A stretch of DNA of 63,629 nucleotides, the filler included, from Hausera hauseri (lineage: Eukaryota), in assembly GCA_046269625.1 (NCBI GenBank). It is 12 parts of 12 records of this genome, joined end to end, with 100 filler letters (N's around TTAATTAATTAA, not from the genome) between each part and the next. Parts side by side here need not be neighbours in the genome. Positions count along the whole stretch, not along the records: positions 31,893 to 37,845 come from JBJURY010163865.1; 11 more parts are not named here. One strand, 5' to 3'. Both the position numbers and the translations under genes were made by a program. Under the pieces are notes generated by a model, which was not told the origin of the DNA, did not search any database, and worked only from the letters and a program-made list of their open reading frames with translations. Below, piece by piece: positions 1-63,629 of this stretch (positions are counted from its first letter, which is position 1; each line of letters opens with the position of its first letter).

Positions 1-307
1 CAAAGAAAAGTGGATACGGTATTCTTAATGTGCGGCCATCTGGTTGTTGGTCAAATGTGTTCCACCAAAGTAATCCACCAATGTCCAGAATGGAAATGTG
101 CTATAATGGAAATTGTACACATTTATTACGAATGACTTCTTCCATAACGGAATGAAACAGTGTCATGGTCTTTAATGACGTGGAGGTAATTTTAACTAGT
201 ATGTATCACTGTAATATAAGACAATACTCAGAAAGCAAAAAACGGGTATAAACAAATTTGATATAAATATGGATGTAGTTTCATTTCGTGTTTGTCTCCT
301 TTAAGAA

Positions 308-784
308 ATGTCCTTGGAAAATAATTCAACAGGTGACAGTTCCGCGAGTCTCTCAAAAAAGCCACGGTACAGTGAATCTTCGCTCAGAAATTCCAAGTTG
401 TATAATAGATACAACTTACATTATCTGCGCAATGCTATTCAATTGCCATTGACGCAAACGGTCAAAATCAAACCGGCGAAATATAGTCTATTGGTGAAAA
501 AGATCAGCGACGATGATTTGGATATAATGGAAGAAACAATTAGAAAAAGTGACAATGATTTGGTGTTTAGTAACGATATTCGAGATACATTGTCGATTTT
601 TCTCAAAAGAAATATGGCGAAAATTATCAATTCACATTGTGGAGAAACAGCAACAGCAGCAGCAAAAGCAGTTTTGACACCAGATGGAGCTAAAGGTTAT
701 AAAACATTGAAGTTGAAAGGATACAAGGATCTACACGGCGTTAAATCAACAATATGGAAACTGGGACAGTTTAAGCTGATTTGA
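308..784 (+). CDS. Hypothetical 158-aa basic protein, convergent with pPolB (probably Polinton-encoded)
   Basis: Intact ATG-to-stop ORF with a TATAAAT upstream (~262) and an ATTAATAA-type signal downstream. No recognisable motif. Confidence 0.4.
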   Translation: MSLENNSTGDSSASLSKKPRYSESSLRNSKLYNRYNLHYLRNAIQLPLTQTVKIKPAKYSLLVKKISDDDLDIMEETIRKSDNDLVFSNDIRDTLSIFLKRNMAKIINSHCGETATAAAKAVLTPDGAKGYKTLKLKGYKDLHGVKSTIWKLGQFKLI

Positions 785-1048
785 CTTACTTTGTTTTTGA
801 TTTCAAATTATGATTAATAAGTTTTATTGATTTTGTTTTTCATATTGTTTTTAATCACATTAAGTTAAATATACAGAATGTATACAGATAACTAAATGAT
901 AATAAAAATGCAAAAATAACGAACAATATACATTATTGCACAGGCGTAAAAAACACACACAGATCACGATTAATTGTCACAGCAAATGGACCACTTTGAT
1001 CTGTCTGTATCATCAGCACCGAATTTACGCGTGCGAGTTTGCGTGTTT

Positions 1049-4000
1049 TATTCCAAACACCAATGTCCGTACGTCCAACTTTTATTTTGCCCCACTCACT
1101 TGCGCTTATTATCATTGCAGGATAAAGCGACTTTTGTATTTATCACCGTATACAGCTGGTGCTCAATCGATCGTGTGATCGTTTGAGACACAACAACCTT
1201 TGACTGTCCTCCATCTCCTTCATAGATAGGGCGATAATCACCGTGGTTTATTTCCGTCTGGGCCAACTAAACTCCTTTGTCGTGCATTTTCGACTCACTG
1301 TAAGTTTAAAAGCATTAACATTTTGGCCGTAGAAATATCCATTCCCGATACTGAACCCGACCTTCACTTTCATCCTTGAAGCAGCCGATTTTGTTTGTGA
1401 TGGCGTTGCTGTAAAAGGATGGTTCTGTTGGTAATTGAACCTGTCCAGTATTCCGTCTTCTATTATTTGCCGCAGCAGTTGTTCGCGATTGACGTTTTAC
1501 CGTTCCAAGAAAAAACTCTGTCACCGGCAGTTATATTGATCCTGCATCCTTCGCCGCCAAGCATTTGTCGGTATCGTGCCAAATCGCTATACTGCAGCTC
1601 ATACATCCGTAACTTGCTCAGATCCAATACCACTTGTCCTATATAACTTGGCCGATGCAGTACGAATTCTTCCTTTTTTAAAAACACGGCAGCCAATCCA
1701 TAGGCAATGTGCATTGATTGCCTGAACTGCGTCTTGCTACTGTATGTGACTAATCGCTTTTCCCTATTGCACAGGCGTAAATTGAATCGCTTTTTCAGAT
1801 TCTCTACTGTTTTCCGTACAGAGATTTCTTTTTCAGTTTGTAGTAGTCTTTTTCAAACTTCGTACAAGCTGCAGCTTATGTTTCCGAATTTCGACTGATG
1901 TACGGCTTAAATATTGGAGCCTGTGCAAATCGGATTGCGCGATGCAGTTGTGTGACGCATGCACCCAATTGCATGTAAAATTGTAACAGACGCCAATAAA
2001 CTATATAATTTTGTTTAGGTTTATGCGTCATAAGCATCTTCTTTACCTTCGAGCCCGGTGGACATTGGCTGATTAGTGTGACCGGCACTTCATCCAGAAA
2101 GTCATGCAGCTCAACTGGCAGCACGAGATCGACTTCCATCAGGTACCCGATTGAGCTGTTTTCTGCCGTGTCTGCTCTCGGCAGATTTTCCAGTATTGTG
2201 TTTAGGTCCTGCTTGAGAAATGCCCATTCGAATGAACCGTACGGAAAGGGTTGCGAAAGCGTCCAACCGTACAGGTTATTGACGTCTATATGCAACGGTG
2301 ATATGGTATCGTTATTGTTTATGTGATGCTTGTTGACAAATGTCTTGCCGCCACGAATAACCACATCAAACGTTCCGTACATTTTCGGGTTTTGCAATAG
2401 CTCTATAGCCCGATCCCATGACATCAGAGCTGATGCCCAACTCATTTTGGGTATTGAATAAAAATTAAATGACTCCACTTTATCTTCTTTCAACGTTTAG
2501 CTCGAAATATCTGAAACACATCGGCTAACAGGTATACATCCAATTTTACATAATGAAGCATGTACGCCAACAGGTTTCTGCAGCCCATCTCTGCCCAAAA
2601 CGACTGTGCTCTGTGATATTCTTCTTCTGTGATACCGGGCCATTGCGGCGGTAATTCGTCTGTCGTCTGGAGCCGCTAGTACGATATCGCAAAGTCATAT
2701 GAGAAAAAACCTTTGCTACGCGCAATATGCACAGGGAACTGGGGCATTGTTAGCGGCACGTCTGGAAAAGCATTAACCAGCTTTGCCAGAGATTCATTGA
2801 GAAATTGCAATGAATCGAGGAAGCGCACCTAAAACCGGTTTATACGAGCAGATAGTGACAGGTATTTCTCTATCGTAGTCGGAATTATGGATAGTTCCCA
2901 GTGAGTAAATCCGTTTATTGCCTATTTCAAAATATGGTGACAATCATAACCCCGGAAGTTATGAAAAATCACCGGCAGGAATGGCCTCATACGCCTTGCC
3001 AAATTGCACGAATTGCATGATGCTCCAAGATATTGTTTGGTAAAATGGTCGTGATCCGGTACGAGCCGTTCCTGTGCATCAAACCGTAATATATTGTGGC
3101 ACAGGTAACATTCATCTGTGACTGCAAACGTCAGGCGTTCATCTTCATCTGTCCATATCAAAAGTATATTGCTATTTCTACTGCACCAGAGTGCGATACC
3201 CGTTTCTACTATTGTTTCCAGCTGCTGCAGGAAATCACGTACACAGTTCCATCCATGGAAAACATAATATTGAGGTTGACCTGCGGCTTTTATTGGCACA
3301 ACCAGCATATAAATGGTGATTGGAACATGTTCTTGGTCATATATGTTGTGCCGTGGTAAGATAGCTTCGATATCGGCATATACTCGTATGCCGGACTGTC
3401 TGTTTTTGACCAATCAGTGAACCTGAGTTCCTTTTAGACGGGCATGACATACATTTTGGCGTTTGAGTAATTTTTTCTGCACAGAGTCACATGTTTCTCC
3501 CATGTTGATTCTGATCTGAATCCATGCAGACATACGAAACACCATTTACAGTGTATCCGTTTTTTGAAGAAGTGGTCATGATCCATGTTCAGCAGTCTGT
3601 TCAGATTTGTCACTGCAACGTAATGGCATTTTTGTTTTTGCTCCAATAGCGACAAATTTATTGGGCGGTCATTTGGATCCCGACTACGATAGATTATATC
3701 CACATGAGGATTCTTATAGATTTCTTCAACTATCGGTATTTCAACTATTGTGATGTACTAGAAAACGTTGAATACCAGTATCGACTTACGCCGTTCCAAG
3801 CCCGGTATGACTTTTAGTTTCATCGGTATCCAGCTTTTATCCAAATCCAATTCGGAAAAATACTGCCGATACTGATTTAGACGATTAGCATGTTTTCTGA
3901 CCATTTTGTCATGTTTTAATACAGCCAGAATACTGTAAAGAAAACAGTATTCTTCGTTAATATTTTTTATATACACTACCGCCAGAGACTGCTTCATAGC

Positions 4001-4400
4001 TGCAGCTGTCGGTATGAATGATCGCCCGGATAAATATATTATGTCATTCGACTTTGTTAAGATAAAGCCGAGGGTGACAATTTTTATAATTTGCCATCCA
4101 TTACCCTTTTCCATGTAGTTGGCAATTTTCTCGAGCTTTTCGCGTACATCAGCAATAAAATCGTTGGAATACGGTTCGGCTCGTTGTGATAGGTACCATT
4201 GTTTCCTGTCCCCTTCCAAATTTTCAAATTCTAACAGGGAATAATTTTGCACTTTGCAGTTGTGTTGAAATTTTTCCACTTCTGATTCCAACCGGTGGCG
4301 CACATTTTGAGAAACATATCTCAATTGTGCTTTTATTGTTTTCGCCGACATGTTCACTTTTATGTCCACGTACTGTATGTTCAGATCGCACTTGACTGTA
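1049..4400 (-). pseudogene. Polinton/Maverick protein-primed family B DNA polymerase (pPolB), frameshifted, with vOTU-like and endonuclease VII-like domains
   Basis: Consecutive - strand ORF pieces give GRSFIPT..YCFLYSILA..HYVAV, VYADIEAIL (Exo I), CYLC..DHDHFTKQYLGASCNSCNL (EndoVII-like), PVIFHNFRGYDCH (Exo II), HIDVNNLYGW (motif A), SLYGKTVEN (motif B), IGQVVLDLSKLRMY, KIGCFKDE and the C-terminus KVALSCNDNKR..TYGH. Several stops and frameshifts. Confidence 0.92.
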
Positions 4401-5319
4401 ATATTGGTAATATTGGATTCCTGTTGCTCCTGTTTTTGTTTTTGTTGTTGCTGGTGCTGTTTCTGCTGCTGCTGCTAAGTACTGTTTTTGATTAAGTCGT
4501 CAAGACTTGTTGAGGCCTGACGTTTCCTACTGGTTGTTGAGGGGATGCTGCTGCTGCTGCTGCTGCTGATGTTTTTAGTTGAGTCCATAACTAGTTGTTT
4601 TTGTCGACCGCTTAAAGTGGTTCCAACCCTACTTACGCCATATAAAGCAGGTTGCTGATGATATGGAATTTTTATTCTGTAAGATTTTTTGCACATATGG
4701 AAAAATTACTGATTGTTATGCGTTGGCCGATAATCCACGTCAAGTACAATTTATGACCAATTTTGGCGGTGGTAGTAGTCAGACAGATTACATTCCTACG
4801 TGGAAGTCAGCAGATGAAATTGTCTTGAAGCAATATTGCAATATGATTAATTCCGATGGTCTCGATCATTCTTCTTCTTCAGAATTGGTTAATCCCTGTG
4901 GTTTGTGTAAGCCGATTAGACTCGAACGATTTAGTAGCAGTAGTAATTGTACAATACAGAAAGAATAAGTTTTATGTAAACTTTGTTTCTCATTACTCAG
5001 AACGATCATTATAATCAGGTGGTGGGAAAGGTGTTGTCCAAAACTAGGTCAAACAAAAAATGTTGTTATAGTCAGATAGATGGGAAAATGGTGTTTCCCA
5101 AAAACCAGGTCACAAAAATTTTTTCAAAAATTTGTTATTGTCATGTGGGTGGATAATAATAAAAAGAAATTTAATAAAATATTAAAATTAATAATGAAAT
5201 AGTAATATAAAAATTATTAAAAGAAAAAAAGTAACATTCACTGTGTGATCCATCATCGTTTGTCGCAAATTTTCGAAATGACGATAAATAAGTGCAATGG
5301 TATTTTATGTTAGTGTGTT

Positions 5320-5419
5320 NNNNNNNNNNNNNNNNNNNNNNNNNNNNNNNNNNNNNNNNNNNNTTAATTAATTAANNNNNNNNNNNNNNNNNNNNNNNNN
5401 NNNNNNNNNNNNNNNNNNN
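5320..5419. other. Artificial contig linker (N-TTAATTAATTAA-N). The same 100-nt linker is at 9972-10071, 14118-14217, 18487-18586, 22744-22843, 27188-27287, 31793-31892, 37846-37945, 43770-43869, 47814-47913 and 59397-59496
   Basis: Identical all-frame-stop 12-mer centred in N runs. Confidence 0.98.
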
Positions 5420-6393
5420 ACTCCATCCACTTCTACAGGATGCTCACCTACTGAAGCTTTATTTGGAGCTCCTGTCCGCTCATTATTTGAACTAACTGCC
5501 CTAGACGACACTCCCACAGATGAGACGATACGGGCGGCGCAAAATAACTTCGTCGAGGTCAATAAAGATTCGTTCTGCAGGATACTTCACAAAGACAAAA
5601 CATACTTACCAGAAGATTTATATACAGCTAAATTCGTATGGCTAAAGAATCAAGCTCCTTGCGGTTTCCAGCCACGGTACCTGGGACCCTATAAACTTAT
5701 ACAGCTACACTCGCATAACGCCATTATCTCCAAAGACGGCAAAGACTTTACAATACACATTACTAACCTAAAGCACTCTTTCTTTGTCGACAACGCCACA
5801 CCAACCGACACGTCAACTTCTTTTCTTACTCCTCCACTCCCTGCTATCACTACATCTATTGCTACACCACTTCCACTTTCCTCTTTCGCGCCTAGTCTTG
5901 TTTCATCATTTTCTACGCTTTCATCTTCTATATATACCACTCTTCCTATCGCTACCACTCCTTCTGTATCATCTTCCTCTTCCACTCTTTCACTCAACAC
6001 GATTCAAATCTCTACTCCAAACTTTTCCTCTCTTCCTTTATTCACCACTACACCTGTCATCACTCCTTCGACTTCTAACACTTTCTTCAATGCCTTTAAC
6101 CATTCGTCTTCAACAATCACTTTTCCTTCTTCACCTTCTTCTTTTTATTCTGATTCATCTTCGCATGATACAACACCTACACCAAAATCTACCAATTTTT
6201 CTTCAACCTCAATCTCTGCAGACAAACACATTGCATAAACATACAACACGCAGAGTCACATTTAGCCAGTATAGTAGGGAAAAATCAGTCGAAAGGTATT
6301 TAACACTAAGCTCAGCTAACACACTTTTCATTTTTCGGCTTTTTCCCTCTATCTTTTATTCTTTATAGTTCTAACTTTGCCACGGGGGGGTGA
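5420..6393 (+). mobile_element. Ty3/Gypsy family A: 3' end (integrase C-terminus, S/T/P-rich tail, polypurine tract)
   Basis: TPSTSTGCSPTEALFGAPVRSLFE..FQPRYLGPY (GPY/F), the tail RRVTFSQYSREK shared with copies at 28450-28520, 31380-31420 and 38600-38640, and the PPT CACGGGGGGGTGA immediately before TGTGG. Confidence 0.88.
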
Positions 6394-6508
6394 TGTGGTG
6401 CCGGCGTTGACCGTCGCCCTCCGGCCCATTCGGTTGGGCATGGTCGGGTCTTCCGCTGCAGGTGCGTCGGGCGCATAGGCAGGTCCCAATTTTCCGCCTC
6501 GAAAAAAA
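6394..6508 (+). repeat. GC-rich 5' head of a family A LTR
   Basis: Starts with TGT directly after the PPT. Homologous to 27487-27597, ~28225-28342 and ~31140-31250 (- strand). Confidence 0.8.
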
Positions 6509-6864
6509 TGTTCGTCAGTCTTTGGTTGTTGTGAAATCTCTTAGACATAACAAACCAAATCATTACGTGGTAACCTCAGGATCTCTTACACGTCGCCTTA
6601 TACAATTATATCGACGTCAAAAAAAGTAGTGCATCAAGTGAATTTTATGACAAATTCACAATTCGATTTCGTATTTCAATCATTTTTCGATCTCTCTGGC
6701 ATAAAGATACCCGATCAAAGTTCACTTACTTAACGAAATTGACAGCAACCTAGAGCAATTTGTTAAATTTATCAATCGAGCAATGAATAATAGGGTTTAC
6801 CTACTTGACGAATCGACCGACAAATATTAAATTTGTTTTAATAATCATACAAAATTTTGAAAAG

Positions 6865-7165
6865 ATGAGTTTTCAAGATCTTGGAGTAAATGAAGCACTA
6901 TGTGAAGCTATACAACGAGTAAAATGATCAAAATCAACTGAAATTCAAGCAAAAGCTATACCATACGTTCTCGCAGAACGGGATATTGTCGCTACTGCTA
7001 AAACAGGTTCCGGAAAAACAGATGCCTTTACAATTTCCATAATTCAGGCTCTCATGAATGAACGTAAATCGTTTTTTGGATTGGTTTTGATACCCACTCG
7101 CGAATTGGCATTACAGATTCAAAATGAATTTATGGCCTTAGGAAAAGATATTGGATTAATGTGCT
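6865..7165 (+). pseudogene. DDX47: DEAD-box RNA helicase DDX47/Rrp3-like N-terminal fragment
   Basis: MSFQDLGVNEALCEA..TEIQAKAIP (Q motif), AKTGSGKT (motif I), LVLIPTRELALQI (motif Ia). In-frame TGA at 6925, and truncated after motif Ia. Confidence 0.82.
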
Positions 7166-7299
7166 TTTACGTTTTATTGCGTATTTTAGTCGAATCATAT
7201 GACCATCAACGGATTATACTTCATGTATTTTCTGGAATATTTGAATGATAATAATCATCTCGAATTCGTCATTCCACAAAGTAACGAGGCAACTGTGAT

Positions 7300-7900
7300 T
7301 AAATATTTGTAAATACTTTAGATTTGTTCGTCACTTGTGGGAATTCAGCCATAAAGAAATCTTTAAGTGTCATGTATGTAGTAACAAGTTTGTTTCGTTG
7401 AGTAAACTTGGATATCATTACCAAAACCGCCATCGTTATTTTAATAAAGTTAATACAATTGGCGGTTTTGAAATGGAAAGTGATTTCTGTGATACAAAAA
7501 CAATGTCTGTTTTGGAGAGTCAATACCAACTTAATACCCGATCGTGTATCTTTTGTAAATACAAAACGGAAGGTCTGCATTATGAGACTACACCTATGAA
7601 ACTCTCATATGAATATATTATAAAATTACCGTGGAGAAACTGAAGTGGTGTTCAAAATACAGATGAAATTAAAAGACGAAACTATAGTATAGTTTTATCA
7701 GACTACCAGAAATATAGACGTAATCAGTTTCCAGTGTTGTTTTACTATCCAATTTATCCGTTGTGTCGGAGTCCTCTGAATGTTACAGAAATTGGCAAAA
7801 GCTGTTTACTCATATAGCCCATGACCATTGTAATGTAATTAATCCAAAGTCACGTAGTGATGAAAAATCAGCAATATGTAATCTATTATGAAACAATCGA
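7300..7900 (+). pseudogene. Cys/His-rich C2H2 zinc-finger-containing fragment
   Basis: FKCHVCSNKFVSLSKLGYHYQNRH is a C2H2 finger, with further CxxC pairs downstream. Interrupted by stops. Confidence 0.5.
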
Positions 7901-8334
7901 CACTGTAAATATGAATGCTATAAAAGCTATACGTTGTTTCAAACTGAAAAGGAAGGTACATCTGAACATTAGATAAAGAAGAAACGTGTGTGTATGTGTG
8001 ATTTGTTTAATTAAAATAAATCGTTGTACTGATTTATTGAATACAAGCAGACATTTTATTACGGATTTTGTTTTTCAAGATTTGCATTGTATCTATTTAG
8101 AGAAATTGTCTTTTCGTCAATTACGATTTTGGAAATCTTGAATTCGAGTTCGCCAGTTATCTTTTGTGTAGTTTCTAACTATTACGGTCGGATTTTCTTG
8201 CTTGGATAACATTTTAAACATTCAAATATACATCGGTCTAACTATAACAAACTGGTGTCAGAAATTTGTTTCCTTTTAAGTTTTTTCTCTGAATCATTAA
8301 ATCTCAATTTATCGGAATCAGGTACTAATTTCAA

Positions 8335-9765
8335 ATGGCCAACTGTCTAAAGATGGCGAATTTATTTGTTTAGAAGCAAAAATCACTAGATGTTGGAGAA
8401 GCGACCGTTATTTATCAAGTGCAGTTATCGCCATATGGCAGCACGATAACTTGGACAATATCGAAACGGTATCGAGAATTTTATCAACTCCATGATAAGT
8501 TATGTAAAATTGACTCAACAATCAAAGAAATCCCATTTCCAGCACAGACCATTCAGTTTTACGTCGAAAAAGTCGATAAATTATCGTCGACAGGAATTAG
8601 ACAATTATTTGAATATCATTCTGCAGAAATTTCCTTTGCCACCGACTTGTTTGGCACAATTTATTAATTGGCAACAATACGAAATTCACGGCATTACGAA
8701 TCAGTTGGCGAGGAAATTCTTTGCGAATTGTACGTCGACGAGAGCTTTTTTTTTATTTGTTTTTTTTCAGCTGACGTAATTTTGGGCCAGGGTTTTATGT
8801 TTGAATTTGATGTTCTCCAGATTAATGCAATTAATCAGCGATTACGATCACAGTCGCCTACAAATTGTTAGTTTGGATTTTTGATTATTATTAGCCAGTA
8901 TTTATGTGCACTAATTTGTTCAGTATTCGATGATCCATCCACTGATTTCACTCATGTCATGGATTTCATCAATCGTGTCTGTAGTGTCAAAGTCAGTGGG
9001 TCAACAACATTTGTAGGCACAAGTAATATCGTTATGAACAAACTAGAATTCGACATGTCACAATTCAACAATCTGGAATGTTTAGAGGTAATCATTCCGT
9101 GTGTGTGTGTGTGTGTGTGTATCCACTCATCATTTCTGATCACAGTTATCAAATGTCAATCTGAAAGAAATGCGCGGAATTAATCGTCTCAAGGAGAACA
9201 TCAAATTTCTCAAAGTTTCTCACGCACTCGACAACATTAAAAATCTCGCACTGGCCGATTTGTTGTCTGCTGGTAACGGCGATTGGGTATTTGGTAGAGA
9301 TCCAGTGCCAACAAGTAACTGGTCACAGATCGATACACTGGATTTGTCCAATAATTTCCTTCACGGCATTGATGCTAGCATGGTACACATTTGTTGCTTT
9401 GATCGATCATTTGTACGTATCGTTTAACAGATGCTATTCAAAAAAGTCAAATGTCTGAAACTGAACGGTAATCTACTCACGAGTATAGCCAATCTCGACA
9501 CACTTATATATCTGCAAAATGTCAATCTCAGCCAAAACAAATTAGGTCTAACGTACACCGCATCAGAAATCTCTCAAGGTCCGACATTCCGCGGCTGTCT
9601 GGGCAACATCACCGTACTTGACGTTTCCAGTAATCAGTTGGAAAGCACAAAGGTTCTTGAAGGTCTTTATTCGCTCGTGAAATTGACCATGTCAAACAAC
9701 GTCATTGTTGAGGTGGTTTTTTGTTAATTCTATTTGACTTTGGATTTAGATTTAATCGATTTTGT
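8335..9765 (+). pseudogene. NISCH: Nischarin-like PX domain + LRR gene, 5' part with tiny introns, frameshifted and truncated
   Basis: WTISKRYREFYQLHDKL (PX), YEIHGITNQLA, TDFTHVMDF..VKVSGS..VGTSNI..FDMSQF and LRRs (IDTLDLSNN, LGNITVLDVSSNQL, LYSLVKL) are colinear with nischarin. GT-AG introns at 8730-8770, 8867-8923, 9088-9145, 9383-9430 and 9713-9749. Confidence 0.88.
9099..9120. repeat. (GT)n microsatellite inside a NISCH intron
   Basis: Run of about 11 GT units. Confidence 0.9.
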
Positions 9766-10859
9766 CGAATGTTTGTTTGTTAAAATTGGTAATGAAAAAA
9801 GGTGATAAAATATGGAAATTACTGAAAGTCAAACCGCAAAACAGTTATAGAATTAGAAACCGCTATGATGTATCTTATTTGGATTATAATCTGGAAACAA
9901 GAACCGTCCTTTATGGGGAAAGGAGGACACTGGGCCAACCCCCCCCCGCCCAGGAGTGGAAATCAATATTCNNNNNNNNNNNNNNNNNNNNNNNNNNNNN
10001 NNNNNNNNNNNNNNNTTAATTAATTAANNNNNNNNNNNNNNNNNNNNNNNNNNNNNNNNNNNNNNNNNNNNTGAATGGAGTAAATAATTTCCACTACAGC
10101 ACTTTTACGACAATATGAAATGATGCAATTTACGGATTAACCATTTGATAAACAATATTTGAAAACAATTTCGACAAAATAACTTGGTCGAGCGAAAGAA
10201 TCTACATTATTTTCAACATCAAGATTTCAGTTCGGCGTCAGCTTTTCGTAAGATAATCCAGTCAATTCAATATAACATTTCGACATGAATACATGCTGAT
10301 TCGAGATGTCTTGACGAACGAAAATGTCATACGAATAGTAACTGTAAACATATTGTAATTATTTTAATTCTAAGTATTTTTTTAGTTTTCATTTGATATA
10401 TATAATCCATTAAATCCACGAAATTTGGATTAATTCACATTTAAATTATCAATGCCGCTTTTCTGATTAATATTAAAACCAAGAAATATAATTAAGATTA
10501 AATTACTCTTTTGATTATGTCTCATCACAATCACGATTACCCTACAAATAACGGCGAATTAATCGTATAAAAATTATCATAAAGACAGTTACATTCAACT
10601 TAAACACAGTTACACAACACGGATTATCTGACTTTTTACATAAGACTGCATTTTAAATAAAGAGTAAGCCGCTGTCAGTTTCAATTAATGTAGTTTCCAG
10701 TCTTTCTTCGAACCAAAATGTGGAGCTTTTTTTTCTCGACGTCAATGTTTCTCTGATATACTCGCCGTATCTCAGACCACCACAGACTGATGTCGTTGCT
10801 CCGGTATCCACTTTTATGTCTTCACACTCGGAGTATGGCAAGGATACTTTTTTAGTGTC

Positions 10860-12830
10860 CACCTTCGTGGTACTTGAATTTCTACTTCGATTTCATTATC
10901 GCTTATGTTCTGTAGCATAGGAAGCTGTGTTCTTGGAACCTATTGCCAATTTACAAAATAACAATAATCAACAACCTGAAGAGATTTGGAGTTTTTTGAC
11001 TTCAGTAGGTCCTGTAGTTTGTCTTGCACATTTAATTCGTCTGGCTGCACGTTCTCTGATCTCCTTTCTGTCATCAACTAGCATCGATATTCAAATATTT
11101 TCTGGGTAGCTGAGGAAAGTATTTCTCTGAATGCATTTATCTACTATCTGTCGGTCACTGTTAGGACGAAAACGGGAGAGCTGAATTATGCCCTACAGGT
11201 GCCTAGCACTAATCTAACACTGAGGTTGTAATTTTACCGAGAACCACACGGGGCATATACTAGTAGAACGTAATCAGTAAGTAACAAGTTTTTTGGAAGG
11301 TGACTCGACGAAGGATTCTATTTGCCTCTGTGAGCTAAAGTGAATTTATTAAAGGGCCTGGCACCTTTTTAGCTAGTCTTTCTGATACTTCTCCTTCTTT
11401 TAATGCCTTAACTATGTTGTAAAGATACAGCTGATTTTTGCTAACATCCATATTGGTGACATCCTGTAAAAGTGTCGACAAATTATTCTGTTCTGGTAGT
11501 TCGTTATGGGGCGTGCCATATGCAAATCCAACATTGTTATTACAAAATTTTTCGGACCTGTATTTACATTGGTTCCATCAGCGCCTATAGCCAGTACGTT
11601 TTTTAACGATAGTCCACAAATAGTCTACAATTGCATTCTTGGTAGATATAGACGATCCACTTAAAGGAGAAACGTGACTAAGTTAAACCGAATTAGGTTC
11701 TTCTTCTAACGTAAATTGTTCCTTCACAGAGACTCCTTTGCTATTAGTCGATTATGTACAAATAGTTTTGTCCTTTCTTCCGTCAAATAAAATTAATTCA
11801 GGACCTACTACAGCTAGTGTTGTCCTTGCTTATTCTGTTAATCTGGCTCGAAGCTGTTGCCTTTGTCGTTTCAACTTCGAGCGGTCAATAATAGCTGTTC
11901 TGTCATTTTCCTTTATAAATCCTGCAACATCAGATACGTCATACCGATCACATTCTCTGGCCACTGTGGGGCACTTAATCACATTTCTAGAAGATTCTAT
12001 GTCCGACTCCTTTAACTCTGACAACTCATTGCAATTACTGCCGTCTTTCTGATCTGAAACTTTCATCTCTAAATCACTTTCTGATTCTGTATCAATATCC
12101 CCTGAAGTTCCTGCTGTACTTTCATTTTTAACAAAAGACTCATTGTATTTCTGTCTCTTTGTTTCTCTCTCAGATTTTTTAGAAATTTCTTTATACAAAG
12201 AATCAATAACTATATTTCTTTCATTTCTTTGATCAGACAGGAATGGTCCTTCAAGTATAAGTACTTTGACAATTGCAATTGTTGAAATCAAAACAATGAC
12301 ACGCTGCAATGTCAAATAAACTAAGACCTTCCTGCAAAGCTAGCAATATACCAGCATCTTTTGCCTCACGTTTCCTTTTGAGCAGACATCTTAAATTCTA
12401 GTGAAGGGATTCTGTCTTCTACTTCACTCGATGTATTGTCACTGTTGGAATGCTTGTGTTATGTTTCGGTGGACCCTAAACAACTCATGAAATATAACAA
12501 TAATACTGCAATTTATAAATTGTTCTCGCTCAATCGCTTGTGTCTACAAATTTTTCGTGCTGGTTATGTGTGCGAAAACAAGTTAAGAAAAGGTTCTCGT
12601 ACTTAAAATTCCTCAGTCTACTCTATAACACTTGCTTTTATCCATACATCATTTACATTGTCTGCAACTTGAGCAACTATGTCGCTTGATTTCACGGTTT
12701 TAGGAAGTTGTGTGCCAACAAAAGAGTGACGCTGCATTACTTTCTGAATAGTTGGTAGTTTATGGGAATTTAGCTCGCATTCAATACCATAAACTGGACA
12801 AGTAACTTTTAATCGCGTAACAGTGGCCAT
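10860..12830 (-). mobile_element. Decayed hAT-like DDE DNA transposase
   Basis: ARECDRYDVSD..IIDRSK, LFDGRKDKT (~11770-11795), LAIGADGTNVNTG (~11557-11595), YMPVWFSVK and an IQRN..PENI-like segment. Many stops. Subfamily uncertain. Confidence 0.65.
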
Positions 12831-13859
12831 AAGTGCAATACAGTTGATAAAATGTCACTTTTTCTTCCTTTAAATCCAATTACAAGAGCAATAATCGATT
12901 AACTGAACTGAAATAGACAACAGAGTAATATATCCATAGCAATTCCGTTTAAAACAATGATTTTTATTACTATATATACATATATTAGGGTTACGCCATG
13001 AATTTGTTAAATGAATTTCTTAAATATTCAAATTTCTTGAATGGATTAAATGTTAAAATCTTTACCTTAATTTTAAATCATGATTATCTTTAAAGAAAAG
13101 GTTAGATGTTTTGCATAATAGCTCAATTAATCAAATCGAAAACACCTTACACTACACAAAGTATAGTAAATTATTAAAAACAAAACTACACAAAATACAT
13201 CAGAATTGACATTAAAATATCAGTACCACACAAAGTACTGCTTGCCCAACAAAAAGTATGGAATAGAAAAAGAGTATTACCACGCAAATGACAATCTTTA
13301 AATCTTTCACTTCACCATTTTATCAAATTCAGAAAAATACCCCCATAATAAAAATAGTATATATGGTCAAACTAAAATCAGTTAACTCGCACAAAATTTT
13401 ATGGTTAGAAGATAACCCTTTTGAGCCAATTTTAATTTCGGACAATGATTCAAGTCGATAAAGTCAGATTGGACAAAGTCGATCTTGCTTAAATCAGTAT
13501 TCCAATTGTAATTGTTCTACAAAATACAATTGTTCAAATTGTCTCTTCTCGGACTCCACAAAGTTCCTGAGGTATAGGTATTCATTTTATTGTGATTTTC
13601 CATACATGGCTTCCTGTTTATTTTCCTTCGTCGAAAATAATTAAAAATCTCACTTCCACCAGTTAAGAGCGACAGCGGCTGTAACATAAGTAGGCCAAGC
13701 TATGACACACAAATTAACTAAAATCAAACCATAAAATCTAAATAATTCTTCTTTTGATTTAAACATCCTCCATACTGGAATTCTTTAAATTCATACACAG
13801 AGAATTAAAACAAGTGTCACAGCGTAAAAATACCATTTGGTCCCAATAATTAATACTAA

Positions 13860-14040
13860 ACCTAAATTTGAAATACTTTATTATTTAGGATTTAAAACAC
13901 TTAAAAATTTTCGTGCAATTTTTCAACATTACAACAGTTAAAAATTCAATCTATCACAGAAGTGAATTGATTGTTAGAAATTGGTTTGCCAAATTCCGTT
14001 CTGGAGATATGACCTTAAAAGACGAACCGAGGGCGGGACA
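13860..14040 (+). mobile_element. Mariner transposase N-terminal HTH fragment
   Basis: VRNWFAKFRSGDMTLKDEPRAG matches the mariner WF.RF..G..L.D.PR.G motif. Confidence 0.75.
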
Positions 14041-14217
14041 GTAGGGGGAAAATGGCGGTTCAAGCCCACCCCGGGGGGGGGTAATCGATAAATCGATTTT
14101 GCACATGTGCCAATCGANNNNNNNNNNNNNNNNNNNNNNNNNNNNNNNNNNNNNNNNNNNNTTAATTAATTAANNNNNNNNNNNNNNNNNNNNNNNNNNN
14201 NNNNNNNNNNNNNNNNN

Positions 14218-14448
14218 AATTTCAATGGATCAATCTCATGCAAACAGACTTGCAGTTCAGTAACTATATACAGGCTTATGAAACCCGTTGCAGCACCATG
14301 GTGGACCAGGAGCGAATTGGCAGTAAAAACCACCAACTTATGACAATAAGCTCAAAAAAGAAAGCACTTGACCCGTTCGACGACAAACATCAGTGGATTG
14401 AGAAAAACATATCTGTTGCTTAGGGACATTATTGTATACAACTGTGAT
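14218..14448 (+). pseudogene. Polinton pPolB C-terminal fragment
   Basis: RIGSKNHQLMTISSKKKALDPFDDKHQWIEKNISVA*GHY. Confidence 0.8.
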
Positions 14449-15220
14449 TATTGTCAACGATGTACATGTTAATAAATATTTCATTCTTTACTGTGTTTGT
14501 TAATAAGGTTTTTAATCATAGTAAATACGTTTTATTTACACTGTTTTCGTATTGTGAACATTTATAACATAAAAGGGTTAACATTGAAAAACATTTATTA
14601 ACGAACAAATCTAGATAAAAATATCACAAATGCACCAGTAAGAATACTACACACAAGTAAAACATTTCTCTGTCTTTTTCTAAATTCCTCTTTAAAGTTT
14701 GACATTAATATCGATCGAACAACAAGTTCTACATAATCTTCCTTTGACAAAATTATTGTTCCTCCAGTTCATTTAGAAATTGGACACAATCAACTTTCCC
14801 ACTGCATATTTCATCTGTCAATCGCTTAATTTCAGCTTCTAAATCTATTTTGTAATTCTAGGTATATAGATAATTTACGAGAACATATTTAAAAACATGC
14901 CATTTTATTTGTTGAAATAACGCCATGCTATTTGCACACGTATATTCATACCCGATCATCAAAATTAAAACAAAAATTTTTCCCGCGAAATTTAAACAAA
15001 AAATTATTTCGCGCGAAATTCAAAATTTTACACAACCTAAAAACCATGCCGTACATGTGCTTGTGTGTATCCACTTTGTGACTGTGTATCTCCTATCTCC
15101 GTCCTATTAATCGTGCATGTTGTATGAGTTTTTCTACCCCATGACTCTTCCTCGAACCACACCAATTTTTCCTCCGCGGGGAGGGGGTACTGGCGTGGTG
15201 TGCTCATATCGACCTACTAC

Positions 15221-18152
15221 ATCCCTACAATACGTCTTCCGCAGAGTAGCTATCTGAGAATCTAAGCGCATTTGTCCTTTTTCAGATGTACATTTTTTAA
15301 CTTGACTATCAATGCACCTTCAGTATTCTCTATTCCTATTCGGTCAATTTCTGATTCCTGTTCGTCTTCACTAGTTTGCTCTATTTCTATGAAAGTCGAT
15401 AGTAAGTTTTTAATTTCCTTTCGTTCTGGCCATAGCATATACGGAAGCGTATTACTTTGGATGTCTGAAACTTTTCGTTTCGTTTAATCCAGGTAGTTCC
15501 TTGTTATGAAGGGTCTTTCTAAAATAAGCATGTTGGATGATAGTTTGGATATGATTTGTTGATGTTCTATCATTGGTTTAGCCATTAATAATCCTGTAAA
15601 GGCTGAATTGGTTTGTTCATTGAAAGTTACTGAGCGACGAGGTGGCGCACTTTTTTCATCGCCATTACTTTTTTCTGCCATCTGAAAATTTTCCTCTTTC
15701 TTCTGTGGAACTACTATATGGGGGAATTTCTGAATATATTTTTCTTTCGTTTTGATGCTTAGAACATTCTGGTATTGTATTTCTATTGTATCTAAATGGG
15801 GAAGCATTTCTAATCGACGATGTATCAATTTGCCTTGAGTTATAGTCCGGTGATCGAGCATATCTGTTGTTATTATAACTCGATCTGGGAGAAGGGGTTC
15901 TATTTCGATCTTTTTGAGGATATGGACTGCGATTCCTATTGTATCCATCCGATTCTCGTCGAGGTGGAGTATAATCACGTCTTCTGTCATAATTTCCAGG
16001 TTTCTAATCGTTATGCCTACTTCTAATACCGTTTCCTGAATTGTATCTGTCTCTGCCGTCGCTTCGTCGATTATCTCTTTCTCTGCTATCATTCCTACTG
16101 AAGTTACTACAACGTTCTCGGCTATCATCTCGTCAAAACCTTTCACGACTATCATTTCGCCTATCGTTGGGATAGTTAGTTTTTAATCCTTCTGTTCGAT
16201 TAGTTAGGTATCGTATTTGATTATCATTTCGTCTATATGTGTTCACTTGATTATTTCTATTATCATAACAATTGAAATTTCAATCATTATTGTACCTTTC
16301 TCTTTTAGAAAATCGGTTTCTATTGTCATTTTTATCTTTCGAGTAGTCTCGTGATCTATCGTATCTTGTATCATTCCGCTGTCGATCATCATAGTATCCT
16401 CTATTACTTTGATATGAGTTGCCTCTTTAATTATTGTTGTAATCTCTGGATGATTCATTATAATTCCCTCTTTCTGTAGTATTGCCTCTCTGCGGTATAT
16501 TACTATCTTGTCGATTAGGACTTTGCCTTCTCGAAGGATTTCTCCGAGGTAAATTGCTACGATTTGCTACCTCTGGTCTTACTAGCAATGGTGTTGTAGC
16601 CACTGCCGCGATTTGTGTTTGATTAGTCCAGATAGGTGTTTCATCCATTCGAGTTTCCATTCATCGGGTATGTTTTATCAGTTCGTTAAAATTATTTGCT
16701 GTATGAAATTTGACTCCTTCTCGTAAAGGCGGTAAAAGCCCAAATACGAATTGCTTCATAATTATAGTCTTAAAGGTTTGTGCGTTCGGGCCAAAGTACC
16801 TATTCATTGCGGTTTTAAATCTATAGATGCTGTTAAGATTTCTTCGTTCGGTTTCAGTTTACAGTGTTGAAATTTTAGTTATCGGTTTTCTTGTATATTG
16901 ACTTGTTGATTTTGTAAAATTCTTTTCGATGTTGGGCCCAATTTTTGTCAACATATCTGGGTAGGCGTGTTATTGCCATGCTCAGATCGTTATTTACATG
17001 CACTGATAGTAAGGATATTTTTCTTGTACCATCCCAATACATAGCTGTCGCCAATGAATCGTACTCGTCTAGAAAATCCTCTAAGTCCGATACCCGTCCT
17101 TCATATTGTTGAATGCGACGGAGTATTTGATATTTCTCTTCCCTTCTTTCATTAATGTTTGGTGGGTCGTAACAGCCGTTGTTATTTATATCCCTTGGTA
17201 GACCACAGTTGCGTTCACCATGCTGAGCCAACGAATCTCTATTCTTCATTAATGACTCCATGTTGATGCTGTCGGTGTCAGAGGTTTCACAAGGTGTGGA
17301 ACTTAGTTATGCTGAAAATACTGGAGATTGTATATCTTCCAATAGTCCGTTCAGTCGAGCTATTAATTCATCTGCCCTTACTTGTTTAAGACGTTCGTTC
17401 AGTTGGTTAATATCTCTGGCCAGAACATCTGTTTGATCTCTGGTAAGGTTATGTTCTGCTTGTATCTGCTCTTGTTTGCACACTATAACTGCTACTTGGT
17501 TCTGTATTCCATTTATTCTTTGATTTGTTTGTCTTTCATTATTATCAATCTGTTCGCTGTTTCTATGTATTGCCGCTATGTTGTCAATAGTTTGCGGTTG
17601 TAAGTCATGTATTTGTCTAGTGTGAGCATCTGTATTTTGTATTATTTGATCAGTTCTTTCCTCGAGTTCATTTAAACTTATGCAATTATCATTTACTTTT
17701 TGTTCTATGCGTACAGTTTTTTCTTCGATTTTATTTAATCTCATACCGTTATTTATGCTGCCAATTTCTACTATGTCGTCTCTTCTTTATCAGAGTGTAC
17801 CTTGTGTATCTCTAATTAGCTGTCGGATGTTACCTTCCGTCTGATTTTGTCTCACTCTCAGGTCATCCACATTTACCTGGTGTATTTCGTAGCGTGTTCG
17901 ACATTCTATTTTCTGGTTAATAATTCTCTGTGCTAACTGGCGTGAGTTAGGTGCATTACGGTATTGACCTCGAGGTAGTATTTGTCGTCTATTGACTACT
18001 CGTACCCAATGATGTTGGACTGAAACGGGAGATAATTGTGTTGGGTCAATGTCAAGTAATGAATCTGTGGCTGATGCCGTACTTAGAGCATCTGAGCTAT
18101 TAGTGAGAGTAGTTTTTTCTTCATTTGAATCTACTTCGTTAATTGCAGTCAA
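15221..18152 (-). mobile_element. Decayed LTR-retrotransposon gag region (coiled coil + capsid-like + N/R/D-rich low complexity)
   Basis: Frameshifted ORF pieces, a heptad-rich segment at 17307-17744, the capsid-like IQQYEGRVSDLEDFLDEYDSLATAMYWDG..QFVFGL, and a PBS-like motif upstream. Confidence 0.7.
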
Positions 18153-18194
18153 TTGATTTTATGTTAGTCGTCCTCGGAATCGGGTATTGTATTG

Positions 18195-18208
18195 ATATCC
18201 CTGCGCCA
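18195..18208 (-). promoter_or_regulatory. Primer-binding-site-like motif TGGCGCAGGGATAT
   Basis: Follows ..GATCACA-A (LTR-type CA end), with AATAAA about 30 nt upstream, and lies just before the gag ORF. TGGCGCAG is the usual start of tRNA-Ser-type PBSs. Confidence 0.6.
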
Positions 18209-18270
18209 TTGTGATCAACAGAGACTAAATTGCTATTCATTTTATTACGCATATATGGTACAGGTTTTGT

Positions 18271-18486
18271 CTATGAGTAACTCCACATAGTACATTGCAA
18301 TAACGTGGAATGTTTTGCTACACAAGTTTTACAATGGATAATGTGTCCGCATGGTAAGTGGATCGTATCTGACTGATTTTTCTTACAGATCAAACAGGTC
18401 CAAATTGTGCTGCTAATAACTGTACATCTTTCTTCCACTTCTTCTTCCTTTTCTTTTAATGTTGAAATCAAATATTCGATTCTTTG
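18271..18486 (-). pseudogene. C3HC4 RING finger (IAP/MDM2-type) C-terminal fragment
   Basis: CLICKKNQSDTIHLPCGHIIHCKTCV..LLQC. The last Cys pair is disrupted and the 5' end is lost at the linker. Confidence 0.75.
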
Positions 18487-18586
18487 NNNNNNNNNNNNNN
18501 NNNNNNNNNNNNNNNNNNNNNNNNNNNNNNTTAATTAATTAANNNNNNNNNNNNNNNNNNNNNNNNNNNNNNNNNNNNNNNNNNNN

Positions 18587-18700
18587 GTCGTATTGACATT
18601 GGAAAACACATCTAAGCCTTCATTGTTTTTTGTAACACGTCTCGGTACAAAGGCATTTTCGTCCGTTAATATAAGCTTTATATCACTCCTTATCATTATT
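18587..18700 (-). CDS. dUTPase N-terminal fragment (truncated by contig end)
   Basis: IKLILTDENAFVPRRVTKNNEGLDVFS resembles the dUTPase N-terminus and motif 1 (P.R.T..AAGYDL). Confidence 0.55.
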
Positions 18701-19123
18701 CTTATGCCAATATTAAAATTACACGTATATTTGTACTCCATAATTGGGTTGGTGAAAGAAGAAAAAACTGTAAAACAAAAAAATTTATTGATAATTAAAA
18801 TGTGCTTCAGCTACACGCTAAATCGGGCTTTGGTACAGGCTATTCCTTGTATCCTTGCAATTCAGTATTCAGTCGACACTTTAAACCACCACCATCATCA
18901 TCGGGTACATTATACATTTTGTGACAGATAAAATCATGGGAAAGGTATTAATACCATTTCATTTTTATCATAATCAAGTCATCGATTTTCGAATTTTTTT
19001 ATAGACACATACACCTTTCTGATTGAAACTATCAGTTCGTACAGGCATGTCATCAGGACACTGTTGTGGTATTAATAGTTTGCTGTTGTTGTGCACAGTA
19101 CATTATTTTGATTCACTAAACAT

Positions 19124-19563
19124 TTATGCGGTTTTTAATTTGATTAATAATCGGTTCATAGTCCACTGTTCGAATACCAAGTACAACAATTTTCCACTAC
19201 TAAACACACTGACATAAAGTGGGCAAAACGTTATCAGTCTCAGTGCAAGAAACAGTTCGGATTCATACGTACATTCAGTGACTATTGCTAATTTGTACAA
19301 ACTGATTGTTTGGTAGTCTAACTGAGTCTTTACCGTTATTAATTGGATTTGGTCAATGACAATTCCGAATGGTAGTAGTTTACCGTTAATATCAGCTGTG
19401 ATTGGTTTGCGACAACCCATAATACGACACTTTCCCGATTGATATACAATGCATGTAAAATCCGGTGGACACTTGAGAACATACTGCCTCGGTTTCCATT
19501 GATTTAGTGAGTTAATGTCACACCACTCGCCAACATGTCCGCGATAGTTACATCAGCTAACAT
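19124..19563 (-). pseudogene. TATA-binding protein (TBP)-like gene within a Polinton
   Basis: Two TBP half-repeats: NYRGHVG..DINSL..KPRQYVLK..TCIVYQSGKCRIMGC and IQLITVKTQL..ISLYKLA..YESELFLALRL..P.YVSVFSSGKL. One frameshift near the ATG. Confidence 0.72.
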
Positions 19564-19609
19564 TATGGAAACACTTTTTATACTATAGCTATTTATATAT
19601 ATGCCATTT

Positions 19610-20225
19610 TCTAGATTGTAGGCCCCAGTGGAAGTGGCAAAACACATTGTGTGTAAACTATTGCAGAACTACCGTGACATGTTCCATTCACCTCGGTACA
19701 ATCACATATACTGACATCAGGGTGTTGGTGATGATGGTTATCCCGGTCTGACTCATCGGGAATTTTCTAAACTGAAATCGATAAAGGTAATTAATGGGTT
19801 TGATTAGAACTGGTCTGAGAGATTACGCAACGATGACGTTATTGTCATTGACGATTTATTTCACGAAGCCGCGAAACAATCGGACTTCAACAACCTGTTT
19901 AAGAAAATTGCACGACACCGTGGCGTAACGGTTATTTTCATTACAGAAAACATGTTCCACCAGGGCTGACAGCATCGAATAAGAAATCTAAACGTATACT
20001 ATTTGGTGTTGTTCAAAAATCCCCGTGATCAGACTATCATTGATTATGTTGCATGACAAGCATTTCCTCACAACCCAGCCTACTTGATAGATGCATATCA
20101 TGATGCTACGATAGAGCCACACGGACACTTGTTCATCGACTTTACACAACAGTGTCCTGATGACATGCGTGTACGAACTGATAGTTTCAATCAGAAAGGT
20201 TTATGTGTCTATAAAAAATTTGAAA
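19610..20225 (+). pseudogene. Polinton A32/FtsK-like DNA packaging ATPase
   Basis: IVGPSGSGKT (Walker A), VIVIDDL (Walker B), ARHRGVTVIFITENMF, YLVLFKNPRD and DAT.EPHGHLFIDF. Stops and frameshifts present. Confidence 0.9.
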
Positions 20226-20467
20226 ATCGATGACTTGATTATGATAAAAACGAAGAATTTCCGAAAAACAATTGTTAAACATAAACCTACCTACCATCCC
20301 GATGTTTGGCAAGAAACGTGTATCAAAACGAAGCGCCGCTACTGTCAAGCAATTAATCAATTCTGTGCTTAGAACAACAAAAGCAGCAGCTAGACGCAAA
20401 TTGCCTACACAGTGGCAACGGCTATAAACAACTACATCTCGTTAGCATCAACACGTCCACAAAAAAC

Positions 20468-20692
20468 ATGCGATTAAAACCTAGTCAGCCGTACATTATT
20501 GCTTTGCTCAAGGCACCTTCGAGACTTAAGCAAAACATGCTACGATTATTCCCGCAATTTGTAGTAGACGACGTGATGGAAATTTTGTACAATATCGTTG
20601 TGAGTCACGTTGACACTGGTAGTGGGAAGCGGAATTTACTAAAGTATCGAAAACGACTCATTGGCCTTGCCAACGCCCGTAGTTTAGTATAA
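20468..20692 (+). CDS. Conserved small Polinton/adintovirus protein
   Basis: ALLKA..LKQNML..VVDDVMEILYNIV..LLKYRKRLIGLA pattern, located between the ATPase and the integrase. Confidence 0.5.
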   Translation: MRLKPSQPYIIALLKAPSRLKQNMLRLFPQFVVDDVMEILYNIVVSHVDTGSGKRNLLKYRKRLIGLANARSLV

Positions 20693-20789
20693 ACATTGAC
20701 GGTAAATATATGATGATTCGGCAATATGCGTGCATGTTTTCATCTTTCTGTTCCATTTTACCAAATCTTTAACGTACGTTTTGTTCAAA

Positions 20790-21835
20790 TTGTTGTAATG
20801 CAAGCAGCAAAACCGACGACAACACCGATGATGGGCGACGTGTCGGATATACTGGCGTCGACAAACTGGCAAATACTGTCAAACAGAGTCGCATACAGAC
20901 CCAACGTTGCCTCGGGAAACTGTTAGCATACAGCCTAAACAAACCGACAAGAAGGCGGTTTCAAACGCGTGCATACCGTACTGTCGGTGTAAATAATGTA
21001 TAGCAAATGGATCTGATGAAAATGATTCCGTGCGCCAGCATCAACAATGGTATCGGTACGTGCTGACATGCGTTGATGTGTTTAGTTGTTTTGCACGTGC
21101 AATTGCTGTAAAATCTAAATCCGGTAAAGAGATTGCCGACGCTGTTTAGACACTGATACAACAAAAATAGCCAAAGCATTTACAAACGTATTTGGATAAG
21201 TAATACTACAACGCCCACGTTGCAGCAGTCTTGAAACGATTGGCCTAAACCACTACTCGGTTTTTTCCCAATACAAGGCTACACACGTTGAACAATTTAA
21301 TCGAACATTGCGCGGTCACCTAAACAAATTCTTTACGAAGCAAGGCAACAAACGCTGGGTCGATGTACTGCCGGATATTATTTATGCATACAATCATTCG
21401 TCACATCGTGGTATCAATGGATTACGGCCGGTTGACGTACTCGATGATTTGAACATGCGACTTTATCAAAACAACCGACGAGGTCAACAGGCAATTAAAC
21501 ATCGCCCAAAATATAAAATCGGTGCTTAAGTACGTATTTCGAAAATAAGTACGAAGCCATTTATTAAGAATTTTAATCAGAACTGGAGCGATAAGGTTTT
21601 CCGCATTTCGACAATTAACACAAAACAAACATCTGTCATGTACGTTTTAGATGATGAAAACGGCGAGGAAATACGTGGTAAATTCTACGAACAGTAACTG
21701 CAGGTACTGCCCGAGAAACCCGATGTATACTGGATTCAAGAAATTCTATGTTTACGTGGCAAAGGTTCGAATAAACAATATCTCGTCAAGTGGCAACGAT
21801 ACACTACACCGAGTTGGATATTTGTATTACAGATT
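20790..21835 (+). pseudogene. Polinton retroviral-type (RVE) integrase with C-terminal chromodomain
   Basis: QMDL, LTCVDVFSCFA.A..VKSKSG, VEQFNRTL, WVDVLPDIIYAYNHSSHRGI, KYKIG..VRISK, GKFYE..LQ and YLVKWQRY..SWI. Confidence 0.9.
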
Positions 21836-21849
21836 CAATAAGCAGCAGC

Positions 21850-22743
21850 ATCATTTACTTGGTACTTGATATTAGCAGATCATTATTACAACATGAAGAC
21901 AATGACAATACCGCTAAACAGTTTACCGTGCACTTGAACCAACCGGTCGACTTACGCCACGAAGCCTGGGAAGTGGCTTTGATGGAATTCACATTTACGT
22001 TTTCACCAATGACAATACGTCAGAATAGTGGTATTTATTTAATCCGACAAGAAACGTACCCTATTTCAAGTCGTTTGCGGACAATTCGACACAATAACCG
22101 ATATACTCTTCGCAATTATTCGTGACAATATTTCTCTGTTTATGCTTAATTTTCAAACTACCGTATGAAACTAATACATAGAAATCCCATTGAAACGCAG
22201 TGTAAATCTATAGATGATGCTCAGGCATGGGGTTTTTAATCAGTCAATGTACACTCAAGACGTCTACGGCTAGGTGGATATGTTATAGTTGGTGAAAAAT
22301 TTGACCTTTCATCCAATGCGGAATCCGATATTATAGTAAAGTGGACTAAGTTAGAATCAGTCTTCCGCTTATATCTTATACCACACGATTTATTAATGGA
22401 AACAGAACTGTAATTGTATGAATACGTCAAGAAAACGGCTACATTAGCTGTAAAGACATGTGAAATAAGCGCAAATGGTCGTATTTCGCTTACACTACAT
22501 GATAATGTGAAATATTTTGCATTTGATGAATTATTGGCTCGGAATCTGTGTTTTTCAAAACGCGAGTTTTATCAAACCATTGTTGGACGATCTATTATTT
22601 CCAAATACAAGCCACAACTCTAGAGCATTTCAAAGAATCAACATTTTAACGGACTTAACCGAATCTGTACTCGTTGGTGGAGAACGTAAACAACTACTGG
22701 CTTCTATCGAACTGGATTCTGACACGTACAAAACATCGGGTGA
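21850..22743 (+). pseudogene. Polinton minor capsid protein (penton), with a large central insert
   Basis: NTAKQFTVHLNQPVDLRHEAWEVALMEF at the N-terminus and INILTDLTESVLVGGERKQLLASI near the C-terminus. Confidence 0.75.
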
Positions 22744-23099
22744 NNNNNNNNNNNNNNNNNNNNNNNNNNNNNNNNNNNNNNNNNNNNTTAATTAATTAAN
22801 NNNNNNNNNNNNNNNNNNNNNNNNNNNNNNNNNNNNNNNNNNNATATGTATAAATGTTTGCCTTACGCATGAACAACGATAGATTATCAACCAAATATTA
22901 GACATAAGAGGGGTTCACTAAAAATGAGAATAAATTGAAAGTGTTATAACATTTTACATTTAGAATAATTATCAAGACAAAATAATTTCACATATAATTT
23001 AGATAAAGCTGTTTAAAATGCCATATTCATTGATCTTCAACAACACCGTGCCTTCGAATATAATCCAATCTAGAAACGGTATATTGNNNNNNNNNNATC

Positions 23100-25748
23100 T
23101 TTCTTAAACAAAACTTTATTCTATTCTTCAGTTGTTCGATATTTATCGCTTTGCAACCATTCTTGTAAACATCTCTTTTCAAAATACACCAAAAGTTCTC
23201 AATAGGTCTTGCTTCTGGTAGATTGGCTGAGTTGCCATCTTTTGCAACAAAAGTGATATTTTGAGACTTGAAAAACTCAAAAACTTTCTATGAGTAATGT
23301 GACGTTGCCAAATCAGGCCAGAAGACATATGGATTATTGGAATGATGGTTTTGAATAAATGGAAGCAAACGTTTCCGAATGCATTCATTAAGATAAGTAG
23401 CTTGGTTGATGGAAAGTCCACTTGGCAAAAAATATGGTCTTCATATTCCATTGGAAGATATGACCAACCACATCATGATTTTTGGCTTAAACTTTGATTG
23501 ACCTTGGTATTTCACTTGTGCAGGACAAGAAGAGATGTCACTTGTAAAGAATACACAACCTTCATTAGATGTACTATGTGATAAAGTAAAAAACTTTCAT
23601 CATCTAGGATCCAGTTATAAATTGGAAATTTGCGCAGAAGTAGGCCACAATCGGTTGTTTCAAGATGTTTTTGGGCTTCTGTTAGCTTAGGAATCTTAGT
23701 TTTCCTTCGCTTTTGAATTGTACATTTTGTTTTGACTATCTTATGTACATATGATGGTGTGATGTTGAATTTACTTGCACCTAGTCGATCTCTAGCAGAA
23801 TCTCCGTCACTCTTTTGAATCGTTCTTCATTCGTTACTTCTCGACCAAATTTTGCTTCTAAGTTGCATACATCATACCTTTGTTCCTCCCCATCTTTCTG
23901 TCTCCAACATAATTCGATTCCAAAAGTCTTTTGTAGTTCCATTCCTCCTATTATTTCTGGTGATGTCTGTCACTACTATGAAGGTTATGCGCTTCTGTAT
24001 ACCCTTGAGTTCCACATTTACGGACAGTTCACCCATGCAATCTAGGGAGCTACCATTTGCACAACGGAGCGTGATATCTGATTTCTCCAGCTAAACATCT
24101 ATAAATCTTTCAAAAATCTTCCTACTCATCACGTTCACCCGTGCTCCTGTGTCCAATAGGCAGTCTTCCCATCTATCGTGTATCTTTATTTTTATACCTG
24201 GCCGATCTTGTAGTTTATCGTACGTGATCTGTTTTTCCGACAGTCCTTCCAGGGAAAAATTCGCTCTTCATGGAGGCTCTCGTTTTGACTTTCTCTAATT
24301 CGTACTTCTTTATTTCTGTATCCATATGTTCCATTCTTTATGAACCTTTTCCTCTTTTCTTTCCTTCATTTCTTCAATACCTTGTCCCTTCCTTTGAATA
24401 TTTTGGGACACTTTGGATTAGTTTAATGTAATGTCCCTACTAGCTCCACTTCTGTCGAGGCTCTTCCTTTTGGGTGTGTCGACTCTGTGATGGATTCTTC
24501 ATAGTCCTCATCAGTATTTGCAACGTATGCATGCCTGCTGTTCGCCCTCTCTCCATATCTTTTCTGACCATACCTCGCACGTTTGAAATTGTCGGTATAC
24601 GTATTTTGTTCTCTTCTGCTCTTGTCCAATTTTGTATAGCATTATTCTTCTCTGTACCCTCTATTGTGACATCGATTGCATTTTATGTTTATGCAATTTC
24701 GTATTATGTGCCCTTGTTGACCGCACCCGCAGCATATTATGGGTTTCCTTTCCGGGCAATTTCTGTTAATGTGTCTTCTTTTCCGCAGCCAAAACATCTT
24801 GGTGCTTGTTGGAAGTTGCTTATCCGACTTGTATGCCCGTTTTTCTGGCACGACCAGCATTTCATCCTACTCTTTACCTGCGTATTGTGCAGTTTGAAAT
24901 CCCTTCTTTCCTGTATTGGTTTGGAAAATTTGTGTACCACCACATCTCGATAACTCTGTCGACCCTATCTAGTGTATTCTCTGACTGTGTTTATTTCTTC
25001 CGTCTTTCTTGCCATTTTGTGGACTTTCCTTATTTTATCTTTGATGTGTTCGACGTTTTTTTCGTCTCTGTGGTAGATTTCCTTTCTCATTTCTGGATTG
25101 TCACAACAGTGGATCATTAGTTCCTCTGTTGGAGCTTCCGCTGTTATTTTGTGACTAAGGATGCCCTTCACCAGCTGTTCGATTTTGTTGAAGTAGGCGT
25201 CCGGTTCTGCCCATTCATTTTGTAGTCCAATGCCTCCCGCAGATCTCCGCACAGCGTTGTGGGTTTTGCAAAGGCCCTTCACAACCGGTTTTGGTAACAT
25301 TTCACTTCCTGGCTCACCAAATGGTATTTTTCCTGTGCTTCGTTTTCCAATACGCACAGGACTGCCGTTTCCCGATTTGCCTCCGACATTTTTATGAAGT
25401 AGAAGTATCTCTCGCATTTTCCAATAAATGTTTCCACGTTGTCACCTTTCTGGAATTCATTTGGCATCAATTTATTCTCGAAGAAGTCTCTTGAAGCGTT
25501 GATCGCCATGTTAGTAGATCGCATCTCTACCATCCAGACCTCAACATCACTTGATGATTGTAAGATTGATTTATCCATAAGATGTTTATTATAAAAGTTT
25601 ATATAACATTTATCTCCTTCATTCGGGAAATGAACGTTATTTTTCTTCTCTTTTGAATTTCCTGATTTTCTGTTGGCTGTTTACTGAATTACCTTTTAAT
25701 TAAATTTAAACCTTAATATCCGTTTCAATTCCTCCCCACAGGGACCAT
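23100..25748 (-). mobile_element. Decayed Ty3/Gypsy element (gag with 3-4 CCHC knuckles, protease, RT remnant)
   Basis: PNEFQKGDNVETFIGKCERYF gag; CWSCQKNGH, CFGCGK and CCGCGQQGHIIRNC knuckles; CLLDTGARVNV protease (~24135-24165); PBS-like TGGTCCCTGTGGGG at ~25735-25748. Confidence 0.8.
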
Positions 25749-25771
25749 TATATCGTAATGGAATCTGTACA

Positions 25772-27187
25772 TTAAAGTCTTTGATAGATACAATTTTGCC
25801 ATACCCACATATGAGCTTGTTGAATACCAATGCTGTTTTCAGCATATGGATGCTGACCACTTATCAGCATATGTGGTACTGGTGTGGAAGTTGGGATTGG
25901 CAATGAGCTTCTTTGCTCGCTTTCAGTCAGAGACCAGTTCGATATTGATCCTGTTCCGGATATTCTCCATGGTCTTGCCAAAGACCGAGTTGTTGTAAAG
26001 CTTGAACTGGTCCTTCTCAAAATCGTTCTTGGCATTAGTCCGCAGCTTGGTATTGATATCTATGTAGGGCTGCAGCCACATGGACTGGCTAAACTGCAGG
26101 GCTCCTTGGATCTTGGTAATATGAAGTCCATGTCTAACTGCCTGATGGAGGTTGATGTAGTGAACTACATATCTCTCCTTATTACCCAGATGGCAGGGCA
26201 GCTTTCGCTGCTTTCCATGGGGCGAAGGCCTGCTCTCAGGGAGGAAAGGCAGCTGTTGATGCCTTGCGTGGATGGAAGCCGGATATTTTATATCCACCTC
26301 CAGTATGTAGCCCGTATCTCCAATGGGATCCAGGACTAATATAGGGATGTTTTCAGAATTCTTGATCCATTTGAAGTTATAATACGGCAATGAGGCGCTC
26401 ATTGCATATCCATACATGTTGTTGGCATCCAGGTATGATATATATGAGGATTCCTTGGTGAGTCATACGGGGTCATATACTTGTTGTTCGCCTCACTATA
26501 CCAGTGAATGGCCTGGCATATTCCGTTTCTAATGCCTCTTTCGATCATAAAGATCATGTCGTAATCCTTAATGATTTGCAGCCTTATGTCAGTATATATC
26601 TGCATTGCTGCCCAGCTCATCCCTGTAGCCGAGAAGAAATAAGCCGGATTCAATGCATGACTTTTCATTGTAACATTCCTGAATCTCTCAAAGACGTCCA
26701 TCAGCAGCCGCACGTCCGTCTTGAGGTATATGTCGCTGTATTCCTCTATTGTTCGGCATTGGAATGCATGCCAGACATTTTGGGCATAGTGGTAGTCAGC
26801 ATCATTGATATCGCAATCAGAGAGGATATTGTAATATCCTTCTTGTCCGCATTGAGGTCTTATCCAGTGTTTCCCATGAAGTTATATAGTCATAAGGAAA
26901 CACGCCTTTCCTTTTTACTGGGTCAAAGGTAGTGAGGAAGAATCGCTTCGTCTCCTTGAGTTCTTCTGCAGGGAGGTTCTTCACTAAACTGCCCAATGAC
27001 GAGCTCATGAAGCGGAAGCTGTCTATGAAGCGAAGTTTGATGAGGCCTTCATGCTTAGTGAAAGTAATATACTTCTCCTCACTGTTTGGGATTACATCAA
27101 TGTTTCCTTTAATGTTGCCTAATTCTCGGACTATGAAATGGGAATCATAGCCACTGAGATTATGAAACACTACAGGCACATATGTAC
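25772..27187 (-). pseudogene. Polinton pPolB internal fragment (third element)
   Basis: PVVFHNLSGYDSH, FIDSFRFMSSSL, RKGVFPYDY, YLKTDVRLL.DVFERFR, YLDANNMYGYAM, FKLYNNSVFGKTMEN and VGMAKL. Confidence 0.92.
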
Positions 27188-27486
27188 NNNNNNNNNNNNN
27201 NNNNNNNNNNNNNNNNNNNNNNNNNNNNNNNTTAATTAATTAANNNNNNNNNNNNNNNNNNNNNNNNNNNNNNNNNNNNNNNNNNNNGACAATGAGTAGT
27301 TCTTTTTAGACACTAGATCAAGGGCACTTGGTGTAGACTGGTTGTACGTTCAGCTTGAACACGCAATTTCTCAATGTTTGCTACGTTGATATTCGATTTG
27401 TAAACACAAAATGTGCTAGTAAGTCTGCAGATAAAATCCGAACATGAATGTCGGGCCAATTTTGTCGAAAAATTTTTTTTGAATTC

Positions 27487-27597
27487 TTTCGAGGCGGAAG
27501 ATCAACGGCCCACCTATGGGCTCGACGCGGCGATAACGGACGCCCGGCCGTGCCCGACTAAATGGGTCAAAGGGCACCGGCCGCTGCGGGCATCACA
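27487..27597 (-). repeat. Family A LTR head, apparently nested into another LTR copy
   Basis: TGTGATGCCCGCAGCGGCCGG..TTCCGCCTCGAAA abruptly interrupts the repeat shared with 30510-31130. No PPT in front of it. Confidence 0.7.
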
Positions 27598-28342
27598 CTG
27601 ACAGTTTTGTAATTTTGTCTTGCCGTCTGGTGAAATGTTTGTGCATTTTTATTCCAACACATTTGTCAAGGAACGATAAAATTAACTGATTGAAACGGCT
27701 AAATAGACTCTTCAACAGTGAACTAATGCCACCACCATTGGTGACTAAACTTTTCCCATTAACGCGCACATGAATTGATTCCAGAAAACCGATGGATGGC
27801 GACAAATGTAAAAAACACCAGTGATTAGAAGTTCTGTAGATAATTAAATCCAATTTGGGAGATTTCAGAAAACTAGACGCCGTCAAAAGTAATTAATAGC
27901 ACAATTCCTAATCCAGGGTATTTCGACAACGGCGACACGAATCTGTTTCAGCCAATTCATCGGACAGACATTGAATGAGTTTCAGTTGATGAAAAATCGT
28001 ATAAGTATTCTTTAATAACAAATTTTAATAGCCCTTTTAATTCAACTGGAATTCCATTTTCTAATTTAATATCATATCCCGCAGCAAAAACATTATCAAA
28101 CAAAAAACAATTTTTTGAGAAATTTTTAAGATCATTTGCCGAAAGTTGAAATTTGCAAATTTTTGATTAAATATTTAAACAAAGTTAATAAGACCTATCA
28201 GAAATGACTTGTTTTATATCGTTCCACGGAAATTTTCCAGGAGGAAGATCTGATCCAACTATGGACCCAACGTAAAGGCGACGGATGCCCAGCCGCGTCC
28301 GACCACATTGGCCAAATTTCACCAAACGATGTGAACACCACA
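27598..28342 (-). repeat. Family A LTR copy (head + coding-like cargo)
   Basis: Follows the PPT at 28343-28352 and aligns colinearly with ~30505-31250. Confidence 0.75.
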
Positions 28343-29152
28343 TTACCCCATCGTAACAAAGCGAAAACTATAAAGATCAAAATAGACGGAAAGAAAAAAT
28401 CACTAAACAAAAATTGTCTGTGTGAGGTGGTCTTAGTGTGGACATGACGTTGGGTGACTTCTACTGATTTTTCACTGCTATACTTGCTAAATATGACTCT
28501 ACGTGTTTTATCTGTATGCGATGTGTTTGCTTGCCGAATTTGAAGTTGGAGAAAAAAATTGTGAACAGCCTGTAGAGGTTGACGGTGTGTTCCGCCAGCC
28601 AAGCAGAACGTACGGAAGGAGTGTAGTCCAACTGCGATTGGACTCAGCATGGATTTTGAGAGACGTTTTCATCGTTCGGTGAAAGCGTTCGAGAAGGCAA
28701 TTCGTTTGAGGATGATATGGTGACGTGTGAATGTAATTAATTCCCAATCAATTGACAAGAGCTTTAAACAGGTAGGATTCGAACAGTGGACCTTGTTCCG
28801 AAATGATGTGTCGAGGTGATCCAAACCTGCTGATCCAAGTGCGGATGAAAACGTCTGCAATGGTTTCTGTGTTGCTGCTCCGAAGCAGGACAGCCTCTGG
28901 TCATCGCGTGGAACGGTTAATCATTGTGAGGATGAACTGATGGCCGTCGTCTAAGGGTAGTGGGCCTACAAGATCAATGTGAACAGATTCAAAACGAGAC
29001 GTGCAGGGAAAATGATATAAAGGTGGCTTTAAGTGCTTAGTAAATTTGTAATTTTGGCATGCCACACACTACCTACCCATGCCTGTACGTCAGAGTGCAT
29101 CGAGGTCCATACTACTTGGCGTTGTAAGAGTCAAAAAGTGGCCTTGGGACCA
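28343..29152 (-). mobile_element. Family A Gypsy integrase core (internally deleted element)
   Basis: GPKATF, CVACQ, VHIDLVGPLP, IISEQGPLFES, HTSPYHPQTNCLLERFHRTMK and GWRNTPSTSTGCS. Confidence 0.9.
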
Positions 29153-31250
29153 CGATTATTATTGACCAATTCCATTGGATTCGTAACGATAATTTGATAC
29201 ATCAGCATCCAAATTCAATTCACCATATCGTAAAAGTGGCGTAGTAAAAAAACTTAAATTCAACTGTGTACAAAATTTACTGTTTATTAAAACAAAAATT
29301 TTTTAGCAGTGATAATAATTTGACAATAATATAACATTTCGTGATAAGTTGGAAGGATAAATATATATATCACCAGACACCAGCAAAAACGAAATCAATG
29401 GAATTAAAGAATGGAGAAAGCCGAAAAGTCGGTAACGCATATTTTATTTACACAATTAAAAAAATGCGAATACAAATCTAAAGAATTATTAACTTCTTCA
29501 ATTCATCAGAAAATGCTACAGCAAATACGAAAGACTGACTGACAATGAAAAACGTCCTCGTTTATCGAATATTAAAATATGCAGAGCTGAGTACAACAGA
29601 TTATTTTGGTATGTATGAATAAATCAATCGATAATGACAGTCTGATTTGCAATTGTAATAATAAAAGCATCGGGAATTTTATTTACAGAAACAAAGAAAC
29701 ATCGAGAGGAACGGAGAACATTTATAGATTTACAACTGTCGTAACAACGATCAGAAAGGAATTGGCCACGTATTTCAAAACCTCGTAAAACGTCGATAGT
29801 GCAGCGGTTTTAAAACACAATTTTCAACAATTCTCGAACTACGTCAACGGGATTGACGAAAAATAAATATTTCATATCCAAAAGAATCTCAGAGATTTTT
29901 CGGATCAGCAGACAATCTATCACAACACCGTCATAACAACGCTTCAAAACTAAGCGGAAGACAAAACATTCGTGTCCGTTGTAATTGGAAACGGCTGGCA
30001 ATAACGGACTGATTTGTCGGGACACTGAATCGGACGATTATCGATTTAAACAGTTTGTTGTGTTTATGACCGGGAACATTTATTTCAATTACCGAGCCAA
30101 CCTGTTCGGCCGGTCCCAGACACAATGCATTGTCCTCGATATACCGACTGAGATTCAAAAGACAATATGGAAATTTATCTTTAATTGTCTGATCGAGTAA
30201 ATCCGTATCGGCATACCACAGGAAAATATCTCGAAAACAAACACCGGATTCGAGACACCAAAGAAGGAATTGGAAATGTTTCGATTCGTCGTGGAAAATG
30301 TCGGCGAACTCGTACTTCAAAAACTTCGTCGTGACTTGCAGTAATGAGCGCAGTAATTTCTTTAAATTGTCCATCGGGATTTCTAATTCAAACTCAGCGG
30401 TTTTCTATCGGAGAGATTCGTTCAACAGAACGGACAGCATGTCGTTGAACACTCGGCTGGCACTGACGATAATCTGATTATTGTTGAGATACTCATCGAT
30501 TGGTCACTAACAGTTTTGTAATTTTGTCTTGCGGTCCGGTGAAATGTTTGTGCATTTTTATTCCAACACATTTGTCAAGGAACGATAAAATTAGCTGACT
30601 GGAACGGCTAAATAGACTCGTCAACAATGAAGTAACGCCACCACCATTGGTGATTAAACATTTCCCATTAACGTGCATATAAATTGATTCCAGTCAACCC
30701 ATGGATGGCGAAAAATGTGGAAAACACCAGTGATTGGAAGTTCTGTCTAGAATTAAATCGAATTTTGGAAATTCCAGAAAACTAGACGCTGTCAGAAGTA
30801 ATTCAGAGCACAATTCCGAATCCAGGGTATTTCGACAACGGCGACACGAATCTGTTTCCGGCAATTCATCGGACAGACATTGACTGAGTTTCGGTTGATA
30901 AAACATCGTATAAGTATTCTTTAATAAGAGATTCCAATAGTCGTTTTAATTCAACTGGAATTTCATTTTGTAATTTTATATCATATCTCGCAGCAAAAAC
31001 ATTATCAAACAAATAACATTTTTTTGAGAAATTTCTAAGATCATTTGCCGAAAGTTGAAATTTGCAAACTTTTGATTAAATATTTAAACAAAGTTAATAA
31101 GACCTATAAAAAATAACTTGTTTCATATCGTTCCACGGAAATTTTCGAGGCGCAAGATCGGGCTCAACTATGGACCCAACGCGGCGGCGACGGATGCCGA
31201 CCGCTTCCGACATCATAGGCCAAAGGGTACCGGCCGCTGTGGGCACCACA
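29153..31250 (-). repeat. Family A LTR copy (~2.1 kb) containing a long decayed ORF of unknown function
   Basis: Begins with TGTGG after the PPT at 31251-31265. ORF pieces 30694-30906, 30493-30678, 29931-30374 and 29810-30025 join by frameshifts. Confidence 0.6.
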
Positions 31251-31792
31251 TCACCTCCCCGTGGCAAAGCAAAAACTATAAAGATCAAAATAGACGGAAA
31301 GAAAAAATCGCTAAACGAAAAAGTGTCTGTGTCAGCTGGTGTTAGTGTGGATAAGATGTTGGGTGCCTTCTATTTATTTTGCCCTGCTACACTTGCTAAA
31401 TGTGACTCTGCGTTTTTTGTCTTTATGCGATGTGTTTGCTTGCAGAGTTTGAAGTTGGGAAAAAATTGTGTAATTTTGTGAGTGTTGTGTCGTGCGAAGA
31501 TGAGTCAGAATAAAGAGAAGAAGGTGAAGAAGGAAGAGAGATTCTTTAAGACGGGTGGTTAAAGGTATTCAAGAGGGTGTTAGAAGACGAAGGAATGATA
31601 AAAGGTGTAGTGGCGGATGAAGGAAGAGAGGTGAATGTTGGAGTAGAAGTTGAAATTGTATTAGACGGAAGAGTGGAAATGAAAGATGAAAGAGAGGCAG
31701 TGGTAGAGACAAGAAAAGAGATAGGGACAGAAGTAGAGAGAGGAGGAAGTTGCGAAGCGGAAATGAAAGAGGTAAAAGACGATGTGTAAGGA
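31251..31792 (-). mobile_element. Family A Gypsy 3' tail + PPT
   Basis: S/T/P-rich tail, RRVTFSKCSR and PPT CCACGGGGAGGTGA, as at 5780-6393. Confidence 0.8.
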
Positions 31793-31892
31793 NNNNNNNN
31801 NNNNNNNNNNNNNNNNNNNNNNNNNNNNNNNNNNNNTTAATTAATTAANNNNNNNNNNNNNNNNNNNNNNNNNNNNNNNNNNNNNNNNNNNN

Positions 31893-34800
31893 CCTGTGAC
31901 TGGATTTACACCATTCTTCATGACTTATTGCAGAGAAGCCATATTACCGACTGATTTAGGAACAATATCGTATACTAGAAATCCAGAAGACTTAGAACAG
32001 AATTTCGTCGAAGTGTTACAGATTAGATTACAAAAGTGTTGGGAAATAGCAAAAAAATTATCTCAAGACTATTAAGAACAATTTAAAAAGCAACATGATA
32101 AGAAAACTAAACCACACGATTTAGAACAATGAAATTGGGTTTATGTACATTATCTACCAGACAAGGAAGGCATGTCCTTAAAAGTTACTATTACTGGAAG
32201 AGGACCTTGTGAGGTTATTAGAAACACACCGACTACGGTTTATATTAACAAAAATGGTAAAAAAGTTGTGCCAATACATAGAGTTGTTAAAAAGGAAATA
32301 AAACCAAATAAACTTTATAATCCACGGCCAAAGAACGTAGACCGGAAACAAAAAGTGGCGACGACTTCCACTATAATTGCCAGATCGATATTATATGTAC
32401 AGATAGTTTCAGCACTATCATTAATCATTTCAGATGTTCCAAAAAACAAAGCAAACAACCCTTACTATGAGAAATAGCAACTGCGGGGACATGGTTGGAT
32501 ATGGAGAATTTAGAATCATTAAGAGTCTACGACATTAATTGGAATATACCATGCGCCTAGTTTAAAACAGATAACCTTGTCAAGGGTCATGTGAAGTTTC
32601 AGATACGATTCATTGATAGAATCAGAAAAATATTGAAAAAATGTAACTTTCCCTATGGAGCCCAACAATAGCGTTGTAAACTAGAGTTTGAACGATTATA
32701 CGAATAATACTTCAAATGTTTTATTATCATTTCCTTGCAGCCCAAGCCTACATACTCCCACAATTCAATATAGAAATGAAAGTAATACTTCAAAACTAAT
32801 ACTACGGATAATACTTCAAATGTTTTATTATCATTTCCTTGCAGCCCAAGCCTACATACTCCCACAATTTAATATAGAAATGAAACTAATCAAGCAAAAC
32901 TTAACGACATCATTCGAAGTTCCAACCGTCACAGAAAAAATTTGGAAGACAACATGATTGGGATTTTGTAGGACTTAAAGAATAAATGTATCCAAACTGA
33001 AACCAAAAGAAGATTGTCGGGCGATAGTAAAATCTCTATTCGATTCCTTCTGATAGCAAAGTTAGCTCCCTCAGCGAATTACTGTTACATCGGACGAGAT
33101 AAAGCTAACTTTATTGTAAAATTCCAATGAAACACGAATACAGAATACAATTCTATGTATATGGAATCCGACAGGAGGAACCAAGCATTTACCTGAAAGG
33201 ATATAGCCCGGAAATTGAGATATGGAAAATTTCACTGGAAACGACAAGAAAGCCAACTACTCGAATGCGTATCGTCACCGAGATCGAAACTTCGAGTAAA
33301 ATGTCAGAAAGAAAGTTAGAAATAATGCCTGTTAAATTCTCGATACATCACGATAGAATAGCGCTTTACGTTGAAGAAAAGTTAAACTATGATATTAAAA
33401 TTAAATGTCGCACTCGACATACTACACAAGTTGTAATATTAAAAAAGGATAGTCAGGAAACCGAATGTAAGCTTTTTCGACCACAATACAACTATGCAAT
33501 TAAAGTTACTGCAGAAGGTAAAAAGCCTAAAACCTTTACGCTACAAACTCGAAATTCGAGTAATGGAATATAAAGATACTAGTACCAAGAACACGATTAT
33601 TACAAAAAATTCAATTGAGCCAAATAACTCACCAATAATGTCTGTTTTTGGTTCGTCAACCTTCCTTCTCATTATAATAACCGCGACAGTTTTTTTAGTT
33701 TCCAAAAACTGTACTAAGTGACGTCAATAATAATCGGCAGGAAAATATACGGGTAAAATGGTACGAAGATCAGATATATCATAGAATAGATCGAGGCCTA
33801 TCTTATCATCAGACAGAGAAAATGTTTTGTTTTAAAACGGTGATCTATCTTAGGACTGACCTTTATTTTTATTTCAGAAGCCTAAGTATGGCCGAAAAGG
33901 GGGAAATTTCAGAACGCAGTTCGAGATACGGAAGAGACGATTTCATGCAGCAGAATATTACGGTCCTAAACCTTCCATCGAAAAGTTTGTATCGTCAAAT
34001 TGGAAAAAGCCTAAAGAATAAAGCATATGTAGAAATTGACCAGGAAAGTCAAATACCTAATGGATTAAAATTGGGCTTAGAAGAGAATCGGATAACCCGC
34101 TTATACGCGATGAGAAACTAAAAGGTTGCACGAGCATACCTGTTGAGAGATTTGATTCCATATGAACCGAGACATCAGCATATATACATACATGTCGCTG
34201 ATGGTGAAATCCAGTTCAGAATTGTATGACAGCTCTTGAACACTTAAAGGAGTAAACAATGAAAATTTGGCACCTATGAACTATGTTGCTGTAGACTCAT
34301 GGAGTGCGCTTTAGAGTTTAGAATTGCCGAAATTTGAACGGCAATTATGTTCGAATTAACATTACGTACCGAGATAATGAAACCCGTACAACCAATATTA
34401 TTAATCCTTCGGAAGATGAAATAGAGCAGGAATGTTAGAATTTTATCAGTAAACTATGGACAGAAAGAAGATGGATGGTATATACCAATAGAAATATCCA
34501 TCAGAAATCTAAACGCAGACAAACAGATAAACAAAATAACTGAACCTAGAATCAAAGCAAAGGACACTTTTCAGATGTTACAGGAATAATAAAACCACAG
34601 CTTGAAAAGGGCAAGGATTTCCTCGAAATACAAGATGACATAAGCCATTGCCTGTATGGAATCACCGTAGTAGGATATAAAGTGCATGAAACACTAGAAA
34701 AATTAAGAATCCCACAAAAATACATAACTATAATCCGCAAATTGGGCCGTAATCCAACAATTATAAGACAGAGAACGATTTAGTGAAGAAGAAAGGATGT

Positions 34801-35385
34801 TTACTTTCCCCAGTTTCACAGGAATCCTAATTCAAAATGATGTTAGAAGCCATGTATGTCGATTATTTCCGTTTCCCTACGCTATTAACAGCAAGCCAGA
34901 GGACAAAACTAGTAAGAGATATTTATGTTTATCTACTATAGGACCATGAATGGAAGCCAAGAAATCCCATACAAAATTAAATGTCCGATAGTAATACAAA
35001 TATTCTGATGCAGAAAGTTCGATGAAGATTCAGCGAATACCCCATACTTAGACAGATTGGTCCACAGAAGGATAACAGTTTTCAAATTACTGTTCAAACC
35101 AAGCTAATCGAGCCACCCAACAAATTAAGTCAATCAAAAATATGAAAGAAAAACGAATACAATCAACCAGTCGAGGACAAATACAACAGCAGAACTCCGC
35201 TATAAGATCGAAAATCTCAAAGAATCTTGATCAGTCCAGGATCATGCATAAACAAGTTCCCCACCAGCAAAAACAAAAAAGTTGGACCCACAGAAAATAG
35301 AATAAAAAAAAAACAGAAAATACAGAAATAGAAAATTTCCCTTCTTGAATATATAAATAAAAAGTAAAATAAGGCTAGCCCCATC
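31893..35385 (+). mobile_element. Decayed relative of the enveloped Gypsy: integrase C-terminus, post-integrase type I membrane protein and exonuclease-fold accessory ORF
   Basis: VTGFTPFFMTYCREAILPTD and GRGPCEV; hydrophobic IIARSILYVQIVSALSLII; FN3-like CKLFRPQYNYAIKVTA; TM SVFGSSTFLLIIITATVFLV; and PIEISIRNLN..VTGI..VVGYKV at ~34443-34780. Confidence 0.8.
32700..32885 (+). repeat. Near-perfect ~82-bp direct duplication (period 104)
   Basis: ATAATACTTCAAATGTTTT..AATATAGAAATGAAA occurs at ~32700-32781 and ~32804-32885. Confidence 0.9.
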
Positions 35386-35387
35386 CA

Positions 35388-36243
35388 TCAATGACAAGCA
35401 TTATTGTCAGGTGAATATGCTGGTTGCTTCCTCACTGTAACTTTCTTGCTTCGAAAAAAATCTGCAGTTTTATAAGATCCTTGGGGTTTGACTGTCATGT
35501 ATGATGACACAGTTTTTCCATCCAATAATCCGTCCACCACAGTGTGTAAAATTGTGTATATTCTGAAGAAATGCAACATAACGAGCACTTGTGATTGTTT
35601 CTCCTTATAATAAAACTTCGAAATAAAAATTTCTTCCCAAACTGATGGTCATAATGACCATTGCTTTTTTGTCTGACAGCATGGAATCCACACATTACAC
35701 GCGTGTCATGTTCAGGTTATCATACAATATTTAATGAGCAGAGCCAATACTGACAGAGAAATTTCTTCATCTGTTACATGGAGGTCATTATTCAATAAAT
35801 CTCGAACAGTTCCAATATTTTTGGAGTAATGCTTGTTTCTGATCGCCTTGCACGTTGCTCATTCGTTGCGGAAGCCTCACTCTTTGAATAATGCCGATAT
35901 ACTGTTGCTAGTGACGGAGAATCATCATCCCATGCATGGACAAAATATTGATGAATTGACTGTGCATAAGAATTATTTCTTTTCATTCTCAATAAAAAAG
36001 CGGTAAATTCTCGTTCACAATTCATTGCTAATATGTTATGAATATAAGACTTACACCTGTTATATGGTGAGAGCAATGTTTACAATAAAATTACGTTTCC
36101 AAGAAATTGTCCAATCATATTTAAATACACGCACACAACAGCTGACATGCATAAATAAACAACTACGCACACAGAAGCTATTAGTTCAGTGTGCTAGTTT
36201 GCATTGAATATTTTTCTCAAAACTTTTTGAATTACCTAAGTGT
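35388..36243 (-). mobile_element. Decayed mariner/Tc1 element
   Basis: HTH region (SPSLATVYRHY..RARR), VTDE and KQPAYSPDNNAC (YSPD motif). Ends at a TA at 36243-36244 that cuts the adjacent element's cytoplasmic tail. Confidence 0.8.
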
Positions 36244-36244
36244 A

Positions 36245-37845
36245 TCGTATTTTCCTTCCATATGTGACCATTAAAATTACAACTATGCCAGTACCGGATA
36301 TAATAACGAGTATCCACCAATCGTGTGAAGTACGTTCAGTTGTAATTTGTGCAGAAGTAGTTATTCTAGGTTTCTAATCTTCGTCGTTGTACCTTATGTG
36401 TCGATACCGATCTGCAATGGTTAACGTCTTTATTTCCACTAGTTTCGAGTTATTTTGTGTCCTTATTGACACTAGGTCATTTGTATCCGACGTTAGGCTA
36501 TCACAAAATTATATTTATTTTTCAAACAATTGATTTCAATTTTCTTATGGGCGCTAGTACATTTTATTCCAATTCCATGTTCCCGAGTTTCTTAAAGAAT
36601 CGTTATTTTGATACGATTTGTATAAGCTTTTAATTTGAATCCCACTAGTTTTTCTTTGAAAATGTTTGTTTGGTTCTTTAGTTGTTTGGACTACTCGTAT
36701 TACTTCCCACCATTAAGGGTTAGTGTCCGTGTAGTGGGTGTAGTTGTTGGTATTGTCTTAGTCGGAATAAATTTCTTTTGGTCATTTTCGACTCGGATAA
36801 GAAATGGAAAATAAATGTAGCGTAATTGGATGCTTTTCTGATTTGGCACATGTTGATATAGGGAGAGGCGGAGTTCATAGCAGTAAAGTGAAAAAAACGT
36901 ACAGCACGTGACTTTGTGTTCTACTTAAATAACAGTAAGGTAATTGGGGCAAGGATGCACCTATTTGTCATAATAATACACTGATTTCAGAGTTTGGTGG
37001 CATACGTTGTATAGTCCCAATGGTTTCTGAGGATCAGTGCCCAAATATTTGACGTTATCCACTAGTAATCGAGTAATAAATTTTGTGCTGAATATTATTT
37101 CTGACCTATCCGCATTTTTTATGCCTTCATGTGTTGGAATGTGCATTTCTTGCTTGTGTTCCATCTGGTAATAGTGCCTATAATTATCAGTCACACAATT
37201 GTATTTGATAGGTATAGTTCATGTTATAATCGAATTTACAACAGGTCAAATTGCGTCCATCTGTGATCATACTGCCAATTGATTCCTTCATCGAAGAGGT
37301 AAATTTAAAATGAACTTAATCCGGGGAGTACTGGAAAATGCGCCATGAAACAAATGCCTGGTAAGTCTGTCAATATTAGTTATAATGGTATGTCTAACTA
37401 GTTCAAACTTTACGACGCGTATTTTTGTACGATTATTAGCTGCTACTGTTACTTGCAAAAGACATGTCAACATTATGAACAGAGAGATACAGATGATACT
37501 ACCCAATTTGTGGTGAAATCTGTAGCTTACTAGTTCCTGATTATCTTGTTTTTGGCACAATGCAGTAACTTTTGGTTCTACCAATTCTGGTAAAGTTAGT
37601 TCTCCTTGTCGTACGAAATCATTATATGACATGGGTGCCCGTGTAACTCGTTGTACTGATACAGCTTCGTATTTATTTGATTTTTTTGACTGAAAAGTGT
37701 TTGTGGTCGTATATCTACAATTTTGTACAGTCTTTGTTCGGTACGTCTTAATTTTAGTGACTCCTTTCTTAACAGTAGGATACTAAACCATTACGTGATC
37801 GCCAATCTTATAAGTATGTGGACGTGCTTTCTTACTGGACTGTTT
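36245..37845 (-). mobile_element. Third decayed relative: integrase C-terminus followed by a signal peptide, ectodomain and TM
   Basis: KARPHTYKIGDHVMV.YPTVKKG (IN tail); LGSIICISLFIMLTCLLQVTVAA; Thr-rich PTKTIPTTTPTT; CDSLTSDTN; TM WWILVIISGTGIVVILMVTY followed by GRKIR (~36245-36320). Confidence 0.72.
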
Positions 37846-37945
37846 NNNNNNNNNNNNNNNNNNNNNNNNNNNNNNNNNNNNNNNNNNNNTTAATTAATTA
37901 ANNNNNNNNNNNNNNNNNNNNNNNNNNNNNNNNNNNNNNNNNNNN

Positions 37946-40900
37946 ATATTTTAGATCAAATTCCGAATTGGCAAGTAATTCCAACGTGATATTGTTGAGA
38001 TGTGTTTTACATGAAATTGATAATTGGTGACGAGGATTAAGATATTGTTTCAATGAAATCATGATAATGACACATGTCAATCCCTTTCCGTAAAAATCTA
38101 GAAATTTTACTGGTCTTAGGTTAGCTTCCGTATTTTTTGCAGGACTACGCAAAACCGATGAATTCAGTGAAATTTTTTTTAATTCTCTCAACATGGTTTA
38201 GTTTGGCTTGTATTGTCATTCATTACTTCCAACGTCAATCCAGGCTTTTCAACGATTATTATGAAACAAACGGTACAAATAAAAATACAGTAATTGGTAG
38301 CTTGATAAACAACCAAATAAGAATACTGATTTTATTTGACATGATATGGACTGTTCGGCTGCCAATCAAACACAGGACAAAGGTAAAAGACAGGATGAAA
38401 ACCGTGTCGGCCTAGCTGCACCAAATGGTGACCCGATTGCCAAAAATGGAGGGCCATATCCTAGACCGTAGCACTACATAACCCCCCCCCTGCAAGAAAA
38501 GAAACTATAAAGCAAAACAGAAAGGGACAAAATGAAAAAAAGTGTTTAGTGTCTATTGGGTTTTGGTGTGTTTGAGGCGTTGTATTCTGTCTACGGATTT
38601 TTCCCATTTTAGATACTAAATGTCACTCTGTATGCCTTATTTGATTGATTTGTGCTTGGCTGTTGAACTACATTTTGTAGTAGACGTTTTGTAAGATTTT
38701 CTGATTCAGTGCGCTGCGTTGCTTGTGGTGAAGACGTTGAAAATGGTAAAGAGAATAAGTCAAGCAAAAGAGGCGAAGAAACTGAAGGCAATGAAACAGA
38801 AGACAGAGAGGGAAGAGAGGCGTGCGAAGAAAACGGAATAAGCGAAGTAGGTACAATAAGCGGTGCGGAAGATGAGAATGATTTTATGTGAGAGAAAATG
38901 GGTTGATGAAACGGAGCAAAGTCGTGGAGAAGTTTTGAGGAAGAAATGGAAGGAATGAGAGTTGAATTGGGATTGGAAGCAGAATCGGCATCCGGATTGC
39001 CATCAACGAAGAAAGCGGGTTTAAGATTCGAAATGTGGACGTTGTAGGGTTTGTTTGGGCGTAAGATGGTAGCTGTATGAGATAAAAAATGAAGGAGTTT
39101 GTATGGGCCAACATGCTGAGGTCAAAAACCCGAAGGCGATTGATCCTTCAGCCATTCAAACTTGGCTGAGTATAAATCCTTCGGAATGTACGATTTGTTG
39201 TTGTTAAATATGCGGCAGAACGAGTCTGATATGACCTCAACGAAGTAAAACTGTGCCGGGCGAATGTTTTCATCTGTCGGATTGTTGTCGAGGTCAGAAA
39301 TTTCAAACAGAGTCCGTATTGGAGTCCCAAAAAGTGCCTCGGCTGGAGCACAACCCGTGGTGGTGGAAGTTGTGTTGCACCACCCGACTAGAACAAATGG
39401 TAGGATTGATGTCCAATTGCGATGATTGTATGCCAAGATTGTTAAAGAAATTTTCATTGTTCGATAGAACCTTTCAAGGAGGCCATTTGATTGTGGTTGA
39501 TACGGTGTTGTATAGAAATGTGATATCCCCAAGAGTTTAACAAGCGATTTAAAGAGCTCCGATTCGAACTGCGAACCTAGGTCCCTTATGATATGTTGTA
39601 GGCAGCCAAAGCGACTGATCCACATTTTAATGACGGCATCGGCTACTGAATCAGTATTTGTTGAACGGAGAGGAACGGCTTCAGGCCAGCGCGAAGCACG
39701 ATCCATCATAGTGAGAATATGTTGATACCCGTTGTCAGAAGATAAGGGGCTAACGAGATCAAGATGGACAGTATGAAAACTTGATGTACAGGGAAAATGG
39801 TAAAGCGGCGGTTTAAGATGTTTGTTGACTTTGAATTTTTGGCAGGCTACTCATTCCTTAACCCAGCCCTGTATATCTGTGAGCATTGATGGCCAAACTA
39901 CATTACGTTGAAGCAAGCGAAACGTGGCTTTCGAACCTGGGTGATGAAGTGAATGCATGCGAAGGAATGCTGGTTTCTGCAAAGAAGGAGCAAGAATGAT
40001 TTTTTATTACCGGGGTTAGATGTATCGTATGCAATAGCATCAATGATTTCGAAGGATTTGAAAGAGCTAAGAATATCAGCAGACGACTGATTGAGCTTTA
40101 GAATTTCAGCAGAAAATATTGGTTCAACCGTAATTGAGCCGACCAACCGCAACAGAAAATCCGCGACCAAATTCTCAGTACCTGAAATATACTTTATGAT
40201 AAAACTAAATGTAGGTAGGTACGATATCTGTCGTTCCTGCTTCGGTGATGGCTGTTTTAGTGACATGATGTGCAGCAGATGCTTGTGGTCGGTTTGGATG
40301 ACAAATGGACGAGAGAGGAGTAGATTCTGGAAATGTTTTACTGCCAAAACAATGGATAGTAGCTCACGATCAAATGTTGAATATCGGCTTTCTGGCTGTG
40401 TGAGTTTTCGAGAGTAAAATTCTGAAGGTTCATCCATGTCGTTGCAAATCTGGTGTAGTATTGCACCAGTAGCTGTGGTAGGGGCATCGGTGGTAAATAT
40501 CAGCTTCACGTCGAGTTTTGGATAGGCCAGTATTTCTAGGGTTTTCAGGCCTTCGCATGAGTGATCGAATTTGGTTACTAAATCGAGAGTTCACTGGATT
40601 AACTGCCTTTTCTTTCCGGATGAGAGATGTGCGAAAGGTGCTGTATTCTCAGAGCAATGCGGTCCATATTTATAGGCGAAATGTAGTGTGCCTATAAAAC
40701 TCTTCATATCTGTAGTGATCGTTGGTAGTGTTGCATTTTTCAATTGCTTCAGTCCATCAGTTTGTGGAGAGTGGCCGTGAGGAGTAATGATGTGGCCTAA
40801 GAAACTGACACGTTTCTGAAAGAAGTTGCACTTGGAGAACTTAACTTGTAAGATGTTATGATGTAGGCTGTGAAAAATAATTCGGAGATGTTCATAGTGT

Positions 40901-43600
40901 TGTTTGACGGAGTTGGAGGCAACTAATATATCATCGATGTAGGGATGAGCAAAATTAAGGCCTGAAAGAACGGTGTCGATGTGGCGTTGAAAGATTTGGG
41001 CTTCGTTATGTAAACCGAATGGCATGAAGATGTATTTGTAAAGGACAAATGCAGTAATGACAGCAGTCTTTGAAATGTCATCTGGTGCAACGGGAATTTG
41101 ATGGTAGACTTTGTGCAGATCTATTGTGGAATAAGTATAGGTGTTGTTAAGACTGTGCAGGATGTCCTTTATCAGCGGTAATGGGTAAGCATTTATGACG
41201 GTTAGATGGTTTATTTGACAGTAGTTGCCACATGGTCGAAAAGTACCGTCTTTTTTGCTACTACATATAATGGTGAAGCTCATGGTGATTTTGACCTCCA
41301 AATAATACCAGATATTTCGAGTTTGTTAAACTCTAATTTCACGGCTTTTCGTCTACGAGGAGATAATGGTTTAAACTTTTGTCTGATAGGTCTTTGGTGT
41401 TGGGTCAATATGTTGTGATAAGTTTTTGATAGGGGCTTAAAACTAGAGTCCTTTTTGATTATGAGAGGATTTGAGATTGGAATCTAGTGATAAAAACGAT
41501 TGAGGCTTATCATCAGAGAAGGTGGTGGCTGTGATTGGCGAAGAACGACCGACATTGTCACTGTTAACATTCGATTTAACCGACTGTTTTAAAATCGACT
41601 TCGATATTTGAGATTTAATTGAAAAAATAGATAAATTACTAAATGTATCGTTTTCAACCGACGGACAATTTGCTAAGCTCGCATATGAGCTTGCAGACGA
41701 AGTACCTATTGAGCTATCAGAAAGACAATTGTTAACGTTCACGACGGCGTTTTTACGTAGCAAACAGACATACATGCAGTCAACAAGCAGATCGTATGCG
41801 GCCAAAAAATCTGAGTCGATTACGGGCGATTTAATATTGGCCACGTGGAATTTCCAGACGAACTTGCCTGGTAAGTTTGAAAATGTAAAAAACAGTTTCA
41901 TGGTACCTGCAATGCGCAAAGGTTGACCTCCGGCAGTGAAAAGTGGGGAGAAGAAACTGCAGTGGATGTAGGGACAAAGGAAAAAGGAAGGGGTGAAAAG
42001 GCAGCTCCTGAATCAATAAGAAAATCGATATGTGAAGCATTGCTAGAGAACAGTGTAGCTTTTAACAGAAAAACTGCGGAGGCGGTGTTAAAACGGTTAG
42101 AAGATTGAGCGGTATTTCCTATGCCAGAATGTGCCGTGATATCTGGCGGCATTTCTAGTTTTTTAAAAATCGTGGAGGAAAAAAAAAGAACGATAAGAAG
42201 AAGAAGGAGGAGGAGAAGGCGAAGAAAACTGAAGTTGTTTTTGTAATGTTTACATCACGGAACACACGATCTGGTTACAGTGAAATTTTGTGTGATAAAT
42301 GCAGAGATTGCTGCCACCGCCAAACGCTCGTCATAAAATTTACATCCAAAAAGACATTTCACTGTGTTTCTACGAAATTTATTGTGATAAAAACAAATTA
42401 TTCGTCCGCCCGAAAATTTAGAACGAAATGAGTGCTTGGAGAGGTTACGCTCACGCAATACACGAGTCTCACCTCGCCGAGACATAGCTATATTACTTAG
42501 TTTGGCAGTGATGGCTGAAACTGAATGTTGCAGATTATCGTATTGTTTCAGCATTAATTGTATTTGCTGTGCCAAAACAGTCATATCTATACGCTATGAA
42601 GGATGAGTGGTTGCTGCGACTACTGGTTGTGAGTTGTTAGTTTGTAAAATTTCGAAACTTTTATCAGCCAATAGGTCACGTTTTTCAGTCGCCGTAGAGT
42701 CGTCAACGACAGTAAGGAGAGCTCTGAGGGAAGTGAGCAATGAGGAGAGGAAATAACGACTAAACAAGTCTGCTTTGTTAGTGAGGGTAACGCCAAGAGC
42801 ACTTAAGTGTAAAATAGAGGTCTGTAGAAAGTCAGAAGGCTTTTGATTGCCTATAGCATGTTCGTTAAAGTTCTTCTGTATTATAATATCAATCGATAGA
42901 TAGGTAATATGAAGAACAGACTCATAAGGCATGTGATATGGTGTTGAAGAAGTACGGATATCAGCAAGATTATTGATTTAATGCTTGATATTTGCTGGGA
43001 AAAGAAGTAACAAGCTGTCGGCGCGCAAAAAAGAATTGATAATATGATTGGCTTTAAGCCATTGTAAATGAAATTGTAGTCAAGTGTGGCTTGAAGTAGA
43101 TTTATCGAGGAAAAACTCTGTACAAGGAAGGTTATGAGAAGCAGATTGTGCAGATTCTGCACGGCGAGGACCACATCTTGTTTTGGAGGAATTTTCAGCA
43201 CAAGGATCAGGGTCCGAACCACCCATGATGTGAAAGTAAAGTGTGAGATGAATGATCGGAGAAGCGAAGGCAGAAAGTGAGTTAGACGGGTGTAGCACAG
43301 AATTATGGTACGACAAGTGAAAGACGGAAGTGTGTAGGAAAGAGGAGAGAGACATATAGAGGGTGTAAGCAATGTCCGTGTTACTAGTGTGTATGGTAGA
43401 AATGTGTTATTTTTAAAAACAAAAAAGAAAGGGATTGAAGAGTGATTCCAGTGGCGTGTTGTGGCGCACGGATCACGAACGCTTCCAGCTTTCCGACCAG
43501 ATGATGTTCGGGCCGCATAGCCGAGCGGACAGTCTCCAAAACCGATCTTTAATGGCCAGTGTTCATGGCAAACTGGTTGGGTGCTCCGTACATGTCAATA
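37946..43600 (-). mobile_element. Near full-length decayed family A-related Gypsy (gag, PR, RT, RH, IN, PPT, 3' LTR start at 38478)
   Basis: CFYHNKF..C..GC gag motif, FLIDSGAAFS, RPCGNY..YPLP..MPFGL..YIDDIL, TTDAPT..ELL..TDHK, WPEAVPL..ERFYRT, and PPT GCAGGGGGGGGGTTA followed by TGTAGTG. Confidence 0.9.
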
Positions 43601-43869
43601 AGTTTAGAGAGTCGTGGATGTTTAAGTAATTACATATTATAATTCGAATAACTATAGGAAGAATCGGTATAACATGCAACATCATCAATAAAAGGAATAT
43701 CGGTACAACTATAACCAATTCGTAAATGGATTTCCGCTTTAAACGGTGCCATTGAATCCAAATAGACATNNNNNNNNNNNNNNNNNNNNNNNNNNNNNNN
43801 NNNNNNNNNNNNNTTAATTAATTAANNNNNNNNNNNNNNNNNNNNNNNNNNNNNNNNNNNNNNNNNNNN

Positions 43870-46800
43870 TTCCTAATATGTTTTGGAAACTTACACTATT
43901 TGAAATTCAACAGTGGCGTCAAGAGCAGAAGTAAAGACAAATTTTCGGGATCACCAATCAAAATTCCTGGAAATGATCCTGAATGAGATTCTGAAGAAGG
44001 ACGCATTCAAAACTCCGAAAATTTTCAAAGAAGGATACAATGCTGACCAAGTTTTGAAATGCATGGATGCATTTATGCGGCAGCTTGAGATATCGGAAGA
44101 AACCAAAGCTCATTTTTTCATAGAGTACTTAGAAGATGTTCAGTTACAGCCCAAATCAGCAGAATTTCTAATGGCTCAAGGAAACTTTTCAAAATTATAT
44201 GATTAGAAAAGGTCAAATATTTTATCATGGATGAAATTATTTGGCATTCAACAGAAGGATAGTCAATCAACGAAGGACTTCATGAAGGAAGTAAGAATTC
44301 GTTGTTTTAAGGAACAACTTGGGTTGACTTCTGAGGAAAGAGCCGAAAACTCTCTAGATTTTTATACATGGCCTGATTAATGACAGATTTCAAAAGACCC
44401 TAAAATGTTGCAGCCTAAAACCCTGGGTGAAGCATTTGTCATGATAAAAAAGGAATGTGAAACTCAGGAAATTCTGCCAGCGTTAAACTTACTGGCCAAG
44501 AATGATGATATACGCATGCTAAGGGCTGAAGTTTCTGAACTGAACAAACGCATTAGCTCCTTGCGTGAAACTGTGAAAATACTGCAGCAAGAAAAGGTAG
44601 CAGGTCAGCGGTCATATGAAAGTAGAAAGAATACCTCTATCAGAAAAAAAGACGGATGCTAGAATTGTGGAAGCAACAGTCACATTCTGAGGAACTGTGA
44701 AAGGTCTCTAGTTTACAAGAAATGCAACATGAAGAGGCATATAGAGAAATTTTGTGGAAACGAAAACCGTAATTCAATTCACGTGGTCGAGTCTGCTAGT
44801 ATATCAAGTAACGAAAGTGAAACAGACACGGGAATAAGCACAGAACCAAACATTTGTCATTTCAAACGCCAAGAAGTCGTACGCCAAAGTGATGAAAGAG
44901 AATATGACGACACGAAACCAAGTAAATTCGATTCCAGCGAAGAAAAAGAACACCAACACTGTAGAAAATCGGAACTAACCAGTTTGCTACGGGCGGATCA
45001 AGTGGAACAACGAAAAATCTTATTAGACACGGGAGTCGAAGTGAACGCTATCAGTAAAGACATGCTGGAAAAGATGAAAGGCTCAGATAACACGTTAACA
45101 ATCCGACAGTCATCCAGAAAAATCAAGTGCGCTGATGGATTTACAGTGCCAGTACAAGCGGGAGTGTCCCTGATGGTTGAATTAGGCGTTAAATTGTAAA
45201 CCTGCAACTTCTTAGTATTGGACTTTCTGAGACCTTGCATAATTCTTGGGATACGAAGTATGAAGTCTTGGGTTTAATATCGATCTTGATAATAATGTCA
45301 TTAATAGTGGAGCAATTTGTCCCCTTTATGTCTAAGGTGAATACAGACATAACAGTCCCAACAAATCAGTTAACCTAAAAGGGCACGGTTTTAGGAGTCG
45401 GAAACAGTATGTCTTGTGAGACTCAGACTGTAGTGGCTGCAGTTACACAAGAAGCGACCGAGATTGAGTGTATTTTATCCAAATTCTAAGGTGTGAATGA
45501 TAGCAATAGAGATAATATCACTAGCTTAGTGAAAGAATTCAGAGATGTATTTCGTTGTCAAAATATGATATAGGATTGGCGCGAAACGCTGAGCATAAAA
45601 TAGAACTTAAACATAAAAGCCCAATACAGGAACAAGCTAAGGTGAAATCCTATTGTACTATAAGAAAAGTTGATGATTTTGTGGAACAGTTGCTACAGAA
45701 AAATATAATTCAACCAAGTGTATAAGAGTAGAATGCTCCTATGGTTATTGTGCCGAAGAGGGAGGATGACATCAGACTTACGGTGGATTATCGGCGATTA
45801 AATCAAAAGATAAAAGTACCTTCATTTCCTATTCCGGACACGCAGCAACTATTTGATACTTTAAAAGGATCACAATTCTTTAGAAAATTTGATCTGCCTA
45901 CAGGATGCTATAACATACATCTTGCAGATTGTGACAGAGAGAAGACAGGTTTTAGTACGAGAAACGGACATTGAGTGCTTTTGAGATTGCCAATGAGCTT
46001 GGCAGCTGCGTCAGCCAATTTCTAGAATCGTGAAAACAACCTTGAAAAGAATTGTTGTATATTTAGATGTCTTAGTTTTTTGAAGAACGCAGGAAGAAAA
46101 TCTTGTCAGTCTGCGAAATGCGCAAATCAAAATAAGAGATGATGGCTTAAGAATCGCATCTTCAAGGTGTCATTTCGTCACAAATGATGTAAGGTACCTA
46201 GGCCACAAAGTGTCAGCCGATGGAATTTTAACGGATGAGAATAAAATGAAGTGCTTCCAAGATTTACTACATCCATAGTCTCCGAAATCACATTAAAGAT
46301 CACGTCTCTATTGTTGCGTAATTGTAAGAGCTGTGTAAGGACTTCTGGAATGATACAAAGACTACAAACATGCATCCGTTGCTATAGTAAGATTTTAAAC
46401 AATGTCTATCAACAGCTCTGTTCCAAATAGCCATGATCATTTTATTTATACAGATTCATGCGATAATACCATTCTTAAGTTCAATGTGGAGATGTAAGAA
46501 TGATAGCCTATACTTCACATAAACTGTCTACATAGTTGGTAATAGTTTCTAAGCATAAATACACAAAATGTTTAGACACTATTTGTTTGGAAGATTGTCA
46601 AAAGAACAGGCCACATGGTTATATTCTGAATGATGAATAGAAAAATACAAAGTACAATCCAATTTAGTTCATGACTCAATGAGCTAACTGTTTGGAGCTC
46701 CTGGACAATGTCAACAGTGTACAATAAATCACGAGAATCCCAAGGTGAAACAAAATGTGAAAAGCTACAATCAAAATCAAAATGATACAAAACCGTTGTT
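43870..46800 (+). mobile_element. Highly decayed Ty3/Gypsy element (gag, CCHC, protease, RT)
   Basis: FKTPKIFKEG, C*NCGSNSHILRNC, ILLDTGVEVNAIS, APMVIVPK..IRLTVDYRRLN..FPIP and VYLDV. Confidence 0.85.
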
Positions 46801-48026
46801 TATTGCCGTTGTATAATAATGGAAGAAGAATGACGATAATCTTGCGTTGATAATCAAACTAATGAAACACAAAAACATTGAAGAGCAGTATCCGGAAGAA
46901 CTCCAGAATACAGACAGAGAAGTCCAGACGTTGTGGTGAAATCGGATTTATAAGGGATTTGTTGTATATAAATCACCATGGAGAGTATAAACTACTATTG
47001 CCAAAATACAGGTTGTGTAGGTCATGCTCATATGTTATATGATCATATTGGATACATTATGCCTTCTCAAAACTGTTGTTAAGCTTGTTTTTCGATTGTC
47101 TCTTGTTTGCGTCCTCAGCTTTATTCTCTTATCACGAGAAGGCAATTAAGTGATCTCTAGTCTTTTCTTCTCCAGGGCCGTTCCACACTTCAGGTTTACC
47201 AGGACTTCAGCACACTATTAACATGGATGGCAGGGATGAATTCACCGAAGACAGCGAATGCTGCAGCAAAGTCCAAGGGCAGGACAGCCTTTCAGGTACA
47301 GGATGGAGGGAAGGGACGACATGGGAGGTAGGAGAACCGGGTGGAACGTCCTCGGAGCGAGGGGTGTTAGTGAGAATAAGCCCTGCTCTGTGCTCTGTTG
47401 TTTGTCTGTATTGATAGGGCTATGTTTGCCTCCATAGAAGAAAGCGATAGCGACGTTGACAACCACGGAGAAGACTCGTCTTCAAACACCTCCGTCGACG
47501 ACCACATGACCACCAAGAGGACACAGTGCCGCCTCGAAGGAGCGGGAGTCAAAGAGGTGAGAGAGTCTGCTGGAGTAGAAATGGCTTTTTTCATAGCCTA
47601 TAACCTTATTCCTATTTATTCATTAGTGTTACTAACAGTTCCAACTCTCGGCTTGTTTTTCTAGTGTCCGGACACCCGCCTCGGAATTCCATAATAAAAA
47701 AGTACTTTTTCTTCATATCAGCCGTTTTAAAGCTAAAATTATGTATTCAAACTAAAGACGGGGACTCAAGTCTCTTAAGTTGCACTTAAGTCACTTCAAA
47801 CCCATTCAGACTCNNNNNNNNNNNNNNNNNNNNNNNNNNNNNNNNNNNNNNNNNNNNTTAATTAATTAANNNNNNNNNNNNNNNNNNNNNNNNNNNNNNN
47901 NNNNNNNNNNNNNCATTATGCTGTTATTAACAGTTCGATCACTAATGTTATACTGTCATACTAATGTCAAATCAAAGTCTAATTTCAACAGATCGACGGG
48001 GGTTTTGAGAAATTGTCCTCAATTTA

Positions 48027-49276
48027 TTACTGGTCCAACGTTATGGATACGTGCATATATTTGCCCGAGGTTCTTGACTTGTACCGGATTGCCTCGGGCT
48101 CGTATACTTCATCGTCTAGTACTAACGTTTCATCCAACTGGATTCTTCGTTTCCTTCCGCCTTGAGATGTAGTTGGTGTTGTTCGCACCTGATTGGAAGC
48201 CGCGCTCTGGGTAATGTATTCGTCCGTCCATTTTAATTGTTTGTATATCGACTGGTAGCATTGAGCTAACGCAGTACTTCTGAGATTAAAGCCCTTTGTA
48301 TCGTAAAATTTGCGGGCTAATTCTTTGTAGGTGTTTGTGGATAGTTGGTACCGGCGGATGACTTCCTCGTGATATAAAATATCACGCACTCCTGCAATCC
48401 GTCGGATGGGGCATTTGAGATGGTTTATTACCATCTCTATCACGTCGGCTCCAATTACTATTCTGTCTGTGATAACTTCGGTCACCTTTCGATAGAATTC
48501 AGTTGGATCGGTTTGATTATTGATATTCAGTTCCGTGAGACCTGTGATGTGCGTATCAAAGTTGTTGATACGCTGTCTCGGGGTAATAATTCCATAGAAT
48601 AATGTGTCACCGTTGAGATTTAAGACTGAGGCTTCGATCGGCTGGAGTTGGTTCCATTGGTCGTAGGCCAGGTTGACGGCTGCTACGACCATATCTTTGT
48701 CAGACACTTTGTCTATTCTGCGATAAGGAATAGTCTTGTACTTTACATAGTCGGGCTCCGGCAAGTGAAAGCATTTACCTTCAGGGAGACTGGGATAAAA
48801 TTTTTCGTTTTTTATTACTTCCAATGCTAGAATCACTCGATTGGTACAGGAGCGAATTTTAAATATATTGTCTTTTAGAAACGAGAGATCGAAAGCAAGT
48901 CCGTGCTCAGAATCTAAATTTATCAGATCACCTTTGATGGAAGTCTTTCTATCCGTTGTCTTGATTTGAATTTGCCCTACAATATTGTACACATTCATCG
49001 AGTGAAATCGATCAGGCAGAATTATAATGTCAGTTAGGAGGAACGAAGTCGCTTTAGTTATTTGCATCAAGGCCAGAGATCGATTGGCCATACTATAACC
49101 TTTCAAATTATTCGGTATCTGCTGTGTCTGGGGATAATTCAAGCTGGTCATATTATCATTATGAGAGACATAGTATTGATTGGAAGGATTGGCGTTAATG
49201 ATGTGGGTCTTGGCATTACTATACCAATGCTTCGATCGATGAATATTCTGTACTTGATGGAGGGTTGATGCAGCAA
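48027..49276 (-). CDS. Accessory ORF of the enveloped Gypsy, with a DEDDh (REX4/ISG20-like) exonuclease-fold domain lacking canonical catalytic residues
   Basis: Open frame of 437 codons (48027-49340). PIEASVLNLNGDTLFYGIITP..THITGLT..VTEVITDRIVIG..VRDI..YKELARKF at 48229-48695, and a basic GRKRR near the C-terminus. The start is placed at a putative splice acceptor (AG 49277-49278). Confidence 0.7.
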
Positions 49277-49460
49277 CTGTAAATATAAAAGTTAATGGGT
49301 TGTTTATCATGAGACTAACATACAACACAACGGTTATCAAACATACGAAATAGGTAATCGTTGTGGTTTTCTTATTGTTTTTAGCAGGTGAGATAACTTG
49401 ATGTCGTTTAGTTATCCTTTTTATTGGGGTTGCATCTATTGCAATCCCTAACCATAACCG

Positions 49461-52400
49461 TCAGCTGGGATTGTCGGTATCTAACGGGTTCGTTAGATTA
49501 CGCATATCAATTCTAACCCAGATCCTGTTTCGTTTGAGTCGCCTACATGCGAATCTGCTTACTATTATTACTATGATTATCAACACAACGGGGGTTATGG
49601 TCCCTATGCATATCGTTTCTAACCGTGAATGCTTGTATACTGTTCGTGTTGGTTTAAATGTTGTCTTATGATTAATCGTTTTGGTTCTATTACGTACTGC
49701 TATGTCATACTCTATTTTCGTTATTGCTGTCATTATTTTGGTAGAGGTTACTCTACCTTTATCGTCTAGCAACTGTAAAATTATTGTGTATTGGGTGTTC
49801 GAGTCTAGAGCTGCACATGGTGCTACCAAATCATCCGGAGTTATTATTCCTTTAGCAACAACAGTTTCCTGTTTCTTACAAGTGAATTTAATCTTGATAA
49901 AATCTAGGTCCGGTCTGACTGAAATGATTAATGCAGACGGGGCTGCTATTATAGTAACGTTCTCCCATATGGATCGTCTTGTCCGATAGTAAGACGAGTA
50001 GGGTTTAACTAAAATAGTCATTTCCTTTTTATCCGTCGAAGGTTGTTCAGGGGATGCTATATTTTTCTCTGGTACATCATTATATTCTTTATGGTTTTTA
50101 TATCGTATATACATAGTCGGTCCTTTTCTATGCATCTTATTCCTTAATTTTCCGTATTCCTTTCGTGACAATGTGTAATTTACCTCGTATATTTTACCTC
50201 TTGTTACATTGCAGCAGACCTGTGGTCGTTCTTCTGTTATTTCACATTTCAACGACTGTTGTTCTTTTCCTATGTCTTTTATGGATATTGTTATCCATCG
50301 GATATATTCTAATTCTATCAAGCTCCTAATTTCTAAGCAACTCCGTCCACTTTTAAATCCCATTGGTTTTATCTTTACCTGTCTGAGTATTATCTCATCA
50401 AGCAGCGTTTCATTCATTTCCCGTCTGTTTGGGACTCGAATATACTTATAGAATTTAGTATATAGACTATGGTAATAGCCTCCTTGTTTTTTTATGAGTG
50501 TAAGATACACTTCATGTGTTCCTGAAGTATCTATTGGACATTTTATTTTATTCATGGATGATCGTACTAAGCAATCGTTCTTTTGTTCGTTAGAGTTCTT
50601 CTTATAACCGTAAATGGGGTCTGTTTGTATCCTTATAATATAATAACTAAGCATTCGTCTTGTGGTGTACCAATAGATGCACTTTTGGCCTTGCATGGAA
50701 TACGTTATTTTGTATTTCATACTTTTTAACCATAGGTCCTCGTTAAGGGCCGTGGCATGTCGTATTTTGGCTTGCTCAATTTCTTGTCCTGTCATCTGAC
50801 CAGCTGTCTGAGGTAATACAAAGATAATTGCTAACAATAGACTCTTCATTGTCCAATACATTTTATAGATAGCTTTTTCCGTTCTTACTTTTTCCTTAAT
50901 ACTTAAAACCGTTTCTTTTTCGTCTTTTCTTAACTCACTTCTTCGAGCTGCTGGTTTACATCTATTTATATGAACCTTCACCGACGCATTATTCTTCTTC
51001 AAACATATGTTTGGCAGACTTACTTTCTCTACTTCATAAGGACCCTTGTAAGGTCTATCCAGTTTAGAGGTTTTACCCTTTTTTATCGCTGGGGAGTATA
51101 GCATAACTTGGTCGCCTACTTTGATTTTTGGCTGTTTAGTCTTCTTATCGTAGTATTTCTTGTATTTAGATTTATACTCCTCTTGATTTCCACAGATCGT
51201 CTTGTAGGCTAATTGAAGACGTTCTTGCATTAGTTGTTTATAGTTTTCCACCTCCATTAAATGTGAGACAGGTCTCACATTAAAGTCCAAATCAATGGGT
51301 AATCTTGCGTCTCGTAAATACATTAGGTAGAAGGGAGTTTCCTTGGTGGCTTCGTGTACTGACGTTCGGTTTACAAATACACACGCGTTAACATACTCGT
51401 CCCAGTCGTCTTGTCTGGTATTTACTACTGTTTGTAGTTTCCCTTTTAAATCTCCGATGTACCTCTCAACTAACCCGTTATTCTCTGGGTGGCCTGGTGT
51501 GGAACGTAGCTTCAATATCTTTAAAATATCATAAATTGACTGCATTACAGTTCCTGTTAGATTTGAGGCCTGGTCAGTTAAAATAATTCTTGGGGCTCCG
51601 TAATTAAACACTACATTTTCCACAAATTTCTCAGCAATTGTGTCTGCCTTCATATCTGCCATTGGTATGGCTACCACCCATTTAGTAAAGTAGTCAATAA
51701 AGACTAAGATATATCGGTTTCCGTTCCGGGTTAGTGGTAGTGGTCCTGTTATATCCATTGCCGTAAATTCGAATGGTGCTGGGGGATTATCCCATACCTT
51801 TAATGGTGCCTTAAATTTGGATCCGGTGTTTTTACGTGTGGCACATAACTTACAACTTTCACACCATTCTTGTACATCCTTCATCATATTAGGCCAAAAA
51901 TACTTTCGTTTTAATTTATTGAGCGTCTTTCTTGCTGACTGATGTCCACCAAGTAATCCATCATGATATTGTGTTAACAATACTGGTCTATTTTTCTTTG
52001 GGATTACTAACGCTGGTCCGTCTTGGTGAATATAATATAGAAATCCATCTTTTTCTTCATATGCCTCACCAAATCGTGCTAAATGTCTCGCTAATTCCTT
52101 ATCTTCTGGTAATACCTTATTCTTTATGAAATTTCTAATTACTTTTATTTCGAAATCTTCCTGCTGGTTTTGTTTAATCTTTTCTACTGATCCGTCCATA
52201 CTCCAGACGGCTGCTACTACTTCTTTCTTTACCTTTGGATTCTCCGTCATTCGAGATAGATAGTCCGCATTGGCATTTCTCGTTCCAGGTTTATACTGGA
52301 AATTTAGTGTGTACGGTTGCAATTTAAGAGCCCAACGTAACAATCGGCTATTTGGGTTTTCGTGTTGCTTCAACCACTGTAATGGTCGATGGTCAGTGTA

Positions 52401-55400
52401 TATCAATAGTGGTTTATTCTCACTAATATACGGTGAAAATACTTCTAGGGCAAATATCACTGCCAATAATTCCTTCTCAATCACCGCGTATTTCTTTTGA
52501 TGCTTATTAAGTTTTCGTGAGGCATAGGCTACTGGGTGCTCCTTACCGTCTTCGCCCTTTTGTGATAGCACTGCTCCCACTCCATAGTCACTTGCATCCG
52601 TGGCTAGTATGAATGGTTTGTTCATATCTGGGTAAATTAATATAGGGGCAGTTACTAGTCTTTCCTTTAAATATTCGAATGCTTTTTGACAATTGGTAGT
52701 CCAAACTACTGTATCTAGGTCCTCACATAATAGTTCATATAGGGGTTTTGCAATCTTACTGAAATCCTTTATGAATCTCCGATAATAATTTGCCAAGCCT
52801 AGAAATCGCCGTAGTTCCCGAACTGTTGTCGGCTTCGGGAAGTCTTTTATTTTTCCCAATAATTTATCCTGTGGTTTTACACCATATTTGTCTACTCTAT
52901 GTCCCAGAAAATCTACTTCCGCCTGGGCAAAAGAACATTTCTTTGGATTTATCTTTAAGCCCATAATCTCGCATCTATCAAAAAGATCTTGTAGGTCTTT
53001 CAAATGTCTTTGGAAATTTGGTGATGCTATTATTACATCGTCAATGTATACCATGGCATGTGGAGCATCCAACAATAGGAGTTCTGTTCCTCTCTGAAAT
53101 GTTGGTGGTCCGTTCTTTAGCCCAAATGGCATCCTGTTAAACTCCCACAGTCCTTCTCCAATTGAGAAGGCCGTTTTTGGTTTGTCCTCTTCTTTTACTT
53201 CCACTTGCCAGTAACCTTTTTGTAAATCTATTGTTGAGAATATTGTTGATCCATGGAGCCTGTCTAGTATCTCATCAATCCTGGGCAATGGGTATGTATC
53301 CGTTTCAGTGATTTCATTTAATGCTCGGTAGTCTATGCAAAATCTCATAGTTCCGTCCTTTTTCTTGACCATTACTACAGGGGCCGTCCACGGGGAGCAA
53401 CTTGGTCGGATAATCTTATTTTCCCTCATCTCCTTAATTATTTTCCGTGCCTCCTGTTTCTTATCGTACGCTAATCGATATGGTCTCTTTTTGATTGGGT
53501 TATCATGGCCTTCTTTCAGTTTAATAGTATGCTGTATCACGTTCATAGTACCCAAATCATAGTCGTTTTGTGCGAACCGAGCATTATTCTTCTGCAATAA
53601 TTCGATTAGCGTCTTCTTTTCTTCTTGTGTTATAGTTTGGCAGTTCTGTAATTTTTCATGCCAATTGATATTGGTTGTTTTGACCTTTTTTATATCTTTC
53701 CTCGGTTCTCCTTTTAACTTTTCCTTCATTAATTTTTCTATTTTATCGATATCGGACAATGTTGAACTTGTTTCTTGTTTTACTACCCCTTCACTGGTTG
53801 TTACCTCACCCAATCTTGTATTCCGTCGTAATCTTCTTTTCCTATTTGTCGTATTGCAGATTCGTAAATGAATTCTTCCTTCCCTTACTTTGTCTACGTG
53901 AGGCGCTATTAAAATTTCATATTTTTCCATAACTTGCGCGAATGGTTCAAAGCACACTATTTCTGATAGTATAGGGCTTTCTATCTTTCCTGGCACTATG
54001 ATTTCAGATCGGGGTGGTATTATAATGTCTTTTGTTAACGAAACCTTTCCTCTATTTCTATCTTCATCAAACATTTTCAACTGACTGGTTTTTACGTCAA
54101 TATATACATTTTCTAACTGACTTAATACATCACACCCGATTAAAATTTCGTTTGTCAAATTGTCGGCTATTCTTATAGTATGTTTTACAGTTTGATCGCC
54201 GATTTTAATATCTGCGTCAAGAACCGTTTTTATTTCTTCTTCCTTACCGAACGCTCCTACATTTATTAATGTAGTTTTTGGTCTCCGTAACTTCCTTTTT
54301 AACTCCTTAGGTAGTAGGCTTTTCCCCATTATTGTGGTGGTAGATCCAGTGTCTAATAGAGCTATCATGGGGTATCCGTTCACTTCGATTTCTATTTCTG
54401 GTCTTATAGATGACCTTTCTTCTTTGTCGTCGGTTTTGTGCGTTGGTTCATGCCTATACGGTCTTACACCTTCTTCAAAATCTTGCCGCATCTGTAGCAC
54501 TTGATCTGTTGGGTACAATCCTGTATGTACCACGTATCTAGGAGCTGAAGGGTTTGCTATTAGTTGCTCGTTATATGGTTGTCCGTGATATTCGTCTATA
54601 GGATCTAAATGTGGTAGATCGGTCACGAGCTTGTGTCTGTATTTCGGTTTTCGTGTCTTTAGCATTATTTGCTTAATATTAGATATCCTTTTGTGTTCTG
54701 TCTTTGTCCTTCCTTGATCATAGTGGGTGTCATCATTATCAGGTATGCTATACAAAGATTCTTTATTGTCTCTCTTCTGTAATACTTTCTTCTTCCATCG
54801 TGCATCGTGATTCGTTAAGAAGCAACTTGCTACAGCTGGTATCACTGCTATCAGTATTTTCCACGAACACCCTACTGCTGCGTGTATTCCATATGCTTTA
54901 CCGAGGGCCGTAAATATTGTTCGTAACGCGCTAATAATGAAATATATTGCCAGAAAACCCGACGCGGCTTGTCCGAAATATAAGAACTTTCCCCACATTT
55001 TCTCCATGACATTTCTTGTTACTTTTTTTAAATAATCTTTACCCATAAGGTTTTCCCATTGTGGTGATCCTTCGCCGTCCCACATGACTCTCCGAGTCAG
55101 TTCGGTTATCACTCGTTGTCTTTGCTGTGGGAATAGTAGCATTCGTCGGTAATCTTCTAAGTTTTGTTGGGTATAAATTCCTCCTTGTGATATTTCTGTC
55201 AATGGCTCGAATTTCTGGTTTCTTTGTAGATTTATCAAACTCAGTGTCTCTGGTTTAGACACTGGTTCTCTTTTCGGCATCCTTATCCATTTATCATTAT
55301 CAATTTTAAACATTGGTGACATACTAAAAGTACAGTTATATAAGGGAGTGGGCTTTACCTGAGCATCAAGAAGTATCCTCGTTACTGGCATGACATATCG

Positions 55401-58400
55401 CGCTTCTGACTGGTAAACGACAGGTAGTTCCATTATACATTCTTCCGTAGGTCTGATTGATACTTCTACCTTCTTGCATTCTATGGTTATTAAGACCTCG
55501 CCCATCACTCGTCCGATAACTCCGTCGCCAAAAGGTAGTACCGGCGCTACCATATCCGGATTCGTTATCACCAATGCCATTTTATTACGCATTATTTCAT
55601 AATTCAATTTGCATTCATTCATTATTATTTCCCGGTATAAACCTCTAATCTCTTTTCTTACGTAGTTGATCAGGAAATCTATTTTATTATCAAAATATTG
55701 AGTTAACTTTATGTCTTTCTTATCTACTTTGGTTTTCGCTCCGGGTATTTCCTTTCGTGATAGGTAGATGCCCTTATAATTAGTCTTTGACATTTCTTCA
55801 TTACATTTCGTTATTACACCCGTAATCTTAAATCTCATCATTTCTTCTGGATTTTCTGAATAGACAATTGTGGCTACCTCAGTCATTTTAACTTCTTTTG
55901 TTCCCTCTTTATATGTTGCCGTCTCCTTTTCTGCTGTTTTTCCTACCGTTTTATTAAACTTTCCTTCTTTTAGCAATGTCAACTGACATTTACTTGCGGT
56001 GGTTTCCCAAGTCATTTTTGATTCTCCCGTATCGCATTCGCCGTTATCGTATTCGCATTCGTTCATCGTTGTCATTAATTTCGTTTGGGAATCGAATAGT
56101 CCTTCGTATTCTTTTAACTGTACCTGATAATCTTCTATGGCCACTGTTCTAGGTGCAATGGTGCCTCCAACGTCATAGTCTACTCCTCTACAGGTTCCTT
56201 CCATTGTCTTATCTATCCGTCCGGCTCTAAAAACCCTCGTGTATTTTACTCTGTTTCTTACTGCCGGTATATGTGCATTCTGTATGGTTATAATGCCAAT
56301 CTTAAAGGCATCCTGGCATTCTGCTCGGGATATTATTATCGGCTCGAAGGGTGTTGTAGGTTCAATTATGGCTGAATTCCCTGAGTAATATGCACAATTA
56401 AATAAGAAGAATGATTTCTTTACATAGCATTCTCTAATCTTTGTTTTTATGAATTCGGACTCTTGATACACCCAGTACGTAAGGCCACTGGTAGTTGTCA
56501 ATTGTTCTGGGTCGGCCTCTGGACATTTTTCTAAATCGACTAACGAATACTTTTGTCCTTCTCTGGGTTTGGAACAGTCATATGCTATAATTCCTACGGC
56601 TTTTGGCAATAACAATGAGGTTATCAACAGAATTTGTATTATTTCCATTATTGACATGCCCGTTATTCCTGTCCGAGGTATAGTTGGTTGGGTCCCCGTT
56701 GATCTATCTCTTTCTCGATCTTCCGTCCTAGTTATGGTTGTCGTCAAGCTGTTCAGCCATCCACCTCTGCATTGAGCCCAATTTCCCAGAGTATCTTTTA
56801 AAATTTTCACGATTGTTTTTATGTTTCGTTCTATTTCTTCCAGATTTTGTGTCTGATGGTTGATTACTATTATTTTATATAGTAAATAAGATATAGCCGT
56901 TTGGACCTTTTCCCGTGTAATGCCTGTGGCGAACATCTTTTCTAGAATATCTAATTCGTGTAGCTCGTTTATCCTTTCTTCTTCTAAATTCTCGTAAAAT
57001 TGTCTGCTTATTCTCAGCATATTATTACGTAAAGTATTAAATACTTCCTCTGGAATCATTGCCTGTGTGTCAAAAGAGACAAATGACGTGTGCATCTTGG
57101 CCAGTAACGTTCTTACTAGAGAATCTATATCTACCGACTCAGAAGTGCCATCTGTTCCTGCTAGTAATAAACGTCTTACTATTTCTTCATTCCTATCTTT
57201 TCTATTGCGAATGTCGCTTATTTTCGTTCCTCTTGGCCTGCCTCTTCTCTTGGCTTCCGTTTGAACCGTTACATCTTGTGTGTCATCCATTGGATTTTCT
57301 ACTTCCCGTGGTTCCGTTTCTTTTATTATTTCTTCCACCGTTGCTTGTGCTCTCGCCTCCGGGTGTATTTCGATTATGCTTATCGGATTATAATTCTCAC
57401 TTCTACATCCGATTCTCAATAATCGGTCATAACTGTACAGTGTCCTTCCATAATAACTTATTCCATAATGGCTACCGTGATAAAATGGTTCCAGTTCTTC
57501 TATCTTATTTCGTAAAGTTAGTATATCGTCCATTTCGTTCAGCCGTATAATCCTCATGTCCTGATTCCCTTCTTTTATCGTTATTCTAATAGCTTCATTT
57601 CTTCCTTTTCCTTCCTCAGCAGCTTTGGCTAATACCGTCCTAGCTATCTCCTTTACTGGACTGGTATCTTGGGCGAGTAATACCAATTGCGGTAAAATTT
57701 CGTTCAATTTTTCCGTCATTATTTTACTTGTGATGGTTTTTAGTATCGTCACAGTTGTTTTGTCTACATCGACTATATTGTTAGGGTCAATGGCCAACAC
57801 TGCTTCTATAATATCGTCTTCTTCGTCTAAATCCACGCCTGGATTCCTTATTACTTGGTCCAACACCGTTTCATCAAAAATAGGTATGGCCTGAGTTTCG
57901 TCTGGACTAAATGAGGGTGAGGGGGTACTGACGCTACTCTTCCTTCTTCCTCTTTTCTTTTCTTTTACTACTTCTTCCCTCTCTGTTGACGTTTCTCTTG
58001 ATCCAACTTCTTCATCAATTATTTTTTTATTACTTTTCTTTTTTCCTTTGCGAGATGTCTGTTTCTCCACTGGATCACCTACCATATAGGTATTACTTTC
58101 TTTCAACCTCTGCTGTTGTCTTTTATATTCTTTTACTTCTATTTCTAGCTGTTTCTTTATACGTGGGGGTAATGAATCACTTATGTAATTTATACCTTCT
58201 TTCTTCTTGTCTTTCTTTTTAACTTCTCGTTCACTAGCACTATCATCCGTTTCGTATTCTCTGTCGGATGATTCGTCTGACGTGGCGGATACATTATCTT
58301 TCTTTGACTTATTCTTCTTCGGTTTCGAGGAGTCCTTTTGACGTAACCTACATGATTTTGCTATATGCCCATACTTATTGCAATTGAAACATTTCAGTCT

Positions 58401-59204
58401 TCCTTCAGAGTCTATACTTGGTAATGATCTTCCATCTTTCTTATATTTCTTCTTGTAACTCGTTTTTTCTCCATCATTCCGTAAATTAAATCTTACTTTC
58501 TTCTCTCCATCTGATTCAGCTTCTGTTGCTGACGTTTGTGACGGACTTCTATTCCTTTCATATCGTTGGTACTTCTGCGTACTATTGTTTCTTCTTTTAT
58601 CGCTCCCATTATTGTTATTTCGGGCTTTGTTCCATCTGTATAATTCTGCATCCCTTTCGGCTTTCCGTGCTTTTCTTATTGCTTCTTGAAACGTTGGCGG
58701 GTCCGCTTGAGAAATTATCGTTCGTAGTCTTTCCTCTAGTCCATATTGGAATTGTGCTAACAGAGCGTTATTCCGTATCGTAACGTCTGGGTATGCTCTC
58801 GCTGCAAGTTTTTCCAATGCGCATACAAAGTCCTGGACGGATTCATCTTTCCGCTGCCTCCGTCTTATGAATTCTTCAATTCGTCCCTTTCCAGAGGGAT
58901 CTATCAAAAACTTTTGGGGCAGCTTTTCTTTTATATCCTTCCATTCCTTCTTTTCTTCTTCAGGCATTTGGAAATATACCATGAGAGCTGTTCCTTTCAA
59001 ATGCAAAGGTAATCTTTCTACCCTCTGTTTATCGTCCCAGCCAAAACTTTTAGAATACACCTCGTATTCCATCATAAAATCTTGGATATCTTCCTTGCCA
59101 GAGAACTTTTTCATGGGGAGGGTGAAGTCAGCCTTAGACTGAATCACCTGTTCTACTTTATTGCCTGTCATTTCTTCTTCACTTAGGTTGTCAAGGTATT
59201 CCAA
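49461..59204 (-). CDS. 3247-aa retroelement polyprotein Gag - UBL - class III envelope glycoprotein - PR - RT - RH - IN - second type I membrane protein
   Basis: Uninterrupted 9.7-kb ORF. CFNCNKYGHIAKSC (aa ~272), signal + AYDC (aa ~850-877), LLDTGS (aa ~1618), YIDD (aa 2053), TDASDYG..ELL..TDH RNase H, HHCC + DDE integrase + GPY, second signal (aa ~2782), RTRR/S (aa 3074) and TM (aa ~3198-3215). The ORF finder used a TTG start; the first ATG is at ~59171. Confidence 0.95.
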   Translation of the reverse strand: MEYLDNLSEEEMTGNKVEQVIQSKADFTLPMKKFSGKEDIQDFMMEYEVYSKSFGWDDKQRVERLPLHLKGTALMVYFQMPEEEKKEWKDIKEKLPQKFLIDPSGKGRIEEFIRRRQRKDESVQDFVCALEKLAARAYPDVTIRNNALLAQFQYGLEERLRTIISQADPPTFQEAIRKARKAERDAELYRWNKARNNNNGSDKRRNNSTQKYQRYERNRSPSQTSATEAESDGEKKVRFNLRNDGEKTSYKKKYKKDGRSLPSIDSEGRLKCFNCNKYGHIAKSCRLRQKDSSKPKKNKSKKDNVSATSDESSDREYETDDSASEREVKKKDKKKEGINYISDSLPPRIKKQLEIEVKEYKRQQQRLKESNTYMVGDPVEKQTSRKGKKKSNKKIIDEEVGSRETSTEREEVVKEKKRGRRKSSVSTPSPSFSPDETQAIPIFDETVLDQVIRNPGVDLDEEDDIIEAVLAIDPNNIVDVDKTTVTILKTITSKIMTEKLNEILPQLVLLAQDTSPVKEIARTVLAKAAEEGKGRNEAIRITIKEGNQDMRIIRLNEMDDILTLRNKIEELEPFYHGSHYGISYYGRTLYSYDRLLRIGCRSENYNPISIIEIHPEARAQATVEEIIKETEPREVENPMDDTQDVTVQTEAKRRGRPRGTKISDIRNRKDRNEEIVRRLLLAGTDGTSESVDIDSLVRTLLAKMHTSFVSFDTQAMIPEEVFNTLRNNMLRISRQFYENLEEERINELHELDILEKMFATGITREKVQTAISYLLYKIIVINHQTQNLEEIERNIKTIVKILKDTLGNWAQCRGGWLNSLTTTITRTEDRERDRSTGTQPTIPRTGITGMSIMEIIQILLITSLLLPKAVGIIAYDCSKPREGQKYSLVDLEKCPEADPEQLTTTSGLTYWVYQESEFIKTKIRECYVKKSFFLFNCAYYSGNSAIIEPTTPFEPIIISRAECQDAFKIGIITIQNAHIPAVRNRVKYTRVFRAGRIDKTMEGTCRGVDYDVGGTIAPRTVAIEDYQVQLKEYEGLFDSQTKLMTTMNECEYDNGECDTGESKMTWETTASKCQLTLLKEGKFNKTVGKTAEKETATYKEGTKEVKMTEVATIVYSENPEEMMRFKITGVITKCNEEMSKTNYKGIYLSRKEIPGAKTKVDKKDIKLTQYFDNKIDFLINYVRKEIRGLYREIIMNECKLNYEIMRNKMALVITNPDMVAPVLPFGDGVIGRVMGEVLITIECKKVEVSIRPTEECIMELPVVYQSEARYVMPVTRILLDAQVKPTPLYNCTFSMSPMFKIDNDKWIRMPKREPVSKPETLSLINLQRNQKFEPLTEISQGGIYTQQNLEDYRRMLLFPQQRQRVITELTRRVMWDGEGSPQWENLMGKDYLKKVTRNVMEKMWGKFLYFGQAASGFLAIYFIISALRTIFTALGKAYGIHAAVGCSWKILIAVIPAVASCFLTNHDARWKKKVLQKRDNKESLYSIPDNDDTHYDQGRTKTEHKRISNIKQIMLKTRKPKYRHKLVTDLPHLDPIDEYHGQPYNEQLIANPSAPRYVVHTGLYPTDQVLQMRQDFEEGVRPYRHEPTHKTDDKEERSSIRPEIEIEVNGYPMIALLDTGSTTTIMGKSLLPKELKRKLRRPKTTLINVGAFGKEEEIKTVLDADIKIGDQTVKHTIRIADNLTNEILIGCDVLSQLENVYIDVKTSQLKMFDEDRNRGKVSLTKDIIIPPRSEIIVPGKIESPILSEIVCFEPFAQVMEKYEILIAPHVDKVREGRIHLRICNTTNRKRRLRRNTRLGEVTTSEGVVKQETSSTLSDIDKIEKLMKEKLKGEPRKDIKKVKTTNINWHEKLQNCQTITQEEKKTLIELLQKNNARFAQNDYDLGTMNVIQHTIKLKEGHDNPIKKRPYRLAYDKKQEARKIIKEMRENKIIRPSCSPWTAPVVMVKKKDGTMRFCIDYRALNEITETDTYPLPRIDEILDRLHGSTIFSTIDLQKGYWQVEVKEEDKPKTAFSIGEGLWEFNRMPFGLKNGPPTFQRGTELLLLDAPHAMVYIDDVIIASPNFQRHLKDLQDLFDRCEIMGLKINPKKCSFAQAEVDFLGHRVDKYGVKPQDKLLGKIKDFPKPTTVRELRRFLGLANYYRRFIKDFSKIAKPLYELLCEDLDTVVWTTNCQKAFEYLKERLVTAPILIYPDMNKPFILATDASDYGVGAVLSQKGEDGKEHPVAYASRKLNKHQKKYAVIEKELLAVIFALEVFSPYISENKPLLIYTDHRPLQWLKQHENPNSRLLRWALKLQPYTLNFQYKPGTRNANADYLSRMTENPKVKKEVVAAVWSMDGSVEKIKQNQQEDFEIKVIRNFIKNKVLPEDKELARHLARFGEAYEEKDGFLYYIHQDGPALVIPKKNRPVLLTQYHDGLLGGHQSARKTLNKLKRKYFWPNMMKDVQEWCESCKLCATRKNTGSKFKAPLKVWDNPPAPFEFTAMDITGPLPLTRNGNRYILVFIDYFTKWVVAIPMADMKADTIAEKFVENVVFNYGAPRIILTDQASNLTGTVMQSIYDILKILKLRSTPGHPENNGLVERYIGDLKGKLQTVVNTRQDDWDEYVNACVFVNRTSVHEATKETPFYLMYLRDARLPIDLDFNVRPVSHLMEVENYKQLMQERLQLAYKTICGNQEEYKSKYKKYYDKKTKQPKIKVGDQVMLYSPAIKKGKTSKLDRPYKGPYEVEKVSLPNICLKKNNASVKVHINRCKPAARRSELRKDEKETVLSIKEKVRTEKAIYKMYWTMKSLLLAIIFVLPQTAGQMTGQEIEQAKIRHATALNEDLWLKSMKYKITYSMQGQKCIYWYTTRRMLSYYIIRIQTDPIYGYKKNSNEQKNDCLVRSSMNKIKCPIDTSGTHEVYLTLIKKQGGYYHSLYTKFYKYIRVPNRREMNETLLDEIILRQVKIKPMGFKSGRSCLEIRSLIELEYIRWITISIKDIGKEQQSLKCEITEERPQVCCNVTRGKIYEVNYTLSRKEYGKLRNKMHRKGPTMYIRYKNHKEYNDVPEKNIASPEQPSTDKKEMTILVKPYSSYYRTRRSIWENVTIIAAPSALIISVRPDLDFIKIKFTCKKQETVVAKGIITPDDLVAPCAALDSNTQYTIILQLLDDKGRVTSTKIMTAITKIEYDIAVRNRTKTINHKTTFKPTRTVYKHSRLETICIGTITPVVLIIIVIIVSRFACRRLKRNRIWVRIDMRNLTNPLDTDNPS
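54812..56657 (-). other. Chuvirus/herpes gB-type class III fusion glycoprotein domain within the polyprotein
   Basis: Signal peptide, GIIAYDC..SLVDLEKCP, C.DAF..G, CKL..IMRN..LV.TNPD, GEVLITIECKKVEVSIRPTEECIMELPV, and WGKFLYFGQAASGFLAIYFII..AYGIH..VGCSW.IL. These match chuvirus-like G motifs as I recall them. Confidence 0.85.
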
Positions 59205-59297
59205 TCCAAAAGGTATATTTTCTTCTCTTTGATATATTGTCCCTTTCCTGGTAGTTATTTTGCTTCTGTTTATCTAAAGGTCCTAACAAATTTATAG

Positions 59298-59316
59298 ATC
59301 CCGGGTCACGGCACCA
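59298..59316 (-). promoter_or_regulatory. tRNA-His primer binding site
   Basis: TGGTGCCGTGACCCGGGAT is nearly identical to the canonical tRNA-His PBS TGGTGCCGTGACTCGGAT. It lies 3 nt after ..TGAACA and ~100 nt upstream of gag. Confidence 0.88.
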
Positions 59317-59319
59317 GTT

Positions 59320-59396
59320 TGTTCAATTCTTCCTTTTATGACAGAATTTAATAAGAAATTTTTATTATATTTGGATTACTTTAGATTGAACAAATT
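59320..59396 (-). repeat. 3' end (R/U5) of the 5' LTR of the enveloped Gypsy, truncated by the contig end
   Basis: Ends in CA just before the PBS and contains AATAAA. Confidence 0.6.
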
Positions 59397-59496
59397 NNNN
59401 NNNNNNNNNNNNNNNNNNNNNNNNNNNNNNNNNNNNNNNNTTAATTAATTAANNNNNNNNNNNNNNNNNNNNNNNNNNNNNNNNNNNNNNNNNNNN

Positions 59497-62400
59497 TTTG
59501 ATCTTTTCATCTGTAGGCGTATTATCTAGTGCGGTTAACTCGAACAAGGAGCGAACAGGTGTTCCAAATAATGTTTCGGTAGGTGAGCATCCTGTGGAAG
59601 TGGATGGCGTATTCTGCCAACCGAGCAGAACCATAGGAAGAAAAACAGTCCAATTACTGTTGGATTCAGCGAGAATTTTTAGCGACATTTTCAGGGTTCT
59701 GTGAAATCTCTCAATAAGACCGTTTGATTGTGGATGATAAGGCGTACTGTGTATATGACGGATTCCCAATTTGTTGATGAGTGATTTGAATAGATTGGAT
59801 TCGAATTGGGGACCTTGGTCCGAAATGATAAATCTAGGAGAACCAAACCTGCTGATCCAAGTGCGGATGAAAACTTCTGCTATAGTATCCGTGTTAGTGC
59901 TTCGTAGAGGGACAGCTTCTGACCAACGTGAAGCGCGATCCATCATGGTTAAAATGAATTGATGACCGTTGTCAAGAGGAAGAGGACCGACGATATCTAT
60001 ATGTACGGACTCGAAACGTGATGTACAAGGGAAGTGATATAGTGGTGGCTTTGGATGTTTGGTGATTTTAAATATCTGGCAAGCCACGCACTCCTTAACC
60101 CATGCTTGGACATCGGAACGCATTGTCGGTCATATTATCTGCCGGTGAAGTAGGCGAAAAGTTGCCTTAGCACCAGGGTGATGTAGTGGATGTACGCTGT
60201 TAAACGCTTGCCGTTGTAAAGTTGGTGCGAGAATTATTACGGAATGACCTGGTTTGGAAGTGTCGAAAGCTACGCCGTCAATGATGTAAGATCGGAAAGT
60301 TTTAAGCATGTCTGAAGGTGGTTGATTTTCTTGCAGCTGATCTTGTGTGGATATAGGTTTTAAATTGATGGAGCTAACGGATCTTGAAAGGAAATCGGCG
60401 ACTAAATTGTTTACACCGTTAATGTCTTTGATCTCGAAATTAAACGTCGACAAGTAAGAGATCTGACGTGCCTGCCTAGATGATGGATGTTTCATTGTCA
60501 TGATGTTGATTAAAGGTTTGTGATCGGTCTGTATGGTGAAACGTCGAGCAGTAAATGTGAAGTATTTTAAGGCAAGAACTATCGTCAGTAGTTCTCGGTC
60601 GAAGGTGGAGTATCTAGTTTTGGGCGGTGTTAACTTGCGTGAAAAGAATTACAAAGGCTGGTTTTCACCCTTATAGATTTGATAAAGTACGGCGCCTACA
60701 GCGGTGGTGGAGGCGTCTGTAGTGAGGATCAGCTGTGTATCGTGCTTTGGAAAAGCTAATATTTCGACAGTTTTTAAACCTTCTCTTAGCTTTTCGAATT
60801 TGTTTACAAGTTCAGAAGTCCGTAGTATTGGTTGGTGTTTCTTTCCACCATTAAGGTGAGCAAATGGTGCGGTAAGTTCAGAGCAGTATTGCACATACTT
60901 GTGGATGAAATGCAAAGTGCCCAAAAGCTCCTCATTTCTGTTGTACGAGGTAGCTGCACGTTTTTAAGGCTTCAACTCGGACAGACTGAGGCGAGTTACC
61001 TTCGGCAGAAATAACGTGACAAAGAAAATGTATACGCTTCTGAAAAAAGTGGCATTTAGCGAAATTTATCTGCAGGTTATGTTGGTGTAAGCGTTGAAAG
61101 ATTGACCTGAGGTGTTCTTCGTGTTGTTTGGTTGAGGAAGAAGCAATTAATATGTCATCGATATAATGATGAGCATATGGAAAATCGGAAAGGATAGTAT
61201 CGATGTGGCGTTGGAAAGTCTGTGCAGCATTTCGTAAGCCAAAAGGCATGTACAGATATTCGTATATGCCAAAAGGAGTAGTGACGGCTGTTTTTTCGAT
61301 ATCCTCAGGTGCCACAGGAATTTGATGGTAGACTTTGGATAAATCAATGGTAGAATAAATTGCAGTTGAGTGGAGACGGTGTAAGATATCCTTAATGAGT
61401 AGCAACGGGTATGCATCCATTATTGTCAGTGTTCAACTGACGGTAATCACCACGTGGTCGAAAAGTTCCATCCTTCTTTTGCACGACATGTAATGGTGGC
61501 GACCATGGGGATTTGGAACGACGTACAATTCCGGAACGTTCTAGTTCTAGAAATTCGCCTTCAATTGCCTGTCTACGACGAGGAGATAAAGGACGCACCT
61601 TGTGGCGGATAGGTCTGATGTTGTGTCACAATGTGGTGAAAAGTGGTGTGTGCTGGTGTAAAAGACCTATCTTTTTGAATAATTCTGGAACAAGATACGT
61701 GGATGAATTGCTGCAGACTTGCAGGTAATTGTGGGAAGTTTGGTGGAAGCGAGGAGGTCTTACCGGTAACTTTCATGGTATCAGTAACAGTAGCAATTCG
61801 GACGTTATTTGGTGGTCGAGAGTGAAGTGGTATTCGATGCATGATGGTAGTATTGAAGATGGTATTGTAATTTGTAGTTATTATCGAAGGATTTGGTAGT
61901 AGTAACAGGATCACTTTCATCGCTGTGTAAACCCCAATTGTCAATAACATTGTTCTTTAGTGATTTATAAAACAAAGTGCCATGGTTATAAGAAAAAGGT
62001 TTGTTTAACGATTTTTTAATATCGGCTTTCGAGTTGCATTCATCCGTGCGACAGCCGAAATTGTGTCGTAACGAATCGCTCCTTACTGCGACCACTTGTT
62101 AAGCAGCGTTGTTTGCAATCAACAGAGGTTATAGTGCGAAAGAAAATTGGATCCTAAAATGGCTGTTTGGACATTTGCGACGGTAAATGTCCAGTGAAAC
62201 GTTTGAGTAAATTTCGGGAGGATAAAAGAAAGCCTACATGTACCGGAAACATGTCGCGGTTGTCGGGAAGGTGTGAATAAAGGTTTAATTTTTGATGGAG
62301 TGTGTTGAGTTGGAAAGGTGAGCGGTAGTAAAGAAATCGCTGCACTTGAATCAATGAGAAAATCTGTGTTGAGGTGTCGGTGCGATGGTGGAGGCTTGTA

Positions 62401-63400
62401 ATGTGAACACGGCGAAGGAAATTTTTCGGCTATTAGGAAGTAAAGAGTGGCCTTCGCCAGTGTTTGCCGTAAACTCTGGCGGCGTAGTTTTTTGAAAACG
62501 GGGAACCTGAGCGACTGTTAGAAACGAAAGTTGTGCGTTCGTCATTTGCATGGTGGGGTTTGTTTTTAAATGTGCAACCTGGAATGCATTTGCGTGCATT
62601 ATGTCTGAATTTTGCATGATATATGCAAATGACGTTGTCCGTATGGTATCTTTGATCATAAAATTTGCACCCGAGGTGGCATTTTTGTGCGCTACTGTCA
62701 AACTTTCCATGGTAATAGCAAATCAGTGATCGTCCAGGTGAAGGTGAACGACCACGAGAGACTGAACGGTTACGGTCACGTATGAAACCCTCACGTCGAG
62801 TCAATGAAATCTCATTCTGTTTATTGTTGATGGTGTTGACTGTGTGTTGGAGTGCCGCATATTCGGCACGTAATTGATTTAATTGGTGTTCGATGGATGC
62901 ATGTCATTGATCGTCGTCATTCGTGATAGCGGCTGATATGATATGTTGTGATTGGATTTGTAAGACTTCGTGTGCTTTATGGGCCAATTCAGCTAGCTCA
63001 TGTAAGGCTGCATATTCTTCAACAACGGTAAGCAAAGCCCTAATCTGAATTGGTAAAACATTAAGGAAATATCGTCGAAGTAGATCCGGGTTATGTTCGT
63101 TAGTGACGCCTCAAGTAAGTAAGTGAGCCAATGAAATGCGTAGGAAATCGCTAGGTTTTTGTGTCCCCATTGAGTTTTCATTAAAGAAGCGTTGAATTAT
63201 TGAATCAATTGATGGTTCTGCCTGTTTTAATACAGCATCGAACAATTGGATATAAGGGTCAGAGTGATGAAAGATGTCCAGTAAGTTACAGATTGAGGCC
63301 TTTATAGAGTTTGGTAGAAGATAAAGTAAGTTATGGGATTTGGATAACGAGTCTGTTATACCGTTGGACTGTAACCAGAGTTGATGGAAGTGGAGCCAGT
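59497..63400 (-). mobile_element. Decayed family A Gypsy (gag-PR-RT-RH-IN)
   Basis: Two CYYHGKF/CIYHAKF..C..GC gag motifs, SPWSPPLHVVQKKDG, MPFGLRNAAQTFQR..YIDD, TTDAS, HIDIVGPLP..SDQGPQFES..ERFHRTLK. Frameshifted. Confidence 0.92.
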
Positions 63401-63629
63401 TTTACTAGACTTCGCATTGTCTATAAAGTATTCAGTGAAATGTGGTGTAATATTGATAGGATTTTTGTGAGAAGAATATGCATCGGTTGAAATAGGTGGA
63501 TAATTTGGTTTGTGGTAGTAGAGAATCGGTTTGGATTTTGTGGTCGCTTTATCGGTGGTGTCACTAGTTAGTGGAGCAATCATACCGCCGCGGACCCTAG
63601 GATTAACGTGTATACATATATGATAGTGT

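Follow-up and report, generated by a model that had tools for sequence, protein, structure and literature searches.

Does the membrane protein that follows the integrase in the retroelement remnants at 31893-37845 belong to a family, and what might such a protein do? The window, which is the whole stretch of DNA analyzed (63,629 nucleotides of Hausera hauseri), joins 12 records, and the studied region is exactly one contig of 5,953 bp flanked by N-linkers. It holds the decayed Ty3/Gypsy 3' ends of two elements, A (plus strand) and B (minus strand); an intact relative, C, lies on a different contig (47914-59396). The contig ends fall inside A and B, and the 5' parts of both are off the contig, which counts against our main reading; for that reason, env is not visible in either, and the only visible Ty3/Gypsy feature is the integrase C-terminus. 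The features are as follows.

31893-32290, plus: C-terminal part of the A integrase, truncated at the contig start (tblastn E 3e-10; family profile E 8e-18)
32373-32435, plus: internal hydrophobic stretch of A, signal-peptide-like and in the integrase frame (KD 2.04)
32436-33300, plus: A decayed distal ectodomain (stop at 32475; 104-bp tandem duplication at 32699-32901)
33301-33570, plus: A predicted membrane-proximal FN3/Ig-like domain with conserved Cys pair, open frame
33542-33721, plus: A short stalk, TM segment (about 33635-33700; KD 2.02), and short tail
33945-34956, plus: A decayed ORF2, with a beta-rich conserved N-terminal part and an ISG20-like DEDDh exonuclease fold; 10 breaks are rendered as X
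35388-36244, minus: likely decayed mariner-type transposon relic (weak), its edge truncating the B cytoplasmic tail
36245-36433, minus: B Thr-rich stalk, TM segment (about 36322-36260; KD 2.17), and basic tail (stop at 36376)
36434-36640, minus: B membrane-proximal FN3-like domain, as two collinear HMM pieces (stop at 36594; one frameshift at about 36527)
36641-37437, minus: B decayed distal ectodomain (Thr/Pro-rich linker near 36774-36720)
37438-37506, minus: B internal signal-peptide-like stretch (KD 2.35)
37507-37845, minus: end of the B integrase C-terminus plus linker, cut by the contig end (family profile E 1e-5; tblastn E 0.003)
48027-49460, minus: C ORF2, 57% identical to P0003, with an ISG20-like exonuclease fold whose catalytic motif is degenerate
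49464-50861, minus: C extension, 466 aa, with signal peptide, three beta-rich units, stalk, TM, and basic tail
49461-59273, minus: C intact ORF, 3,269 aa, Gag-(Bcl-2-like)-gB-type Env-PR-RT-RH-IN-extension (Pfam)

The original prediction described two decayed elements in opposite orientation, each running from an integrase through a signal-like stretch and a Cys-containing ectodomain to a membrane anchor, and this observation is confirmed with some corrections. Integrase C-termini are found at 31896-32255 in A (plus) and 37845-37756 in B (minus), with stops at 32073 and 32130 in A and, in B, a stop at 37785 and frameshifts near 37750-37660. The signal-like stretch is modest in A (KD 2.0), where it is collinear with that of C in a frameshift-aware alignment, and reaches KD 2.35 in B. 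The three motifs quoted at the time lie at 33115 and 33466 in A and, for CDSLTSDTN of B, at 36505, and A, B, and C indeed lack nucleotide identity (blastn, zero matches of >60 nt at E ≤ 1e-4). Both elements have a TM segment. The basic tail attributed to both is seen in B, where it runs for a few codons past the TM before meeting the intervening element, but not in A, where two Lys residues precede a stop at 33719; the stalk, TM, and tail of A are read in a different frame from the preceding FN3/Ig-like domain. The FN3-like ectodomain ends fared unevenly: there is statistical backing for the membrane-proximal domain (CKLF.. of A, CDSL.. of B), but CKIPM.. of A is backed only within a whole-extension profile match (33121-33516, E 6e-4).

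Farther from the membrane, the A ectodomain probably comprises two more beta-domains at the level of motifs; they had no separate significance in frameshift-aware scoring, and the whole-extension match begins at 33121. One distal domain of B (37339-37190) is weakly supported by tblastn to C (E 0.014; 1/200 shuffles) and by a profile that includes C (E 0.009), and a second, near 36900, is recognized by motif only. The sequence between A and B is likely a mariner relic, as proposed, yet the matches are weak: Pfam Transposase_1 at E 0.15 and SETMAR (E 0.04) and Mos1 (E 2) both below a spurious top match, alongside a PAYSPD motif at 35406-35423. No TIR pair was found in the relic, though its ends may resemble mariner terminal repeats.

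Relatives were collected by an integrase-motif search that returned 15 loci, with the extension not used as a selection criterion. An in-frame signal peptide, ectodomain, and TM follow the integrase in 6 of the 15, as well as in P0005 (a 3,865-aa protein), so that C and seven relatives share this architecture; in L003 and L015, it is also there with a broken frame. The ectodomains vary in type and length (333 to 527 aa in all) and bear 2 to 9 N-glycosylation sequons. C and the long relatives (ORFs of 3,184 to 3,865 aa) have the Ty3/Gypsy order, with a Gag containing capsid and zinc knuckle and then PR-RT-RH-IN, and a conserved stretch of ~90 aa without a Pfam match lies between PR and RT, at the site that is dUTPase-like in Burro/GYPSM1. 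In the RT tree, six intact members group together (100/100), against an outgroup of only two elements, both from the window. The integrase C-terminus was rejected as a clade marker: its tree did not resolve A or B, and L013, which has a chromodomain-like end, scores 204 against 164 for A.

Between Gag and protease, C encodes a gB/Monjiviricetes-type env (PF24664, E 3e-89). Whether full-length relatives carry this glycoprotein had been posed as a check, and all four that are long enough do (P0005, L005 [Gag off contig], L007, and L009); the extension thus co-occurs with the fusogen in C and in 4/4 long relatives. A Bcl-2-like domain directly precedes env in C (Pfam E 1.8e-4, under the curated cut-off; BOK E 0.0097) and is matched in P0004 (E 0.0015); three other relatives have no Pfam Bcl-2 match but can be aligned by eye. 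Ubiquitin-like matches occur in L007 (UBX, E 2.7e-4) and L009 (ubiquitin, E 0.018) and not in C, ankyrin domains occur in some relatives, and neither BIR nor MATH had Pfam matches in C or the relatives scanned.

We consider it very likely that the extensions of A, B, and C form one homologous family. Pairwise likeness among the three is slight, and the claim holds only because outside relatives were brought in: when A or B was compared with one extension at a time (20 pairs), no pair scored above all 200 shuffles, which counts against our reading, and A versus C was at chance level (60/200 shuffles). A profile of the ~85-aa repeat was built from 10 units from relatives and none from the window. 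Over the whole window, it placed A (E 4e-5) and C (E 3e-4) at the top and the two pieces of B fourth and fifth. The frameshift-aware scores of the membrane-proximal domains of A, B, and C (61.5, 65.9, and 66.7) exceeded those of all 78 window tiles (maximum 51.6), with 0/300 column shuffles and 0/600 triplet shuffles reaching each. Unit boundaries were hand-cut, guided by a motif that had first been spotted in the window; uncut alignments weaken B (2/120 and 10/120 shuffles), hmmsearch misses it, and its support is weaker than that of A. A held-out test was passed by 7 of 13 units; in C, the third unit passes and the two distal units fail. On sequence grounds, these comparisons identify the membrane-proximal domain as homologous across A, B, C, and relatives, and they bear out the proposal of a single old lineage that has diversified and whose homologous surface protein diverges rapidly. 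Four relatives (L003, L007, L010, and L015) have a Cys-poor ectodomain outside the profile's recognition, and the slot may therefore have been refilled more than once.

Two ectodomain types, unit identities of 9 to 20%, and integrase and ORF2 trees that leave A and B unplaced would also fit independent captures of host FN3 receptors, the likeness then being one of fold and not of a shared retroelement ancestor. We regard this as quite improbable, since position and the flanking signal and TM are all the same, the two-Cys pattern is common to the extensions and goes unrecognized by Pfam fn3, the lineage-specific ORF2 is also in A, and no homologue of the C extension, host included, was found among 1.84 billion representatives. 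Searches among proteins of 1,797 to 5,721 aa and in IMG/VR likewise gave no relatives of the extension.

Fold scores were middling. AF2 predicts a seven-stranded FN3/Ig-like sandwich for the A membrane-proximal domain (pLDDT 77), and its Foldseek rows are mostly FN3 domains (TM 0.5 to 0.63), with no match, and no viral structure, at E ≤ 0.001. FN3 rows in VIA have Z scores of 6.6 to 7.6, the best row (Z 8.9) being a designed Ig protein, and ESM features of C suggest FN3-plus-TM proteins at a recognition of 1825, under the bar of 2300. None of 13 units matches PF00041 (Pfam fn3), and one, from a relative, matches Fn3_Dep-1 at E 0.0012, under its cut-off; we use the label "FN3-like" because the curated FN3 profile cut-off is not reached. 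The single-sequence fold of the whole extension reached a pLDDT of only 36.6, the open fragment of A had no usable match in the ESM Atlas, and profile A3 found nothing among PDB sequences.

The extension is the fastest-changing part of the element. Among intact relatives, RT identities are 49 to 64% and env identities 35 to 39%; the extension could be aligned in just one of seven, at 25%. As anticipated, it outpaces the polymerase, with pairwise dN/dS of 0.31 to 0.49 (dS near saturation) versus 0.07 to 0.11 for pol. The bootstrap upper bounds for the three pairs are 0.45, 0.80, and 0.69, all below 1 with dS near saturation. The frame has stayed open across 49 to 64% RT identity at dN/dS below 1 and has therefore been maintained. 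In four near-identical copies (P0005 to P0008), 17 of 340 extension sites vary, against 0 of 1,469 in env plus RT-RH-IN; 16 of the 17 changes fall in stalk and tail, with 1/111 sites variable in the folded domain versus 12/145 in the stalk. Positive selection through host conflict, which the original prediction favored, is not borne out by dN/dS below 1 (dS near saturation) or by young changes that lie almost wholly outside the folded domain, and its interpretation as a whole is partly supported.

Such variability could mark a neutral passenger without function, which we hold to be highly improbable for a reading frame that is open, in frame, and topologically intact in C and seven relatives, with dN/dS intervals below 1 in all three pairs (dS near saturation). 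It could also mean that the signal/anchor cassette is the useful part, tethering or releasing Pol at the site of Env-linked Gag assembly on the membrane, with the ectodomain a loosely constrained spacer. Signal and TM positions are indeed kept in 8/8 intact extensions while ectodomain length and type vary, and dN/dS of 0.3 to 0.5 is compatible with relaxed constraint. This is nonetheless improbable: even very divergent elements retain a folded domain and its conserved Cys pair, and in the near-identical copies, the stalk varies and the folded domain hardly does.

Related sequence is also present in two sequencing runs. In one, X1, 26,140 contig pieces align to C and exact pieces fall on A and B; this run may be the source sample. 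No piece among those listed bridges the A/mariner/B junctions. Of 40 variant sites listed from 4,273, 39 were classed, with 0 synonymous and 5 nonsynonymous in the extension and 20 and 14 elsewhere; the set is small and selected and gives no more than a hint.

How would such a protein be made and used? In our reading, A and B are defunct 3' ends from a Ty3/Gypsy lineage of Burro-like, GAG-ENV-POL layout. The polyprotein of this lineage closes with a signal peptide, then predicted FN3/Ig-like domains (one to three of them), and finally a stalk and a transmembrane anchor. Its topology, read alongside known viral polyproteins, suggests that the signal sequence after the integrase would restart ER translocation. 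A type I glycoprotein would then be freed by signal peptidase and held lumen-out by its basic tail, at a 1:1 ratio with Gag, Env, and Pol. That the extension is a processed membrane protein we judge probable. By analogy, the glycoprotein may reach the particle or cell surface and provide attachment or tropism, and our best explanation, held tentatively and at somewhat under even chances, is a second surface glycoprotein for host-cell attachment beside the gB-type fusogen. Herpesvirus gB works with separate receptor-binding glycoproteins, and the likeness, a class III fusogen plus a second type I beta-sandwich glycoprotein, is one of function with no homology claimed; against an attachment role, several class III fusogens bind receptors unaided. 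Still more speculatively, we see a possible two-glycoprotein entry system from one polyprotein in an invertebrate Ty3/Gypsy lineage, in which a conserved gB-type fusogen would be paired with an exchangeable FN3-like attachment protein setting tropism, the ISG20-like nuclease being a linked accessory.

The same family and processing could instead yield a host-modulating accessory on the producing cell, such as a receptor decoy, superinfection block, or immune dampener. These elements carry Bcl-2-like and ankyrin domains, putative ubiquitin-like domains, and an ISG20-like nuclease, cytokine-receptor domains appear among the ESM and VIA rows, and the cytoplasmic tails differ widely (23 to 94 aa), one with a PPSY motif. 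The cytokine-receptor rows are, however, level with adhesion-type FN3 rows, and no conserved signaling motif was found in the tails; we think this rather unlikely. If these invertebrate elements are infectious, the attachment reading bears on how env-bearing retroelements choose target cells: the second membrane protein, found across the family and open to expression, is a concrete candidate for setting tropism or manipulating the host. It also accounts for some of the large unannotated portion of polyproteins of the Burro type. The design, with two signal-anchor cassettes inside one retrotransposon polyprotein, resembles that of enveloped RNA viruses. A and B themselves are only fossils, of value as evidence of an old, diverse trait within one genome.

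By ORF layout and domain content, the lineage is classed as Burro-like GAG-ENV-POL. The section of PMC6431247 on Burro/GYPSM1 describes giant Gypsy-like elements of planarians (Grohme 2018) with ORFs of 4,873 to 5,140 aa that likewise combine, in one giant ORF, Gag, a Bcl-2-like domain, an env in frame between Gag and PR, and PR-RT-RH-IN, with ankyrin repeats as in some of our relatives; they also have ubiquitin-like domains, for which the matches here are those in L007 and L009. The ORFs here are shorter, C lacks BIR and MATH matches, and the text of that section, its figure aside, describes neither a post-integrase membrane protein nor an exonuclease ORF. The GAG-ENV-POL errantiviruses with HSV/gB-type env from Platyhelminthes, Bryozoa, and Nematoda (PMC13524379) share the ORF order and env class, and the Smed_errantivirus_2 env row in its supplement resembles the C env by eye. 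Chromodomains C-terminal to the integrase are reported there, and "Fibronectin," "FN3," and "exonuclease" have 0 occurrences in its text and seven supplements; the extension may well be present, without annotation, in the sequences deposited with it. The available portions of PMC13238120 and PMC13326412 contain nothing relevant. The GAG-ENV-POL layout is thus already published, and the FN3-like protein was not found in print in these sources.

A feature that the original prediction had overlooked is the continuation of A into a decayed exonuclease-family ORF (33945-34956). It scored 214 against a shuffle maximum of 62.5 (0/100 shuffles, z 9.5 to 11.9) and was matched by profiles excluding window sequences or P0003 (E 9e-10 and 1.5e-8). 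C ORF2 matches the family profile at E 9e-34, the family alignment matches ISG20L2 at E 5e-22, and PF00929 matches ORFs of L005, L006, and L009; such an ORF, as judged from these profiles, is common to A, C, and relatives. Downstream of B, none was found (score 42, chance level). By eye, against the DEDDh motifs, the catalytic acidic residues appear to be present in three of eight full-length ORF2s and replaced in five, including that of C, and also in A. A sister placement of A to C through the shared degenerate motif was not supported, as A is a long unplaced branch; neither the ORF2 tree nor the integrase tree places A or B. According to the parts of PMC5408684 that treat them, the rotifer Juno and Vesta LTR elements also have an extra downstream DEDD-superfamily nuclease ORF and small membrane ORFs. 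Their nuclease is DEDDy/RNase D-like and their TM ORF3 is a separate ORF. In the present lineage, the nuclease is ISG20/RNase T-like, bears an additional N-terminal domain, and is frequently degenerate, and the membrane protein forms a fusion with the integrase and accompanies a true env.

The window consists of short contigs with N-linkers between them, two of which hold the elements considered here:

31893-37845, one entire contig: decayed Ty3/Gypsy 3' ends A (+ strand) and B (- strand)
47914-59396: intact relative C, with domains in the order Ty3 capsid, zinc knuckle, Monjiviricetes-type fusion glycoprotein, protease, RT, RNase H, integrase, extension

Element C encodes an intact 3269-aa ORF with a Monjiviricetes-type fusion glycoprotein (env) at residues 876 to 1516 (E 3e-89) and a 466-aa extension after the integrase, followed by a 476-aa exonuclease-family ORF (ORF2). 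As the original prediction had it, the integrase C-termini of A and B are retained in opposite orientation and in each element lead, by way of a hydrophobic stretch and a decayed region containing Cys, to a TM segment, and no nucleotide match above 60 nt was detected among A, B, and C. The spacer separating A from B, predicted to be a mariner relic, probably is one, although the support is weak. The 3' side of B is missing, lost at this intervening element.

No homologue of the C extension was found in the databases searched. An env search recovered the related proteins P0004 and P0005, the latter a 3865-aa protein with four cluster members and a C-terminal end made up of a signal peptide, beta-domain, S/T stalk, TM, and basic tail. 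A metagenome scan with a nine-residue integrase motif common to C and P0005 gave 15 loci, with the extension in frame in six (L004 to L007, L009, and L010) and in a broken frame in two (L003 and L015). At L013 (~700-900), an integrase C-terminus very similar to the family's leads into what, from its motif, appears to be a chromodomain-like end in place of the extension; the remaining six loci were short, broken, or chance matches. The glycoprotein expected between Gag and protease was present in all four relatives that extend upstream of the protease.

Several of these polyproteins have further domains. Protease-like domains number two or three each in P0004, P0005, and L005. An additional aspartic-protease-like domain lies between the integrase and signal peptide in P0005 (residues 3340 to 3440) and, with ankyrin repeats, in the L006 polyprotein (1112 to 1669). 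In several relatives, a pair of domains between Gag and a Bcl-2-like domain, a helical unit preceding a ubiquitin-like unit, is repeated twice; such units lie at these places:

Window 57351-57773 (- strand): helical and ubiquitin-like units
L007 9494-9901 (- strand): helical and ubiquitin-like units
L009 polyprotein 500-900: helical and ubiquitin-like units

Pfam gave no match for the helical unit, which is reminiscent of a TFIIS N-terminal domain.

Pairwise protein comparison of the extensions was nearly silent (A versus C at chance level; for B versus C, 2 of 100 and 1 of 200 shuffles scored at least as high), and the prediction of a family rather than a one-off was therefore not provable from the three window copies alone. 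We cut thirteen ~85-aa repeat units by hand from C and five relatives and ran a profile of the ten non-window units on all six frames of the window. It ranked A first (33379-33519, E 4e-5) and C second (49892-49731, E 3e-4); rank 3 was an unrelated match (E 0.22), and B followed as two collinear pieces (ranks 4 and 5) plus a second domain (rank 6). Frameshift-aware scores (A, 61.5; B, 65.9; C, 66.7) were higher than those of every one of the 78 window tiles and of every shuffled control (300 by column and 600 by triplet). In controls without hand-cut units, A (E 6e-4; 0/120 shuffles) and C (1/120) were retained, and B was weaker (2/120, or 10/120 with a two-sequence profile). Seven of the 13 units, mainly membrane-proximal ones, passed a held-out test. 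Four relatives (L003, L007, L010, and L015), which form a well-supported subclade (99/100), have a different, Cys-poor ectodomain; these ectodomains are mutually related and are not recognized by the unit profile. With this repeat type, the surface domain may have been replaced.

Folded with a 13-row alignment, the open domain of A was predicted to have seven strands (pLDDT 77). FN3 domains made up most of the Foldseek matches to this model (best E 2e-3, TM up to 0.63); in VIA, a designed Ig protein scored Z 8.9 and FN3 domains Z 6.6 to 7.6, a range that the tool rates as common. No unit reached Pfam fn3; one matched Fn3_Dep-1 (E 0.0012), and ESM features of C point, with weak recognition, to FN3-plus-TM proteins. 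The models suggest FN3/Ig-like as a fair name for the domain.

ORF2, whose family matches ISG20L2 (E 5e-22), occurs in all six in-frame loci (the L004 copy is cut by a contig end, and L006 has two). A decayed homologue lies downstream of the TM of A (33945-34956; 0/100 shuffles; a profile built without window sequence gave E 9e-10 and 1.5e-8) and is the strongest link of A to the lineage. A ~130-aa beta-rich N-terminal domain with an IPN motif is conserved in all ORF2s (in C, window 48800-49260, - strand) and had no match in Pfam or PDB. The tandem L006 paralogues (1857-3242 and 183-1511, - strand) have a nuclease motif that is degenerate in one and looks intact in the other. C ORF2 and P0003, a related protein, each start with a hydrophobic stretch, and L009 has an additional 222-aa, coiled-coil-looking ORF (11375-12040, + strand) between polyprotein and ORF2.

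Trees of the integrase C-terminus placed neither A nor B, and the ORF2 tree did not place A. For both A and B, membership is based on the shared domain and architecture, the integrase C-termini being uninformative. With ORF2 added to these, A almost certainly belongs to the lineage of C; B, on architecture and shared domain, very probably does. The post-integrase membrane protein is a real family trait.

Burro elements combine an in-frame env with Gag, ankyrin, ubiquitin-like, and Bcl-2-like domains (PMC6431247); PMC13524379 catalogues gB-type GAG-ENV-POL errantiviruses from flatworms, bryozoans, and nematodes; and DEDDy nucleases are present in rotifer LTR elements (PMC5408684). C shares the Bcl-2-like domain with Burro but is the smaller element and gave no BIR or MATH match. 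An FN3-like membrane protein following integrase is not described in the literature searched, although figures, the Repbase entry, Grohme 2018, or the eLife repository may hold one. Judging from likeness, the host is probably a flatworm.

Identity between C and its relatives was 49 to 64% in RT, 47 to 53% in the integrase core, and 35 to 39% in env; for the extension it was 25%, in one of seven relatives. The predicted fast evolution of the surface protein was evident in dN/dS, which was 0.31 to 0.49 in the extension (three pairs, dS 1.2 to 2.6; two further comparisons were saturated) versus 0.07 to 0.11 in pol and 0.21 in env. Among P0005 to P0008, 17 of 340 extension sites varied versus 0 of 1,469 in env plus RT-RH-IN; 16 of the 17 fell in the stalk, TM, and tail, with eight concentrated in a single copy. 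The extension is therefore fast-changing yet constrained, and host conflict is a plausible, putative driver.

To judge by where the signal and anchor of the extension lie, the polyprotein would yield it as a second ER-translocated product. A Met at the signal start is not consistent across extensions, which favors internal cleavage over a separate start, and such cleavage may free this second membrane protein. Our best, tentative guess is a putative attachment role; a host modulator ranks second and seems rather unlikely, and a mere membrane tether, third, is improbable.

Tandem repeats of 55 to 96 bp occur inside or 3' of elements at L010 (~5977-6560, oriented), L008, and L006 (~8353-8496, oriented). 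Elsewhere in the window, another, env-less Gypsy lineage is present in several copies with S/T/P-rich tails 3' of the integrase (38609-42977, 59449-62903, 5372-6238, and 28198-28860). Decayed family-B DNA polymerase-like frames, noted by eye at 1463-4474 and 25923-27239 (both - strand), are probably Polinton/Maverick relics. Copies of a ~1-kb direct repeat (27596-28556 and 30505-31465; 81 to 89% alike, 2.9 kb apart) may be the LTR pair of an element since deleted.

Follow-up and report, generated by a model that had tools for sequence, protein, structure and literature searches.

A Burro-like Ty3/gypsy element of Hausera hauseri with a class III fusogen between Gag and protease in a single reading frame

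LTR elements with an envelope gene between gag and pol are on record. In the planarian Burro/GYPSM1 elements (Arkhipova and Yushenova 2019, PMC6431247, citing Grohme et al. 2018 and Jurka 2007), an env related to mononegavirus-type fusion glycoproteins is located in frame between gag and pol, downstream of ubiquitin-like and Bcl-2-like domains. GAG-ENV-POL errantiviruses with gB-type Env were catalogued in flatworms, bryozoans, and nematodes by Chary and Hayashi (2026, PMC13524379), who also refer to nematode endogenous retroviruses (Sacco et al. 2022, J Gen Virol 103:1739), metaviruses with ENV ahead of POL. An earlier note on the DNA studied here had stated that no retroelement with this architecture was described, which was wrong, as the text of both PMC6431247 and PMC13524379 describes it. 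How particles are built with Env between Gag and Pol is left unexplained, with regard to processing, in the text of these two papers. The same glycoprotein family was also taken up by the Anakin elements (Dezordi et al. 2020, PMC7642597); in contrast, these have a BEL/Pao backbone and, in the example P0113, the glycoprotein follows DUF5641 at the Pol end.

The window, i.e. the whole stretch of DNA analysed (63,629 nucleotides), consists of short, unlinked contigs joined by 11 artificial spacers (N44-TTAATTAATTAA-N44). The element is located on the minus strand, which the earlier note did not specify, and occupies one whole contig of 11.5 kb from Hausera hauseri (JBJURY010098875.1). The supposed decayed elements surrounding it are unlinked contigs across artificial spacers and do not represent genomic context. 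The stop-to-stop frame on the minus strand (59273-49461) comprises 3270 codons. By Pfam domain order, it encodes Gag, a class III fusogen, and PR-RT-RH-IN, confirming the single stop-free ORF proposed before and the in-frame position of env between Gag and protease. The description of the element as intact holds for the ORF but not for the element as a whole, as self-comparison of the contig yielded no LTR pair. The features of the locus are listed below; amino acid (aa) positions refer to the polyprotein.

47914..59396 (-): whole contig with the element, flanked by two N44-TTAATTAATTAA-N44 spacers
59320..59392 (-): TG...CA segment of 73 nt with 8-bp inverted ends, just upstream of the PBS
59305..59316 (-): primer binding site (PBS), tRNA-His(GUG)
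49461..59204 (-): single polyprotein ORF, beginning at TTG 59204 (3247 aa) or at the first ATG, 59171 (3236 aa)
58653..59114 (-): Gag capsid-like domain, aa 31-184 (sub-threshold Pfam match to Ty3_capsid, E 8.5e-5)
58350..58391 (-): CCHC zinc knuckle, aa 272-285 (Pfam zf-CCHC, aa 271-286)
57360..57602 (-): ubiquitin-like domain (Ubl), aa ~535-615 (profile)
56730..57137 (-): Bcl-2-fold domain with BH2-like GGW motif, aa ~690-825 (Pfam, profile, structure model)
56592..56657 (-): internal signal peptide 1, aa ~850-871, predicted cleavage between AVG and IIAYDC
54975..56591 (-): class III (gB/chuvirus-G-like) fusogen ectodomain (Pfam, model, Foldseek)
54903..54971 (-): Env TM helix, aa ~1412-1434, predicted single crossing
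54813..54869 (-): second hydrophobic segment with Cys/Pro, insertion less favourable than for the first
54111..54404 (-): aspartyl protease, LLDTG, aa 1601-1698 (Pfam)
53775..54062 (-): conserved block of ~95 aa between PR and RT
52311..53369 (-): RT (YIDD) and RNase H (Pfam, RT aa 1946-2104, RNase H aa 2193-2298)
50955..52004 (-): integrase with H2C2 zinc finger, rve core, and C-terminal part (Pfam, aa 2401-2573)
50799..50858 (-): predicted internal signal peptide 2, aa ~2783-2802, hydropathy peak 1.5
49551..50798 (-): second predicted type I membrane protein with TM helix aa 3197-3218; ectodomain FN3-like as a lead only
49458..49463 (-): stop context TGA-CGG, type II readthrough hexamer, candidate leaky stop
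48027..49460 (-): ORF2, 477 codons, in frame past the stop, first Met at 49310
49269-49358 (-): hydrophobic segment of ORF2
about 48231-48698 (-): DEDDh-like pseudo-exonuclease of ORF2 (profile comparison)

The backbone is that of a Ty3/gypsy element (Metaviridae), with a capsid-like domain, a CCHC knuckle, a tRNA PBS, and a Pol whose order PR-RT-RH-IN, as claimed before, was confirmed by Pfam. The proposed tRNA-His PBS matched the 3' end of tRNA-His(GUG) at 12 of 12 positions and is the exact complement of the corresponding 3' 12-mer in supplement 1 of PMC13524379; no tRNA genes were found in the window. The contig terminates 80 nt upstream of the PBS, and the TG...CA segment, present in a single copy in the contig, is probably the 3' end of a 5' LTR truncated by the contig end. 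No purine-rich PPT was visible in the contig. The Gag capsid region displayed 25-31% identity to five relatives. Of 12 relatives tested, 8 retain the block between PR and RT (E<0.01). It occupies the position of the dUTPase-like domain of Burro; searches of both PDB and Pfam returned no match in favour of such a label.

Env had been placed between the zinc knuckle and the protease. It does occur downstream of the knuckle in frame, but is not adjacent to it, as about 560 aa with Ubl and Bcl-2-fold domains lie in between. A profile of five Ubl sequences matched the UBL of UHRF1 (E 7e-6), ISG15 (4e-5), and ubiquitin (2e-4); the segment of the element by itself had no Pfam match. The second domain matched Pfam Bcl-2 with an E of 1e-4 (found in seven of eight aligned members), and its profile matched Bcl-xL (1e-5). 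Its structure model (pLDDT 89.7) aligned to VIA over 127 residues (Z 13.0, rmsd 2.8), and the 34 top-ranking entries of the structure comparison were Bcl-2-type proteins, either cellular or viral.

The assignment of the following segment (aa 850-1465) as a class III fusogen was borne out at several levels. Pfam PF24664 (Monjiviricetes_fusion) matched aa 854-1494 with an E of 3.4e-89, and a Foldseek search with the Env model (pLDDT 90) returned both HSV-1 gB (E 6e-15) and the G protein of chu-like viruses (E 5e-38, TM up to 0.75). No sequence-level PDB match was obtained for Env alone, and no relatives of Env were found in the viral contig collection. The element retains those cysteines that are conserved in an alignment of 103 glycoproteins. 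A hydrophobic, signal-like run ahead of x-x-x-[YF]DC occurred at the Env N-terminus of all 19 proteins examined; the cleavage site of signal peptide 1 was assigned by eye rather than by SignalP. Together with the predicted anchor, this signal peptide agrees with the segment claimed earlier (54812-56657). In 18 of 18 proteins, the first anchor segment was favoured for insertion over the second, and the latter is likely interfacial and not membrane-spanning. A single favourable crossing of Env predicts that Pol stays in the cytosol. These topology calls derive from hydropathy together with an insertion scale independent of position, instead of from DeepTMHMM or SignalP.

Beyond the integrase, the polyprotein continues for about 490 aa that are predicted to form another membrane protein, with signal peptide 2 ahead of an FN3-like ectodomain and a TM helix. 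This putative FN3/Ig-like surface protein had no place in the earlier reading of the sequence. A similar hydrophobic segment follows the integrase in all six relatives with full Pol, and five of these six have a C-terminal TM; the hydropathy of signal peptide 2 falls below the stricter threshold applied in this survey. The FN3 lead stems from fn3-cluster feature matches in the Atlas (0.91) with a recognition of 1827, which is below the reliable range. In relative P0008, an Ig domain occurs at the post-integrase position (E 4e-8).

The layout is conserved among relatives. Env preceded the protease within one protein in all seven long relatives at an Env identity of 29-39%, and no copy without the Env insert occurred among these seven. 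Env followed by protease in one protein was also observed in 8 of 13 further long matches scanned. Among related metagenome loci, 10 of 11 were partial or broken, and in one of the loci (L002) an in-frame stop separates Gag-Bcl-2 from Env. A continuous gag-env-pro-pol ORF has reportedly been found in endogenous retroviruses of nematode hosts as well, along with other accessory ORFs. RT and Env distances correlated across nine elements (Spearman 0.70, permutation p 0.003); the corresponding trees, which had no named references among the elements, were mostly without resolution.

The headline layout is already published, and by size and domain content the element is Burro-like rather than a Burro, because it comprises only 3247 aa and has no Pfam matches to MATH, BIR, or ankyrin, the Burro cargo. 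According to the text of PMC6431247, Burro/GYPSM1 likewise encodes one polyprotein in which Gag with CCHC is followed by Ubi/SUMO-like and BCL2-like domains, an in-frame env, PR, an inserted domain, and RT-RH-IN; in the element, env is also positioned between the BCL2-like domain and the protease, with the Ubi/SUMO-like domain ahead of BCL2. In contrast, Burro polyproteins have 4873-5140 aa and two to three knuckles instead of one, making the element, with its 11.5-kb contig as compared to >30 kb, a small, open-frame example of the class with Env between Gag and Pol. A post-integrase membrane protein, an exonuclease ORF, or readthrough is not mentioned for Burro in the text of PMC6431247, Figure 2A aside. 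The element shares gene order, Ty3/gypsy Pol, and gB-type Env with the errantiviruses of PMC13524379, as its class III Env, with predicted signal peptide and TM, is located between gag and pol. By eye, its Env resembles those of Smed_errantivirus_1-6 in YQES, CDTGES, and TNY-G-Y motifs and in cysteine spacing, but none of the six Env segments shown is identical to it. Furthermore, no tRNA-His PBS is given for the nine flatworm elements in PMC13524379, whose main text contains neither "polyprotein" nor "fused" nor a discussion of processing. The likeness to Burro and errantiviruses is one of domain order, folds, and by-eye motifs, since the RT tree of nine elements included no named references. 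In the published text searched, no description of the 3' module was found; figures, bioRxiv supplements, or the authors' repository may show one.

Besides the post-integrase surface protein, this 3' module comprises ORF2, which follows the polyprotein in frame behind TGA-CGG and was likewise missing from the earlier reading. UGA in the context CGG/CUA defines type II readthrough (PMC13517186), and the UGACGG hexamer with an in-frame downstream ORF was present in both the element and the distant relative L001, in which an identical TGA-CGG-TTA is followed by a homologous ORF. The ORF2 profile matched ISG20L2 (E 4e-5) and SDN1 (6e-3); no Pfam match was obtained at E<=0.01. The acids of the ExoI D-x-E motif are missing, as D-C-E of SDN1 aligned to A-V-N in both ORF2 of the element and its paralogue P0184, and the nuclease is, judging from these residues, likely inactive. 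A 3' ORF encoding a DEDD-family exonuclease and TM-containing ORFs also occur in the bdelloid elements Juno and Vesta (Rodriguez et al. 2017, PMC5408684). There, ORF3 is RNase D-like (DEDDy) with largely intact catalytic residues, whereas ORF2 of the element is ISG20/SDN1 DEDDh-like, lacks the ExoI acids, and is positioned in frame behind UGA-CGG. Longer proteins with the ORF2 domain were not found, which is weak evidence, and the viral contig collection yielded no relatives of ORF2. A by-eye suggestion that P0044 carries such an exonuclease upstream of Env gained no support from the ORF2 profile.

The frame, the domain order, the folds, and the conservation of the layout constitute the evidence at hand. 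Taken together, we consider it likely that the element is a compact Burro relative of the Ty3/gypsy type that produces enveloped particles from a Gag-Ubl-Bcl-2-fusogen-Pol frame by ER threading and cleavage by signal peptidase and protease. Signal peptide 1 would direct Env into the lumen, and cleavage would leave Gag-Ubl-Bcl-2 in the cytosol, tail-anchored by the spent signal. The single Env TM helix would return the chain to the cytosol, where PR-RT-RH-IN would fold as the tail of Env, and signal peptide 2 would deliver the FN3/Ig-like accessory protein into the lumen, leaving Pol tethered at both ends. Gag and Pol would then meet and assemble on one membrane; the particles would bud into the secretory route, display Env and the accessory protein on their surface, and mature through the viral protease. 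The Bcl-2 fold would likely keep the producer cell alive. This model is consistent with the conserved signal peptides and the single favourable TM crossing. Packaging of Pol through Env, as put forward in the earlier note, is one option only, because signal peptide 2 is predicted to tether the C-terminus of Pol. Testable predictions are two internal signal peptides, a single Env crossing, tethering of Pol through both of its termini, and a spent signal that serves the Bcl-2 domain as a tail anchor.

That several repeats were collapsed or chimerically joined in the assembly of the contig is highly improbable, despite its shortness and a large, diverged multi-copy family, of which 21,354 run X1 contigs align on the element contig at 85% likeness. 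Among the pieces listed, none covers the whole stretch, and none of the contigs listed bridges the Env/linker or the linker/protease junction (31-base rule). However, independent assemblies, in two clusters of 7 and 21 members, display the same order at the low Env identities given above, and L001 has the same layout, ORF2 included. One run X2 contig spans the Bcl-2/signal/Env junction without gaps (56376-56892), and among 15 of 57 joints listed, none skips Env. A mosaic of close copies is possible, yet would leave the architecture unchanged. A chimera at the Env junctions, the concern raised previously, is unlikely because Env precedes the protease in one protein in each of the seven long relatives. 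The reading in which most Gag, Env, and accessory proteins come from separate spliced or shortened RNAs, so that the full polyprotein is minor and the proposed 1:1:1 stoichiometry fails, appears unlikely but deserves more weight. Both membrane modules carry a signal peptide of their own with a Met nearby (aa 850, 2786), and short nucleotide blocks common to many diverged copies (49460-49521, 49303-49370) could be RNA-processing signals. Capsids of retroviruses also need far more Gag than Pol. Against this, the frame is open across all junctions in the same diverged relatives, and the GAG-ENV-POL spans given in PMC13524379 are divisible by three in 45 of 47 cases, indicating that gag and pol share a frame; selection for translation across the junctions is the best explanation for this. 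Purely intracellular movement, with Env as a non-fusing membrane scaffold for assembly, is improbable: neither the element data nor the published passages hold a direct sign of particles or infection, but the Env ectodomain is full-length with conserved cysteines and a confident class III fold. We thus favour enveloped particles derived from the polyprotein.

With regard to ORF2, a few ribosomes may read through UGA-CGG to yield the pseudo-exonuclease, which would bind RNA rather than cut it. The chances are even that ORF2 is instead a separate gene, expressed from its own start, by reinitiation, or from a subgenomic RNA, and that TGA-CGG is an ordinary stop. The paralogue P0184 (57% identical) is annotated from its own Met upstream of the hydrophobic stretch, and complete examples of the junction number only two. 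Codon-level constraint is weak in the first 60 codons of ORF2, which are without codon-position bias (7/9/10) and in which 17 of 26 changes are non-synonymous. Conversely, TGA-CGG-TTA occurs in both the element and L001 although CGG is rare (0.9% and 0.2% of triplets), and in both, the first Met falls within or after a hydrophobic stretch. Indels among copies in the junction segment appear to net 0 or +3, and the one change listed for the hexamer yields UGA-CGA. Returning to readthrough, we tentatively propose, as a possibility that is rather doubtful in its full extent, a compact Burro-like lineage with an FN3/Ig-like surface protein delivered by signal peptide 2 (a candidate attachment factor alongside the fusogen), Pol anchored at both ends, and conserved alphavirus-style UGA-CGG readthrough that yields an ISG20/SDN1-like pseudo-exonuclease in small amounts. 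If true, the organisation of the element would resemble that of an RNA-virus polyprotein, with cargo directed against apoptosis and RNA-based defence, and the pseudo-exonuclease could protect the RNA of the element against small-RNA or dsRNA defences of the host. If confirmed, the post-integrase surface protein and the UGA-CGG junction would represent a new variant, with a readthrough-controlled accessory gene for LTR elements.

Other readings of the junction were also considered. Rfam searches returned no SECIS match, leaving selenocysteine reading of the UGA without support, and a single sub-threshold snoRNA match that was taken as chance. 2A motifs end in NPGP; the polyprotein end DTDNPS, although loosely similar, does not, is absent from L001, and was rejected as a 2A motif. 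Type II readthrough is further characterised by an extended 3' stem-loop from about +12. In the best RNA fold of the element, a block about 110 nt downstream is paired with the stop region (z -2.9); in L001, an extended stem begins at +11 (z -1.8 to -3.5 depending on the window, +1.0 at 60 nt). The predicted structures thus differ between the two and are modest, with z mostly between -1.8 and -3.5 and values of -0.9 and +1.0 in two windows.

The element, a Burro-like Ty3/gypsy retroelement, encodes its polyprotein in a single stop-free frame, as the earlier note had claimed; the frame lies on the minus strand and has 3270 codons (59273-49461). Read from the TTG at 59204 the product has 3247 aa; the first ATG lies at 59171. 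By Pfam, the domain order is Ty3 capsid-like, CCHC knuckle, Monjiviricetes fusion glycoprotein (Env), aspartyl protease, reverse transcriptase (RT), RNase H (RH) and integrase (IN). The proposed tRNA-His primer-binding site (PBS) was likewise recovered, using the 12-mer listed in a published table (PMC13524379).

Features of the element (window positions or polyprotein residues), its complete relative and the window spacers
59316-59305, minus strand: PBS, exact complement of the tRNA-His 3' 12-mer
aa 854-1494, minus strand: Monjiviricetes fusion glycoprotein, Pfam E 3.4e-89
aa 2783-2802: signal-like segment after integrase, by hydropathy
aa 3197-3218: strong TM helix, ~390 aa beyond the signal-like segment
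403-11781 of metagenome locus L001: complete open-frame relative on a 29% GC contig, layout as in the element
5320, 9972, 14118, 18487, 22744, 27188, 31793, 37846, 43770, 47814, 59397: spacer starts in the window

The contig at 47914-59396 is wholly occupied by the element. Eleven N44-TTAATTAATTAA-N44 spacers link short contigs (4-11 kb) into the window, and the genome is not continuous there. Because the window consists of concatenated contigs, the neighbourhood across the spacers is artificial, and the decayed elements described around the element are unlinked to it. Broken gypsy pol fragments occur on other window contigs (28655-29068, 31896-32444, 39413-41271, 45564-46022 and 59638-61613), with 27-45% identity to the element's Pol and an Env match in none. 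Self-comparison of the contig revealed no assembled LTR pair. At the 3' end (47990-48020, minus strand), a gypsy-like GAGGACA stretch precedes a C-run that occupies the place expected for a purine-rich PPT; in L001 the tract at this position is rich in purines.

An AlphaFold model of Env (aa 871-1410, input alignment of 103 sequences) reached a mean pLDDT of 90. In Foldseek searches it matched post-fusion herpesvirus gB in the PDB (best E 6e-15, TM ~0.42) and chu-like virus glycoproteins in BFVD (best E 5e-38, TM up to 0.75). The modelled fold identifies Env as a chuvirus/gB-type class III fusogen, in line with the earlier prediction. In P0145, a related protein of 1000 aa, Ig domains are fused N-terminally to a fusogen of this Env family.

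Env lies in frame between zinc knuckle and protease as described, but about 560 aa intervene after the knuckle. Residues 535-615 match ubiquitin-like domains (Ubl; best UHRF1 UBL, 7e-6, five-sequence profile). Residues 690-825 gave a weak Pfam Bcl-2 match (1e-4), seen in 7 of the 8 members aligned, of which two had been picked by eye for a GG motif; the profile reached Bcl-xL at 1e-5, ranked behind one designed-repeat match. The model of this domain (pLDDT 89.7) could be aligned over 127 residues with Bcl-2-family structures (Z 13.0, rmsd 2.8); cellular or viral Bcl-2-type proteins filled the first 34 rows, and unrelated structures appeared from Z 6.0. Some relatives lack the domain.

Env is common to seven long proteins at 29-39% identity. 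It precedes the protease in one chain in all seven, which answers the call for other copies with the same order, and six extend through RT-RH-IN. Two of the clusters to which these proteins belong have 7 and 21 members. Thirteen further long hits showed Env followed by protease (8), Env without a protease match (3) or other contexts (2). RT and Env distances correlate across nine elements (Spearman 0.70, p 0.003), while the suggested phylogenies gave mostly unresolved trees. Several related proteins (P0003-P0006, P0036-P0038 and P0046) have two or three aspartyl-protease-like domains, one of them downstream of integrase in P0003 and P0004.

Three public sequencing runs contain a large, diverged family of the element, with 21,354 (X1), 2,957 (X2) and 108 (X3) contigs matching it; the source sample may be X1, and because variants are common to the runs, these are not fully independent. 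A chimeric contig, which the earlier note had named as a possible refutation, is unlikely: one X2 contig spans the Bcl-2/signal/Env junction gap-free, no joint skipping Env was found among 15 of 57 joints, and relatives keep the layout. On the Env/protease side, none of the contigs listed spans the junction under a 31-base rule. Among the best-supported 40 of 2,076 rows, 35 polyprotein differences comprised 21 synonymous changes and no stops. Of eleven metagenome loci only L001 has a complete open frame (Env identity 34%), the other ten being partial or broken.

Sacco et al. 2022 reportedly described a continuous gag-env-pro-pol ORF. Their work is cited by Chary and Hayashi 2026, whose catalogue includes gB-type elements of GAG-ENV-POL order from Nematoda, Bryozoa and Platyhelminthes (PMC13524379). 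In gene order and Env type the element falls within their definition; judged by eye, its Env is similar to that of Smed_errantivirus_1-6. In supplement 1, GAG-ENV-POL spans were divisible by three in 45/47 cases (flatworm 7/8, bryozoan 10/10, nematode 28/29), against 12/35 for molluscan GAG-POL-ENV controls, after exclusion of rows touching contig ends (1 flatworm, 7 nematode, 1 control). A second control set also leans to multiples of three (11/17, p 0.008). This suggests that the three published "ORFs" usually share one frame; divisibility says nothing on the absence of stops. The planarian Burro/GYPSM1 polyprotein comprises Gag, Ubi/SUMO-like, BCL2-like, env, PR, dUTPase-like, RT, RH and IN, and Arkhipova and Yushenova 2019 present Burro as the first instance of an env lying in frame between gag and pol (PMC6431247). 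The element is real, and its architecture, held in the earlier note to be undescribed, has been in print since 2019. Without the size and cargo of Burro, it is Burro-like rather than Burro. Its host is likely a flatworm.

A second predicted surface protein, overlooked previously, follows integrase. Among full-Pol relatives, the signal-like segment recurs in 6/6 and the terminal TM in 5/6; the ectodomains hardly align with each other. Atlas features of the element's ectodomain point to FN3 proteins (0.91), a lead only given the low recognition score, and in the related protein P0008 this position is occupied by a clear Ig domain.

In 19/19 proteins the Env N-terminus comes directly after a hydrophobic run; at its other end, Env has two hydrophobic segments. 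As Pol must be cytosolic to work, only one of these can cross the membrane. On a simple scale, insertion favours the first in 18/18 proteins (about -0.9 to 3.2 versus 3.7 to 9.4 kcal/mol); the second, which usually contains Cys-Pro, probably lies at the membrane interface. The best model from hydropathy and insertion scale agrees with the threading proposed earlier. Signal peptidase would release Gag-Ubl-Bcl-2, which would keep the spent signal as its tail anchor. In cellular Bcl-2 proteins the anchor likewise comes right behind BH2, and a downstream signal anchors the capsids of flaviviruses and rubella virus. Env would be a type I membrane protein with Pol suspended from its tail and pinned again by the second signal peptide, so that "packaging through Env" would describe only one of two Pol tethers. 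Gag and Pol would join on one membrane, followed by budding and maturation by protease.

The polyprotein frame terminates in TGA-CGG-TTA, followed in frame by the 477-codon ORF2. The L001 frame ends in the identical nine bases, followed in frame by a homologous 607-codon ORF (25% identity, E 2e-9). UGACGG serves as the type II readthrough hexamer in VEEV and coltivirus, where a downstream stem-loop is required (PMC13517186). Whether the ribosome reads through into ORF2 we put at about even odds. In its favour, CGG is rare in both elements, in both the first Met is preceded or overlapped by a hydrophobic stretch, and among 40 of 77 rows the indels in the ORF2 start segment appear to net 0 or +3, with UGA-CGA as the single hexamer change. 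Against it, the first 60 ORF2 codons lack codon-position bias (17/26 changes non-synonymous), the predicted RNA structures of the two elements are modest and dissimilar, and the annotation of the paralogue P0184 gives it a Met of its own. Neither the second surface protein nor the conserved UGA-CGG junction was found in the text passages searched; if confirmed, they would make the element a variant of the known type.

The ORF2 profile matched ISG20L2 (4e-5), SDN1 and ISG20, in agreement with Atlas (RNase_T, 0.89). The ExoI D-x-E is replaced by A-V-N, and the exonuclease-like domain is therefore likely catalytically dead. Upon readthrough, the hydrophobic segment would tend to route this pseudo-exonuclease into the lumen, a poor fit to a role in RNA defence. 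Two ~60-nt blocks recur in many more diverged copies than the sequence on either side of them does. The block at 49460-49521 has its end at the stop codon; the block at 49303-49370 runs across the first Met of ORF2 and shows predicted pairing with the stop region.
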